Below, piece after piece: positions 1-64,000 of a DNA stretch of 64,000 nucleotides (positions are counted from its first letter, which is position 1; each line of letters opens with the position of its first letter). The notes under the pieces were generated by a model. The model worked only from the letters and a program-made list of their open reading frames with translations. It was not told where the DNA came from and made no database searches. This DNA is from Vitrella brassicaformis CCMP3155. Taxonomy: Eukaryota > Protista > Chromerida. The DNA lies in NCBI GenBank assembly GCA_001179505.1, contig CDMY01000290.1:1-64000 (forward strand), in the 5' to 3' direction. Position numbers and translations under genes: made by a program.

Positions 1-345
1 CGGGGATTGATCCCTCCTCCCCTTGAGCCTGTTTGACTCTGCGTGCTGATGGGACTGTATTTGTATGAGTATCACGGACACACAGACGAGTGTTACGGTT
101 AATGACAGTTTCCCCCCCCCAAAAAAAAGAAGGACCTCCCTATGTGACCAGCTGCCGGCTGACAGCTGCGTCAAGACAACCATGTGCCGTAGGAAAAAGA
201 AGAACAAACGTGAGTGCGTGGACACAGCGGCTCGATGGCGCGAAGGACAACATACAGGGAAACAACGAGTGCGAGGAAACGATCACGAAAAGATAGTGGA
301 GTGCGATGTGTGTATGCACGCCGGTTCCTTGCTGTACACGAGTGC

Positions 346-3300
346 TCATCCATCTTGTCGGTTGATGGTGCGACGGATGATGCCCCCAAAGACGGCCTCT
401 CGGGCCGCGTCTATGAGTGCCGCCTCCAGCCGCACCTCATCAGACCCATCGCTGTCTTGGGGCGGCTCCACCAGCAGCGACATGCTCATGCCTGATATGC
501 CATACTGCACACACACAGCACAGCACAGGACAGACAGCGATGGTTGGATGTGCAACTCATGTGCTGTGTGTGTTGTGTGTGGACTCACCTCTTTGACTTT
601 GTCGATGACGTGTTGTAGTTTGCCGCCGTGCCGCTCTCTCTTGTCGGCGGCCATGACGCCCATCTCATGCTCGATGGCCGACACCAGACGAGCTGAGTCC
701 CACGACTGACTTGGGGCCAAGCATCCCTCACCCCTGACACCATCGCCAGGTGGCCACAGCTGAACCTTCGTCAACTCATCGATGGAATCACCCCTTCCTC
801 CCTCCCTCCATTGCCATCGCCGTTGCCATGCCCACCATGCCGCCCCCCACCCACTTCCCCATCCACCATGCGATCGGCCTCATTCGGATCTCCTGCCTGC
901 GGCACATTGGGTGCGTGTGGGCCCTTGACCGGCTGATGGGGTGGCGGCCGCATTGTCATGTCGATGTCGGCCAGCTCGTCACCACCCGGCAGCTGCTCGT
1001 CATCTGCCGCCTTGAGCGGCTTGGGCAGGGCTGGTGTGGTGTGCTGCTGATTGGTCTTCTGAAGCTGTTTGATGAATCGACTGGCGGCCTCCTTGATGTC
1101 CTCGCCGTCACGCTGCCCAACCATGGCCGGCAGCTCACGGCGCACAAACGAGTCGATGGAGGCAAAACTCAGAGAGGGGACGGCCGCCAACATCGCCCCA
1201 ATGTTGTGACCCACTTGACCATACAGGCGACAGAGGACCATCCGCTGGGCGTGTGTCATGGGCTGCTGGTCCTCAGTGCCGTCAATGTCCATCTCCTGCT
1301 GGCGGCATGCCCATGCGGCATCGATGGCCGCCCCCATGACCTCCCTGGTGGCCGCTGAGAGGGGCACCGACTGCACTGGGGTGCCGGGCAGGACCACCTC
1401 GACGGCCAGCTGGGTCAGGGCAGACCCACTCCTGAACCGCAGGCACAGAGGCGTGTCGGGATGGGCTCGCCCGAGTGCCTCCAGCTGCTGGTAGAAGTGG
1501 CGAATGAGGTCTCCCTGCTCGACCGGGGGCACACGAGGGCCGCGACTGGCCGTGTGACGCGTCGGCGGCGTAGCCGGTGGGCCCTCCCGCAGCCAACTGG
1601 GGGCCTCGATGTCCGGCGAGGGATTGCGGTTGGGTCGGCCGTCTCTGCGGGGCCTCGGTCGCTTGGTGTCAGGGCGAGCAATGGGACGTAAGGGCACACC
1701 GCTCCTCAGACCACTTTGACGCAGCTGAGGGGCCTGTCGGTGTCTGACGGGCCGAGGATCGTCGCCATCGTCGGCCCTTGTCGAGTCAGCCGGGTCGCCA
1801 TGCCTCTTGGCCCCTGCCTCTGACGTGTGCAATCGCTCCATCTTCCGTCGTCTGTGGGCAATGGCGGCCTCCTTGGCACCCTCGAAGCCAAGACTTTCGA
1901 CCATGAAGTGCTTGCTCTTCCTGCTGCCCCCCTCCTGCCAGAAGGCAAGCCATGAGTTGACTTTCTTGTTGTAGGTGACGCCCCGCACGCCGCTCTGGTG
2001 CTCCGATCGATGCTTGATCGCCGCCTGGCCGGTGCGCTCCATCTTGAGACGATGCTGCTCGGCCAGCGCCTGATCCATACGTTTGGGGAAATAGAGAGTG
2101 AGATGGAGGTGGGGTGCTACGTTGCGATTCGGTACCTTTGCTTTGTGGAAGCCATGGTCTCTGACGTAGAAACACTTGCGCTCCTGCTTGCCGTCCCTCG
2201 TGCTGCGCCAGTGTGCCGCCCACGCCTGACCCGGCTCATACCAGTAGACACCCGACACGTCTGATCGGTGCTCGGCAGCCCTTCGTATGCCCTCGGGGCC
2301 GTCGGCTGTCTTGCCACTTTTGGAGCTCGGCCGCTTGTCCGCTACGGATGGGCTGCTTCTGGCGAGAGCCGCCTCTCGGCGGCAATGCTTCCGGGGGGGG
2401 CTGCGGTCGGATGACTGATCACGAATCGAACCCTCTGGCACCGACGCACCAGCCCCTTGCTGCTGTCGGTCAGCAGCATCAGAGTCCGCGAATTTTGCCT
2501 GCGCCACCAGGCTGGTCGCCAGAAAATGGCCGCCCGCCTCGCTGAGCTTCGCCGACACATGGCGATCCCTTCCGCCGCCCGAGTCCTCACGATGGCGCTT
2601 AGCTGCTGGCCGGTCGATGAGCAGCTCGTTCTCGGAGCTGGACCTGCGCGAAAGAGCCAGCCCCACACACATGCACACACGCGACAAGTGTGGCCCTTTC
2701 CCTGTCTGTCTTACTCGTCGCTGTTGCTGCTGAGGACCTCGACGAGGGCAGCAGCCAGGTCGCCGCCCTCCATCCCACCCACACCTGGCCTGCTGCTGGG
2801 GGGCCGTGGCGGCGCGCCGAGTGAATCGCACCATCACCATTGGGGGTACTGCGGCCCTCATCTCTCGTCGCCTCGGCCTTTGACGTATTCTGCCGCTGCC
2901 GCTGGAGTGGCGTCATACGACTGGGGCCCTCCCGCAGATGTGAGGGATTGCGGTTGGGTCGGCCTTCTCTCCGGTCCTGGCGCTTGGTGTCAGGGCGAGC
3001 AATGGGACGTAAGGGCACACCGCTCCTCAGACCACTTTGACGCAGCTGAGGGGCCTGTCGCTGTCTGCCGGGCAGAGGATCGTCGCCGTCGTCGGCACTT
3101 CTTGAGTCAGCCTGGTCGCCATGGCTCTCCGCCCCTCCCTCTGACGTGTGCAATCGCTCCATCTTCCGTCTGTGCGCAATGGCCGCCTCTTTGGCCTCCT
3201 CGTAGCCCAGCTGCTTGACGGAGAAGGCCTTGCGCTTCTGCTTGCCGGCCTCCTGCCAGCTGGCCACCCAGCTCTTGCATCTCTCGTTGTAGTAGACGCC

Positions 3301-5071
3301 CCGCACGCCGCTCTGATGCTCCGATCTCTTCTTGTGGAACGTCTTCCGTATGTGCGCGATGGCGGCCTTTTTGGCCTCCTCGTAGCCAAGCTGGTCAACG
3401 GAGAAGGACTTGTACCTCCTGCTGTCGTCCACCTGCCAGTCAGCTTTCCATGCGTTGAATGTCTTGTTGTAGTTGACGCCCCGCACGCCGCTCTGGTGCT
3501 CCGATCGCCCCCTGACCGCCGCCTGGCCGGTGCGCTCCATCTTGCGACGATGCCGCTCGGCCAACGCCTGGCGCACACATGACACACATGAAAGGATGAT
3601 AGGTGCCAGGAACAAATGCTTCTATGCTTTCTTTTGCTGCACCTTCGCTTTGTCGAATCCGTGATGTTTCATGTAGAAGCACTTGATCTTTGACTTGCCG
3701 TCGCCCGTGTCGTACCAAGTCGCCGCCCAGGCCTGGCACTTCTCAGACCAGGATACCCCACTCACGTCTGACTGATACCTGCCCTCCCTGGCGTTGGACT
3801 TCTCATCCACTGTTGAAGTCGGTGCTCTCTCGTGGGCTGGGGGCCTGCTGCCGAGTGGGTGTGTGTGGCGATCCTCCAGTGACCGGCTGCGATCGACCGA
3901 CTTGTCATGGGCGGGGCCTCCCTGCTGCGCTTCCTTACCGGCCCTCGCAGAGGAGCGGAGCCTGTGACTGTGACTGTGACGATGCTTGGCGTGCTTCCTG
4001 GCTGGCACGAGACCTGAGAGGGCAACGCAGGCCGGATACGATGAATGTGTGTCGGTCGATGATTCGGCTGATATGGTTGTCACATGCAGGTACGTACCTT
4101 TGTCGTGGGGTGACTCATCGTGAGGTGGCTCAGCCGCCCCACCGACAGCAGCAGCAGGAGATGTTGTCGAGGGACCGGGTGCACTGTCGGAGGCGGAGTA
4201 AGGCACACTACTCAATCCTGCACATATGGGAAAACAACACACGATGTGCTTCGAAGTCCCCCAGCCTTCTTTGCTCCCTCTTTCCTGTCTCACTTGCAGG
4301 TCTCCACTGTGTGACGGTCCGCTCGAGGCCATCGATGACATCAGACACACTCTCGAAGCGATCGTCACTGTCTGCCGTGCCGTTGCGGACAGCCACCAAG
4401 AGGTCGCTCAGCATGCTCACGTCCCACCCCCTCCCGCCGTGATCACGGCTGACAACCCCCCGCACCCACACCGGAGGCCGATTGTCCCCATAGCCCCGCC
4501 ATGCCGTCACCTTAAACGTCACCATAAACCGCTGACCGTTGCCCTCGTCGGCCACGCTGAAGTCTGGCAGGTGTTTGTTGAGGTAATCGGGAATGACTTT
4601 GTTGCGCAGCACGTCCCGTAAGAGCTCCGGTTGACCGCTTGACGTCCGCTGCCTGTTGCCGGCAGGTGCGGGAGACCCCTCGCGTGACACATGCTTCCTC
4701 TCCCGATCGGCGCCTGCTTGGTCGGTGCTGTCGCGGGGTGGTCCTGGTCCTGGTCCTGGTGCTGGTGGGCCTGGGGGTGCGTATGAGTGGGCGCCTGTCT
4801 CGTGCTGGTCGTCGGGGGCCATTGGCTGATCCTCTTGCTGCTGCTCGTCATTCTGGTGCTGCGGGCTCACTCCACCTGCATCGACCGCGCCGGCTACGTC
4901 TGCTTCTGCCTGCTCCTCCTCCATCGGGTGGTCCACTTGCTGCTCTATCAGCTGGGCCTGTTGCTGTGCTGTCTGGTCCACTGCCGGTGGCTGGGGCGAT
5001 GAGGGTATGAGTGGCGGAGGGCGGGGATGCAGAGGTGGAACGGGTGCTGGTGGGGGATGCGGCGCAGCCAT
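346..5071 (-). pseudogene. Multi-AP2 (ApiAP2) paralog, probably disrupted: 5 canonical AP2 domains, AP2-like+SANT-like module, remnant SAM-like tail
   Basis: ATG at 5071 (cacacaATGG). AP2 motifs such as HQSGVRGVYYNERCKSWVASWQEAGKQKRKAFSVKQLGYEEAKEAAIAHRRKMER at about 3790-3535, 3500-3350, 3320-3160, 2270-2040 and 2000-1830. G6 at 2798-2803 versus G7 in paralogs (31.26, 37.85, 40.31 kb) shifts the frame. A second 1-nt loss near 783 gives a stop at 771. Confidence 0.78.
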
Positions 5072-5658
5072 TGTGTGACGGATGTGACGGTCTGAGAGGC
5101 AGCAGCACATCAACACAGAGAGTGCCCTCAGTCAGATGCACACACCCCCACACCCCCACTGCTGCAGTCCGCTCACCTGCCAATAGGTTGGCGAGGCGTC
5201 CCGGCAGTGGGGGGCGAGCACCAGAGGCGTTGAGGGCGAACGGTGCCGCGTTTCTACCAGGCTAAACGAGAACTGCAGCTGCAGCAGTGTGACCTGCCGC
5301 AGTGGATGGCCGAGCCCTGTTGGTCACGGGCAGACCTGTCCACGAAACGTACGGTGAGGTGGTGGGATGGGATGGGATGGTCGTTGGTGTTTGTGCGTCG
5401 AGGTAGTATGTACAGTACCGCAGAATGGTGGTCGGAATGGCGGGCGGGGACCGCGCAGTGGCGCCATCGGACGAGGGAACGGATGCAGACCACCGCCGCC
5501 ACGCACACCAGCAGGCTTGATGTCGTCACCACCCATCTGCTGTCTTTCCACTGGCTCTCCCTCCCCGCCTCCTGCACAACCAACAGATACGATGCCACCC
5601 GGCCCTTCATGAGATTCACCCGTCTGTGTGTGCTGGATTGTCGTTAGTTACCGTGGCC

Positions 5659-7167
5659 TTAATCCTTCCGGTCCACGATGATGCGTACGCCCCCCGGCCC
5701 CTCAATGAAGTGGTAGTCGAGGGGCCTCAGACGTGCTAGCGATGATGCGTATCCCCCCAGCGCAGCCACTATCTTGCTGCTGAGGTCCTGGGAAAAGCTC
5801 CACCCCTTCTTGCCCCTCTGGCGTGGCGTCGCTGTGCCCTGCACGTAGTAGTCGCCACCACCCGCATCCTGGAAGGGGCCAATGGTCACGGTGATGAGGT
5901 CGGTGCCGCCGAGGGCGAAGGTGGTCTTGACGCCCTCTGGCAGACGTGAAAATATCGTCCGGGGGTCGGTCCTCATGAGCATGAAGTCGCGCTTGCACGA
6001 CTCGACAGCCGGGCCCGATGACGCACCACCACCACCATCACCACCATTGGCAGCAGCAGCAGCTGGGGAGCAACCACGAGACACATCTGTCATGATCTGC
6101 GGTGGCCCTTGCTGAGGCACCCGCTTGGCCCGGTCGGTCTCGATGGCCAGGGTGGTGGAGGGTTGGTGTGAGTGGTCGACGACAGTCTCCCAGCTGGGCA
6201 GCAACTGGAACTGGTGGGCCTTGCCCTTCGAACCCCAGATGTCACGCACAATCTGATGGACGTAAACACACATCCACAGAGACAGACATTCAGACAGACA
6301 TTCACATTGGCGTGGGGGATGGGGCACGTGTGTGTATGTATGTGTGTGCCTACCTTTCGCGGTCTTCACAGGCGGCCTTGAAGGCGGGTCTGACTGACTG
6401 GAACTGCTCGAAGTTGTGAGTGGGTCCCCAGATCCTCCCCTTGCTTTGATGGTTGAACTCGATGCGGACGCCCTTGTTCTTCACCATCTGCAGGCCCAGG
6501 GGTGCCGGCCTGCCGTTGGGCTTCTTGGGCAGATACTCCTTCAAACACTCGGTGACCTACACACACATACAGACGGGATCCGATTGTTGTGTGTGTGGGC
6601 AGGCGGCCTCTCTCACTCTCACTCTCCCTCACCCTCTCCCTCACTCACTTGTTTGCCCTCCTCCTTGGACGACATCTGGGTGGCTGGGTTGAGGGCCTGG
6701 TGTTCCTCCGCAGCACCACTACGACTACCGGCACGACCCCTCGGCTCATGCCCCGCCGCAGCCAAGTCGTGCTCGGGCGTGTACTCTTCCTGAGCCTCTA
6801 TCTCTCTCGCCGACGGCCGGCCGCGGCCCCGACCTGTCCTCTGCCGCTTGCCACCGCGGTTGAGTAGCAGGTCGTGGCCGGCAGGAGGGGTCTGATCGCC
6901 CTGCTGCCCCTGTGGGTGTGGGGGTGGGGGTGCGGGGATGGGGTTGGGGTTGGGGATGACGACGGCCGCAGACAGGCTAGTAGTCGACGAGGCCGCTGAT
7001 GCATGAGAGACCGAATGAGCCGGCGGAGTAAGGACAGATGAACGGCCGCCCTGACACGCTTCTGTTGATGGAGTGGCCGCCTCGCCCGCCTGCATAGCTG
7101 GATCCCGAGAGCCCTCCTCAGCAGCCGACAGCGGTGCACCGGCGGAATGAATATGCTCACTCGCCAT
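5659..7167 (-). pseudogene. N-terminal module gene of the AP2 family (AT-hook GRGRGRP, KEYLPKKPNG domain, unknown C-terminal domain), frameshifted at the end of exon 2
   Basis: ATG 7167 (MASEHIHS). Exons 7167-6649, 6556-6354 and about 6251-5659, with GT-AG introns. Homologous to 42677-41580. The exon-2 donor is GAA AG|gt versus GAA CAG|gt in the paralog, so exon 3 is out of phase. Confidence 0.6.
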
Positions 7168-7739
7168 CGTCGCTTCCGCTGCTGCCGTCACGTTGGCTTG
7201 CTCATGGGCTCTCCCTGGCGGCTGTCAAATTGCGTAGGTGATGTGGGATGACGCAGATGTGGCGTCAGACGGTGACCATGACGTAGCACCGGACGGCAAA
7301 ACCGCCAGATCTCGGGTCAATGAAGCGATTCTGATGACATGAATCTGTCCAGCCAGAATGTCATGTGCGAGGGCCACCACCCAAAGTCGCTCACCCTGGT
7401 GTGGGGAACATAACCCGATGAGGGCGAGCTTGACCTTTGTGGCGAGAAATCGCGATGACGAGACAGAGCGTCAATATCTCTTTTTATCCTCCCTTCACGA
7501 TCGAATAGCGTGCCGCGCGGCTGCTTCTGGTGGGATGGCTGCTCCGGTGGGGCATCTGCTGCTGCTGCTTTAGCTGCTGCTGACGGGACGACGAAGATCA
7601 CGACAAAGGCACGAAGAAGACAGAGAGCATCCATTCACGTACTCATGCACTGCATGCTGTGAGGGAGGGTGGTCAGTGGTCACCAGTGACACAAAGCGGC
7701 ACAACCAGCTCACAGCTCACATGGCGGCCGTTCCTTTCT

Positions 7740-9876
7740 TTGTCTTCTCAGCGATGAGACCAAGACGAGTCGTCGCCCAACCTGATGCCCGACATCACCA
7801 TATCTGCCGGTACGCGCAACACACGCAGCAGAAAGACGAAGGCACTCATGCGCTTTGCACTGAGATGCCGCTGTGGATTCGTGCATCAGGCCGTGTTCAG
7901 CCATCAGAGAGGGGACACCGATTTTCGTGCGGGTGCGTCAGCAGTAGCTATGGTTCCACAGCCCTCTCGACGCGAGGCAACGCGGGAAGCAAAATGCGTG
8001 ACCTGCTCGAAGACGAGGACGAGGACTGCCTCGCCGACAACGAGGGCCACGACTGGATGCCCGATGACGACGAGTCGAAGGCCGAGGAGCAGCTAGAGGG
8101 AGGCGACCTGGGCTGTTCGCCCGAGATGGTGGACGGTAAGTACGAGCATGCGCTTATGATGCACGTGCGTATCTGTCTCTTTGTACCGATCGATCAGCAT
8201 GGCACGTCGTCTTTTGGAACGTCCCCAAAGAAGGCAAGGCATGAATGGACGGATAGAGACACGAAAGTGGGCTCTGTGTGTCCCTTCTGCAGGTCACCCT
8301 GAGAGACAGCGTCCTAGAGCGCTTCAGCGATGTGCTCAAGACCAAGTACGAAAAAAAGGTCCAGGCCCTCAAGGTCAAGATCAAGGTGCCAGGCCTCAAA
8401 GAGAAAGACAACATCATGGCCACCATCCAGGGAGAGCGGCAAGGATGTCCTGAGATTTGGGGAGGCGTACCGTCGTTTGCTGGGTGGACCTCAGGCAGCC
8501 GCTTGTTCCTCATGTCCTGGCCGGGCAGTCCAGGCACATCGGCAGCCTCAGACGGCGGGCGAATTCGGCTCCGCCCTCAAGTTCTTGCCCCTCTGTCCCT
8601 CCAGCACTCACGCAGGCCCTCTTCAATGACACCTTTGACGCGGCAAGCCCGCCCACACATGTGCAAAGCGGGGAGGAGGGGTGGGGCTCATTCGAGTATC
8701 GAACCTACGGCTGCGCTGTGGGCTTCGTCCTCACTCACTGGCTGACCGCAGACCCAGCTAATGACCGGCCTCATATGAGCTGGCCCATATTGGCTGTGCT
8801 GACCGGTGTCGCAGCACAGCGAGTGCAGGCTCTGCTGGCCGCCCATCCGAGCATCGGGCTGCAGGAAGTGTTGGGGGTTTTCGACAAGAAGGGGCACACA
8901 GGTGACGAGGAGAGCACAGAGAAGAAGGGATGCACACAAAGATGCCTTGCTTTCGATTCGCTCAGATCACCGCCACGGCCGCCAACAAAGAGGAGAAAAC
9001 CCTCAAGGTCGCAGAGCTGTGGAATGGTGAGCCTTCAAGAAAACAAAAGCTATCTCTCTCTCTCTGTCTGTGTGTGCGTGTGTGTGTGTGTCCTCAGAGG
9101 CCATCAATGGTGACAAGGCGGGAAAGAATGTACTGCCGATGTGAAGGAAGCACACGTCCCCCGAAAGAAGGCAAGGCATGAATGGACGGATAGAGACACG
9201 AAAGTGGGCTCTGTGTGTCCCTTCTGCAGGTCACCCTGAGAGACAACCTCCTAGAGCGCTTCGGCGATGTGCTCAAGACCAAGTACGAAAAAAAGGTCCA
9301 GGCCCTCAAGGTCAAGATCAAGGTGCCAGGCCTCAAAGAGAAAGACAACATCATGGCCACCATGCTAGGAATGAGCGGCAAAAGCCAAAAGGACGAGCAC
9401 GAGAGAAGGCACACGGTGGTGAGGAGGAGCACAGACAAGAAGGAATGCGCAGAATGATGCCTCGCTTTTGCTTCGATGATCGACCCTGGTGTACGGGATT
9501 CACCTGGCGTGCAGGGGCCATGTGGTCATCGGGTGGATCATCGACGGTCGTCACGCCCGCAAACTGGAGGCCTTCTCGAGTCTGGCCGGTGGCGGGCTGG
9601 AGATGGTCAACCGCCGCCCGGCCCTTCGAGCCGGCCGAGTACGCCATGTACCGGTCCATGGGATACCTCCCCATCATTATCGGGACCGCTACAACGCACG
9701 AGTGGCGCGAGACAAGACTGCTGCCCTACGCCTCTGTGGGCATTGCCGCGGTGCGCGCCAAGTACGGCGACCTGCTGGTAGCTCAGGAACGTGTGAGCCT
9801 CCACGAAACCATATGGCTATTTCAACCTGTGTCCCTCTCGCTCTGTCTCTGTCTCTCTCTCTCTGTATGTGTGTAG
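7740..9876 (+). pseudogene. Hypothetical, internally duplicated and apparently frameshifted gene of unknown family
   Basis: Two copies of an exon VTLRD(S/N)(V/L)LERF(S/G)DVLKTKYEKKVQALKVKIKVPGLKEKDNIMAT, each after ttctgcag. Protein-like segments downstream switch between frames without obvious introns. Confidence 0.4.
8221..9361 (+). repeat. About 200-bp near-identical direct repeat (8221-8424 and about 9156-9361) covering an intron 3' half plus an exon
   Basis: aagaaggcaaggcatgaatggacggatagagacacgaaagtggg...aacatcatggccacc occurs twice with few substitutions. Confidence 0.9.
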
Positions 9877-10322
9877 TGTTTTCTTATTTCTCTGTGTGTC
9901 TGCCTGTCTGCAGGTGGCCACCTGTCGCAGCACAGCGATGTTGTAGACAGTGAGCGTGCATCGATTTTGACGGGGGTCAGTCAGTCAGTTTGTCAGTCAG
10001 TCAGTCAAAGAGGGAGGATGGCTGCCTACATTTTATATTCGAATGACTTGGACTTCTTTGACCTTGCGATAGCCATCTCCACTTCAGAATATGTGGACCA
10101 GTCAGTCACACACAGACGAAAAAGAAACTTCTCAAACGGTCCGACCAGCTAGCTAATCGACACAGAAAGTGAGTCAAACCCCTCCCTCCCTCCCAGCTAC
10201 ACAGTCGCCTTCGCGAAGGCCCCGCCCCCCTCCCTCTACACACACACAGGGCCCACCTACACACCTTCACAAGTCTGGTACATGTGTGCAAGGGGCATGC
10301 AGCGCCGCTCTATGTACCCTTC

Positions 10323-13300
10323 TCACAAGAAGTCGACTGACTTGCGCTCCCGCTCCCTCTCCCTCTCCCTCTCGCGCGTATACAAATCGTCCACTTCTCC
10401 CACCTCCTCCTCACTGTGTCGGCCGAAAGGTCCCCCGTCGCTGGCCGTCCGCCCACCCCGGGCAGACAGCCGCTCGTGGTGGTCGGCCTCGGTCTCGGTG
10501 TCCGAGTGCGCCGGCTGCGGAAAGGGCACCGAGATGGCGAAGGGGTGGCTCTTGGGCGGCTTTGGCGTGTCGAGTGAGACCCGCTGGACGATGTTGATGT
10601 GGCGAGGAGGGGGCGGCAGGCCGTGGGAGTCGCCCTCTGCAATGCCAGTGCCCGGTGGGGGCTGCACGTTGAGGGAATATGAGTCGCGATCCATGCGCAG
10701 ATATTGGTCCTGATATCAACACGCACATGGGGCGGGGCGGGCAGAAAGGTGAAAGGGCTGTCTCCCCCAGCATGTGTGAGTGTTTGTGTGGGTGGGCTGG
10801 GTGGATGGGCACCTGTAGGGCATGTTCCTTCTCTCGCCGTGTGGCGTCCTCCCACTGTGCGTGGGCCTGCTTGGCCTCCTTCTGCAGCCGTGCCTGCTCC
10901 GCCTTGTTCGCTGCACAATAGTAATCACACATACAGGAGGAAAACCCTATGTGTGTGGACGCTCTGGTGGCTGTCGGGCTCTGTGTCGGCTGACCTTCCT
11001 GTGCCGCCCTTTCAGCCTCGGCCTTCTTGTCCTCCTCTACCTTGACCAGATAATCTACACAGCCAGACAGACACAGACAGACATCCGTAGACACAGCCAC
11101 AGACAGGCTGCAGATGAACACAGTGCTGCATTCTTGACATCTGTGTGCTCGAGGGCGCCTGGGAGTTGACCTGGGTAGCTGATCTGTGGGTAGTAGGCGT
11201 TGAGTATCTTGAGCATGAAGAAGCTCACGTCCTTGCTCGTCCAGTAGCAGAAGTGCGACTGCAGCAGCGCCAGAGACGTGATGAACCGCTCCGTCGTGTG
11301 CTCCTGCATCGAGTGGTCGAATCGCAGCGCAGGGATGGTCGCCGGGTCCATCTGGACCTCGTCTGCGTTGGGCAGCACCGCACCCACGAACGGCTGACCC
11401 TCCAGCCCGGGATTGGGCACCACGCCCGCCGCCCCATGCCCATGCATGGCTGATGCCTGGCTGGGCGTGGGCGTGGGTGGGGCCGTCGCCTCACTCTCGA
11501 GTGTCGCGGTCTCTGACGCTGCCGGGAATGCTGCCGTGTCCCCCTCCATGCCCAGCGCTTGCTTGGCCGAGTGTGTGGCCGTCTGTGTGGCGGTCTTGAC
11601 CCAATCCCACGTGTCGTCCAGCAGGTTCTGCGTACCCGCCACAAGGGCCAGCTTGGGCGAGTTAGGCGTCTTGTCGTCGGCCGCAGACGATGGCGTGTGT
11701 GTCGAGGGTGAGCCTTGGAGGGCGAGGTTCTGGGTCTGTCTTTTCCTGCGGGCTGAGAAAGGGTTGTTGCGCCGCATTCCGGCGGTCTTCTGTCTGCTGA
11801 GGGGGCCGGTGCGTGCGATGGTGGCGGAGTCAGTCTTGGAGAAGTCGCCGATGCCGCTCCAGGCGGCCCGCAGCTTCTGCGACCAGTCGACCTTGGTGAC
11901 GTGACCTGATTTGATTCATGGCAAAGAGAGAGGGGAATGATATGATAGGCGCTGGTGTGGCTTGTGGGCTGACTTGTGGTGGATGTCCAGAAGGAGGAGT
12001 CCTCGTCGCCCTTGGCGTCGATGTCAATGTTGGCGTCCAGCCGACCTGCAGGCAGCCGTACAGTCACCCCCGAGGACACAGACAGACATCACCAATGCAT
12101 GTGCGCTCTTCTTGGTGCAGATACCCCACTTCTGTGCTGCGGCGAGATGTCGTCGGCATTAGGGTCGCGAGAGCCGGAGCCCCACGGCCACAACTGTTTC
12201 GTCACGCTCGTCGTGAAGTCGGACATCGTCTGGATGAGGGCGTTCTTGGCCACCTGCACACCAGTGACACCCACGTGTGTGTATGTGTGTATACCGGTAG
12301 GCAGACAGGTTGGTGATTGGGTTGTTGGTGCACCTGACCTGCACGCCTCTCTCCCACTCCTTGTATGCCCTGTGTCCGTTGTTTCGCCAGAAGGGCAGCA
12401 GGAGGGGCTCCAGCTCGGGGTTGAGCGACGAGGCGCTGTAGAAGATCGGATCCAGACGGAACGCCTGCAGACAGACAGACGGGTGCGCATGGCGTGGGCG
12501 AGTCATGAATACACACACGCGTGCATCTCTCCATGTGTGCTGCCTGTGCCTGTAATGGATCGTACCACAGGGTCGTGTGGGTGGAAGATGTTGTACAGCC
12601 GCAGGTTGGGGTGGTCCTTGAACAGATCGCTGAACTCGAGATTGCCCCTCACCTCCTGACACATAGATACACACACACATGCGGGTGTTGTGTGTGAGCG
12701 CCCCGTGTCTGTGTGGGAGGGAGGGGGGGGGGGGGGGNNNNNNNNNNNNNNNNNNNNNNNNNNNNNNNNNNNNNNNNNNNNNNNNNNNNNNNNNNNNNNN
12801 NNNNNNNNNNNNNNNNNNNNNNNNNNNNNNNNNNNNNNNNNNNNNNNNNNNNNNNNNNNNNNNNNNNNNNNNNNNNNNNNNNNNNNNNNNNNNNNNNNNN
12901 NNNNNNNNNNNNNNNNNNNNNNNNNNNNNNNNNNNNNNNNNNNNNNNNNNNNNNNNNNNNNNNNNNNNNNNNNNNNNNNNNNNNNNNNNNNNNNNNNNNN
13001 NNNNNNNNNNNNNNNNNNNNNNNNNNNNNNNNNNNNNGGGGGGGGGGGGGGGCTGACTGATGGCCACATGTACTAGTTCGTTGGCGAGTGAGAGGAAAAT
13101 GGCGATGGGGCTGCCCCAGAGGAAGAAGTGCTCCACCTGGAAATTCAGCTTCGGGCGCATGAAGCCCTCGCCATGCTGCACAGCCATACACACACCACAC
13201 CATGACTTGTCTGTGTCCATCTGTGTGTCTGCCTCTCTGTCAGTCTGTTTCCTCACCGTTCGCGTGAACATGCCACTCAGCAGATCGAAGGCAATCACGC

Positions 13301-15567
13301 TTAACGACACATACACACACGTGTCGGAAGTGTGTGTGTGTGTGTGTCTTTTGCGTGTTCATACCCGCCAAGCGAGTGCCCGACCAAGGCAATCTTGGCC
13401 GAGCCGAAACGGTCAGGATCCTCCTGACACAGCCAGTAAAGTATGACACACCGATGTGGGGGCAGTGCCGTGCAGTGCCGTGGTCTCTGTGTATGTCTGT
13501 GGTGCGGTCACCGACCTGTTTGAGTTTCCACACGATAGTGTTGAGTTGAAATGCCACCTCGGTTATGATGACATCGCCGAAACGAGGCGTCATGTACAGC
13601 CCCAAGTCACCCACTGCCTGCATCAACCAAAGAAGGAAAGAAGCAAAGAAGGCTTTAGTGTCCTTGGTTAGTGCGTCCATCCATCCATCCATCGATCGTA
13701 CCGAGTTGATGAACAGTCGAGTGTCCTTCTGCCCCTCGAGCACAATGCGCTGAAACAACCTGCACCACATCGCACCAACGTGTGTGGAACACGCGTGTGT
13801 GTGTGTGTGTGTGGTTGGTGTGCTCACTTTTCCTGCATGAAGAGGGCCTCATTCTTCCAGTTGACGCACTCGAGATGCAGCTCCATCGAACACTCCCAAA
13901 ACCTGCGGACCACACTCGCGCCTGCCTCCCTNNNNNNNNNNNNNNNNNNNNNNNNNNNNNNNNNNNNNNNNNNNNNNNNNNNNNNNNNNNNNNNNNNNNN
14001 NNNNNNNNNNNNNNNNNNNNNNNNNNNNNNNNNNNNNNNNNNNNNNNNNNNNNNNNNNNNNNNNNNNNNNNNNNNNNNNNNNNNNNNNNNNNNNNNNNNN
14101 NNNNNNNNNNNNNNNNNNNNNNNNNNNNNNNNNNNNNNNNNNNNNNNNNNNNNNNNNNNNNNNNNNNNNNNNNNNNNNNNNNNNNNNNNNNNNNNNNNNN
14201 NNNNNNNNNNNNNNNNNNNNNNNNNNNNNNNTCTCTCTCTCTCTCTCTCTCTCTCTCTGGCCCGTACCAGTGTTCCCTAATGAACGACAGTGTGGCAGCG
14301 AAGTTGTCGACATTCTTCTGCAGACTCCCCTCGTCGGTCCCAATGCCATGCACTATGAGTATGATGTAGTCGACCGGCGGCGGGCCCTCCGCATCCTCCT
14401 CATCCCCTTCGTCCGCCTCATCACCACCATAAGACGAAGGGGGCGCCACGCCCACCCCCACAGGCGGCTGCCCCACGTACCCCTTGGCGCGCCCTCCGAC
14501 CCGGCGCGTGATGCGCTTGGGCAGCTGCACCTTGCCCTTCCGCCGCATGCCGATCTCCCTCCCTATGTCGGCATCCAGCTCCACCGTCGACTTCTTCCTC
14601 AAGGTGCTATCCCGCCGCCGGCTCGCTTCCCCACCCCTGCCCGCAGCCGCCTTTTTCTGCTGCTGCATCATGGCCGCATGGGCGGCCTGCATGGCTTTCT
14701 TGTCAGCGTGTGTGTCGCTCTTGCTCGTCGCCGCATCGGAAGGAGGGGGCGCAGCGGCAGCGACACTGGCTGCGGCCGCCGGCTGGCCCATCCATGAGGT
14801 GAGCGAGAATACGTCGTAGTCTATTGGGGGCGGCTCGACGCCTCCCTTGGGTGTCTGGTGTGCGGCTGGGGGTGATGTCACACCAGAGGGGGCGGGAGGG
14901 GCGGCCGACCCGCGCTGCTTGGTGGGGGACGTGGACGCGCCACCACGCAGCTTGGAGCTCCTCCGGGGGCGGGCGTAGGGCCGAACTGAAAGCAAAGCGG
15001 AACACAGCACACACACACACGCGACACGAAGTGATGAGACGAATGCATTCCTCGAGCCTGTGGGAGTGTGATTTTTATTTCACCTTCGGGTCGGAATCCG
15101 ATAACCGGCGCATCGACATCTTCGTCCTCCTCTGCTGCTGCCTCGCCATCGCCAGCCCCCCTCTCGACCCTCTCGCCGCCTCCCCGCAGGCTCGGGGTCG
15201 TCTGCACGTCCATCTCACGTCCGACAGACAGCAGCCCCTTGGTCGTAGCCCTGCTCGTCACCGGCTCGCTCCTATCGCCGGCCAACACCGGCTCCTGCCG
15301 ACCACTGGCACCCTCGGACACCAACTCGCCCTGCGTCATCGAACCACGAAGATCAAGGGCCGTGATGCCCGTCTGTGCGGGTTGTCCATCTGGCGATTGT
15401 TCGTCGGCCGCCATCATGTTGGGTGTGGCGTGGGGCATCTCTGGCGAGAGGTTCTCGGGAGCGAAGTTGATGCTCACGCGCCGGAAGGAGCTGGACCCGG
15501 ACTGGGGTGACGCCTCATGGTCGGCAGATGAGGGGGAAGTGGGCGTGTAGGAGCCGGCAGAATGCAT
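10323..15567 (-). CDS. DDHD-domain phospholipase A1 (PA-PLA1/DDHD1/SEC23IP-like), multi-exon, spans two gaps
   Basis: IILIVHGIG; lipase nucleophile motif IALVGHSLGG at about 13367-13395; FFLWGSPIAIFL; LYNIFHPHDPV|AFRLDP; RFDHSMQE...SHFCYWTSKDVSFFMLK. Confidence 0.9.
12738..13037. other. Assembly gap (300 N), flanked by poly-G on both sides
   Basis: N run with G homopolymers at about 12720-12737 and 13038-13052. Confidence 0.98.
13932..14231. other. Assembly gap (300 N) next to a (TC)n microsatellite
   Basis: N run followed by tctctc... at 14232-14258. Confidence 0.98.
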
Positions 15568-15886
15568 CTCTCGACGACAGATCTGCCGTGCGTCGCAGGC
15601 AAGGGATGATCAGTCAGGGCTCACTCACAGAAAGAGCAGTAATTCATTCAGCCGCGCTGATAGCTCAGCGCATCGGTTGACTGCACGCCTCACACGGGTA
15701 CTCTCGCGTCGCTTACACTTCCTTTCTCTCCTCTCTTTCGATCCGCCTGCGAGCTTTTCTTCGCAGAGCGACCGTGGGGTATCTCATCATCATAAGCGGG
15801 CTCTCCTTGTTGTCTGGTCACTCATTGTGTAAGATCTGGCCAAGATCTCCCGGTTTGCGTGAGTCTCTGCCGACCCCCGCTCATCG

Positions 15887-18264
15887 ATGCAGCCGAAGGG
15901 GGAGGACGCGCGCACGTTGGAGATGCGGACCAACGGCACGCCCACGACGGAGATCGGGAAGGTCAAGGAGGTCGCCACATCTGAGGGGAGGGGCGACTCC
16001 GATGACCAGACCAAGGACGACCAGACCAGCCTCGAGATAGACAAGGACCAGGACGACGAGACCAAGGCCAGGGAAGGTAACAAGCATGGCTGCAAGTGGT
16101 GGCTTGATCATGCCGACGCTGTGTCTTTGGCTGCATGCAATGTGCAATGTGTGATGTGACTGCATAGATGAGGAGGGCCGTCATGAGGGCTGGCGTGGGA
16201 TCCTCACAGGGTTTGGCTATCTCGGCTTCGTGGCCTTCGGGGGACCGATGGCCCACCTCGGCATCTACGAGAAGGAGTTTGTCGAGCGGTGAGTGACACA
16301 CACGCATACAGCAGACACACAATGGGGTCACGGCTGCCTGTCTGTCTGTCGACTGCAGTCGCAAGTGGATATCGATGGGCGTGTTCACCGAGATGATTGC
16401 ACTCGGCCAGTGCCTTCCGGGACCGACATCCACACAGGTACCACAGGAGTAAAGAGAGGCACTGGCCGGGATACCCACTGCCCACTGTCCCTCCTTCCTC
16501 TTTGCTCCAGATTTCGTTCGCTTTGGGCACGACGCAGGCAGGTCTGCTGGGCGGCATTGCCACAGGGCTCATGTTCCTGCTGCCGGGGTTCATTATCCAG
16601 ACATTCGCTGGTAAGCGGCATCGGCTAGCCAGCCGCATTTGGTGTATCTGTATCTGTGTCGTGTTTGCAGGTTATGGCCTTGGCGAGTTGCTGAAGCTGC
16701 CTGACTCGTGGATACGTGGCCTGACGGGGGGGCTGGGGACGGCCGGTGTGGCCCTCGTCTGGTCGGCGGCGTATGGCCTCGGCAAGAAACTGCTCACAGA
16801 TTGGGTCACACAGGTAGGTGTGCTCCCACGAAGGAGGCTCTGTACACATGGCATCAGATTTTCCCTCGTCTGTTTGCCCACACACCACACAGGGTCTGGG
16901 TGTGTTCTCGGCTGTGATCGCATACTACCACACCGAGGCGTGGACCTTCCCGACCCTCATAGTGTTTGGCGGCATCGTGACCACCATCCAACACACCATC
17001 AGACACCACGACCTCACTCTCAAGAACGAAACCACCCTCTCCACCAAGGTCAGCCGTGGGCGGAGAAAGGGGACTGGATATCGCTAACTGGCACCATTTG
17101 CCTTGTGCCTTTGTGGTGCCTGGGTGCACTGCAGGTCGGCAAGGGCATTCCTCTGTGGCTGGGTGGGGTCCTGCTGTTTTCGTGGGCGGCCATTCTCATC
17201 ATTATGGTGTGTGTGCGGCCGACCGTGCCTTACGAGGACGCCCCGCCGCTGCATTGGTTCGAGGCCTTCTACCGCATCGGCAGCTTCATCTTCGGCGGCG
17301 GGCAGGTGGTGCTGCCCATGATACTCGAGTATGCTGCCCCCACCAGTTTGGCGGATACTGCTCGCGTTGTGTTGTTGGGTGTCTACTTGTGTTCTTGTGC
17401 AGGACGGTCGTGCAGTTCGACAGATGCGACCCCGACGCGGGGACGGTGAGAAAATGCGGCCCTGCACACACCACACTGACACACTGACACACTGACTGAT
17501 ACAGAGGACTCCGGCGGTCATTCATGTCGTGGTGCCTGGTTTGTGTTCCATCAGACGTGTGTGGACAAGGAGCTGCCTACTGTGCGCGATGGCGGCCCGT
17601 CATGGATATCGCAGGAGGAGTTCCTCACAGGGCTGGCAGTAGCACAGGCAATGCCAGGTGGGTGTAGGTGTGTGAGTTAATGACGACCGAGGCAACCATT
17701 GCTGCATGTCTGTGTGTGTCAGGGCCGCTGTTCAACATTTCTGGTTACATTGGCGTCCTTGTCGGCGGAGCGGGGGGCGCCTTCCTCTGCTGGTGAGTGA
17801 GAATCACACACCAACTGGAAAGGCAAACGAGTGCGTGTGATCGTTCTCTGTGGTTGTGTGTGTCAGGATTGGTTTGTTCCTGCCCGGCATCCTTCTGATT
17901 TTTGGCGTGCTGCCCTTCTGGACCTCCCTGCGCAAGACGCAGGTCTACCGACGGGCGCTGCCCGGCCTCAACGCGTCGGCTGTCGGCCTCGTCTTCGCCG
18001 CATGTGCGCAGCTGTCCCTATCGGTACGTCCATATGGCCATGTTGCCAACCCTCACCGTCATGATGAGAATGCATTGCTGTCTGTGGATTGGATTGGATT
18101 GACGCTGCCTGCAGGCCCTGAACACGAGCCCTTTCCCACATGCGGCAGTCTGCATCGGCTTCATCGCGTTTGCGATGGTGTTTGCCTTCAAGATATCGGC
18201 CCCGCTGGCCGTCATCGCCGGCGGGGCGCTGGGCGTCGTCGCATGGGCAGCTGACATGAACTGA
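15887..18264 (+). CDS. chrA: Chromate ion transporter (CHR family, long two-domain form)
   Basis: Spliced motifs LGFVAFGGPMAHLG, GQCLPGPTSTQ, YRIGSFIFGGGQVVLP and EEFLTGLAVAQAMPGPLFNISGYIG. Stop TGA at 18262-18264. Confidence 0.92.
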
Positions 18265-19144
18265 CACACACACATACAAACCATACACACAGGCGGATTC
18301 TTCAACGATGCATTCATTTATCTGTGGTTTAGTAAGGCGTGGCATGGACAGACAGACTGGCTTCATTCATTCGTGCGGCTGGGCGGCCGGCCGTGTGCGG
18401 TGCAGTGCGGCATACATTGGGAATATAATGGGTGAGATTGGCTCTCCCACATACATACGTGCATTGCGGCGGTCGCGGCCTGGCCGTTTTATAGTAGGAT
18501 GGATGCCATCGGCGGACAGAGAGGCTGACTGAGGTTTGTATTGTATCTGTGTGATGCGATCTCGTTTTATCGGCGAGTTTTGATGCGTGGATGAGTAAAG
18601 TATTAGGGACGGGTGCATTGCATTGGCATGGCGTAGGTTGATGGCCGCACACAGTGCCCTCTTTGCGCGAGAGCGAGTACATACACGCGGGACGGACGAG
18701 AGAGACACATTTTGTCAATGAGCGTCATGCACGTCTGACTAACCACATCAATGAAGGGGCATATCGGTAAGTGTCAGCCAGTGAGAGTTCGGAGCTCAAG
18801 CAGCCACAGGAATGGCCACAGGGAATGGCCACAGGGAAGACAGGCGCATGTGGGTGCGACACGGCAACCCTCAAGTGGCTTGCTGTCGTTCGCTCAGATG
18901 CGGCGATGCGGTCTGTCTGTGCGGATGGGAAAGTGCTGTCATTCGTTCGCTCAGATGCGGCATTCACAGAAAAACACGGTCAGTCGGGGCGTCCATCATA
19001 CACACACCCATCCCGGACAGACTATGAACAGGACAGCAGCCAGACAGTAACGGCCGCATCGGATCAAACACATGCCCTCATGAATGACCGCAGCAGCTCT
19101 TGTCAGCTCAACTGCCACATTCACTCTACAAATCATGTCTGTCG

Positions 19145-20601
19145 CTACGCTACTTGGGTCTGCCCTGCTGCCCTAAAGTGCGTCTCCAGCTTCGTCATGG
19201 CCTCACCCCAGTCCGCATCGGTCGGCGGGTCGCCCTTGGAGTTGATGATCGAAAAATCGATACTCACACCATCCAGTGCTGGGCAGAGGAGAGCCTGACA
19301 ATGCAACCCAACCCGACACAGAGCAGATAGATGGGTCTGTCGGTCGGTCGCTTCTTTGATGGGGGGATCGGTATACCTGCACGATGGCCTCAGCGACGGA
19401 TACGCGCAGGCAGTCTCCTGCCATCTGGTCGCCCGGGGCTATCTCCACTCTCTGCTTGTCGCCGCCTGCCGTTCATTCACACACGAAACGACGAATGGAT
19501 GGAGCCATCATTCAATTGCATACACCTGTTTGTTTGTGTGTGTGCCGACCTTCAATCTTGAGCAGTGTCGCCACGTCCGGGTTTGTATACGGACCACCAA
19601 TCAGCCTCCCTGGCCTGATGCGACAGACACACCACAGCAGCCAGGCATCGCTCGCCAAGACTTTTGCAAGCAAGCGCCATCGTCCCTCTGCTCACCTGAC
19701 GATGACATAATCGTAGCCGCACTCCTTTGACGCCGACATGACAGCCTCCTCTCCCGATTTCTTCGCATCCAATACCCCGAAAAGATTGAGGATGGAGAAG
19801 GGCAGCTGTCCAGGACGACGCACGCCGATCGACGTTGGCAGAGCGAATTTCTTGAGGCCGCCCTGCTTCCTCAGTTGTTCCACTACTGCTCTGGTTCCCT
19901 CCTCATCGATCGCCTTGGGAGTGTTGCCTCCCTTCCACTTGCCTGTGCACAAACACCGACATAGCACAACCATGGCCTGCTGTGTATCTCTTTGCGCATG
20001 TGGTGTTACCTGTCGGGAAAGCGGTTGTGCCGGTGCACACGACGACTGCACTGGCGTCTGCAAGCGCACTCGGTAGACTTGATGGGTCTCTCACATCGCC
20101 CCTTGCCACTTCAACGCCCTGCGCTGCGAGTGCTTCGAGCGGCCCCCCAGGCCCGCTGGCTCTCTCAGGGCTCCTGGACAAGGCGCGCACCTGATGAAGC
20201 AGAAGCAACAGACCTGCGTGTTGTTATATGCATAGATCTGCAGGACGTTGTCGGTCCCTGACCTTACTTTGAATCGGCCAAGTTGTGCAAGACGCTGCGT
20301 GACCAGCTGCCCAACACCTCCCGTGGCACCTGCGATGGAAAAGCACACAGATCTTCTTCCCACCAACCTGTCTTCTCGTGCTTTGCTTACCTGCAACCAC
20401 AATGGTATCACCATCGCTTAGCGCGGCCATCTTGACATTTTGCCGTAGTGCTGGTTCTCGGGACGTCCTGCTGACCTGCCGCAAGGGTTGTAATGCAGCA
20501 AAGGCAGTGTCTGCAAAGGGCGCAGCAAGGTGGATGGCTGACGATGATGAACAAATCAACATTAGCGCCAGGATATGGTGCCAGTGCATCAGAGGGTGCA
20601 T
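19145..20601 (-). CDS. NAD(P)-binding Rossmann-fold protein (atypical SDR/NmrA-like), probably plastid-targeted
   Basis: IVVA|GATGGVGQLV; VARGDVRD; VVVCTGTTAFPT; ILNLFGVLDAKKSGEE; YVIVR|PGRLIGGPYT. N-terminal hydrophobic signal peptide followed by an Ala/Ser/Arg-rich transit-like stretch. Confidence 0.85.
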
Positions 20602-20771
20602 TGGGGCGTCCTTTCCTCTCGTTCCCCTCAAAAATCGCAGGAGAGAGAGCGGTTTTACGGATAGATCTGCGAGCTTGGCATTAAGAGGGGCAGGCCTTCT
20701 GTGATTCGACTGGACGTGCACAACAGCAATGATCTGACCATGAAGCCAAGATCTGCGTTATCTGCTGCCAG

Positions 20772-21409
20772 ATGAAGGTCGGCGCTGCTGTGATGGCCGT
20801 GTTGTGCCTCACGGCCTCGGCCATCGACAGGGGAGGGACGGGAGCAGGTCATGCACGGCACGCATCCAAGCCAGGACCGTCCCTGGTCCCTGGCTTCCAG
20901 CCATCCCTCTCCGTGAGCTCTCTGAGAACAGCCACAACGACGCACATGAGTGTCCGGTCCAACCTGAAGATGAGTGCAGCACCCGCCGTTGCACCCCCCA
21001 CTGAGGCGCAGCCGAGGAAGATGCTGCGGCTGCGCGTCAAGGAAGACGAAGAAGAGGCAGGACGAGACGATGCGCAAGCGGAAACCGAGGCAGCAACCAC
21101 TGTCCAGCTGACAAGGTGCGGGCAGATGGATGATTGATAAGCCCACGTGTGCCATCACTCTCTCTTTCGTGTTTGGTATCTTTCGTCAGGGATCCGGGCA
21201 CGGCTACGATGGTCCTTCGAGGCATCCTGACACCGACTGGCAAGACGACGGTCATCGGCAACGCCAACCAGGCCCCTCGCAGCGGCGGCTCGGGACTCCA
21301 GGCGGCCACGCTCGAGATGCGATCGGTGATGCTGATGCTGGCGCTGGTGCTCCTGCTGGCGATGGTGATGCTGATTACCCGGACCAGGAGATGGAACGGC
21401 TGCTTGTAG
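20772..21409 (+). CDS. Small hypothetical protein with signal peptide, transit-like region and C-terminal TM helix
   Basis: MKVGAAVMAVLCLTASA leader; in-phase GT-AG intron at about 21117-21190; VMLMLALVLLLAMVMLIT TM segment; TAG at 21407-21409. Confidence 0.6.
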
Positions 21410-22192
21410 AGGGGTCTCCATCACTCCCTTTTTCGGTGTGCGTTCTGTGCTGATATGAGCTGAGCTCTGTCTGTGTGTATGTGTGTCTGTGTGGGTTGGT
21501 TGCCGTTTGAATCAGCGTTGTGCATGTCGTGCTGGCCCGCTGAGTCAGGCGCTGCTGTAAAGAGATGACGTCTTATATGTACTTGTGGATTTCAATCAAG
21601 GGAGGGTTTAAAGACTTTCAATGCGTGTATGTGTGAGTCAGTGGGTGGGTGGGTATCTGGTCGGTCGCCTACTGGCGACGGATGGATGGCCGCGAACGGA
21701 GAGAGAGACGGACCAAGGGGACGGAGGGGTGTGACTGATATGCTGTTTGTTCATGACTGACTGCTGCTGGGTGACACTCTGCTCGATGGACGGATGCGAT
21801 CAATTGGCGTCTTTTGAATTGTTGACCTATTTTTGGTGCCCAAACCGATGAATGAATGGATGGATTACTCAATATCAGTCGACGGACAATCGCATCACAT
21901 ACCTCCTGTAACACTTGTCCTTTGAAGTGCGTCTCTCAGACTGCAAGCATGGGTCCATCTGTCCGTTCCTCCCTTTCTCCCTCTCTCTCACCATCAGCAC
22001 CAGCTTCGAGGTCGATGTGATCCTTCCCCTTTCTTGATCATGAATGCAATGTGATCGATCAGTGCGCGTGACATACATTCATCGATCGATCAGTTTGTCA
22101 GTCCATTTGCTGGCTGAACGTCAGCGATTTCATTCCTGTCGCATGTCGCGGTGTGTCGGTCTGTGTGTTGGTCGGTCAGTGGCGGGTTTTGC

Positions 22193-24027
22193 TCAGACGA
22201 CCTGCACCTGCTGGCCGGTCACTCTGTCGACGCGTGGGAACACAGTGCCGTACCCAAATCGACGCTTCTGGCTCGCTGACACACACACACACACACAGAC
22301 AGAGGGAGAGAGGATCCGCTCATTCATTCTTGCATCCACAGAGTCAGGTTTTGGCTGACTGGGGAGGGGCAGCGGGACGAGCACTTTGTCAATGTCTTCG
22401 CCCAGCACTGACACAAAACACACACTCATGGGTGCCCCCATCCATCCATCCATCCATCTCCTTCTCGTGTGCACACGAGTGAATGACCTTGGATGATGTT
22501 CTCGACGATGCCCATGTCGTATGGATTGGGACGCTCACCCTCTCTGCGGCGCTTCTCACCTACACACACATCCATCCATCCATCCATGAGACATACACTC
22601 CAGTGTCAACTGATGTGTGTGTCGGTCGTTGTTGTAGGTACAGAATTCGATGGTTGTCATGTTGTGGGAGATGAGCCAGCAGTGGAAGAGAAAGAACCCG
22701 CCAACCACCAAAGTCAGAATGTACGACAGCACAATCCCAAACAGCACGATGATCAACGTACCTGCAGTCCAACACGAGAGACATCATCTACATGCCTCAC
22801 TGACTGTCTCCCTGTCTCCCTCACCGTATGTGCTCATTGGGTCCTCGGCGTAGACGGCGAATCGCGGCGTGAGTGTCAAATCGACCATCAGCAGCACGCA
22901 CACAGCGTACTGAGAAGAGACACCACCGACAACAAGATGCCAATCGTCCCTCCCTCCTTCTCTGCCTTCCCTCCCTCTCACCAGCAGGGACAGGAAGAAG
23001 TACTTCTGATGGATGCATGAAACACACACCCACACCCACACCCACACCCACACACAGACACACACATGCAATGCATGTGTGGTTGGTCCTTTACTGCGTG
23101 TTTCGTGCCTGGTTTCTGAATCCCACGCAGTTGGCGATCCACTGCAGACAGACACATGGCACACGGAGGGGACAAGCTCACCGATCCATCTGCAGCTGAT
23201 CGGTATGAGATCAAACCGGGCAGTAGTGGTCCATCTTGAGGATGTTGCAGCCGAGAGGCCGGCAGTAGTGCGCCCTGTCTGATGAATAAACAATATACCA
23301 ACCGACATACAAGTGACCGGTGCACACATTCATCCATTCATCCACTCACGCACCTGGTTTGAAGAGTTTCTCGTATTTGCAGAATCGTTTGTCGCCGTTC
23401 TCCTTGCGCTCTATCACGAGCTCGTCTGCCGGCTCTGTCGACCACTGGCGGCTAGGAATGAAGCCGGCGTCCTCCAACACGGCACGGGCGTACGACCACA
23501 CAAACAACCCCAACAGAAAGTGCAGCACAACCGCCTCAATCCAGCCCTCTGCACGTCAGAAAGAGAAACAGAGAGAGGTCCATCAACATTGATAGACAAT
23601 GGTGAGTCATGATGTGTGGTCTCCCATTACGCGTCTCGATGTCGTGGTTGCGGATCTTGGCGGGCAACGCACGCTGCAGCAGCGGCAAGATGCGATACCT
23701 GAAACAACACACACTCACATGTCTCCCTCCTTCTCTGGCATGGTGGGTGGACTGAGTCCACTGACAGAATGTGTGCGACGTAGATGAGTCCGAAGAGGAA
23801 GGCGATGAACACAACCGGCGAGTACTTGACGAACGACTGATCCAAGGAACGAACAGAGACATTATCATGCAAAACAACAAGTGCTCTGCAGCTGCTCTCT
23901 CTCTCTCTCTCTCTCTGTCGAGCAGTGAGAGTATGCATACCTGCTGTCGGGTGAGGTCTGCGAGGAGCAGAGGGTACTTACGGTCTGACTCACGGACGGG
24001 CTCCTTCATCACCTCCCTGCTCTCCAT
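22193..24027 (-). CDS. DHHC-family palmitoyl S-acyltransferase, DHYC variant
   Basis: DAGFIP; RFCKYEKLFKP|DRAHYCRPLGCNILKMDHYCP|WIANCVGFRNQ|KYFFLSLL; NMTTIEF (TTxE); NPYDMG. Confidence 0.9.
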
Positions 24028-24780
24028 CGCTCGCTCGTGCCGGTCACTCACTGTCGCTTGCCGTCACTCGCTCACTCAAACACACACACAGTGTGCCGAG
24101 TGCTTTGCGTCGCTCGGCCTTTCTGATTGTGTATACATAAAGACATGTCTCTTCGGACGTGTACGTTGGCACATGTGTGGTGATTGTTTTGTGTGTGTGT
24201 GGATGGATGGCAGGTCTGTTATAGCTATCGGTGGAGCGCGCGGAGAGAGAGTGGAGGTGCATGTGGGTCGGTCATTCTCACTCCCGCCAGACCGATCGTC
24301 GCGTCACACTGGCGCTCGACTCATTGTCCGTCCATCGACAAGCATCACACGTTTGGTCAAGCACAGAGACCCAAACACCATCGAGGCAGGGATGACATAC
24401 ATAGAAAGCTGTAAATCATCACCTGACTAGCCCTGTCGACCAACGGACACACGGCCATGAGACGGTCATACACGGCCATTTCTTCCATGGCCTTCCACGA
24501 CAGCACCTAAAACATTTACATCCACACATCCGTCAAGCTGTCTGTCTATAAGCGTAGGCCAAGCTGGTCTACATGTGTCTGTCTGTCTGGCGCCTGACTA
24601 ACGGCCACGTGCGATGCCATACGGACACAGGAGGGAAAAACGCGTGTATAGAGTGCGATACACCTTTCAGGGAAAAAACTGGGTGGCCGCAGAAATGAAG
24701 AAAGGTAGATTCCGATATCGCCGTGTGCCATTGGTCGTCATTGGTCTTGTCGGTTCCTCGCTCACACGCACACTGGTGGC

Positions 24781-26428
24781 TCATTGGTCTTGTCGGCTGA
24801 TGGTGCGGCGGATGAACGACTTGGCGACTGCCACGTCAGATATGCCCCCGAAGACGGCCTCTCGGGCCGCATCGATCAGCGCCGCCTCCACCCGCCCCTC
24901 ATCAGACCCATCGCTGTCTTGGGGCGGCTCCACCAGCAGTGACATGCTCATGCCTGATATGCCATACTGCACACACAGCACAGACATTGACACGTGCTGT
25001 GTGTGTTGTGTGTGGACTCACCTCTTTGATTTTGTCGATGACGTGCTGTAGTTTTCCGCCGTGGCGCTGCTTCTTGTCGGCGGCCATCATGTCCATCTCA
25101 CGCTCGATGGCCGACACCAGACGTGCTGAGTCCCACAGCTGGCCGGCAGCCAGGCCTCCCTCACCCCTCACACCATCGCCAGGTGGCCACTGGACGGCCC
25201 CCCGTCGCTTGAGTGCCCGCAGGAAGCGCCGCAGCTGCGCAATGATGACGAGTGCGATGCCCGTGTGCAGGCCGAGGTCGCGGCCGATGTCCTCACCCGC
25301 CGCCACACCGTCAATGTCATCCAACATGTCCAGCAAACTCACCGCTGCGCCGACCCGTAACGCCTACACACACAGAAGGGAAGACGACACACATACGTTT
25401 AAGTCAGCCTGCCTTCACATGTGTGTGGTGTGCTGACCATGATGTTGTCGGCTACGTGTCGCATGTCGGGTGATGGGTGGGCCTTGAGCAGCTCCACCAG
25501 CTGAACCTTTGTCAACTCATCGAACGGAATCATCTCGCCCTCCCTCTCGCCATTGCCATCGCCATGCCCACCAGCCCGTCCTTCGTGCGTCGTCCCATCC
25601 GCCATGCGATCGGCCGTGCTCGGATCTCGTGCCTGCATCACATTGGGTGCGTGTGGGCCATTCACGGGCTGATAAGATGGCGGCCGCATCGTCATGTCGA
25701 TGTCGGCCAGCTCGCCAGCACTCGGCAGCTGCTCGTCATCTGCCGCCTTGAGCGGCTTGGGCAGGGCTGGTGTGGTGTGCTGCTGATTGGTCTTCTGAAG
25801 CTGTTTGATGAATCGACTGGCGGCCTCCTTGATGTCCTCGCCGTTGCGCTGCCCCACCATGCCCGGCAGCTCACGGCGCACAAACGAGTCGATGGAGGCA
25901 AAACTCAGAGAGGGGACGGCCGCCAGCATCGCCCCAATGTTGTCTCCCACTTGACCATACACACGACAGAGGACCATCCGCTGGGCGTGTGTCATGGGCT
26001 GCTGGTCCTCAGTGCCGTCCATGTCCATCTCCTGCTGGCGGCATGCCCAAGCGGCATCGATGGCCGCCCCCATGGCCTCCCTGGTGGCCGCTGAGAGGGG
26101 CACCGACTGCACTGGCGTGCCAGGCAGGACCACCTCCACGGCCAGCTGGGTCAGGGCAGACCCACTCCTGAACCGCAGACACAGAGGCGTGTCGGGATGG
26201 GCTCGGCCGAGTGCCTCCAGCTGCTGGTAGAAGTGGCGAATCAGATGCCCCCTCTGGACCGGCGTCACACGAGGGCCGCGACTGGCCGTGTGGTCCGTCG
26301 GCGGCGTAGCCGGAGGGTTCTTCTGCAGCCAACTGGGGGCCTCGATGTCCGGCGAGGAATTGCGGTGAAGGCGATTGTCCCTTCGGGGCGGCGGTTGATT
26401 GGTGTCAGGGCGAGCACTGCGGTCGATT
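24781..26428 (-). CDS. 3' end of the intact multi-AP2 gene: AP2-like+SANT-like module followed by two SAM-like domains
   Basis: Open spliced frame with introns from 25437 and near 25020-24970. FDELTKVQLVELL...DNIM|ALRVGAAVSLLDML...EDIGRDLGLHTGIALVIIAQLRRF, then LWDSARLV...QHVIDKIKE|YGISGMSMSLL. Stop TGA at 24781-24783. Confidence 0.8.
25827..26428. repeat. 602-bp sequence identical to 33457-34058, each copy flush with a gap
   Basis: Base-by-base comparison by eye found no differences. One copy ends at the gap at 26429 and the other starts after the gap ending at 33456. Confidence 0.9.
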
Positions 26429-26728
26429 NNNNNNNNNNNNNNNNNNNNNNNNNNNNNNNNNNNNNNNNNNNNNNNNNNNNNNNNNNNNNNNNNNNNNNNN
26501 NNNNNNNNNNNNNNNNNNNNNNNNNNNNNNNNNNNNNNNNNNNNNNNNNNNNNNNNNNNNNNNNNNNNNNNNNNNNNNNNNNNNNNNNNNNNNNNNNNNN
26601 NNNNNNNNNNNNNNNNNNNNNNNNNNNNNNNNNNNNNNNNNNNNNNNNNNNNNNNNNNNNNNNNNNNNNNNNNNNNNNNNNNNNNNNNNNNNNNNNNNNN
26701 NNNNNNNNNNNNNNNNNNNNNNNNNNNN
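26429..26728. other. Assembly gap (300 N)
   Basis: N run. Confidence 0.98.
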
Positions 26729-27675
26729 ATGGCCGTTAGTATCCATATTATCACTCGCTCCATCACACGGCGTTCTGGCAGCGTGTGCGCGAATACACCG
26801 ACCGCATCACATCTTCTTGTCTCCTGTCTGTCTGTCTGTCTATCAGTTTGTATGTCCATGCCATGTGCCACTCACTGCTTCAATCCCGACATGTGTCTGT
26901 CAAGACAAAACGAACAGATACATAGATACCCCACCCCGTGCCGAACCGGTCAACTCAGCCGTGAGTAAAGCCGTATCGTATGCACCGCCACACGGCCAAA
27001 AAAGAGGAGAAAAAACAAAGGGAAGTCATCACACACAGGGACCTAGGTCGTTGGCGCCCATGGCCAGCTGCTCGATGGTACGTACACCGATAAACGAACA
27101 GCCACACAAGGACGCCAAAAGACACACACACACCAAGGGCAGTCTCTACTGTACCATTGACTTACTGACTCACATCAACATCATCAGCATGCCATGGCCG
27201 TCCCACCACTCAAAACACAACATATCGACTCGACGATGCTTGCATCCGAACGACGGTGTGCGATAGCAAAAAAGATGAAAAAAGTGCGGGTATTTCTCGC
27301 ATATGGCCGGAAAAACGAATGTGAGGCATTGGCGAATGCATGCAATCCAAAGCAAGCATCACCAACCTGACCTGGTATCTGTCAATGGTCTTTACTTCAA
27401 AAAGGCATTCAGGGGGGTACCACACCGACACACCGACCCAAGATCCCGGCCAGGCCAGCCGACACCACGAGTGAGTACATAAAGGCAGCGCACCCCACCG
27501 CACCCAGCTCGATCACACAACTCAGTCAGTGGGTATGTTATGAGGCCCCATCGTCAGTCAACCGACACACACACCTTACTCCATGCATCCCCTCTCCGAC
27601 CTCAGACACACCAGACAGCAGACTCACCTCCCTCGCTGCACGAATGAATTACATCCCCGCCTGTCATTCGTCCAT

Positions 27676-28354
27676 TCATTTGAGCTTCTGCGTGACGAGG
27701 CACTCCATCACGCCCGCCTCCTCGAGGGACTGCGCATGGTCGTCCAGCGGCTTGGGAGGGAAAGCCGCCGACGAGAAGAGCCGGAAGCTGGCCACACCGA
27801 TGTTGCTCGCCTTGGCGGCCGCCGCGTACAGCTCCTTGACGGGCATGGCGTTGTTGAAGGTCAGCTTCACCTGGTCGCCCGTGTGCAGCCGCAGCGTCAC
27901 CTGCAATCAAGGTCATCACAAAGGGCACCGTTGGGTGCCAAGTGTGTGAGTGGGCACACACTGACCTTGGTGGTGGGCTTGTCAGTGTCGATGGGGGGGC
28001 TGTAGTCGTGGTCTTTGGCGGTGTTGGGGGCGTGGGGCGGCGGGGCGTGCGATGGCTCAGATAAAGTGTGGCCGCCACCAGTGAACAGCTGCTGAGGCGC
28101 GTACTTCTCAACCAACTGAAACACACACACACTCACACACGGTTGGCCACAGAGGCTGCATGTCTGTGTGAGTGTGGTGTGCTGACCATGATGTTCTCGG
28201 CAACCTGCCGCATGTCGGGTGATGGGTGGGCCTTGAGCAGCTCCACCAGCTGACCCTTCGTCAGCTCATCGAACGGAATCATCTCGCTCTCCCTCTCGCC
28301 ATTGCCGTCGCCATGCCCGCAAGCCCGTCGTCCGTGCGTCGCCCCGTCCAGCAT
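27676..28354 (-). CDS. SAM N-half + SHP box + UBX domain (p47/Shp1/UBXN2-like C-terminus), in frame with the upstream AP2 array but behind a TAA
   Basis: Exons 28354-28187, 28115-27966 and 27900-27676 are joined by phase-0 GT-AG introns. FTGGGHTL fits the SHP consensus FxGxGxxL. IDTDKPTTK|VTLRLHTGDQVKLTFNN...FPPKPLDDHAQSLEEAGVMECLVTQKL is UBX with the FPPK loop. Confidence 0.82.
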
Positions 28355-28378
28355 GCGAAGGGCAGCGGCCGGATCTCT

Positions 28379-31300
28379 TTATGCATCGGGGGTCACATCA
28401 GGTGTGTGCGGGCCATTGGCTGGCAAGGGGGACTGCGTCTGCGGGACCACATCGGCCAAGTCTCGACTCATGGGCTGCGGCGTCACGTCGATATCGAGTG
28501 GCTCATTGCCACCCGGCAGCTGCTCGGCGTCCACCGCTTCGAGCCGCTCGGACATGGCTGATGCCAGCCGGTGGCCCTTCTGGCGCTTGACTCGCCTGTC
28601 CACTGCCTGGCCGGTGCTCTCCATCTCGAGACGATGCTGCTCAGCCAACGCCTGGGGCAAAGAGAGAGAGAGACGGAAAGCGAATGGTCCATAAGCACCT
28701 TTGCTTAAGGCCATGTAGGTCTTGCGTACCTTTGCTTTGACGAAGCCGTGCTCTCCGACTGTGAATTGCTTTTTCCTCTGCCTGGTGCCGTCCTTCGGAT
28801 ACCATGACGCCGTCCACGCCCGGAATTTCCCATCCCAGGAGACGCCCACGACCTTTGACTGATGCTCGGCACGTCTGCGGATGGCGGCCGTCTTCCCCTT
28901 GGTGGCCTCGGCTGTCTTGCCGCCCTTGGGTCTCTGTCGCCTCTCGACGGCGGATGGGCTGCTGCTGGCGGATGGGTCTCTGGAGAGGTGCTTGAGAGAC
29001 GAAGTGCGATTGACAGACTTATCACACTGGCCGCCCTCTTGCCTGTCGCTGCCGAAGAGGGTCGAGTGCCTCTCCTCCATCGCACGGCGGTGCGCGATCG
29101 CGGCCTGTTTGGCAGGCTCGTAGGCGAGCTCTTTGACGGAGAAGTACTTGCTCTTCGTTTTGCCCCCCACCTGCCATTTGGCCACCCAGCGCTTCCTTCT
29201 CTCGTCGAAGTTGACGCCCCGCACGCCGCTCTGATGCTCACATGGTTTCTGCTCCATCACGGCCCGTTTGTGAGGGGTGGCGGCAGCCATAGCAGCCAGC
29301 CTGGTGTTCTGCTGATTGGTCTTCTGAAGCTGTTTGATGAATCGACTGGCGGCTTCCTTGATGTCCTCGCCGTCACGCCGCCCCACCATGGCCGGCAGCT
29401 CACGGCGCACAAACGAGTCGACGGACGCAAAGCTCAGAGAGGGGACGGCCGCCAGCATCGCCCCACAGTTGTGACCCACTTGACCATAAAGGCGACAGAG
29501 GATCATCCGCTGGGCGTGTGTCATGGGCTGCTGGTCCTCAGTGCCATCCATGTCCATCTCCCGCTGGCGGCATGCCCATGCGGCATCGACGGCCGCCCCC
29601 ATGGCCTCCCTGGTGGCCGCTGAGAGGGGCACCGACTGCACTGGGGTGCCGGGCAGGACCACCTCGACGGCCAGCTGGGTCAGGGCAGACCCACTCCTGA
29701 ACCGCAGACACAGAGGCGTGTCGGGATGGGCTCGGCCGAGTGCCTCCAGCTGCTGGTAGAAGTGGAGAATCAGATGCCCCTGCTGGACCGGGGACACACG
29801 AGGGCCGCGACTGGCCGTGTGATGCGTCGGCGGCGTAGCCGGTGGGCCCTCCCGCAGCCAACTGGGGGCCTCGATGTCAGGTGAGGGATGGCGGTCGAAT
29901 CGGTCGTCTCTGCGGGGCCTCGGTCGGTTGGTGTCACGGCGAGCCGTAGGGTGCAGAGGCACACCGCCCCCCACACCACCGTCACGCAGCTGAGGGGCCT
30001 GCGGCCGCCCCCTGACCGCTGCCCGGCCGGTGCGCTCCATCTCGAGACGGTGCTGCTCGGCCAACGCCTGAAACACGTGACAGACACAACGAGGGCTGGC
30101 GGTGTTGGGCTGCGCGAGCGGGGTGGCGCTGTGCTGTACCTTTGCTTTGTCGAAGCCGTGATGTTTGACGTAGAAATACTTCTTCTTCTGCTTGCCGTCG
30201 CCCTTGTCGTACCAAGTCGCCACCCAATACTGGTACTTCTCAGACCAGCAAACCCCCGGCACGTCGGACTGATGCTCCGCAGGTTTGCGGATGACGGCCT
30301 CGCCCTTGGCCTCGCCCTTGGCCTTGGCTGCCTTGTCACTGTTGGGGCTCGGCCGCCATTCCGCCACGGAAGGGCTGCTGCTGGCGAGAGCCGCATGTCG
30401 GCGGCGGTGCTTTCGAGGGGGGCTGTGGTCGATGACTGATCACGAATCGAACCCTCTGGCACCGACGCACCAGCCCCTTGCTGCTGTCGGTCAGCATCAT
30501 CTCGGTCCGCACATTTTGCCTGCGCCACCAGGCTGGCTGCCAGAGAATGGCCGCCCGCCTCACTCAGCCTCGCCGACACACACCGATCCCTCCCCCCACC
30601 CGCGTCCTCACGATGGCGCTTGGCTGCTGGCCGGTTGATGAGCAGCTCGTTCTCGGAGCTGGACGAGTCCGTTATAAGCCTCTCACTGACACGAGATGAC
30701 GACCTGCCTCTGTGGCGGCGGCGAGGCTGAATGTGGGGCGGCATGAGGTCATTGTTGTCGAGTGGATGGCCACTGGGGCACTCAGACAGAGACGGGGGCG
30801 GCATGGGCTTGGGCCTGGCTCTGCTGCTGCGGTGGCGCGTCTGAGGACGATTGCAGCCGTGGGGGCTGATGTCATCGAGCCAGCTGATGTCCAGGGGTGC
30901 AGCGGCCTCTCCCTCACTGACAGTGCTCAAACGGTTGAGCTCCTCGACAGCGCGGCGAAAAGCGGCGATGACGGCCGAACGGGAGCTGAGGTCGACCACC
31001 GGGACATCGAGAATGCGGTCCTCGCCATCTTCCCCCTCGGGGGACGGCAGACGGACACGGAAGCCGCCGTCCTGCCAACACAACCCGCATGACCTGCGCG
31101 AAAGAAAGAGCCAACCCCCCACACACATCACACACGTGACAAATCTGGCCCTCCCTGGTCTTCCCTTGTCTTGTCTTACCCGTCGCTGCTGAGGACCTCG
31201 ACGAGGGCAGCAGCCAGGTCGCCGCCCTCCATCACACCCACACCTGGCCTGCTGCTGGGGGGGCCGTGGCGGCGCGCCGAGTGAATCGCACCATCATCAT

Positions 31301-33156
31301 TGGGGGGGCTGCAGGAACGGCCCTCATCGCTCGTCGCCCCGCCCTCTGAAGTGTGGCGCCGCTGCTCCATCTTCTGTCTGTGTGCGATGGCCGCCTGTTT
31401 GGCCTCCTCGTAGCCGAGCTCAGCGACGGAGAAGGACTTCGTCTTCTTCCTGCCGCCCACCTGCCAGCTGGCCAGCCATGAGTTGCCGCCCTTGTTGTAG
31501 CTGACGCCCCTGACGCCGCTCTGGTGCTCACATCGCTTCCTCACCGACGCCAGTCCAATACGCTCCATCTCGAGACGATGCTGCTCGGCCAACGCCTGAA
31601 CCATTCGTTAGAGAGTGAGATGGAGGTGCGGTGCTGCGATGCGATGTCGGTACCTTCGCTTTGTAGAAGCCATGCTCCTTGACGTAGAAGTACTTGTTCT
31701 CCCGCTTGCCGTCGTTCTTGCTATACCACCTCGCTTGGCAGTACTGACCCCGTTCACACCATTGGACCCCCTGCACGGCTGACTGATGCTCGGCACTTTT
31801 GCGGATGACGGTCTTGCCCTTGCCGGCCTTGCGGCTCGGCTGTCCGTCACGCGAAGACACGTCATCAGCCCAATCCATGTCGTCATCGCCACCAACACCA
31901 CCCACATCCGCCTCGCCACCGTCGTGATGTGCCGGACCCTTGGACGCCGCACCAGCACTCGTGCCTCTGTCGGCGGCATGCTTGTCCGTCGGCTGTGGCT
32001 GCAGCTTGATCCGCCGCATGTCGACCATGATTGCATCGTCGCCAGCCGCGGCGTTGCGGTGGTGCGCCGCTTGGGCGAAGGCACGCAGGATGAGCCGGGA
32101 TGAGGTCACGTCAGACACACTGAAGACACGCTCGTCGTGCCTGGCCTCCCCGTCTGGTCGGTAAGACACAAAGCTGGCCTCCTCGCCGCGCCACTCGAGA
32201 CCGAGACTGAGTGGAGCACACATCAAGGAAGAGGAGAATCCGTGGCCTATTCTATGAGACTTCATCGTTCTGCCCACCTGTCGGCATCGTCTTGGTGCGA
32301 GTCCGCCAGCTGCCGCTGTGCCTGCTCCACCAGGCTGGCTGCCAGAGCATGGCCGCCCCCTTCACTCAGCTTCGCCGACACAATTCTTTCCTTCCCACCG
32401 CCTGACCTGTCGCGACGGCGTCTGGCCCCCGGTCGATGTGACAGCTCCTCGCCCTCACGACGGCGATGTGCCTCCGATGTGGGTAGAATGGCAGGCGGCA
32501 TGAGTTCATCCTGACTGTCCCTCCTGCTGCCCGGGCGATGGCTGGGCTCCCCACTCCCCAGACAGGCCATCGGCCTCTCACTGACACGATGTGCAGACCT
32601 GCCTCTGTGGCGGCGCCGGCGCTGAATGTGGGGCGGGCATGGGGTCATCATTGTCAGGTGTGTGGTCACTGGGGCCCTCAGACAGAGACGGGGGCGGCAT
32701 GGGCTTGCGCCTCGCTCTGCTGCTGCGGCGGAGCGTCTGAGGACGATTGCAGCCGTGGGGGCTGATGTCATCGAGCCAGCTGATGTCCAGGGGTGCAGCG
32801 GCCTCTCCCTCACTGACAGTGCTCAAACGGTTGAGCTCCTCGACAGCGCGGCGAAAAGCGGCGATGACGGCCGAACGGGAGCTGAGGTCGACCATCGGGA
32901 CATCGAGAATGCGGTCCTCGCCATCTTCCCCCTCGGAGGACGGCAGACGGACACGGAAGCCGCCGTCCTGCCAACACAACCCGCATGACCTGCGCGAAAG
33001 AAAGAGCCAACCCCCCACACACATCACACACGTGACAAATCTGGCCCTCCCTGGTCTTCCCTTGTCTTGTCTTACCCGTCGCTGCTGAGGACCTCGACGA
33101 GGGCAGCAGCCAGGTCGCCGCCCTCCATCACTCCCACACCTGGCCTGCTGCTGGGG
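28379..33156 (-). pseudogene. Multi-AP2 array segment (5 canonical AP2, 3 degenerate AP2-like, 1 AP2-like+SANT-like module) with frameshifts
   Basis: AP2s at about 31790-31560, 31530-31370, 30275-30030, 29240-29070 and 28860-28620. Relative to paralogs: +1 nt near 32636 (atgcccgcccc vs atgccgcccc), -1 nt near 30431 (tcatcgacc vs tcatccgacc), and an in-frame TAA at 28379-28381. Confidence 0.75.
30830..33156. repeat. Near-identical tandem copies of an exon-intron unit (about 30830-31260 and 32730-33156)
   Basis: The CWQDGG exon, intron and LAAALVEVLSSDG exon end are duplicated with only a few substitutions. A third, more diverged copy is at about 37450-37860. Confidence 0.9.
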
Positions 33157-33456
33157 NNNNNNNNNNNNNNNNNNNNNNNNNNNNNNNNNNNNNNNNNNNN
33201 NNNNNNNNNNNNNNNNNNNNNNNNNNNNNNNNNNNNNNNNNNNNNNNNNNNNNNNNNNNNNNNNNNNNNNNNNNNNNNNNNNNNNNNNNNNNNNNNNNNN
33301 NNNNNNNNNNNNNNNNNNNNNNNNNNNNNNNNNNNNNNNNNNNNNNNNNNNNNNNNNNNNNNNNNNNNNNNNNNNNNNNNNNNNNNNNNNNNNNNNNNNN
33401 NNNNNNNNNNNNNNNNNNNNNNNNNNNNNNNNNNNNNNNNNNNNNNNNNNNNNNNN
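33157..33456. other. Assembly gap (300 N)
   Basis: N run. Confidence 0.98.
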
Positions 33457-36400
33457 CCTTGATGTCCTCGCCGTTGCGCTGCCCCACCATGCCCGGCAGC
33501 TCACGGCGCACAAACGAGTCGATGGAGGCAAAACTCAGAGAGGGGACGGCCGCCAGCATCGCCCCAATGTTGTCTCCCACTTGACCATACACACGACAGA
33601 GGACCATCCGCTGGGCGTGTGTCATGGGCTGCTGGTCCTCAGTGCCGTCCATGTCCATCTCCTGCTGGCGGCATGCCCAAGCGGCATCGATGGCCGCCCC
33701 CATGGCCTCCCTGGTGGCCGCTGAGAGGGGCACCGACTGCACTGGCGTGCCAGGCAGGACCACCTCCACGGCCAGCTGGGTCAGGGCAGACCCACTCCTG
33801 AACCGCAGACACAGAGGCGTGTCGGGATGGGCTCGGCCGAGTGCCTCCAGCTGCTGGTAGAAGTGGCGAATCAGATGCCCCCTCTGGACCGGCGTCACAC
33901 GAGGGCCGCGACTGGCCGTGTGGTCCGTCGGCGGCGTAGCCGGAGGGTTCTTCTGCAGCCAACTGGGGGCCTCGATGTCCGGCGAGGAATTGCGGTGAAG
34001 GCGATTGTCCCTTCGGGGCGGCGGTTGATTGGTGTCAGGGCGAGCACTGCGGTCGATTTGCCCTCTGCCCCGCACACCACCGTCACGCCGCTGAGGGGCT
34101 CGATCGTCTCTCGGGCGCACAGGGCCATCGTCCCGGCCATCATCAGCACTCATCAAGTCATCCTCGGGCGTGTAGTGGCGCTGCACCATTGCGTGGCGGT
34201 GTTTGATTGCCAACGCCTGAAATAAAGAGCATTCCATGGACGGGTGCTATGTCGGTACTTCTCATCTTTGGACCTTTGCTCGGTCGAAGCCATGCTCTCT
34301 GACGGAGAAGCTCTTGCTCTTCCTTTTGCCCTCCACCTGCCAGCTGGCCTTCCATGCGTTTTTCGTCTTGTGGTAGTGGACGCCCTTGACGCCGCTCTGC
34401 TGTGCCGTTTTCTTCTTGACTGCTGCCCGGCCAATGCGCTCCATCTCACGACGATGCTGCTCGGCCAACGCCTGATGCACACGACAGACACAACGAGCGC
34501 TTGTTTTGTTGCATGACGTCAGCTGTGAGGCGCTTTGCTACACCTTTGCTTTGTCGAAGCCGTGATTCTTGACAGTGAAATACTTGCTCTTCATCATGGG
34601 GTCCCCCTTGTCGTACCAACTCGCCCTCCAGGCCTGGTCCCTCTCATACCATGAGACGCCCGACACGTCTGATCGGTGCGGGGCAGCCCTTCCTACGACG
34701 GCTGTGGCTGTCTTGCCACTGTTGGGGCTCGGCCGTCTCTCCGCTACGGATGGGCTCCTGCTGGCGAGAGATGCATCTCTCCGGCAATGCTTCCGAGATG
34801 GGCTGCGGTCGGACGACTGATCACGCACCGACAGGCCCAGCTCCTCCTTGCCCCCCTGCTGCTGTGGGTCGAGCCATGAGAGGTCGATAATGGTCGCTCG
34901 GTCGCCGAGCTGGTCACGGTGGATGGTGTTGCGGTACGCCACACACAGGCGGAGCGCATCGAGGGTGCTGTCACGGGAGTCAGGATCTTCGATGACGAAC
35001 TTGCGGAGACCCAGGTACTTGCCCTGTTTGAAGAAGTAGGCGGTGAAACGTCTCGGTGAAGCCATACAGATGCCCACCCTGATACGACATAACACAGAGG
35101 ATAATAAATGTGTCGCCTTCCCGTGTCCTGTGCGTGGCTGACCCTCCATTGGCAAGCGGACAGGCGTCGTTGAAGCGTCGTATCAGTCGGTCCGCCAGGG
35201 CTTTGGCGAGGGCAGTCCCAGTGAGCCCATCCAGGTCGGCCTCATCGCGCGCTCTCTTGCGGTCGACAGTCTTGCGCTTGGGGGCGGGGCGACGCGGCGA
35301 CCCCCTCTCTTGGTCGCTGCTGCGATGCGTCTGACGAGTGCCCGTTGAGTGGGGATGGGCGGCCACCGGGGCATTGCTGCTGTGCGTGCATTCGGGGCAG
35401 AACCACTTGCCCTTGGGGACGGCCGTCAGCTGGACGCAGTAGGTGTGGTAGGCCGCAGAGCAGCCCCCGTTGTCACACAATAGCAGAAGCTGCTCGTCGT
35501 CGCCCTTGCCGCACTTCAAACACCGCACCGAATCATCCGAATCACTCCCCGCCTCCTTAATGTCGTCGGTGCTCACCCTCTTGCGCCCTCGCCTGCCGCT
35601 GTGACGACTGGTGGACTTGGGGGGGAGGAGGCGGCGTGGCGGACTCGAGCTGCTGCTATCGCGGTAGTCGCTGTCACCCCCCTCACCACCAGACGACAGT
35701 GATGATGTTGAATAGCCCTGCCACTCCTTCTCAGACGGTGAAGCCATCTCGGCATGGCGGCTGGCCTCACTTGACCGTGGCTTGGGGCCGCGACGCCCGA
35801 CTGAAGAGAGGGACAGGGAAATGCGCCGATGGGGTGAAGAGCACTGCTGGCCATCAGACTGCTGACCCAAGTGCCGAGATGACGCCATGCTGCCGCCCCG
35901 CATATCGATGTCCTTCTCCTGTGCAGCGGGGGGCAACGGCTGAGGGCGGATAGCCTCGGGTCGACCGTGGCCGGCAGCAGAGTCGTGCGGAGAAGGTGGC
36001 TGGTGGACGGGCTGGCTGTCGCTGCCGAAGGGTGTGTAGTGCCTCTCCTCCATCGCACGGCGGTATGCGATCGCTGCCTGCTTGGCAGGCTCGTAGCCGT
36101 GCTCAGCCACGGCGAAGGACTTGCTCTTCCTCCTGCCGCCCTCACGCCATTGGGCCACCCAGCTCTTGTCTGTTTCGTTGTAGTGGACGCCTCGTACGCC
36201 GCTCTGATGCTTGGATAGTTTCTGGACGGATGCCCGACCGGTGCGCTCCATCTCGAGACGATGCTGCTCAGCCAATGCCTGACGCACACGTTTGGGGGAA
36301 CGGAGAGTGAGATAGAGGTGGGGTGCTGGAGTGACATGTCGGCACCTTTGCTTTGTGGAAGCCATGGTCCCTGACGAAGAAGTTCTTGTTCTCCTGCTTG

Positions 36401-39400
36401 CCGTCGTTCTTGCTGCCCCACTTCGCTTGCCAGTACTGACCCTGCTCAGACCAGTAGACGCCTTTCACGTCTGAGTGATGGTGGGCCCTCTGAACGAAGG
36501 TCTTCTTCTTGCCCCGGGTGGCCCTGCGCCTCGGCTGTTCGTCGGGCGACGACAACTCACCACGTCCATCCACCTCGTTATCACCACCAGCGCCGCCCAC
36601 ATCCGCCTCTCTGCCCTTATGTGCCGGACCCATGGAGGCCGTACCACTACTCGTGCCTTTGTCGGCGTCATGCTTGTCCGTCGGCTGTGGGTGCAGCTTG
36701 ATGCGCCGCACGTCGACCACGATTGCACCGTCGCCAGCCGTGGCGTTGCGGTGGTGCGCCGCTTGGGCGAAGGCACGCAGGATGAGCCGCGATGAGGTCA
36801 CGTCAGACACACTGAAGACACGCTCGTCGTGCCTGGCCTCCCCGTCTTGTCGGTAAGCCACAAAGCTGGCCTCCTCGCCGCGCCGCTCGAGACCAAGACT
36901 GAGTGAAGCACACATCAAGGAAAAGGATAATGAGTGGCCTATTCCATCCATCAGAGTGCATTCCTGCTGTCCACCTGTCGGCATCGCCTCGGTTTCCGTC
37001 CGCCAGCTGCCGCTTGGCCTGCTCCACCAGGCTGGCTGCCAGAGAATGGCCGCCCCCTTCACTCAGCCTCGCCGACACAATTCTTTCCTTCCCGCCACCC
37101 GACTGGCCACGACGGCGCTTGGCTCCCGGTCGATGTGGCAGCTGCTCGCCATCACGACGGCGATGTGCCTCCGATGTGGGTCGAACGGGAGGCGGCATGA
37201 TCTCATCCTGACTGTCCCTCCTGCTGCCCGGGCGATGGCTGGGCTCCCCACTCTCCAGACCAGACGGGTCGACCATCGGCCTCTTACTGACACGATGTGC
37301 GGACCGGCCTCTGCGACGGTGCCGATGCCGAGTATCGGATGACGCAAGGTCATTGCTGTCAAGTGTGTGGTCACTGGGGCCCTCAGACAGAGACGGGGGC
37401 GGCATGGGCTTGCGCCTCGCTCTGTTGCCACGGCGCGTCCGAGGTCGATTGCAGCCGTGGGGACCGATGTCATCGAGCCAGCTGATGTCCAGGGGTGCGG
37501 AGGCCTCTCCCTCACTAGCAGTGCTCAGACGGTTGAGCTGCTCGACGGCGCGGCGAAAAGCGTCAATGACGGCCGAACGGGAGCTGAGGTCGACCACCGG
37601 CACATCGAGAATGCGCTCAGCTGCACCCTTCCCGACAGAGGACGGCACACGGACACGGAAGCTGCCGTCCTGCCAACATAGCCCGCATGACCTGCCCGAA
37701 AGAAAGAGCCAACCCCCCACACACATCACACACGTTAATCTGGCCCTTCCTTGTCTTCCCTTGTCTTGTCTTACCCGTCGCTGCTGAGGACCTCGACGAG
37801 GGCAGCAGCCAGGTCGCCGCCCTCCATCCCACCCACACCTGAACCGCTGCTGGGGGGGCCGTGGCGGCGCGCCGAGTGAATCTCATCATCATCATCATTG
37901 TGGCGGCTGCGGGAACGGCTCTCTTCTCTCGTCGCCCCGCCCTCTGACGTGTGGCGCCGCTGCTCCATCTCCCGTCTGTGTGCGATGGCCGCCTGTTTGG
38001 CCTTCTCGTAGCCAAGCTGCTTGACGGAGAAGGACTTGCTTTTCCTACCGCCGCCCTCACGCCATTCGGCAATCCATGAGTTGCTGCTCTCGATGTACCT
38101 CACGCCCTTGACGCCGCTCTGGCCAGATCTCTGCTTGACTACTGCCCTCCCCGTACGCTCCATCTCAAGACGATGCTGCTCGGCCAACGCCTGATACACA
38201 CGGCACACATGAGAGAGATTGACGACCGCCGTTGGCGTCGCTGTTGTCAGTACCTTTGCTTTGTCGAAACCGTGATGTTTGACATAGAAGTACTTGCTCT
38301 TCATCTTGGGGTCCCCTCTCTCGTACCAAGTCGCCCTCCACGCCTTGTTCTTTTTCGCCCAGGAGACGCCACGGACGTCTGACTGGTACCTGCCCTCGCT
38401 GGCGTCGGGCGTCGGTGCTCCGTCGTGGGCTGGGGGGCAGCTGCCGAGCGGATGTGTGTGGCGCGTCTTCGGCGATGGGCTGCGATCGACGGCTGACTCC
38501 TCATCGGCGGGCCCCGCCGACGGGGTGACTCTCTCCCCGCACACAGTGGACTGACGCCGATGACCATGGCGACGTTTGGCCGACAGACCTGGAGAAAACA
38601 ATACAGACAGCCACAACTGCTGGGTGAGTGACACGCACAGGGTGGGTACCTTTGTGACGGCGTGGCTCGTTGTGAGGTGGCTCAGCCACCCCACCACCAG
38701 CAGCAGCAGGGGGCATACACGAGGGGCCGGGGGCACCGATGGGTAGCGCGTCGGTGGCGCGGCCAGGAGCGCCGCTCGACTCTGCACACACGAAAAGACA
38801 GCAGCACGCACACAATGATATGCATCAAAGTCCCCCAGCCTCCTGTCATCCCGACCATGTAATGGCCTGCCTCTGCGGCCCTTGGGCTCAACGCGGGGCG
38901 GCATGGGGTCACGCTTGTCAAGTGGCGGCGGCATGGACCTGTGGCGCTCGAGAGGTGAATTGCCATCCACTGCTGCCCCTCGCTGCGCCTCCTCGAGCCA
39001 CGAGAGGTCGATGAGCACCGCCTGGTCGCCCAGACGCGAGCTGTGCAGGGCGTTGCGATACTCGACGGCTTGGCGGAAGGCCGTGAAGATGGCCTCACGG
39101 GAAGTGACGTCCTCACCAACACCGAACTGACGAAGATCCACAGCGGCTGCAGCCTGGCTGTCCCAGAAGTAGCCCTCGAATACACAGGTTGCCCGCCATG
39201 AGACGCCGACACTAACACACACACATATCCAGAGACGAGTCGCTTATGACATCCGGCCGTTCATTGTCGCTGCGAGTCGTCCTCCCTCGCTTACCCTCCG
39301 TTGTTGAGGCAGAGTGAGTGGACATTTGGCTGCTCCTGACGCAGCCGCCGCATCAGTCCACGACCCAAAGCGTCGCCCGTCAGCCCGCCCAGATCGTAGC

Positions 39401-39978
39401 GGTCAGACGAAGGCGAGAGGCCGCCATCCTCCTCGTCCATCCGCCGCTGCTTGTTGCCTGGGCTGCCGGTGCGGCCCTCGAGTGAGCCACTGCTGTCGCT
39501 GCCGCTCGACGGAGGCGCCCCTCTCTCGAATGGGGAGTGCCGCTGCTCCATCAAGGCCCGTTTGTGCCGGGTGGCGGTATCCGTAACAGCCTCGTAGCCC
39601 AGCCTGGTGTGCTGCCGATTGGTCTTCTGAAGCTGTTTGATGAATCGACTGGCGGCCTCCTTGATGTCCTCGCCGTCACGCTGCCCCACCATGGCCGGCA
39701 GCTCGTGACGCACAAACGAGTCGATGGACGCAAAGCTCAGAGAGGGGACGGCCGCCAGCATCGCCCCAATGTTGTGACCCACTTGACCATACTCGCGACA
39801 GAGGACCATCCGCTGGGCGTGTGTCATGGGCTGCTGGTCCTCAGTGCCGTCCATGTCCATCTCCTGCTGGCGGCATGCCCAAGCGGCATCGATGGCCGCC
39901 CCCATGGCCTCCCTGGTGGCCGCTGAGAGGGGCACCGACTGCACTGGGGTGCCGGGCAGGACCACCTCCACGGCCAGC
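33457..39978 (-). CDS. Central part of an intact multi-domain ApiAP2 protein: 6 canonical AP2, 4 degenerate AP2-like modules, PHD finger, 2 AP2-like+SANT-like modules (5' end in gap)
   Basis: All exon junctions I traced are GT-AG and phase-compatible, with no stops or frameshifts. AP2s at about 38380-38160, 38125-37960, 36480-36250, 36210-36050, 34680-34440 and 34400-34190. Confidence 0.85.
35388..35522 (-). other. PHD finger (C4HC3) inside the AP2 gene
   Basis: CLKCGKGDDEQLLLLCDNGGCSAAYHTYCVQLTAVPKGKWFCPEC. Confidence 0.95.
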
Positions 39979-40278
39979 NNNNNNNNNNNNNNNNNNNNNN
40001 NNNNNNNNNNNNNNNNNNNNNNNNNNNNNNNNNNNNNNNNNNNNNNNNNNNNNNNNNNNNNNNNNNNNNNNNNNNNNNNNNNNNNNNNNNNNNNNNNNNN
40101 NNNNNNNNNNNNNNNNNNNNNNNNNNNNNNNNNNNNNNNNNNNNNNNNNNNNNNNNNNNNNNNNNNNNNNNNNNNNNNNNNNNNNNNNNNNNNNNNNNNN
40201 NNNNNNNNNNNNNNNNNNNNNNNNNNNNNNNNNNNNNNNNNNNNNNNNNNNNNNNNNNNNNNNNNNNNNNNNNNNNNN
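39979..40278. other. Assembly gap (300 N)
   Basis: N run. Confidence 0.98.
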
Positions 40279-42677
40279 CGCCCTCCATCACTCCCACACC
40301 TGGCCTGCTGCTGGGGGGGCCGTGGCGGCGCGCCGAGTGAATCGCACCATCATCATTGGGGGGGCTGCAGGAACGGCTCTCATCTCTCGTCGCCCCGCCC
40401 TCTGAAGTGTGGCGCCGCTGCTCCATCTTCTGTCTGTGTGCGATGGCCGCCTGTTTGGCCTCCTCGTAGCCGAGCTGCTTGACGGAGAAGGACTTGGTCT
40501 TCTTCCTGCCGCCCTTACGCCATTCGGCCACCCAGCTCTTGTTTGGTCCGTTGTAGCTGACGCCGCTGACGCCGCTCTGGTGCTTCGAACGCTTCTTCAC
40601 AACTGCCAATCGCTCCATCTCCCGTCTGTGCGCGATGGCGGCGTCTTTGGCCTCCTCAAATCCAAGCTCCTTGACGCAGAAGGACTTGCGCTTCCTTCTC
40701 CTGCCCTCATGCCAGGTGGCAATCCAGTAGCCGCCGTTCTTGTTGTCGAAGGACACGCCCCGCACGCCGCTCTGGCTGGCTGACATGAGACCTGAGAAGG
40801 CAACGCAGGGCGGATACGATGAGTGTGTGTCGATCGACGATTCGGCTGATATGGTTGTCACCTGCAGGTACGTACCTTTGTCGTCGGGTGGCTCATCGAG
40901 AGGTGGGTCGGCTGACCCACTGCCACCACCACCACCAGCAGCAGCGAGGGTCACGGACGAGGGACCGGGGGCACCGGCGGGCGGTGAATCATTGACGGGG
41001 GAAGGGACGCCAATCAACCCTGCACACATGGAAAGACGAACACACACACAACGATGCGCATCAAAGTCCCCCAGTCTCCCTTGTTTCCCCTCTCCAGTCT
41101 CTTACCTGCAGCAGGTTGTTTCCACTGTGTGACGGTCCGCTCGACGCCATCGATGACATCCGACACACTCTCGAAGCGATCGTCACTGTCTGCCGTGCCG
41201 TTGTGGACGGCCACCAGCAGGTCGCTGAGCATGCTCATGTCCCAACCCCTCCCTATGTGGTCACGAGTGACGTCAGCCCGCACGCACACCGGCGGCCGGT
41301 CGGTCCCTCCCCCCTCCCCGCGCCAGGCTGTCACCATAAAGCGTTTTCCGTCCCCCTCGTCGGCCACTCTGAACGCAAAAGCCTCGTACTCAGGCTGGTG
41401 CTCGAGGTGGCCAGGGGTGCACTTCTTGCGCAGCACTCCCAGAAGAAGCTTCGGTTGGCGGCTTGATGTCCGCTGTCTGTTGCCGGCAGGTGGCGGAGTC
41501 CCCTCGCGTGACGGTGTGCTGCCGTGTGGTGCTCCTGGTGCTGGTGGATCTGGGTGCTGTGCGGCGGGGGCGCCTGTCGTGATCTGCGTTGGCCCTTGCT
41601 CAGGCACCCGCTCGGCCCGGTCGGGTTGGTGTGAGTCATCGACGACCGTCTCCCAGCCGGGCAGCAGCTGGTATTGGTGGGCCTCGCCCTTCGGGCCCCA
41701 GATGTCACGCACAAACTGATGGACGCACACACACATCCACAGAGACAGACATTCACATTGGCGGGGGGAATGGGGGGACGTGTGTGTGTGTACGCCTACC
41801 TGTTCGCGGTCTTCGCAGGCGGCCTTGAAGGCGGATCTGACTGACTGGAACTGATCGAAGTTGCGAGTGGGTCCCCAGAGGGCGCCGACGCTTGGGTGGT
41901 AGAGCTGGGCGCGGACGCCCTTGCCCTTCACTATCTGCAGGCCCAGGGGTGCCGGCCTGCCGTTGGGCTTCTTGGGCAGATACTCCTTCGGTGACCTACC
42001 CACACACAGACGAAATTGGCCTGTTGTGTGTAGGCAGGTACTCTCTCTCCCCCTTCCTCTCCCTCTCCCTGACTCACGTGTTTGCCCTCCTCCTTGGGCG
42101 ACATGTGGGTGTCTGGGTTGAGGGCCTGGTGGTCCTCCGCAGCACCGCCACGACTACCAGCCTGACCCCTCGCCTCATGCCCCGCCGCAGCCAAGTCGTG
42201 GTCGTGCTCGGGCGTGTACTCATCCTGTTCCTGAGCCTCTACCTCTCCCGCCGACCGCCGGCCGCGGCCCCGACCGGTCCTCTGCCGCTTGCCACCGCGG
42301 TTGAGTAGCAGGTCATGGCCGGCAGGAGGGGGCTGATCACCCTGCTGCCACTGTGGGTGTGGGTGTGGGTGTGGGTGTGCGGGGATGGGGTTGACGACGG
42401 CCGCCAGCAATGCAGACAGGCCAGTAGTCGATGAGGCCGGCTGCGTTGCTGCCATGTCACCTGCTCCGAGATCGGTTTGGATCACCGCTGCACCCCTGGC
42501 TGATGCACGACACTGAGGGCCCGAATGAGCCGGCGGAGTAGGGACAGATGAATGGCCTCCCTGGCGCGCTTCTGTTGATGGAGCGGCCGCCTCGCCCGCC
42601 TGCATAGCTGGAGCCCGAGAGCCCTCCTCGGCTGCTGATGGTGAGGCGCCAGGGGGATGGATCTGCTCACTCGCCAT
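40279..42677 (-). CDS. 5' part of a multi-AP2 paralog (degenerate AT-hook, KEYLPKKPNG domain, TADSDDRF domain, 2 canonical AP2); exon 2 start possibly frameshifted
   Basis: ATG 42677 (MASEQIHP). Homologous to 7167-3700. Tandem AP2 at about 40780-40420. An 8-nt deletion near 41989 relative to 6540-6550 breaks phase unless the AAG acceptor just downstream is used. Confidence 0.7.
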
Positions 42678-42909
42678 CGTCGCTTCTGCTGCTGCCGTCA
42701 CGTCGGCTTGCTCATGGGCTCTCCCTGGCGGCTGTCAGACGCACAGATGACGTGCGATGACGTGGATGAAGCGTTAGACGCTGACCATGACACAGCACCG
42801 GACAGCAAAATCGCCAGATCTCGGCTCAATGAAGGGAGGCCGCTGACATGGTAGTCAATTCCACTCGAACACGTGGTATTCCTGTGAATCCTCACTGCGA
42901 GCTTGTGAT

Positions 42910-44690
42910 GGCGAGCAGAAAGATCTGCTCATGATTCACACGTGCAGAAGGCCGCCTTCAGCAGGAGGGCTCGTGCAGAGAGGTCTGCCGTGGCAAAACA
43001 GCCCTCTTTCAGCTCCAGTAATGATGACGGCGATGGACGAGAGGCGGCAGAGTGTCCAGGGGCGCTCACTGCTGACAGCCAAGGGCCACAACCCCGCCAT
43101 CCCCTCACGTGGTAGGCGTCGACACTCGTGGGCAGACAGATCACAGCCAAGCTCATCTGATTCATGAATCAATCTCATGGAAGGATGTGTGTGAGTGTGT
43201 GTCTGATTTGTTTGTCATGCAGAAGCGCATCTACCAGATGGACGGCACGGCGCTGCGTCGTTCGATCCAGGAGACCACTCGGCGTCACTACCGCCACCGG
43301 GAGGTGTGGGAGGCTTACATGTACCGGGCGGCGGTGCTGCGGTCGCAGATGAAGGTGGCCGACGCCACACTGATCATCCACTGCTTCGCCACCGTGGGCA
43401 AAAGGGTCGACTCATTCCTCGACTACATGCTCGACGTGGACAGCCACACACATACAAACACACCGCTACAAAGGAGAATCTGTCTGTGTCTGTCTGGTGT
43501 GGTTGGACTGTGCAGGGCCTGCGAGGGCGGCTGCACAATTTCCGGCTGGGCCACCTGGCGCTGCTGTTGGTGAGTGTGTGCAAGCTGAGGAGAGAGGACA
43601 AGTTCCTCGTCGAAGCCGCCCTGCCGGTCATCTACAAGAAACTGACGGCACAAGCGCCGCCGAAGGTGAGATGGCAAGAAGGAGGATCCTGTCGTCACTT
43701 TTTCCTTATGCCTGCCTGCCTGTCTGCCTGTCTGTCCTTGACGCACAGGACATAGCGGTCCTCGCCCATGCGTACGTGCGGATCGACGGGCCGAGCCGAC
43801 AAGCGGTGCTCGACAGGGTGGCTGCAGCTATCGCCCCACGGATAAGGAAGCTCGAGAACCCCTTGACCCTAAGCCTGCTGCTCCATGCCTTCACCTTCCC
43901 CCCACCACACATGGTGCCCTTCACCAAGAGAGCCTCATTCCTCCCCAGCAACAAGAGAGACGACAGCGGCGGTGCGCCGGCCGGCCCCTCAGCTACAGAG
44001 GCAGAGACTCCGGAGGCGGCCGTCTTGCGCGACGCTGCATCAGCATCAGAGCCCATCCGGTTCGCCAAGGGCGGTTCTGACGAGAGTGAGGCTGGCGATG
44101 GTCTGCCGCACCGAGCGCTCATCCAGTTGCTGCTGGACCAGGCGTCCAAGCACCTGCACAAGTTCCGGTCCACCGACCTGATGTTCCTCTTCCTCTCCAT
44201 GCAGCAGATCTTCCGACGCGACAAACCACCGCCACCACCAGCAGCAGCAGCAGCCGAGGGGGCGGAGGACCACCCCCAGCCTGGTGAGGAGGAGTGGGAG
44301 GAGGCCGCTGATGACGACGAGCGGAGAGCCCTGAGGAAGGTCTATGGCCGGCATTTGGGCAAGAAGAAGAAACCGTCGCCCCTAGACACCGGCACCGGGA
44401 TGGTCCCCTTCCTGCTGCTGCGGCAGGTGACGCGTCAACTGCAGAACGTGCTGTTCGAGCTGCGCGGCCCTGAGTTCATCAAGCTGCTCAGCACCTTCCC
44501 AGACATCCCACCCACGGCCATCGACAGTGCCGTTAAGGCCAGAGTGCTGGAGGAGCTCAGATACCGGGTGGCCGATTTGGTGGGGCAGCAATCGTATGGT
44601 GGGAGGGATGTGTGCATAGATGTGTGTGAATATGGATGCATGGGATGGGATGGGATGCCACTTGTACAGACATACGTGGACGCATGAGTG
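42910..44690 (+). CDS. Helical-repeat organellar RNA-binding protein, heptatricopeptide repeat (HPR)-like; ends uncertain
   Basis: After splicing, consecutive 37-aa helical units: MKVADATLIIHCFATVGKRVDSFLDYMLD|GLRGRLHN / FRLGHLALLLVSVCKLRREDKFLVEAALPVIYKKLTA / QAPPK|DIAVLAHAYVRID. Confidence 0.65.
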
Positions 44691-45165
44691 ACTCCTTCAA
44701 CATTAATCTCGTGATCACATTCGCATCAAGTCGCAGTGAGGTTTACAACGAAGGAAAAGGCATGCACACGCACACGCTCACGCAAATGAACGCACTGCAA
44801 TGCCATGCAATGCCATGCGATGGACTAAGCATAATCTAAGCACATTTCGCCCGACTGACCGACACACACACACACACACACACAGACAGACAGAGAGACC
44901 CTGTAGCACAGTGGATCAATGAATGTGTGATTGCACCGCACATTCGCTAACTCATCATCTCATCATACCGGAGCACTGAAAAAGAGGCGGCAAAAAGCCC
45001 TATCTATCTATCTATATCTCCAATCCATCAACCAACCAACCAATGGACTCACTCACGTCGACACGCCCTACCCCTCTGTCTCACCTCCCTCAATACGCAC
45101 ATCCATCCATCCATCCATCCACCAACCAACCCGGCCACCCCACCCCGTCCACCACTCACCCTCAG

Positions 45166-48100
45166 TCACGTCTCGGCAGCAGCCTGCCCCTCCCCCTTCA
45201 TCCATGCCACCAACACCACAATCATCGCCCTGGTGTCCAAGCTTACCATCTGATCCCCATCGCCCAGCTGAATGCGATCAGACCTGTCCCTCAGCCGATT
45301 GGTCATATCCACCTTGAACGGCAGGAAGGTAGCGATGGTGTTGCGCACATACACGGCCAGGTGCAGCTTCTCGATGGATGCGGGGCTGAAGCGGTGCACC
45401 AGCTCGCCCGCGCCTTGTGCGACGCCGAAGAACCGCTCGAGCAGTGGGTGAGGGAGGGGGAATCTGAGTGTGATGGCCTGTGGCTGGCCGGTCTTCTTGT
45501 CGTGGTCGATGGAGATGTATGTGTCCTGGTCGTCCTCGGCCAGTCGGTCAAAGGCCGATGCCAGGGCGTCAGAGGGGTCGGTGACACCCGACGCGCGTGG
45601 TGTTGCAGCTAGGGGAAAGGGCTGTGCAGGCGCGTAGCCCCTGCACACATGGACACACCACACCACACCATACTGACTCATCCGTTGGATGGGTGAATCG
45701 ATGCGTGCATGCTTACAGGCGGATGAGCTTGTCGACGATGGTGCGGAGGGGCGCCAGGAGACCTAAAGCGGCCTTTTCGTCCTCTGCATCCACACACACA
45801 CACACATGAACCAGGGCATGCAATGTCTGCGTGTGCCTGTGCATACGCATACCGGAATCGCCGAGAGTGTCCAGAAGATAGTTTGCGTATGCGATGCAGT
45901 AGCTGAGCTCATCTTTGAGCCGATGCCACTCGGTCCGCAGCCTGTGCTTCGGCACACCAGCCTCCCTCTCCAGACGCTCGGCACACAACTTGCTGCATGG
46001 GCGGGCACAGAAACACTCATAAGCTACCACATTGCAGTGGTAGAGTGCCGCTTAGCCTACATGATGGCCTGGCTGTGCTGTTGGTCGCGTCGGTCCTTGA
46101 ATGCCCCGGGCACACGCCCCTGTTCGATGTCCTTGAAGCCTGACACAGCCCACTTGTCGAAGTAATCCATCAAGCAAAGGTGCACGCAGTCGACTGCACA
46201 CAGCAGACACATGGACACGCACCGGACCGTGGGTGTCTGTCTGGACGCAACACTCATGCCTGTCTGTCTGGCGTACGTACTTGGTATGCCTTGCAGGGTT
46301 TTCCTGTGTCGCAGGTTCTGCACAAGCAGGAATCGGTGCTCTCGCGTCTTCTTGTCGGCGAGGAACCCCAGCAGCATCTCGTTGGCCTTGGTGCGGTCGG
46401 CAGGCAGTGCACCCGTCATCAACTCCACCATGCCGATCTGCACACACAGCAGACAGAGCCCAGCAGCCCAGTCCCGAGGGAATGTCTCCCTTCATCCCTG
46501 CCTTTCTTCCCATCTCACTCACCCGTATGCCGACGTGTTTGCGTATGGCCTTCTCGACAGCAAATGCGATGGCCTGCAGGCACTCTGCCGTCATGTCTGC
46601 ATCTCCGCGCTTCCTCCGCAGCTTGATGATGACGGCCACGTGCAGGCAGTCGATGCGTGGCGTGTCCTTGGACGTCCCCAGGTGCCGGTTGTCGCTCTCG
46701 TCGAGCGTCACCGCACACACGCCGGCCGCAGACACAGGATCCTTCGACCAGGGCACTCGTAGGTCGACGTCCTTGACGGCCCTCACGATGTCGCAGTGGT
46801 AGGCGATGTGGCCGTTGCCGCCGTCGACGAGCTGGCGGGTGGAGCCGAGCAGGAAGAGCTGCCCGCCGTGCATGAAGCCGATGTCGGTGGTGCGGAGGTA
46901 GATGGGGGCCGACTCGCACCCCGAATGATCGATGATGGCCTGTCCGAAGGCGACATCGGTCTTGTGGTATTCGTCGCGGTAGTAACCCATGGCCAGACTA
47001 AGCACCAACAGACAACACACACACCACACGTGGCACGCACCATACATGCGGCCCGACCCCTGCCTGCTGCGATGGCGCTGCGCTGCATGGACTGACCTTC
47101 GGGAGTGGACGAATATGGGCCCGTGGCGTCCCTCCTGCACCTCTCGCATGGTGGTTTGGTCGACGATCTTGATGCCGGCGCCCTCCATGGGAAACCCACA
47201 CGACACCAGGGTGTGCTGGCGGTCACTGACACTCACTTGGCTGTCACCGTCGGCCGACGACGACTCAGAACCTGCCGTGAAGGTGACCTCGCTGATGGCC
47301 ACCGGGCTGCCAGTGCTGCTGCTGGGGCTCTCCGCCGCTGAGACGCCGATGTCCTCACGCAACTGACGCACGCAACACACACGGGGACACACCTGATACA
47401 TGTGACTGGTCGTGTGGTGTCGTGTGTGTCGTGTCTTGTTTTGTGTGTTGTGCCCACCCTACCACGTGTATGCGCCCCTCTTTGGCCAGCGCCAGCTTGT
47501 CGATGGTCAGCACAGGCAGGGCGTGGCTGGGCCCACCAGCCTGACGCTTGCCTGTGACGAAGCCGAAACACTCGGGCACGCCATACGACCGCACGAAACA
47601 ACGCATCGCCTGCACCAAGCAAAACACAACCATGCATGCCACCCACACACGCTGGTCAGTGTGTGCATGTGCCGTACGTACCTTGACGAAGCTGTGGATG
47701 TCATCTAGCTGGTCTTCGCTGCGAATGTTGGGAGGTGTCTGTCCCGCCCAGAGGCCCCCCTGCTCCATGGGGAACAGGGGCGTCTCGACGCCTGTGTGGT
47801 CGGTGTCGTTGACGACATTTATGAGCCGCATGTCGCTGAAGGCGAGGGTGCTGCCCACTGAGGCCGTTATGCTCCCAGTCCGCACTTTGAGCCAATCCTC
47901 CACGTATGTCACACAACGGAGAGAGAGAGACCAGGGGGCGGGGAGAAGTCCCTGTGGCAGTGTCGTGTGCGTGTGTTCGTTTCTACGTACCAGTACTGGG
48001 ACGTCGTGGAATCTGAGCGGCGACACGGCATACACCTGCCACAGACAGACAGAAAGAGAGAGACAAACACCACACACACACGTGCACAAACATACATACA

Positions 48101-49400
48101 TTGACGTGTCTGGTGTACGTCTGCTGACTGACCTTGAAGCCCAGGTATATGCCCGACAGCATGAAGAAGAGTCCGTCACCGAATGTCAGCGGCAGCGGGA
48201 CCAAGACAGAGCAGCACCCCTGTGGCTCAGCTCGGTGCCGCACATCGAAATACCGCACTGCCTCATCCAGTGTCTTGCCCTGGAAGGACATCGGCGGGTG
48301 GGCCGCCTCCACCATCTCCACTCTGCGCCGCAGAATGGCCACCTTCGCAGCATCGACTTGGACCACCGGATCGCCCACAGACTCGCTTGCCAGCTGCTGC
48401 TGCATCTGAGCGTTGTCACTCGCGAGCGTCTCCACGTCCACCATCAGCCGCATCCGCTGCAGCTCCGCACGGTTGTGCCACTCAGACATGGACGCGAAGC
48501 CCATCACGCCCTCCAGCAGCGACCGATGAGAGAAGGTGGTGGCCTGCTTAGCCCCCGTCAGCTGCATGATGGCCGGGCTGTCCAGGTCCACACCCACCGC
48601 GGCCAGCTCTGGGCTGTAGCCTCCCGGTGCGCTGGGTCCCAGCCGAACTCCAGCATCGATGCACACCCACTCCACACCACTGGCCTCCACCTCTGCTAGG
48701 GTGCGTTTGGCCGTCTTGCTCTTGGCGTCAGTGGGTGGTGTCTTGAGGAACCACGCTTCTAAGAAGTCGGGGTAGAGGTGGTCAGTCAGAATGACCTTGA
48801 GCTTGGCGAACTTGATGTTCTCGGCCATCTCGATGAGGCCGTCGCCGTCCTGCGGGTCAACGGGATCGATGATGACCGCGACAAGGCCCTTCGCCTACAC
48901 ACCACACACCACACACACAACCACCACCACATCACACCATCACACACACAGACAGGGACGGTCGCTCGTGGGGCAAGGGTGTGTGGTGGCTCGCTGACCA
49001 GGCAGGCGAGCAAGACGGGGAGGAAGTCGGGCCCAGGCGAGTAGATGAGTCCCACACGGTCACCTGCCTGCAACTTGCGCCCGTCCAACGCCAAAGCCGC
49101 CCTCTTGATCCGCTCCAGCAACTCACCATACGACACCTCGTCGACCAGTTCGTCCGTGTCCGACGCCTTTTCTGTCGAGTCCGCCGAGTCAACGATCCAC
49201 GCGAGTGCCGTGCGGTCGGGGTGCCGTCTGCCCCAATGGTCAGCCACGATGGCATAGAGGCTGCGTGGCCGTGTGGTGGTGTCGGTGTCGGTGTCGGTGG
49301 GTGGTTGGGACGAGTGAGACGGGCGCGATGAGTGTGACGGTGTGGGGGCGGCGGTGGAGGGCTCACTCGTGATGGCGGTCTTGCTCTTGGACTTGGGCAT
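45166..49400 (-). CDS. ANL-superfamily adenylation-domain protein (fatty acyl-AMP ligase-like) with degenerate catalytic motifs and a C-terminal extension
   Basis: HPDRTALAW; SYGELLER; LQAGDRVGLIYSPGPDFLPVLLACL; LVSCGFP...IKIVD; SLAMGYY; YLRTTDIGFMHGGQLFLLG. Confidence 0.8.
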
Positions 49401-49754
49401 CCTGTACGGGTGGGTGACGCACAGGGCCTCGTGTGAGTGGGCACAGGAATGCCCGACACACTATGACAGCACCAACCTGGACAACAGAAGGCAAAAGCGC
49501 ACAGAATGAGAGGCCAGCTGAACATAATTGCATCGTGCATCCGAACCAAGCTGTCCTGCGCCTTCCTTCGCACACGTCCCGCCTGCCTGTGTGTCGCCAG
49601 GTGCCCGGCCCAGCACCTCTGGTGATCCGCCAATCCTCCCGCTACGTCCGTCCAGCGTCGGCAGACCTCTCTGATGCCTCGATGGCGATGGCGTAGTCCT
49701 TCACTGACTCGCGTGTCACGTGGAGACGTTCGCCTGCTGGGACAGGGGCGACCG

Positions 49755-52700
49755 ATGGAGAACCGAAGGGAAGGTGAAACCTTGCTGGCGACGAGTGGCG
49801 GATCACCTGGGCTGCAGGAAGACGCCCAAGGGCGGAGATCTGCAGCCGCGATCGCGAGCTCAGCTCGCAAGGCCCAAAGTTTTCGCATCATCTTCCTGGG
49901 CTTCCTCTCCGTGCAAATCGCATTGATTGGCTTCATTCGCATCGTATTTTCGACAAACTACACTGCAAGAACATCGGGCGGCCCCCCACTCCAATCGAAG
50001 CGACAACAGAGGAAACAGCTCCCCCCGACTGCTTCTCTCCCTCCCGTCTTCGGCTCTCGGAGCGTCAGCACCATGAGCTTTCAGTTCGGGCCGCTGAATT
50101 ACCTTGTGGGAGTGGTGGGACTGGCGCTCTCGTGCACCTGGTGCTTTGCAATGCTGGGCGGCTTCACCTGCCTCCAGCTGCCCTACGGATGTAAGCAGCG
50201 CACACGGAGACGGACAGACACAGTCTCCCCTTTTGCACAGGCCCCACCGTCATTTTCATGGGCACGAGCGACGTGTATGTCGCGGCCGGGTACGCGGCCT
50301 TCGTGGTCTTTGGGCTGCCGTGGATGATCCAGATCGGGATCGGCTTCCTCTGGCCCATGGGAGTGCTCTGGCCCTCCAAAATCACTCGGGAGCAGGACGG
50401 CGAACTGCGGAAGATCACCATCTGCTTCCGCGTCGTCACCCGAGGTGACAGCAGGGAACTCGTGAGGTGAGTGGACAGGGGAGGGTTCCAGCAGGAGGAC
50501 CGTTGTAAGATGACATCGTGTCTCCGCATCTGTCAGGCAAATCTGCCAGACCAACAAGCGGCTTCTGATGAGCCTATCGCAAGAAGACAAGCTACGGACC
50601 AGATGGCGAATCGAGGTCACACAAAGACAGACAGACAGACAGTCAGTCAGAGACACACACCCGAGACCCCCTCTCCTCACGCCTCTCCCGTCCTCCCCTT
50701 TCTGCAGGTGGTAACGGATAAGCCGATAGGCATCCGTGAGGTGCTGCAGGACTACACCAACATCCGTGAGATCGTGGTGCCGACTGAGTTCAAGAGCGCC
50801 CACAACACCAAGTACAAGGCCCGTGCTCTCCACTACGCCAACGAGGCGTCTGACTTGGGCCCCAACGACTGGATCGTCCACCTAGACGAGGAGACGCTGC
50901 TCGCGGAGTCGAGCGTCATAGGCATCATCAGACATGTCAACGAACACACCTTCCTGGATGCCCACAAGAAACGCATCGGACAGGTCCGTCACTGGGCTGC
51001 AGGGACGGTCGGCCGAGCAGCATCTAGGCTGGTCTGTGCGTGTGTGTGTGTGTGTGTATATATATGTGTGCAGGGTGTGATAGTGTACGGTCACGATGAC
51101 ATCATCAACCTTCCTGTGACGATGGCCGACTCGATCCGCGTGTCGGACGACTACTGCCGCTTCAGGATGTTCTTCACCCTCGGATACCCTCTTCAGGGCA
51201 TGAAAGGCACGCGACAACCACCCACTGGACACCACACCACACCACACCACCTGTACACCCCCATATGTCTTGTTGTGTCTCTCATTCAGGTTCGTTTGTG
51301 GTGGTGCCGGTTGACGTCGAGAAGGACGTGTCGTTTGACCTCGGTCCCGAGGGCTCCATCACCGAGGACGCCGTCTTCGCTCTCAAGGCCATGCAGAAGG
51401 GATACAAATTCGCATTCATCTCGGTACGGACCCTGACACAATACACACACACACACGTCTGGAGATGTCTGTGTGGGTGCTGCAGGGCGTGATGCGCGAG
51501 AAGAGTCCGTTCACGTTTCTGGATTTCCTGAAGCAGCGCCGCCGCTGGATCCAGGGGCTCTGGCTCACTGTCCTCCGCAAGGACCTCTCCGCCAGGAACC
51601 GCATCCGTACGCACACTCACACACACACACACACACATCGATGCCACCGCACGCCTCCCATCGATGTGGCTGGGCTGTCTGTGCTTCAGTCCTGTTCATC
51701 ATGATGGTGAACTGGTCTTTGATGCCGATCATCCAGCTGGGCGGCTACCTGCTGGTCCTCTTCACCCGACAGCACACCATGATCTACATCACCATCAGAA
51801 CCATCACACTCGTACGACTGACTGACTGGACTGCCGGCCTTCTCTCCGTCCAGCACACACACTCTCCTCTCACACGTGTCTCTGTCTCTCTGTCTCTCTG
51901 TCGATTGATTGGCAGGGCATTGCTCTTTGGGTGTATGCATTTGGAGCCATACACAACTTCGACCCCAAGCGTCACGGCTGGATCTTCTACATCGGTGCTG
52001 TCCTTGCTACCTCTTTCTTCGCCTGGTACTTTGCCTTCCTCGAATGCCTCGGTCGGTGAGAAAGGCAAAGGCTGCCAACTCACGGAGACACCACACACAC
52101 ACAAACACAGAGAGGCAGAAACCACAGCCACATAAATACTCTCTGCCTTTTTGTGTGTGCAGCCTCTGTGTGGGCCACGCCGAGCTTCCTCTGGGAGCGC
52201 ACTTTCGGCTTCCACGTCGTCAAGAAAGGTGAGTGCACTGCGAAGAGGCAATCGGTCTCGTTGGCGAGACACACACATATATGTGTTTCTTGGTGTCGGT
52301 GGCTGCGCTCAGAGTACAAAGGCATGGGCGCCAGCCACGTGTCGGGCACCTTCGGCACGCCTGCCTCCACCCGCACCGACGACCAAGTGCCAGTGCCCCT
52401 CGAAGTCCTCACCGAATCGTCCGCCAGAGACAACAACTACAACAACCACAACGAACCCACCATCCACACGGCCAACAAACCACTCAACGGTAAGCAAGCA
52501 TGGCCAGCCATGAAAGCCTGCGTGTTAGACACACGCACGCCCTCGATGCGTCCATGTCTTTGTACAGGAGGGAGTGGTCCGATTCACCACAAGAGGACGA
52601 CCAGCACGGCAGACCTCCCCAGTGGCGGCCTCTCCATGGGCCGCGGAAACAACGGCACCGAACTCTCAGGCTTCCGCCCCAAAATCGCATCGGTGAGACA

Positions 52701-53048
52701 TTGAGGCAGGGAAGAAGGGAGGGACGACAGACAGACAGACAGACTTAAGGGGGATCCTCGTGACGTGTGTGTGTGTGTTCGTGTGTTCTGGTCTTCCTGC
52801 AGTACATCCAGCTGAACCAGAATGAGCATGAGGTGCCGGAGCAGATTGACATCGAGATGGGCCGCGTGCCCAAACAGCAGAAGATGCCCACCGGCGCCAA
52901 CAACATCGACAGCAACAACAACTACCACTGCAGTGTCAACGACGTGGAGATGGGCCTGCTGGCCGAAGACAACACCATGACAACGCAAGTGATGACCAGG
53001 AAGAAGGGCAGGCGCTGGCTGCGGCTGCCCTGGGGCAACAAACGATAG
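49755..53048 (+). CDS. egh: GT2 beta-1,4-mannosyltransferase, egghead/bre-3-like
   Basis: ICFRVVTRGD; VVTDKP; IREIVVPTEF; KARALHY; DWIVHLDEETLL; MADSIRVSDD; KG|SFVV; VSFDLGPEGSITED; EKSPFTFLDFLKQRRRWIQG. Order and spacing match insect Egh as I recall it. Confidence 0.88.
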
Positions 53049-53431
53049 ACAGCTTCACCATCCATCCGCTTCAGGCAGGCTCACATTCATCCAATCAATA
53101 GATACATACATACAGGTCCGACGTCTGAGACATCAATGATGGATGCATGCATTGACCATGCTTTGTGTGCGTGCGTGCGTGCATGGGCCGAGAGGGGGCA
53201 AGACGGAGGCAATGTCAACTCATGGACAGACAACATGACATGCAGTGTCTGTCCATTCGATGCACACACACAGGGAGGGTGGCGATGCAAAACTAGCCGC
53301 TACACATACATACATACATACAGATGTGTGTGTGGGTATATATCTACACTTGCCCCCTCTGCTACCCACATCCCTCCATGCGCACACCACACGGGCGCCC
53401 GCCAATGAATGCATGCATTGTACTTGATTGA

Positions 53432-55504
53432 TCACGGTCTGGCCTTGGGCGCCGCCTGCGGACCCCCTGGACCGCCTCCCTGTTGCTTCGCCGGGGCAGC
53501 CAGACACAGTCGGGCCAGCAGACCACTGCATATGTATGCACACCAATGAAGAGTGGGAAGAGAACGGTCGGGTGCCTGTGTCGATCTCGTGTGTGATGTT
53601 CCCTCCCCGCCTGCTGACTGACACACCCGATCTGTACGAGGCTCGACACACCATCAGCGAAGCGCATGTGGGTAATGCCAACGGTCTGAATCAGCAACAG
53701 GCTGGACGATGAGCGGCATCCCTCCCTCCCTCCCTCCCTCTGGCGTGCGTGTTTGGCGTGCGTACCTTCAGGTATTCCAGTCGTGTTTGCTCGTTCATGT
53801 CATGGGTCTTGAGCACGCGGAACATCGTCGCTGAAGGCGCATCGCGTGCGTGGCAAGGGGGTAGACAGGGGGAGGGAGGCGGGTGGGTACTTATGTGTCA
53901 GCCATGTTTGCTGTTTACCTACCGATGATGTCGATGCCGGCATAGCCCGCACGCCACATGCCCTCCAGTATCTTGTAAGCCTATAGACACACAGCACACA
54001 GCACACAGCGCTCTGGTGATCAGTGTGTGTGGTCGATCTATCTATCGTGGCTGGCTGGCCCCCACCCCACTTGACTACCGACCGTATCCCAGTCTCTCTC
54101 CGTGCATGCGTCGATGGCGTCCTTTATCCGCTGCGGATGGGGCTGGTCACACACCTGCGTGTACCATGCAAAGGGCAGTTAGGGTAGAAGTGTAGCAGTG
54201 CCCATGGCATGGATGTGATGTTGTGTGCTGTCGGCCGACTGACTGACCTTGAACACGTTCTCATTGTTGACCATGGAGAAGCCCGACCAGGTCGATTGCA
54301 GGTTGTTGATCGCCTGTTAAATCGCACCGACACAACGAACAACACACACGCATCCACGGACGAACTGTTGACAGCTTGGTCCACGCTGCATAGGCATGCA
54401 GACATACAGACATACGCACGTACATTTCGCATATCTCCTTCGGCCGAGAAGACCAGGGCCTCCAAACCGCTGTCCACATAGTCAACCTGACACACAGACA
54501 GACAGACAGACAGACACACAGACAGGGATCAACACACACAGGTAGAAGTACGGCACCAATGAGCGTCCACCCACTTTACCTTCTCCTCCTCAATGATGTG
54601 CTTAAGCCGCGCAGTCACCTACACACACCGAAGCACAACATTCATTGCAATGAATGATGATAGCATCCACAGTCCACCTCCCATCCCTCGGCGTCCCCAC
54701 TTGTTTGTCGCTGAGTCTTGTGAATCTGAGTACGGCACATCGGCTCTGTATGGGTTCGATGATCTTGGTCGACGCGTTGCACGCCAGCGCGAACCGGGTG
54801 GTGCTCGAATGCAGCTCCATCGTACGACGCAACGCCTGACCGAGAGAGACGAGAGAGGGGAAAGCATGCATTTCCACCCGATCCAGCAGCACCATCTCTC
54901 GCCGTGTGTTGTGCTCCCCCCTGTGTGTGGGTGCCGTGCAGTGCACACCTGTTGGGCATTTTCTGTGAGTGCGTCGGCCTCGTCCATGATGACTATCTTG
55001 TGCCGGCCGGAGGGCAGTATCATCTTCTGAGTGGCGAACATCTTGATCTTGTTGCGAACCACATCTATACCTCTGCACACACACACACGCACACACTTGT
55101 CTTTTGAGGAGCTTCCAGTGAGTGCGGAGCTGCCTGTCGTCAGATGCGTTGAGCTCGAGTACGGCTGTCTTGGCGGCATCTCCCAGCAGCGTGTTGGCAA
55201 GGCACAGCACGCTGGTGGTCTTGCCGGTGCCCGGAGGACCCTGAAATACACATCACATCATGCGCATAATCAACACAGACATTGGCAGATCTGTCAAGAT
55301 GCGGCCGTGCATTCACTCCGCCGACTCATTCTGCCTTCCCCATTCGTCGCACAGACCCCTTCCATGTCTTGGGCGTACCGCGAGTATGAGGTTTGGCATG
55401 CTTCCATCTCTGGCGATGGCTCTGAGGCGCTCGACGGCCGCCTCGTTGCCTACGACATCTATGAGCTCACGAGGACGGTACTTCTCCACCCACGGCTGGG
55501 TCAT
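53432..55504 (-). CDS. RFC2: Replication factor C subunit 2 (RFC40; yeast Rfc4 orthologue)
   Basis: PWVEKYRP; MPNLILA|[10 protein letters not shown]; LELNASDDR|[13 protein letters not shown]; KIVIMDEAD; ALRRTME; RFALACN; IEPIQSRC; GDMRN. Confidence 0.93.
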
Positions 55505-55665
55505 TTTACTGCGTTGACACTGATGAAGCTCGCAATGCGAGCCTGTGGGCGTCTCGCCCACTTCTGCCCCCCCAGTTCCCGGATGCCTTGTCTGCGTGTT
55601 TCTGAGCTGTATGTGTCACTGTACTGACAGCTGGTGATCTTCTCCTCCTCGTGGCTCAGTTCACC

Positions 55666-58600
55666 ATGTGGCAGTACCCGAGTAACTGTTTGAGGCTGCG
55701 TCGGGTCTGCTGCCAAGATCAGCCACGGCAGCTGGCCCTTCAAGACGCCGCCAGGAGTCCGCATGCAGCGCCGGCGGCAGCCGCTGTGGAAGACTTCAAG
55801 TCGCTCCTCCGCCACGCCACGGTTGATACATTTGAGGAGGCTGGGGAAGCCAACCATCGGCTGAGGAGCAAGGTGCAGTATCTTGAGAGGCGGCTCAAGG
55901 CACTGCAGGGCGGCATCCGGGATTTTGCCAGCAGAGAGGACAAAAGCGCTCAGATGTAAGTACGTATGGCTTGGAATGCATATGTGCGTGTGTGGATGGA
56001 TGGATGGATGGATGACACTGTCCCCCTGCAGGCTGAATAGAATGAAGGCGGAGATCGGTCAGTTGCACCATGACCGTGCCCTGCTCATGGACCAGGCTGG
56101 TGCGCGGCAGACTCTGCAGTCTGAGCTCGACTACTGGTTCAATGAGTGCAAGGCTCTCAAGCAGGAGCGAAACTTCCTCGCAGACCAGCTGCAGATCAAG
56201 GCATGCATACGCGCATCCAGATCATCCGGTCATGCATGTCGTTGACTTGGTTGCAGCTTGATGGCCGCGAGCTGCGGGACTGGGTGGAGGAAAGAGACGA
56301 ACTGAGAGGCAGGCTGCAAGTGAGTCAAAGAGGCACGCACACTCAGCCAATGGCGAATATGTATGTGCGTGTTCTTTCGTGCAGCATGCGCTCGACTGGA
56401 TTGGGAGGCTCTCGACAGAGGTTGATATCATCTCTGCTGACCCATTGATCAGTCTACAGTCTTCAAGACTCCCGCGCCCAGCAGCCCTTTCCCCATATGC
56501 TGACCTGCAAGAAGAGGATGAGGAAGACAGCACGGCTGAGAGGGAGGGCGTTCCTGAGGCAGCACAAGAGACCACCCCCACAGAAGGGCAACAACCGGTC
56601 GGCGAAGTCCAGGAGACCCTCGCTGCTGCTGCTGATGCTGCTGGTGACGAGGAATCGCCCCCCGGTGTCTCTGCCAGGACGCCAGCGGAAGAAAAAACGG
56701 CAGAGACACAGCCGCGAGAGGATACAAGGCCGACAAGGCGGGCTCCCCCCACTGAGAGGCGCGCAGCCGACTCCCGTGCAGCTGTTGCGACGGACCGCAC
56801 ACCGACTGACGCCATCGGTAAGCCCGTGTGTGAACAGAGAGTGAATCCCATGTGTAGTGGTTCGTGTTGGGTGCATGTGTCCATGCCCATGTAGGTGTGT
56901 CTCTGACTGTCCGCCGTGTCAACGAGTGCATCCGTCAGTGTCATCAGCAGATGTCTGTCGCCCACGAGAGCGCCAGGAAGGTCAAGGGGTTTCTCTTCAA
57001 GCTGTTCGCATGGATCGTTTTCACGCTGCTTGGCAAGAGAAGGCAGCAGGTGATGAAGTGGGGTCTGCGGAGGCTGAGAGACAACAACAGGGCCAAGGGT
57101 GTCGAGGAGGACATCCAGATTCTAGAAAGGGCTAACAGGTCAGAAGGAGGCCCGTGCATCTGGGTGGGTGTCAGCTAGACTCTGTCTGTCCGGGCGATGT
57201 CCCCCTTCAGGAAGCAAGAGATGTCTCGGCGGACGACCATCGTCGCTATCAGGCGCACAAATCAAGCTATGGGCGCCCACTTCAAAGCATGGAGGGTGAG
57301 TAAGGCTGTGACGGGGCATGCCGTATTGATGCACCCCTTCGTGGCCTTTTAGGCGTTGCTCGAAGGGAAAAGATACGCCAGAGCCGCCGTGTGTCGACTG
57401 GTTGCCGTCCTGTATGCCATCCAACGAGCCTTCCTGCAGGCCAGCTGGCAGCAGTGGGTTGGCGGTGAGCTACGGACGGCCTGGAGGGAGAGGGGCAGTC
57501 TTAGAAGCCGCTTCAAACGACTCGCACACGTACACATAGCTGGCAAAAGAAAGCTATGGCCACCTATCCCCCGTGTGTCATTTATTGTCCCTTGCATCTA
57601 CTTGTCCAGCTGCGGCTCGGCCACTTCCTGTCCGCTATTGATTCGTCCCCCGATCCTCTGGCTCAATCCGTCTTCGACACTTGGCGGGCCTTTGTGAGCG
57701 AGCAGCAAGCCATGAGGGCGTCGCTGGGCCATCTGCACAGGCAGGACTCACTCACACACATCGATCCTACCCACCTGTGCCCAGTGTCTGGGATGGGCTG
57801 AACTGCTCATGCTTTGTTTTGATCAGGCTTTGGAGAACTCTGTGCTCTGGCCTGGCGAGGCGTGCGCTAAATGTGTGGAGGCGGAGCACAGTGAACAGAC
57901 GCTTCGTTGACGCACGAAGGGAGGAGGCCAGCAAGACCAGAGAGGTTCAACGCACAAGAGCCGCCCGGGACATGCTGAGCATCGCGTCCCGATACCACAG
58001 AGAGGTGAGTCATCGAGGGGAGACATATTGGAGTCTTTGAACAAGATCACACGCACCGCTGCGTGTCGCAGCATGATGGCCATCTCTTGAGGAGTTGTTT
58101 CACGTCGTGGTTACGCCTTGCTCGTCTCTCCCATGACAAGTCCCACGGGTGTGTCGGCTTGGCCAGATCGATAGGCAGGCTGGCCCTCCAAAAGGTACGA
58201 TGTGCCTTTTTGCGATGGAAAAACTGCCTGGACGCCGACATCCTGCGGAGACACGCACTGATTCGCCTCGCGAGGTAACTGCCTGCACAAACATGGAAGC
58301 AAGGCGCCCATGCTTTTCTTTCCATTCGACAGGGCCTGGAGGCAGCACACTCGTGTGTTGACACTTCGTGCTTTCCATCTGCTGAGGCAGCACCGGGTGG
58401 AGATCGCCGGCCACTCCTGGCTGCAGCAAATGCGCCAGGAGACGGCCATGATGGTGGGTGGCGGCGCAATGGGAGGTGGCCTTGTCAGCTACGGAGTCGG
58501 AGTCAGTCAGCCAGCAGTGGCGGGCCAGCCATTCCGGCCTCCGACCGCCTTGCTGGGCGGCAGTCCACCGGTGACTCATCCCCTCTCAGCGCATCCTCCT

Positions 58601-61600
58601 CCCGCTGCGGTTCGACCGTCGACGACTGCAACTCTCGTCCGATTTGTCGCCTGCTGGGCCCCCCAGGATGACTCGAGAGTGCTCGCAATGGCCTTCCAAG
58701 CTTGGCGTGCATACATTGGCCACTTCCGTGCTGCAAAGAGGGCCGCCCACCGCATCGCAGGGATTATTCACCGCAGCTGGCTGACGGCGCTGTCTCGGGC
58801 ACTCCAATCGATGAAGGCGTCGGTCGTCCGGGTAGTGGCAAAGCGGTCAGTGGAGGAGAGCGCCTTCTCTCGGCTGTCCCGTCTGCTGCATCACGTCCGG
58901 CGGAGGCAGATGCAAGATGCGTGGCGACTGGTGGAGAAACGTGTCACGGCAGAGACTCACAATCATGTAAGTGATCGATCAAACACAGCGCTCCAGACAC
59001 ACATATATGCTTGTATCTCCACGTGCAGGTTTGGAGAGAGTTGAGGCGGCGGTCGCAGGCGTATGCGGCCCGATCGATGAGCGTTGTATTGGACCAGGTG
59101 GCCGTCGGTGTGGAGACTGACCTGCTCAAGGCCTGCCTCAGCGGCTGGAGGAAGATCAAGAACGCCGCCAGAAGGCAACGCGAAGCAGTCACGCGCCTCG
59201 AGAGGTCCGACAGGACACAAAAGCAACGGAAAGCCGATCATCTTGTCCATGTTGCTACGACAGGTCTTTGCATCGCGTGCGACGGGGCGCCCTGTCCTTA
59301 TCGTGGCTGCTGTTGCGTGAACGAGACATCGCAGCCAGGGAGCGATCGCAGTCCGTCGCCACCATCGCACAAACCTGCCGCACGTCTGGCGAGCGGCTGC
59401 TGTGCATGAGCATCTTCGGACACGTCGACCAGGCAGTCAGGAGCGCTGTCGAGAGTGCCTTCCATAGGTGGTGCGAGGCAACCTCCCTGCAGAAGCGACG
59501 CGCCAATGCCACACATTGGTTCGAGATGCGACTGAAGAGGATTCAGCGGCGGCTCCTGCGAGATGCTCTCCACAAGCTCACATCACACAGAGACACCGCC
59601 AAGACAAAGGAGGTACATAAGCCGCAACACAGCGTGATGCAAAGCAGGCTTCAAACATCCATTCTCTATTGCATTGCCAGGTGGTGCAACGCGAGCGCGC
59701 CACGAGGAAGTCTCTCGGTGCCATGCGGCTGTGCAACTCAATCTCTGGCTGGGCGTCCACACGTGACAGGCTTCTTTCCTCACAAATCTTTGCAGCTTGG
59801 CGTCGGTTCGTGTCGACTGAGCAGCTGAGGAGACAAGGGATGAGGCAGCTCGCCATGTGAGAAGATACTTTGATTATGCGGATGTTATATCCCGTCTGTT
59901 TGTCTGAATATTTCCTCTTCAGCGTGTGCGGCGACGTCGCCTACCAGCTCGAGCAAGAGGCGGTGAGCGCGTGGCGGCGGTATTGCCATCTGCAGCTTCG
60001 TCGGATCAGCATTGAGCAGCTGCAGCGGTCGGCATCGCTGAACATGCTGCGAATGTTGGCCACCTGGAGTTCCAATTCCGAGACAAACCTGCTCCGACAG
60101 ATTTGTCTGTCCTGGCGCAAGTCTGTCAGGGCGGCAACAGCCAAGAGGAAGGGCCTCGTGCGCATCGCAAAGTGAGATCAGATGCGAAGAGGACGACTGT
60201 GTTCTCAACAATGCGGCACCTTTTCTGTAGGTGGGTGAAGCGACTTGTGTTGACACGCACATCAGGGGCGCTGCAGCAGCTGAGGGAAAGCATGGCTGTC
60301 CGCCAAGCAATGGAACAGGTAAGCACCAAACAAATGGCCTGTCTATGCAATCTCATGCATCTGCTTTTCAGGCTGAAGGCGTCATGGATCTTGCGCAAGC
60401 GAGGCGTCATGGCCAGCCTTTCATGTCAGCGTGGCGAAGGTGGACCCTCCAGAGCCGCGACAAGAAGCAGTGCCTCCACCGCACACACTCATTGCTCCTG
60501 CTGGCCGTCCATCGGCAGTGCCGAGCAGCCTTCCACAGACTCAGAGACAACCTCATGCACCGGGTAGAAAAGCATCACATTGGCTCTCTTTTTCTTGCAT
60601 CTCTCTCTTGTCTCACCCTCCAGGCCGTGGCAGCATCCCATGACCGGCGCCAGAGGGCTGGGGCGGCGATGGCTGTCCGCGCTATGGCTGATGCCGTCAG
60701 GCGAGACCATGTGCAGAGAGAACGGACGGCATTTCAACACTGGACTGCATATCTAGCGCAACGGCGGCAGTTCAGAGCTGCAGCTCAGGCCATCTCCAGG
60801 TATGCTGCCAGTCAGTCAGTCGATCACGCAGCACAGCAGAACTCTCTTGCTTCGGAAGCTCATGCTCCCATCTTGTTGCAGGGCGGTTTCTCGCTTGCAC
60901 CTGTGGCAGCAGGCAAATGCCTTCCACCTGCTACAATGCCAAGCCTCCTCCATCGCTCCCCCCGAGACGGAGAGTGCCCAACTCACTGCAGCCCGGCTGC
61001 TGTCTGCTGCTCTCGGGCGGGCCGCGTGGCGACTCGGTGTGGTGGCCGCCTTCTCCAGATGGAGGCAGCGGGAGGTCCTCATGAGCCGCCGGCAGTCGCA
61101 GCACCGCGCAGCCACGACAAACTTCCGCCGGATGCTCACAAATATCGACCACGAAGAAGTGAGAGAGACCCTGCGACGGGCCTTCAACGCCTGGCGACGG
61201 TGGCGGGTTGAGGCGAGGCTGCACAAGGGGCTTGTGTGCTGGATGAGAAGCATGGACAACAGGTTGCGGTCGGCAGGGATGAGGGATGCATTATCGAAGC
61301 TCGCGCTCCATTCCTCCGTGAGCGTCCTTGCAGTGGATGCAGCGATCGACCGGAGGAGACTGGTGGGGCTTCACCTTTCCGGGCTGCTCGCTGCCTGGAT
61401 GAGAAGGGTACGACACGAACGGAAGACTGAGCCCTTTGTACCTGGTGTCTCCGTTGTGCGTGGTTATATAGGTCTCAGGGCAGAGTGCCCGAGCTTGCCT
61501 GAGGCGTTTGGCTCTTCATTCACAGAGGTGTGGGCGGAGACAGGCAGCGGCCAGGTCGCTGGTGGATTGCATGCAGGCCCTCTCAGTGGCTGCCCAGCGA

Positions 61601-64000
61601 AGGTGAGCATATGCACCTCCACAGCAGCCATGGGTGTCACACATTCATTTCCTTTCGAGTTGCCAGGTGTCTGTCCAAGTGGCGTGAGTGGGCTCTCCAT
61701 GACGCGGTGGATGAGGTGCAGCACGAGCGTCGTCTGGATCGCCAGTCTCACGGCGCCAGGAGGCTGACAAGGGCGATCATCGCATGGCAGAGCCAGGTCA
61801 GTCAACTGAAACAAGAGAGACTGCACACCACCTCCATTAACGGATGGCTCCATTAACAGGATGATGGTGCGTTTCTGCGACGGGTCGTAATGTCATGGCG
61901 GCAAGCGGCCCACCAGACGCGAGAGCAGAGGAGGGCGGTGCCTCGGCTGATCGACTGCCTCGAGAGGCGCCGCATCCGCAATATGCAGGAGACGATGACG
62001 TACTGGAAGGCAAGGGCCACGCGGGCCAACATGCGAGAGGCGAGACGAAAGTCCAGTGTCGCACTGGGCCTTTTGAGGTGCCAGAGCACCGTGACAGTCA
62101 ATCAGGCCGACCTGATGATGCTGAGAGTGGCTTTCGGAGCCTGGTCACAGCACCGAGATAGGCAGCGGGACCGCCGGAGACACGCTGCATACCTCTGCAT
62201 GGTCATGGGCGGCCTCATGTGCCGGCGGATGAAGCGAAGTGGGTTCGCGTCCCTCGCCCGCCGCCTGCACCATGGCCGCTCCGAACAAGTGGTGAGCGAG
62301 TCCGTCCACTCACATGTTTTCTTCATGTGTGTGTGTGGTCAGATGGACAGGTTGCGTGAGCATCGGAGGCACTCTGCTATCCATTCACTTACCAAGACAC
62401 TGGCCGTCTTGCCACCGGACCAGCTGCTCCCGAACTGCTTCAGAGGCTGGCTGTGGGTGGTCCAGCAGCAGAGGACGGAGGCCAGGGCTGTCACGAAGCT
62501 CACCAGGTGAAAGGGAAGAGTGCCTGGTCTCGTCATTTGGTATTTGCTTGCTGCACATATGCCTCTGGCTGAAGGGTGCTGCTGCACCGTGCATCGAGCG
62601 CCTTGAGCCAATTGCGACATCTAGCCAGGGCCGAGAGACAGCGGACGCACGCCATGCAGGAGGGCGCAGCTATGGCCCATCGGCGGTCGACACTTCGCCA
62701 GCTCACCATGTCGCTCGACGCATCAGCCATGCAAGTGAGGCAGCCCTAGTACATGCACAGATACATAAACGGATGGCCTTGAATTCAGGTTGACGATGAT
62801 TTGCGGAGGAGGGCACTCGGAGGCTGGAGACGCGCTGTGGCCCACCAGCGCAGGAAACACCGCGCTGCCACCGCCATGCTGAAAGGCATCCACCGAATCA
62901 CCCTTCGGCGGGCGGCAGCAGCACTCGGTGGTCTTCGCAGAGGCCTGGACCGCGGCGATTTCCACTTGCACTCGAGGGTGCTGCAGCAGTCCATGGGGTG
63001 CTTTGCCCTTTCATTTCTTACCACCGGCATCAGGAGACGGAGACTGGGGGCTGCATTCCAGCGGCTGGCAAGGTACGAATGTCACGTTGCTGGTGACTTC
63101 TCTGCTTGCCACTCCTCTCTGTCCATTCAGCCTGGAGCAGCTGGCGAGTGTCCAGACATCCCACTGCCAGCTGCTGGAGTCAACACACACGAACCGACGC
63201 CTGGTTGCCGCCTTCGACCGATTGAAAGGTCTCGTGTATCGACGACGCCAGAAGGCGGCCCGCAGGCGGCTCCATGACGCATTGGAAGCCACCCGCCTGC
63301 TCAAAATCGAGAGGCGAATGCTGACCAAGTGGCGGGCCGCCCTGAGCCGCCGTCGGTCTGTCGCCCGCGGGGTCAACCAGGTGGACAGGGCATTGAATCG
63401 GTGGATGCGCCGGCTGGCGCATGACGCCCTGCAAAGATGGTGCAAGGCGGCGGACAGGGGTCGGCAGACGCGTGAGTTGGGTGCCCGGCTGAGACATGAG
63501 AGGCGCATGGTGGTGGACAGGATGGCGGTGCGGCAGAGCGAGAGGGGCGTTTGGGTGTCGATGAGGTATGTGTTGGCGCTGTGGCGGCAGGTCACCAAGG
63601 TCAAGAAGGCCTCGCGAATCCTCAAGTACGCTCGACAGCCGGCTGCATGTAAGATGGCAGCCGTCGTTTGTTCTGTCGCTGGGTTGTGTGTAGGGTGACG
63701 AGTTTCTGTGTGGCCGTGTCGCGAAGCCGCCGGGAAGCACTCAGATCAGCATTCATGGTCGGTCAGAGAAACACACGAGACACACATGCATCCCTTCGTC
63801 CCTCCCTGCTTTGATGTCTTACATGTGTCGCGTTGTCGTCCAGCGTCTTCACATCTTTGCGTTGGAGGAGGTCATGGTCGAGGAGCGCCAGTCGTTCGAG
63901 ACACACCTGGCCAGGACACACACACTCGAGTGCAGCACCCTAGCGTACGTGCAGGAGTGTCTCAGCTGCCTCACGCAAACACTGCAGCAGGCCCAGCAGC
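55666..64000 (+). CDS. Large coiled-coil protein with Sfi1-like Trp repeats (putative centrin-binding/centrosomal), runs off the window end
   Basis: N-terminal coiled coil, then many L/A-x3-F/W-x2-W-R/K units over many short exons, e.g. LAMAFQAWRAY, LRRAFNAWRRW, LRVAFGAWSQH, LRQICLSWRKS. Confidence 0.65.

What the first reader, a model, noticed from the sequence alone, without database searches (positions are those of the whole stretch)
24781..39978. Intact giant ApiAP2 protein combining AP2 arrays, SANT-like modules, a PHD finger and tandem SAM-like domains
Seen: splicing 39978-33457 and continuing through the overlap into 25826-24781 gives an uninterrupted frame. Domain order: [AP2-like+SANT-like], degenerate AP2, AP2-AP2, two degenerate AP2, AP2-AP2, PHD, degenerate AP2, AP2-AP2, [AP2-like+SANT-like], SAM-like, SAM-like. 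Known: ApiAP2 are the main sequence-specific TFs of apicomplexan relatives, PHD fingers read histone H3 tails, and SAM domains of Polyhomeotic/TEL polymerise. I do not recall PHD+SANT+SAM as described ApiAP2 partners. Inference: a single-polypeptide DNA-reader/histone-reader/polymerising chromatin factor, like a self-contained Polycomb-style spreading module.
Basis: partly seen in the sequence, partly recalled or inferred. Interest (0 to 1): 0.85.

Follow-up and report, generated by a model that had tools for sequence, protein, structure and literature searches.

The report
Multi-AP2 plus PHD gene, mis-scaffolded
This alga (Vitrella) really does carry a very long gene joining six DNA-binding AP2 domains to a histone-reading PHD finger, but its front end is missing, two sister genes are interleaved by an assembly error, and the claimed SAM and SANT parts could not be confirmed.

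Summary
The window is Vitrella brassicaformis scaffold CDMY01000290.1:1-64000. Pfam confirms six AP2 domains and one PHD finger.

"Intact" is not shown. 39978 is a contig edge in the middle of a domain. A second exact dovetail (33119-33156 = 40279-40316, in frame) and the linker type show that the N-terminal exons upstream (42455-40279) belong to the sister gene in contig 26729-33156. The scaffold therefore interleaves two paralogs, and the public model CEL99842.1 (2,226 aa) is a chimera of both.

"SAM-like" and "SANT-like" have no support: no Pfam or PDB hit, and both AlphaFold models have pLDDT 40-46. The question stays open.

The PHD finger is closest to BAZ2B, KDM5 PHD1 and ATXR5, which read unmodified H3K4. 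Gap-free paralogs (2,058 and 2,187 aa) carry the same AP2-PHD-R-tail order. The family was found only in Vitrella, where a 50-gene apiAP2 cluster was reported in 2015. AP2+PHD is already auto-annotated in UniProt, but no paper in my literature searches describes it.

The parts
39624..39977 (-). Gene alpha, module R' (internal copy of family module R). It is cut by the contig edge at 39978, so roughly its first 38 residues are missing.
   Evidence: jackhmmer Rn/Rc hits. The ORF is open to the contig end. The same internal R' followed by 'RLGYEA..' occurs in the gap-free paralog P0001.
38989..39395 (-). dAP2 module 1. It spans a phase-2 intron (about 39295-39211).
   Evidence: jackhmmer E 7.5e-48. 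No Pfam hit. hhalign against AP2 gives P=0.01, probability 4%.
37951..38388 (-). AP2 pair 1. The first domain contains a 63-nt GT..AG intron (38253-38191), which the public model reads through.
   Evidence: Pfam AP2 E 3.6e-24, two stretches.
36697..37839 (-). dAP2 modules 2 and 3 (37839-37469 and 37069-36697).
   Evidence: jackhmmer E 1e-28 and 4.5e-30.
36039..36480 (-). AP2 pair 2.
   Evidence: Pfam AP2.
35385..35528 (-). PHD finger with a complete Cys4-His-Cys3 signature, of the BAZ2 / KDM5-PHD1 type.
   Evidence: Pfam PF00628 E 3.5e-9, 37 bits against a cutoff of 24. The best solved relatives are BAZ2B (2e-12), KDM5B and KDM5A PHD1, and ATXR5.
34865..35237 (-). dAP2 module 4.
   Evidence: jackhmmer E 6e-37.
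34175..34678 (-). AP2 pair 3, with introns 34543-34472 and 34273-34217. The public model ends falsely at 34541.
   Evidence: Pfam AP2 on exon 34471-34274, E 5e-9.
33457..33889 (-). Module R, C-terminal copy, upper part. It continues in 25826-25792 through the overlap.
   Evidence: The 602-bp exact dovetail 33457-34058 = 25827-26428.
25792..26428 (-). The same R module as read in contig 14232-26428. The overlap copy is 25827-26428. Publicly annotated as the start of P0157.
25199..25530 (-).
   Evidence: The splice is confirmed by MMETSP ORF P0159. No Pfam or PDB hit; the AF2 model has pLDDT 40, with five predicted helices.
24781..25138 (-).
   Evidence: The splice is confirmed by P0159. dN/dS is 0.17-0.29.
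26729..33156 (-). Contig holding the body of the sister gene beta (public P0155 plus a UBX model). It is not part of gene alpha and is wrongly placed between alpha's two contigs.
   Evidence: Its top 38 bp equal the first 38 bp of contig 40279-64000, and the join is in frame. It is collinear with P0151 aa 396-838.
40279..42455 (-). N-terminal exons and first AP2 pair. The public model P0153 uses them as the 5' end, but they most likely belong to gene beta.
   Evidence: The linker after this AP2 pair is the type that leads to dAP2, not the type that leads to R. The 38-bp dovetail to 33156. Pfam AP2 E 5.8e-30.

Best explanation
The finding covers the visible 3' portion (2,245 aa) of one member, 'alpha', of a large ApiAP2 paralog family that I found only in Vitrella.

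What the sequence shows directly. Alpha is encoded by two contigs that overlap exactly (33457-39978 and 14232-26428). Its modules, in order, are: R' (truncated), dAP2, AP2-AP2, dAP2, dAP2, AP2-AP2, PHD, dAP2, AP2-AP2, R, T1, T2.

What the assembly did. The short-read scaffold interleaves alpha with a sister gene, 'beta' (contigs 40279-64000 plus 26729-33156). As a result alpha's true 5' end is not assembled, and the public models are chimeric or truncated.

How it most likely works (inferred):
- The three AP2 pairs give multivalent, sequence-specific DNA binding.
- The PHD finger, by its nearest solved relatives, docks on histone H3 tails that are unmethylated at K4. This would couple motif recognition to chromatin state within one polypeptide.
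- The strongly constrained, family-specific helical modules R, T1 and T2 mediate protein-protein contacts. Their fold is unknown.
For: - Organism and coordinates.
- AP2 and PHD domains.
- PHD subtype. BAZ2B 2e-12, KDM5B PHD1 2.8e-12, KDM5A PHD1 4e-12, ATXR5 1.4e-11, sharing the motif G-D/N-D/E-E-x-LLLCD. That these fingers read H3K4me0 is my own background knowledge.
- Frame and splice continuity.
- Join of contig 33457-39978 to contig 14232-26428: a 602-bp exact dovetail. It includes a copy-specific linker; the other R copies differ by 4-10%.
- Join of contig 40279-64000 to contig 26729-33156: a 38-bp exact dovetail, in frame, with the dAP2-type linker.
- Same architecture in paralogs elsewhere: P0002 (its gene is gap-free) and P0151.
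- Internal R' in gap-free P0001.
- Transcript support for the tail splices.
- Purifying selection: dN/dS is 0.20-0.34 for R, 0.18-0.22 for PHD and 0.17-0.29 for T2, against 0.44-0.74 for linkers.
- Family context: Woo et al. 2015 report one cluster of 50 homologous apiAP2 genes in Vitrella, and a Velvet/SSPACE/GapFiller/IMAGE/REAPR assembly (PMC4501334).
Against: - No transcript or long read spans the junction between contigs 33457-39978 and 14232-26428, or the exons in the body of alpha. The only transcript evidence covers T1-T2, and it could come from any close paralog.
- R is homogenised among paralogs (dS 0.12-0.21, against 0.47-0.65 in the neighbouring AP2 pair). A very recent duplicate could therefore mimic a dovetail.
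- The scaffold order contradicts both joins.
- The 5' end is unknown, so expression of an intact protein is unproven. The sister gene beta carries a frameshift and an in-frame stop, which shows that members of this family do decay.
- All functional statements (DNA binding, H3K4me0 reading, interaction role of R/T1/T2) are inferences from homology or conservation.
Confidence: 0.7

Rival explanations
1. One intact giant polypeptide whose R modules contain a SANT-like bundle and whose tail is two SAM domains. The SAM domains polymerise, giving a self-contained Polycomb-style DNA-reader / histone-reader / spreading factor.
For: - Module order and frame are confirmed.
- T1 is about 85 aa. The low-confidence AF2 model gives it five helices ending in a long one, which is compatible with a SAM-sized bundle.
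- The C-half of R is predicted as three helices.
- The tail modules are strongly conserved.
Against: - No SAM, SANT/Myb or ACDC hit in Pfam at E<=10, on whole proteins or isolated modules.
- The PDB profile search found nothing relevant.
- The AF2 models have pLDDT 40 and 46, so no fold can be assigned. Foldseek and VIA returned only generic helical matches and no SAM.
- T1 against T2 by hhalign: probability 1%, so they are not a detectable tandem duplication.
- Paralog A (window 349-5610) has lost T1 almost entirely.
- The gene is not intact at its 5' end.
Confidence: 0.1
2. The scaffold order is right, and each gap hides one or more further repeat units. In that case contigs 40279-64000, 33457-39978 and 26729-33156 form one even longer gene that ends near 28380. 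The R-T1-T2 tail in contig 14232-26428 would then belong to a different gene whose body is unassembled. The two dovetails would be recent duplicates or gene-conversion tracts.
For: - The scaffolder placed the contigs in this order using read pairs.
- R is homogenised among copies.
- Internal R modules followed by more AP2 units do exist, in P0001, P0154 and P0155.
Against: - It needs at least three hidden segments of 1-5 kb.
- Both dovetails sit exactly at contig ends and are in frame.
- The 602-bp overlap includes a poorly conserved linker carrying copy-specific residues. The nearest other copy differs by 4%.
- The paralogs P0002 and P0151 show the order AP2-AP2, R, T1, T2 directly.
Confidence: 0.13
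3. Alpha is a dead or partial copy (pseudogene or assembly fragment) in a fast-duplicating tandem array, and is not a functional protein.
For: - The 5' end is missing from the assembly.
- The neighbouring gene beta has a frameshift near 32650 and an in-frame TAA at 28381-28379.
- There are many truncated family models.
Against: - 2,245 codons across 13 introns without a single stop or frameshift.
- dN/dS is well below 1 in the domains.
- Tail transcripts 96% identical to alpha exist.
Confidence: 0.07

Closest known systems
Public Vitrella models CEL99842.1 / UniProt A0A0G4ERC7 (P0153, 'PHD-type domain-containing protein') and the model for the tail, P0157 (515 aa, 'uncharacterized')
   Same: Same DNA. 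Residues 588-2225 of P0153 and 15-515 of P0157 are alpha's exons.
   Different: - P0153 borrows residues 1-587 from the sister gene across a gap.
- It starts R' at an artificial acceptor.
- It reads through one intron.
- It stops inside an intron donor at 34541.
- P0157 has an invented 14-residue start.
- A 440-aa model (34444-32578) bridges the other gap.
Vitrella paralogs P0002 (2,058 aa, scaffold CDMY01000367.1, gene gap-free) and P0151 (2,187 aa)
   Same: The same order: AP2-AP2, dAP2, dAP2, AP2-AP2, (x), PHD, dAP2, AP2-AP2, R, T1, T2. R is 90% identical and the tail is 82-88% identical.
   Different: They have their own N-terminus and no internal R'. Alpha, like P0001 and P0154, has an extra R' upstream, fused in-exon to the remnant of an AP2 helix.
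Apicomplexan ApiAP2 transcription factors (Plasmodium, Toxoplasma)
   Same: AP2 DNA-binding domains in long, otherwise poorly conserved proteins. Lineage-specific families (PMC6631176, PMC4501334).
   Different: The described ApiAP2s have one to four AP2 domains. Their extra parts are AT-hook, zinc finger, acetyltransferase-like, pentapeptide-like and ACDC (PMC6631176). Here there are six AP2 domains in the visible part, a PHD finger, no ACDC hit, and the family-specific modules dAP2, R, T1 and T2.
PHD fingers of BAZ2A/BAZ2B, KDM5A/KDM5B PHD1 and ATXR5
   Same: These are the best solved relatives, E 2e-12 to 6e-11. They share the zinc ligands and the acidic G-D/N-D/E-E-x-LLLCD stretch.
   Different: About 50% identity only, and a two-residue insertion (CDNGGC against CD--GC). 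Histone binding was not tested. That these relatives read unmodified H3K4 is from my background knowledge, not from a tool.
GCN5/SAGA-like complexes of Plasmodium and Toxoplasma, which pair AP2 factors with PHD/PZP proteins
   Same: The functional pairing of AP2 DNA readers with PHD histone readers (PMC8396726; PMC13601556).
   Different: There the two are separate subunits; here they are fused in one chain. No homology between this PHD finger and PfPHD1 or TgPHD1 was tested.
SAM polymerisers (Polyhomeotic, TEL) and SANT domains
   Same: Only the size and the predicted all-helical nature of T1, T2 and the C-half of R.
   Different: No sequence or structural match was obtained.

Membership tests
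AP2/ERF domain (Pfam PF00847), ApiAP2-type protein | AP2 domains scoring above Pfam's gathering threshold (33.3 bits) | tested here: met
   P0153:588-2226 scores 180 bits with five stretches. Exon 34471-34274 adds a sixth (36.7 bits).
PHD finger (PF00628) | Pfam score above the gathering threshold, and a complete Cys4-His-Cys3 zinc-ligand pattern | tested here: met
   37 bits against a cutoff of 24. All eight ligands align with BAZ2B and KDM5B PHD1.
PHD fingers that read unmodified H3K4 | Closest to known members, with the acidic stretch before the LLLCD strand and no aromatic-cage tryptophan | tested here: inconclusive
   The top PDB hits are BAZ2B, KDM5A/B PHD1, ATXR5 and BAZ2A. ING-type fingers score lower. 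Binding preference was not measured, and the class assignment of the relatives comes from memory.
SAM domain (SAM_1/SAM_2) | Profile match to a SAM family | tested here: not met
   No SAM hit at E<=10 for P0157, P0158, P0159, or for isolated T1 and T2 from three paralogs. The PDB profile search returned no hits.
SAM domain (SAM_1/SAM_2) | Five-helix SAM fold | tested here: inconclusive
   The AF2 model has mean pLDDT 40.4, so it cannot be used. Foldseek and VIA gave no SAM and only generic helical matches, Z<=6.6.
SAM domain (SAM_1/SAM_2) | Head-to-tail polymerisation surfaces | not testable with these tools
   This needs a confident structure or biochemistry.
SANT/Myb-like domain | Profile match, or a three-helix fold with the family's spaced aromatic residues | tested here: not met
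   No Myb or SANT hit at E<=10 on the halves of R. The PDB profile search gave only chance hits, E 0.4-0.9. The AF2 model has pLDDT 45.9, so the fold itself remains unknown.
ACDC (AP2-coincident C-terminal domain) | Pfam match in the C-terminal region | tested here: not met
   No ACDC hit in P0157, P0158, P0159 or in the isolated modules.
'Degenerate AP2' (dAP2) as a true AP2 homolog | Significant profile-profile match to AP2 | tested here: inconclusive
   hhalign of 28 dAP2 copies against 59 AP2 copies gives a collinear 51-column alignment, but P=0.01 and probability 4%. No Pfam AP2 hit.
Vitrella paralogous apiAP2 cluster (Woo et al. 2015) | Full-length homology to many other Vitrella AP2 proteins and to no other species | tested here: met
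   Every hit I checked in four database searches is from Vitrella, and the metagenome scan was empty. Whether this is the published OrthoMCL cluster of 50 was not checked.

The most novel reading that the evidence does not exclude
T1 and T2 are divergent SAM-type (or otherwise self-associating) domains. In that case this family forms sequence-targeted polymers that read unmodified H3K4: a one-chain, Polycomb-like spreading device that evolved in a free-living relative of Apicomplexa.
Probability: 0.1. Interest if true: 0.7.

Novelty: new variant of a known kind. Interest (0 to 1): 0.38.

Why it matters
ApiAP2 proteins are the main gene regulators of malaria and Toxoplasma parasites. In those parasites they work with separate PHD histone-reader proteins. 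A free-living relative that fuses six or more AP2 domains to a PHD finger in one chain, in a family that shuffles whole modules, gives a natural "fusion" clue that reading DNA and reading histones are coupled in this lineage. It also gives a tractable set of proteins for testing how AP2 arrays choose their targets.

On the practical side, the public gene models at this locus are chimeric. Anyone counting or comparing Vitrella ApiAP2 genes would be misled by them.

Tried and rejected
1. A single ORF. There is none; the region is multi-exon.
2. Treating the public 2,226-aa model as the gene. Rejected: it crosses a gap, uses the sister gene's 5' exons and ends inside an intron.
3. Continuity across the gap at 39979-40278. 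Rejected: the linker on the upstream side is the type that leads to dAP2, and it dovetails with 33156.
4. Pfam searches for SAM, SANT and ACDC, on whole proteins and on isolated modules at E<=10. Nothing found. There were only weak DUF7936 hits, 12-16 bits against a cutoff of 27.
5. PDB sequence-profile searches with the tail and R alignments. Nothing relevant.
6. AlphaFold2 on the tail and on R, using paralog alignments of 6-8 near-identical rows. pLDDT 40 and 46.
7. Foldseek and VIA searches with those models. Noise only.
8. hhalign among modules. T1/T2, R/AP2 and R/T show no relation; dAP2/AP2 is borderline.
9. A search for longer transcript ORFs linking the AP2 region to R and the tail. 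Only tail transcripts exist in the collection.
10. A search for the tail outside Vitrella in metagenomes. None found.
11. Literature searches for AP2+PHD in one ApiAP2 protein. None found.

T1, T2 and R could therefore not be folded singly.

Full report
**Where we are.** The window is the first 64 kb of Vitrella brassicaformis CCMP3155 scaffold CDMY01000290.1. Record coordinates equal window coordinates. It has five runs of 300 N, which divide it into six contigs:
- c1: 1-12737
- c2: 13038-13931
- c3: 14232-26428
- c4: 26729-33156
- c5: 33457-39978
- c6: 40279-64000

G+C is about 0.6. There is no long single ORF. The minus strand holds many stop-free stretches of 150-690 codons, as expected for a multi-exon gene.

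**The observation.**
- Pfam finds AP2 domains all along the minus strand of 41101-28382, and one PHD finger at 35528-35385.
- The public Augustus model P0153 (CEL99842.1, UniProt A0A0G4ERC7, 2,226 aa) covers 42455-34541.
- Its stop lies in the GTGTAG donor of a short intron that recurs inside every first AP2 domain of a pair.
- Removing two GT..AG introns (34543-34472 and 34273-34217) restores two complete AP2 domains. The frame then runs into a conserved module, which I call R, up to the contig edge at 33457.
- The first 602 bases of c5 are identical to the last 602 of c3, and this is a true suffix/prefix dovetail.
- The overlap includes a poorly conserved linker with copy-specific residues. 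The other R copies in the window differ from it by 4-10%.
- Beyond the overlap, the frame continues through two more GT..AG introns to the stop at 24783-24781. Both of these splices are reproduced by MMETSP transcript ORFs that are 96% identical.
- The result is 2,245 codons without a stop.
- The module order is R' (cut), dAP2, AP2-AP2, dAP2, dAP2, AP2-AP2, PHD, dAP2, AP2-AP2, R, T1, T2.

**What is wrong with "intact".**
- 39978 is a contig edge in the middle of R'.
- The public model bridges the gap at 39979-40278 with an intron and borrows residues 1-587 from c6.
- The linker after c6's AP2 pair ("..IHSARRHGPPSSRPGVGVMEG") is the type that, in P0155, P0002, P0151 and inside c5 itself, leads on to a dAP2 module.
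- Paralogs in which an AP2 pair is followed by R (P0001, P0154, P0160, P0156) have a quite different linker.
- The last 38 bases of c4 equal the first 38 of c6, and the reading frame passes through this overlap.
- c4's top is collinear with P0151 residues 396-838.

The scaffold therefore interleaves two genes:
- Alpha = c5 + c3, with its 5' part not assembled.
- Beta = c6 + c4.

This fits the published assembly route, which used Velvet at k=75, SSPACE, GapFiller, IMAGE and REAPR (PMC4501334). It also fits the fact that every break falls in, or next to, the most homogenised module. R has dS of 0.12-0.21, against 0.47-0.65 in the adjacent AP2 pair.

Public annotation cuts the region into five models: P0153, a 440-aa model across the gap at 33157-33456, P0155, a UBX model, and P0157. 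At least three of them are chimeric or truncated.

An alternative is that the scaffold order is right and several kilobases of repeat units hide in each gap. I cannot exclude this (about 0.13), but it needs three hidden segments and two coincidental exact dovetails.

**Support from paralogs.**
- Four large database searches returned only Vitrella proteins among all the hits I checked. A metagenome scan for the tail found nothing.
- P0002 (2,058 aa; its gene is gap-free) and P0151 (2,187 aa) carry the order AP2-AP2, dAP2, dAP2, AP2-AP2, x, PHD, dAP2, AP2-AP2, R, T1, T2 in one model. The AP2-PHD-R-tail architecture is therefore real whatever happened at this locus.
- The internal R', followed in the same exon by the remnant of an AP2 helix, recurs in gap-free P0001 and in P0154.
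- Woo et al. reported one cluster of 50 homologous apiAP2 genes in Vitrella. This locus very likely belongs to it.

**The domain claims.**
- *AP2:* six domains pass Pfam in the visible part of alpha.
- *PHD:* above threshold, with all zinc ligands present. It is closest to BAZ2B, KDM5B/KDM5A PHD1, Lid, ATXR5 and BAZ2A (E 2e-12 to 6e-11). From background knowledge, these fingers bind H3 tails that are unmethylated at K4. I therefore predict that preference here.
- *dAP2:* a real, repeated, family-specific module with 28 copies. Its relation to AP2 is only borderline (hhalign P=0.01).
- *R:* the low-confidence model gives strand-strand-strand-helix followed by three helices.
- *T1 and T2:* predicted all-helical.
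- No SAM, SANT/Myb or ACDC signal appears in Pfam, even at E<=10 on isolated modules, nor in PDB profile searches.
- Both AlphaFold models are unusable (pLDDT 40 and 46), because the alignments contain only near-identical paralogs. Fold searches with them give noise.
- T1 and T2 are not detectably related to each other.
- Paralog A has lost T1.
- The modules are under purifying selection: dN/dS is 0.2-0.3, against 0.44-0.74 in the linkers.

**Mechanism.**
- *Shown:* coding continuity, domain content and constraint.
- *Inferred:* the three AP2 pairs bind DNA motifs multivalently. The PHD finger ties binding to H3K4-unmethylated chromatin. R, T1 and T2 mediate protein contacts.
- The Polycomb-like polymer idea depends wholly on an untested SAM assignment. 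I give it about 0.1.

**Novelty.**
- Reviews describe ApiAP2 proteins as having one to four AP2 domains, with AT-hook, zinc-finger, acetyltransferase-like, pentapeptide-like and ACDC extras (PMC6631176).
- In Plasmodium and Toxoplasma, AP2 factors meet PHD/PZP proteins in trans, in GCN5 complexes (PMC8396726; PMC13601556).
- I found no paper describing AP2 and PHD in one chain. However, UniProt/Pfam already flag both domains on at least five Vitrella proteins.
- I therefore class this as a new variant of a known kind, of moderate interest. It comes with a concrete correction of the public gene models.

Noticed in passing
window 27679-28381 (minus strand): The sister gene beta has an in-frame TAA at 28381-28379. 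Directly after it comes a stretch like the first exon of T1 (28378-28136), then an exon encoding a UBX domain (27906-27679; Pfam UBX E 6.4e-5, 23.5 bits against a cutoff of 21). Public annotation calls the UBX part a separate 180-aa gene.
   Followed up: partly
window about 32644-32657 (minus strand): Relative to paralog P0151, beta changes reading frame inside a Pro-rich stretch. This is either a frameshift or a sequencing error, and it explains why the public model P0155 starts only at 32501.
   Followed up: partly
window 349-7341 (minus strand): A third family member, paralog A (public P0156, 1,504 aa), lies in a gap-free contig. Homology to beta's N-terminal exons reaches 7341, well upstream of the annotated start at 5610. 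It has lost almost all of T1; the 'IDELTKVQL' stretch runs straight into the 'WPPGDG' stretch.
   Followed up: partly
window 34444-32578 (minus strand): A public 440-aa AP2 model spans the gap at 33157-33456. It joins alpha's last AP2 and R to beta's dAP2, so it is a second chimeric model.
   Followed up: no
window 12723-12737 / 13038-13052: The last 15 bases of contig 1-12737 equal the first 15 of contig 13038-13931, in a proline-codon repeat. The gap may be a simple-repeat collapse.
   Followed up: no
L001 (CDMY01000290.1:126755-132366): Paralog P0001 (N-terminus, AP2-AP2, R', dAP2, dAP2, AP2-AP2, PHD, AP2..) runs off the end of the same scaffold. Its C-terminal part is missing from that record.
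   Followed up: no
R modules: 25792-26262 (the same module also read at 33457-33889), 29302-30001, 39624-39977, 1037-1736: Synonymous divergence of R between paralogs (0.12-0.21) is two to four times lower than in the flanking AP2 pairs and linkers. This suggests gene conversion that keeps this one module uniform across the family.
   Followed up: partly

What the first reader, a model, noticed from the sequence alone, without database searches (positions are those of the whole stretch)
27676..28400. An AP2 paralog has swapped its SAM tail for p47-type SHP+UBX exons (Cdc48/p97 recruitment)
Seen: the exon ending ...IPFDELTKGQLVELLKAHPSPDMRQVAENIM| is the paralog of the SAM N-half at 25530-25438 and uses the same phase-0 donor. 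Here it splices to LVEKYAPQQLFTGGGHTLS (SHP) and a complete UBX exon instead of the SAM C-half. Both new exons are open with canonical splice sites. A single in-frame TAA (28379-28381) separates this from the AP2 array, and an ATG follows at 28354. Known: SHP+UBX are the two p97/Cdc48-binding elements of p47/Shp1. Inference: exon capture produced an AP2-UBX fusion, a DNA-targeted segregase adaptor. It is now either split by a recent stop, read through, or expressed as a small SAM-N/SHP/UBX protein.
Basis: partly seen in the sequence, partly recalled or inferred. Interest (0 to 1): 0.8.

Follow-up and report, generated by a model that had tools for sequence, protein, structure and literature searches.

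The report
AP2 gene copy with borrowed UBX tail
In the alga Vitrella brassicaformis, a copy of an AP2 DNA-binding gene has had its own tail replaced by the last two exons (Cdc48/p97-docking SHP box and UBX domain) of a thioredoxin-UBX gene; it is a clear young case of exon shuffling, but this copy carries a stop codon in front of the new tail and I found no RNA that uses the new splice junction.

Summary
The window is Vitrella brassicaformis CCMP3155 scaffold CDMY01000290.1, positions 1-64000. The exons, GT..AG introns, TAA (28379-28381) and ATG (28354) are as described. They match the public model CEL99839.1 (180 aa, 'UBX domain-containing protein').

- **Exon capture is real.** Window 28147-27323 is an 0.84-kb copy (89%) of the 3' end of the thioredoxin-SHP-UBX gene CEL98395.1 on another scaffold, not of a p47 gene. 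It runs from the end of that gene's intron 4 through the SHP exon, the next intron and the UBX exon into its 3'UTR.
- **The frame is kept.** The joint lies inside two phase-0 introns.
- **A second copy exists.** It lies at 108.4-110.9 kb of the same scaffold, is 90.5% identical, and reads through CGA where this copy has TAA. So the stop is derived. That copy has its own TAG further upstream.
- **Indels suggest past selection on the frame.** All coding indels between the two copies are multiples of three, and the tail exons have none.
- **RNA shows only the parent.** The one RNA run laid carries these exons only in the parent (thioredoxin) form, at high depth. No 28187|28115 junction was seen.
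- **'SAM' is not supported** by Pfam or Foldseek.

This scan had already noted the same chimera on the paralogous copy.

The parts
28382..30367 (-). Last long open stretch of the annotated 1197-aa AP2 gene (record 32501-28379), with three AP2-domain matches
   Evidence: Pfam AP2 at 3.8e-29 with 3 stretches. The annotated gene ends at 28379.
28379..28381 (-). In-frame TAA between the AP2 array and the tail. It is specific to this copy.
   Evidence: Sequence. The window reads GCA TAA AGA GAT where the paralog L003 reads GCA CGA GAT and neighbour copy 1 reads GCA CGA GAT. The stop was not independently verified in reads.
28352..28354 (-). First ATG after the TAA; annotated start of CEL99839.1 (180 aa)
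28187..28378 (-).
   Evidence: 84.7% nt identity to 25420-25662. Alignment A3. Two helices in the model, pLDDT about 72.
28116..28186 (-). Chimeric intron 1 (71 nt, GT..AG). The 5' end resembles the AP2-tail intron. The last ~30 nt, including a (GT)n run, resemble intron 4 of the thioredoxin-UBX parent.
   Evidence: DNA contigs of runs X2 and X3 span 28080-28226.
27966..28115 (-). SHP exon. It starts with LVEKYAPQQ, the remnant of the parent's last thioredoxin helix.
   Evidence: 96% identical to the parent exon and 98% to the paralogous chimera. The parent transcript L001 joins thioredoxin to it exactly at 28116/28115.
28062..28085 (-). SHP-box motif FTGGGHTL (F-x-G-x-G-x-x-L)
   Evidence: Sequence. 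It matches the family consensus F-x-G-x-G-x-x-L-G in alignments A2 and A4.
27901..27965 (-). Intron 2 (65 nt, GT..AG)
   Evidence: The same intron is removed in the RNA contig of X12, but that contig is the parent form.
27676..27900 (-). UBX exon (74 codons) plus TGA stop
   Evidence: Pfam UBX 23.5 bits against cut-off 21. Model pLDDT about 95, with Foldseek matches 9v9o, 7r7s, 1s3s and 8hrz. The strand-1 Arg and the FPPK loop align with p47 and PUX5.
27323..27675 (-). 3'UTR carried over from the parent gene
   Evidence: L004 10569-11405 matches window 28147-27323 at 89%. Per-segment identity is 89.7%. X12 holds window-type contigs at 27443-27563 and 27567-27710 at depth 8.
27115..27326 (-). 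Flank resembling the DNA just downstream of another AP2-tail paralog (P0002). It marks the 3' edge of the replacement.
   Evidence: 84% identity to L003 13646-13854, which lies 130-340 nt past the P0002 stop.
24781..25363 (-). For comparison: the tail C-half exons that the neighbouring copy (P0003) keeps and this copy has lost
   Evidence: P0003 is 100% identical to the window. Exon coordinates.

Best explanation
This is a young DNA-level chimera that is now probably decaying.

**How it formed.** In a member of Vitrella's large, recombining AP2 gene family, a stretch was replaced by an 0.84-kb piece of the thioredoxin-SHP-UBX gene CEL98395.1. The replaced stretch ran from the intron after the first tail exon to about 130 nt past the stop. 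The inserted piece holds the last ~30 nt of the parent's intron 4, the SHP exon, the next intron, the UBX exon and ~355 nt of 3'UTR. Both broken introns are phase 0. Splicing from the AP2 tail donor to the parent's acceptor therefore gives one frame: AP2 domains, two-helix remnant, SHP box, UBX. The chimera was later duplicated on the same scaffold.

**What the original product would do (inferred).** It would be an AP2 DNA-binding protein that docks through SHP and UBX on the N domain of Cdc48/p97.

**State of this copy.** A three-letter-longer change created a TAA in front of the tail, so the AP2 protein ends there. The SHP-UBX exons then lie in a spliced region downstream of the stop. They could be translated only from the internal ATG at 28354, which is the annotated 180-aa model. 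I take that model to be a by-product of the gene predictor splitting the gene at the stop.

**Shown:** donor gene, breakpoints, frame, second copy, derived stop, intact UBX fold.
**Inferred:** Cdc48 binding, past function, present lack of translation.
For: - **Organism and annotation:**
- **Parent gene and its transcript.** L001 has a thioredoxin domain (Pfam 2e-28) joined to LVEKY exactly at the acceptor. L001 is 99.5-100% identical to L004, the locus of CEL98395.1, with four introns removed.
- **Limits of homology.** L004 10569-11405 matches window 28147-27323. There is no thioredoxin exon anywhere in the 64-kb window. The 3' flank resembles the DNA downstream of AP2 paralog P0002.
- **Second chimera.** Window 29999-26729 matches L003 20116-23452 at 90.5%. 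It is annotated as the 735-aa AP2+UBX protein P0290 and reads CGA where the window has TAA.
- **Frame kept.** Between the two copies, all 5 coding indels are multiples of 3 and there are none in the 564 nt of tail exons. The ~1150 nt of non-coding sequence holds 12 indels, mostly not multiples of 3.
- **UBX intact:**
- **Related architectures.** The nearest relative outside Vitrella is Chromera Cvel_621, which is thioredoxin+UBX. Most of the remaining top hits are SEP-UBX (p47) proteins.
- **RNA.** The X12 contig (depth 185) splices intron 2 but is the parent form at 15 of 15 sites. No 28115|28187 joint appears in any run. X12 depth is 0 at 28328-28518.
Against: - dN/dS between the two chimeric copies is high: AP2 0.60, tail exon 0.83, SHP 0.62, UBX 0.48. 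Constraint is therefore weak or recently lost, and gene conversion from the parent could mimic conservation of the tail exons.
- Window-type 3'UTR contigs occur in the RNA run at depth ~8, so the locus is not silent.
- Logan contigs drop rare variants, so a missing junction is not evidence of absence.
- The TAA could not be checked in reads. The reference differs from the read contigs at 28425, 28053, 28033, 27727, 27724 and 27712, so a consensus error at the stop is not excluded.
- The gene models were built with Augustus using RNA-seq intron hints (PMC4501334). I could not see whether this intron had a hint.
Confidence: 0.6

Rival explanations
1. The annotated 180-aa protein (two-helix remnant + SHP + UBX, CEL99839.1) is really made from its own start at 28354. 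It would act as a small Cdc48/p97 cofactor or competitor.
For: The reading frame is open, both introns are canonical, and the UBX fold and SHP motif are intact. Window-type 3'UTR contigs are present in the RNA run X12 at depth ~8. It is the public gene model.
Against: Only 24 nt separate the upstream gene's stop from this ATG, so a promoter would have to lie inside the AP2 coding sequence. X12 has depth 0 over 28328-28518, which holds the ATG. No transcript contig carries exactly this product (one search found only the genome record). On the paralog the predictor made the same kind of split at another in-frame stop.
Confidence: 0.15
2. A full AP2-SHP-UBX fusion is still made from this locus, because the TAA is a reference error, a strain polymorphism, or is read through.
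For: The paralog and the neighbouring copy are open at this point. The reference disagrees with the read contigs at several nearby positions. The tail exons carry no indels.
Against: No indel or other letter was reported at 28379-28381 in X2-X4, although the bin has depth 21-112. TAA followed by A is a strong terminator in most eukaryotes (general knowledge). The window lineage has the most amino-acid changes in SHP+UBX: 6 non-synonymous and 5 synonymous.
Confidence: 0.12
3. The chimera never made a useful protein. It is a by-product of rampant recombination in the AP2 cluster, copied once more and drifting.
For: Both chimeric copies carry an in-frame stop upstream of the tail: TAA here, and TAG inside an AP2 domain in the paralog. 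dN/dS is 0.5-0.8. No RNA shows the junction. The locus is a mosaic of repeats and gaps.
Against: All five coding indels are in frame, and the 564 nt of tail exons have none, where about 6 would be expected at the non-coding rate. The splice sites, the SHP motif and the UBX contact residues are kept in both copies.
Confidence: 0.1
4. The joint is an assembly artefact that pastes the parent's exons onto an AP2 contig.
For: The scaffold has 300-N gaps. 25827-26428 is 100% identical to 33457-34058 at gap edges. A (GT)n run lies at the joint.
Against: The same joint occurs in two diverged copies (90.5%) on the scaffold. Contigs of runs X2 and X3, from two studies, span 28080-28226. The exons differ from the parent at about 5% of sites.
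Confidence: 0.03

Closest known systems
Thioredoxin-SHP-UBX proteins (V. brassicaformis CEL98395.1; Chromera velia Cvel_621)
   Same: This is the source of the captured DNA. The SHP exon, intron, UBX exon and 3'UTR are 90-96% identical to CEL98395.1. Cvel_621 is the best hit outside Vitrella: 48% identity and the same LVEK.APQQLF.G.G..L junction.
   Different: The window has no thioredoxin exon. An AP2 array and a two-helix remnant sit upstream instead.
p47/NSFL1C, yeast Shp1, plant PUX3-5 (SEP-SHP-UBX cofactors of p97/Cdc48)
   Same: Same bipartite SHP box followed about 30 residues later by UBX. These are the closest solved structures (9v9o PUX5, and 1s3s, 7r7s and 8hrz p47). 67 of the 98 top relatives carry SEP.
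   Different: There is no SEP or UBA domain here or in the parent. It is not a copy of a p47 gene.
ApiAP2 transcription factors, the Vitrella-specific cluster of about 50 paralogs (Woo et al. 2015, PMC4501334)
   Same: The upstream ORF has AP2 domains and belongs to the recently duplicated family.
   Different: No described ApiAP2 carries SHP or UBX. A full-text search for Vitrella, ApiAP2 and UBX found no paper holding all three terms.
Chromatin-directed Cdc48/p97 recruiters such as SPRTN/Wss1 (SHP or VIM motifs) and Ubx5/UBXN7 (own knowledge, not tested here)
   Same: They bring the segregase to DNA-bound targets through short p97-binding modules.
   Different: Those recognise ubiquitin, SUMO or DNA lesions. 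Here the module would be wired directly to a sequence-specific DNA-binding array.
Classical chimeric genes formed by exon shuffling, for example Drosophila jingwei (own knowledge)
   Same: Both are a young fusion of a duplicated gene piece with the exons of another gene, joined in introns.
   Different: This one arose by DNA-level replacement with the introns kept, not by retroposition.

Membership tests
UBX domain (PF00789) | Profile match above the curated cut-off | tested here: met
   23.5 bits against cut-off 21 for window:27679-27906.
UBX domain (PF00789) | Beta-grasp fold superposable on UBX domains solved in complex with p97/Cdc48 N | tested here: met
   Model pLDDT is about 95 over residues 100-180. 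Foldseek gives 9v9o at E 3e-8 and rmsd 1.5 A, then 7r7s, 1s3s and 8hrz.
UBX domain (PF00789) | Conserved Arg in strand 1 and the F-P-x loop that contact the p97 N domain | tested here: met
   VTLRLHTG and AFPPKPL align with IQIRLADG and TFPNKEL of p47, and with GFPPKQL of PUX5. Actual binding was not tested.
SHP box (binding site 1 motif) | F-x-G-x-G-x-x-L about 30 residues before the UBX | tested here: met
   FTGGGHTL at 28085-28062. The column consensus is F.G.G..LG in A2 and A4.
p47/Shp1/PUX3-5 family | SEP domain before SHP-UBX | tested here: not met
   No SEP hit in the window exons, in P0037 or in the parent. SEP is present in 67 of 98 relatives.
Thioredoxin-SHP-UBX family | Thioredoxin domain with CGPC spliced to the SHP exon | tested here: not met
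   tblastn of the parent's thioredoxin part against the whole window gives only chance hits.
ApiAP2 | AP2 domain in the same polypeptide as the tail | tested here: not met
   AP2 domains end upstream of the in-frame TAA in this copy. The feature is met in the paralog P0290, downstream of its own TAG.
SAM domain | Profile or fold match to SAM for the intact paralogous tail | tested here: inconclusive
   Pfam shows no SAM and the PDB sequence search finds nothing. The single-sequence model (pLDDT 74) has five helices. Foldseek has no match at E <= 0.001. VIA-wide lists many SAM domains, but only at Z 4.2-5.3, below what can be trusted for helical bundles.
Expressed chimeric gene | RNA spanning the new junction 28187|28115 | tested here: inconclusive
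   No such joint appears in X2, X3, X4 or X12. Only contigs could be laid, not reads, and only X12 behaves as RNA.

The most novel reading that the evidence does not exclude
AP2-SHP-UBX proteins are really made in Vitrella, from the paralog at 108-111 kb, or here if the TAA is a polymorphism or is read through. They would tether Cdc48/p97 to specific DNA sites, or make the factor its own segregase client. That would be a sequence-specific transcription factor hard-wired to an unfoldase, an arrangement not described in any eukaryote.
Probability: 0.15. Interest if true: 0.75.

Novelty: new variant of a known kind. Interest (0 to 1): 0.4.

Why it matters
This is a fully traceable, very young exon-shuffling event. 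The donor gene, both breakpoints, the matching intron phases and a second copy are all identified. It lies in the lineage-specific AP2 expansion of a close free-living relative of apicomplexan parasites, and shows how that family tries out new effector tails.

If a fused protein is made, it would be the first sequence-specific DNA-binding factor carrying its own Cdc48/p97 docking module. As it stands, this copy looks like a failed or failing trial.

The parent, a thioredoxin carrying a p47-type SHP-UBX tail, is shared with Chromera and scattered across other eukaryotes. It is itself an undescribed kind of Cdc48 cofactor and may deserve more attention than the chimera.

Tried and rejected
1. 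**Word search with the UBX exon.** It found only a 74-aa fragment, P0017, which nevertheless led to transcript L001.
2. **Word search with the thioredoxin+SHP frame.** It missed the Vitrella parent, because that protein's 90% cluster is represented by the 74-aa fragment, outside the length range. The cluster look-up recovered it.
3. **Two scans of metagenome contigs.** One used a 44-mer of the SHP exon. The other used a gapped pattern matching both forms of the TAA site. Both found nothing. The first 44-mer is present in L001, so that collection does not hold the sample, and the blanks mean nothing.
4. **A thioredoxin exon hidden upstream in the window** was rejected.
5. **A short intron removing the TAA** was rejected. 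No plausible donor-acceptor pair with a pyrimidine-rich end exists, and the homologous stretch is coding in the paralogs.
6. **Misassembly** was rejected.
7. **The many skip joints of about 1.27-1.8 kb between 26841-26848 and 28116-28658** have sides of at most 22 nt. Most lie on GT/CA and GTCT repeats, so I treat them as repeat artefacts.
8. **SAM identity** was not established by Pfam, the PDB sequence search or Foldseek; VIA gives only weak hits.
9. **dN/dS on 124 codons** is underpowered.
10. **I could not obtain reads**, only contigs, so the junction, the TAA and the transcript's 5' end remain untested.
Full report
**What the window is.**
- The 662-aa AP2 ORF finds only Vitrella brassicaformis CCMP3155 proteins.
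- The annotated protein P0003 matches window 26415-25438 and 25363-25019 at 99-100%.
- Fetching the contig of P0037 shows that window coordinates equal those of scaffold CDMY01000290.1, positions 1-64000.
- The annotated genes on the minus strand are:
  - an AP2 gene of 1197 aa (32501-28379);
  - a 180-aa 'UBX domain-containing protein' (28354-27676; CEL99839.1 = P0037);
  - the 515-aa P0003 (26807-24781).

- Reading the minus strand gives these features:
  - a tail exon ending ...AENIM at 28187;
  - intron 1 at 28186-28116 (GT..AG, with a GT-rich run before TTTCAG);
  - the SHP exon at 28115-27966;
  - intron 2 at 27965-27901;
  - the UBX exon at 27900-27679, then TGA;
  - an in-frame TAA at 28379-28381;
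  - the next ATG at 28354.
- Spliced, this is exactly P0037.
- Pfam scores the last exon as UBX above the curated cut-off.
- The model built on 52 relatives has pLDDT of about 95 over the UBX. It superposes best on PUX5 SHP+UBX bound to CDC48A-N and on p47 UBX bound to p97.
- The strand-1 Arg and the FPPK loop align with p47 and PUX5.
- FTGGGHTL fits the SHP consensus seen in the family alignments.
- The tail exon is 84.7% identical to its counterpart in the neighbouring copy and uses the same phase-0 donor. In the neighbour that donor is spliced to ALRVGAAV... in the annotation.

**Where the SHP+UBX exons came from.**
- The only database protein close to the UBX exon was a 74-aa fragment on a 2-kb JGI transcript contig, L001.
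- In L001 the LVEKYAPQQ...SHP exon is preceded by a complete thioredoxin domain with CGPC (Pfam 2e-28), not by the AP2 tail. Similarity to the window starts exactly at the acceptor 28116/28115.
- The cluster look-up shows that the fragment belongs with CEL98395.1 (P0291), a 223-aa thioredoxin-SHP-UBX protein of the same strain on scaffold CDMY01000269.1.
- L001 is that gene's transcript: 99.5-100% identity, four introns removed and the last one retained.
- Genomic homology runs from L004 10569 to 11405, matching window 28147-27323 at 89%. This covers the last ~30 nt of the parent's intron 4, both exons, the intron between them and ~355 nt of 3'UTR.
- No thioredoxin exon exists anywhere in the window.
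- Beyond 27323 the window resembles the DNA just downstream of another AP2-tail paralog, P0002.
- So the segment from mid-intron to just past the stop of an AP2-tail gene was replaced by the parent's 3' end.
- Both introns are phase 0: ATG|GT in the AP2 gene and AAG|GT in the parent. That is why the frame is kept.
- In the parent locus the thioredoxin-UBX gene lies tail to tail with an AP2-tail gene, P0001. The two partners were therefore already neighbours.

**Relatives of the module.**
- An exhaustive search with residues 57-180 of P0037 gives the following, in order of score:
  - the parent cluster;
  - Chromera velia Cvel_621, 230 aa, thioredoxin+UBX, 48% identity;
  - mostly SEP-UBX (p47-type) proteins.
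- Of the 98 top hits scanned, all have UBX, 67 have SEP and 7 have thioredoxin.
- 'p47-type SHP+UBX' is therefore right as a description of the module. It is wrong as a statement of origin, and the p47 family test fails on SEP.

**A second copy, and the age of the stop.**
- The same scaffold holds a second chimera at 108.4-110.9 kb on the plus strand. Window 29999-26729 is 90.5% identical to L003 20116-23452.
- It is annotated as the 735-aa P0290 (CEL99864.1): two AP2 domains, tail remnant, SHP and UBX.
- At the stop site the window reads GCA TAA AGA GAT. Both the second chimera and the neighbouring copy 1 read GCA CGA GAT. The TAA is therefore a derived change, three letters longer, found only in this copy.
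- The second copy is not pristine either. It has an in-frame TAG inside an AP2 domain (FSVK*LGFEEAK), and P0290 merely starts at the next ATG. Both annotated starts are thus products of a predictor splitting a long frame at a stop.

**Signs of selection.**
- Between the two chimeras, exon identity is 93-98%. Intron identity is 83-88% and the parent-derived 3'UTR is 91%.
- All five indels in coding sequence are multiples of three. The 564 nt of tail exons have none.
- About 1150 nt of non-coding sequence have twelve indels, mostly not multiples of three. At that rate about six would be expected in the tail exons.
- Against this, dN/dS is 0.5-0.8. The window lineage has the most amino-acid changes in SHP+UBX: 6 non-synonymous and 5 synonymous. 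The parent has 3 and 6. These counts are small.
- Gene conversion from the expressed parent could also keep the exons clean.
- I read this as a frame that was under selection after the capture, with constraint now weak.

**RNA.**
- Only Logan contigs could be laid, in one call.
- X2-X4 behave as DNA: their contigs reach 35-225 kb and cover the introns. In X2 and X3, contigs span 28080-28226, so the joint exists in DNA reads of two studies.
- X12 behaves as RNA. A 599-nt contig at depth 185 skips intron 2 and runs on, unlike the window, beyond 28117.
- At all 15 listed differences that contig carries the parent's letters, including the seven where the second chimera agrees with the window. The abundant message through these exons is therefore the thioredoxin-UBX mRNA.
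- No joint 28115|28187 was reported in any run, and X12 depth is 0 over 28328-28518.
- Two window-type 3'UTR contigs (27443-27563 and 27567-27710, no differences) occur in X12 at depth ~8. The locus may therefore be transcribed at a few percent of the parent's level.
- Contigs drop rare variants, so absence is not shown.
- The TAA itself was not contradicted, but I could not confirm that a contig covers it. The reference disagrees with all laid contigs at 28425, 28053, 28033, 27727, 27724 and 27712. That leaves room for a consensus error.

**The 'SAM' label.**
- Pfam finds no SAM in either half of the tail. A PDB sequence search finds nothing.
- A single-sequence model of the intact paralogous tail has five helices at pLDDT 74.
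- Foldseek gives no match at E <= 0.001.
- The wide VIA search lists many SAM domains, but only at Z 4.2-5.3, which the tool itself says is not trustworthy for helical bundles.
- 'SAM-like' is a lead only. Just the first two helices remain in the chimera, and the second runs on into the LVEK remnant of the thioredoxin helix.

**Assembly caveats.**
- The scaffold has 300-N gaps at 26429-26728, 33157-33456 and 39979-40278.
- 25827-26428 is 100% identical to 33457-34058 at gap edges. The order of pieces, and any giant single gene across 24781-39978, is therefore doubtful.
- The chimeric joint itself lies inside one contig (26729-33156).

**Verdict.**
- The stop is recent and specific to this copy.
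- Function as a DNA-targeted Cdc48 adaptor is plausible for the ancestral chimera but untested.
- This copy is most likely a truncated AP2 gene with an untranslated UBX tail.
- The scan had already noted the same chimera on the paralog beyond the window's end.

Noticed in passing
L003 19958-19960 (CDMY01000290.1 108429-108431): The paralogous chimera has an in-frame TAG inside an AP2 domain (FSVK*LGFEEAK). The annotated 735-aa AP2-UBX protein simply starts at the next ATG, 16 codons on.
   Followed up: yes
L004 10001-11040 (CDMY01000269.1 91992-93031); proteins P0291, P0138, P0248, P0200, P0239: A thioredoxin (CGPC) fused to a p47-type SHP box and UBX occurs in several places. It is an expressed gene in Vitrella. 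It is also present in Chromera (Cvel_621), Bradysia flies (named thioredoxin-like protein 1), the green alga Apatococcus, and, with a SEP domain, in a flatworm. I found no paper describing this kind of Cdc48 cofactor.
   Followed up: partly
window 25827-26428 and 33457-34058: These two stretches are 100% identical over 602 nt, and each abuts a 300-N gap. This looks like overlapping contig ends, so the scaffold order in the AP2 cluster may be wrong.
   Followed up: partly
window 28425, 28053, 28033, 27727, 27724, 27712: All contigs laid from runs X2-X4 (and X12, except at 28425, which it does not cover) carry a different letter from the reference at these places. Where checked, that letter is the one shared by the paralogs. 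The reference consensus may be imperfect in this repeat.
   Followed up: no
L001 1695-2035 against 1-1131: The transcript contig joins the thioredoxin-UBX mRNA to the spliced tail of the convergent AP2 gene P0001 on the other strand. Either the two 3' ends overlap or an unstranded assembly merged them. The last intron of the thioredoxin-UBX gene is retained in this contig but removed in the X12 contig.
   Followed up: no
window 28116-28186 against L003 intron and L004 10544-10598: The middle of intron 1 differs between the two chimeras. The window's ACCACACTCACACAGAC resembles the parent intron. The paralog's middle resembles the AP2-tail intron. Both share the TGTGGCCAAC joint. Possible causes are later conversion, a 10-nt deletion, or chance in CA-rich sequence.
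   Followed up: partly
runs X5, X9, X13, X14, X16: Marine sediment metagenomes from 2023-2025 hold up to 55% of the sampled words of window 27500-28500. Near-identical Vitrella DNA, including this locus, seems to occur in the environment.
   Followed up: no
window 380-4688: Another AP2-tail paralog sits at the very start of the scaffold. It is 83-90% identical to 24842-26419, and it keeps its own tail C-half.
   Followed up: no
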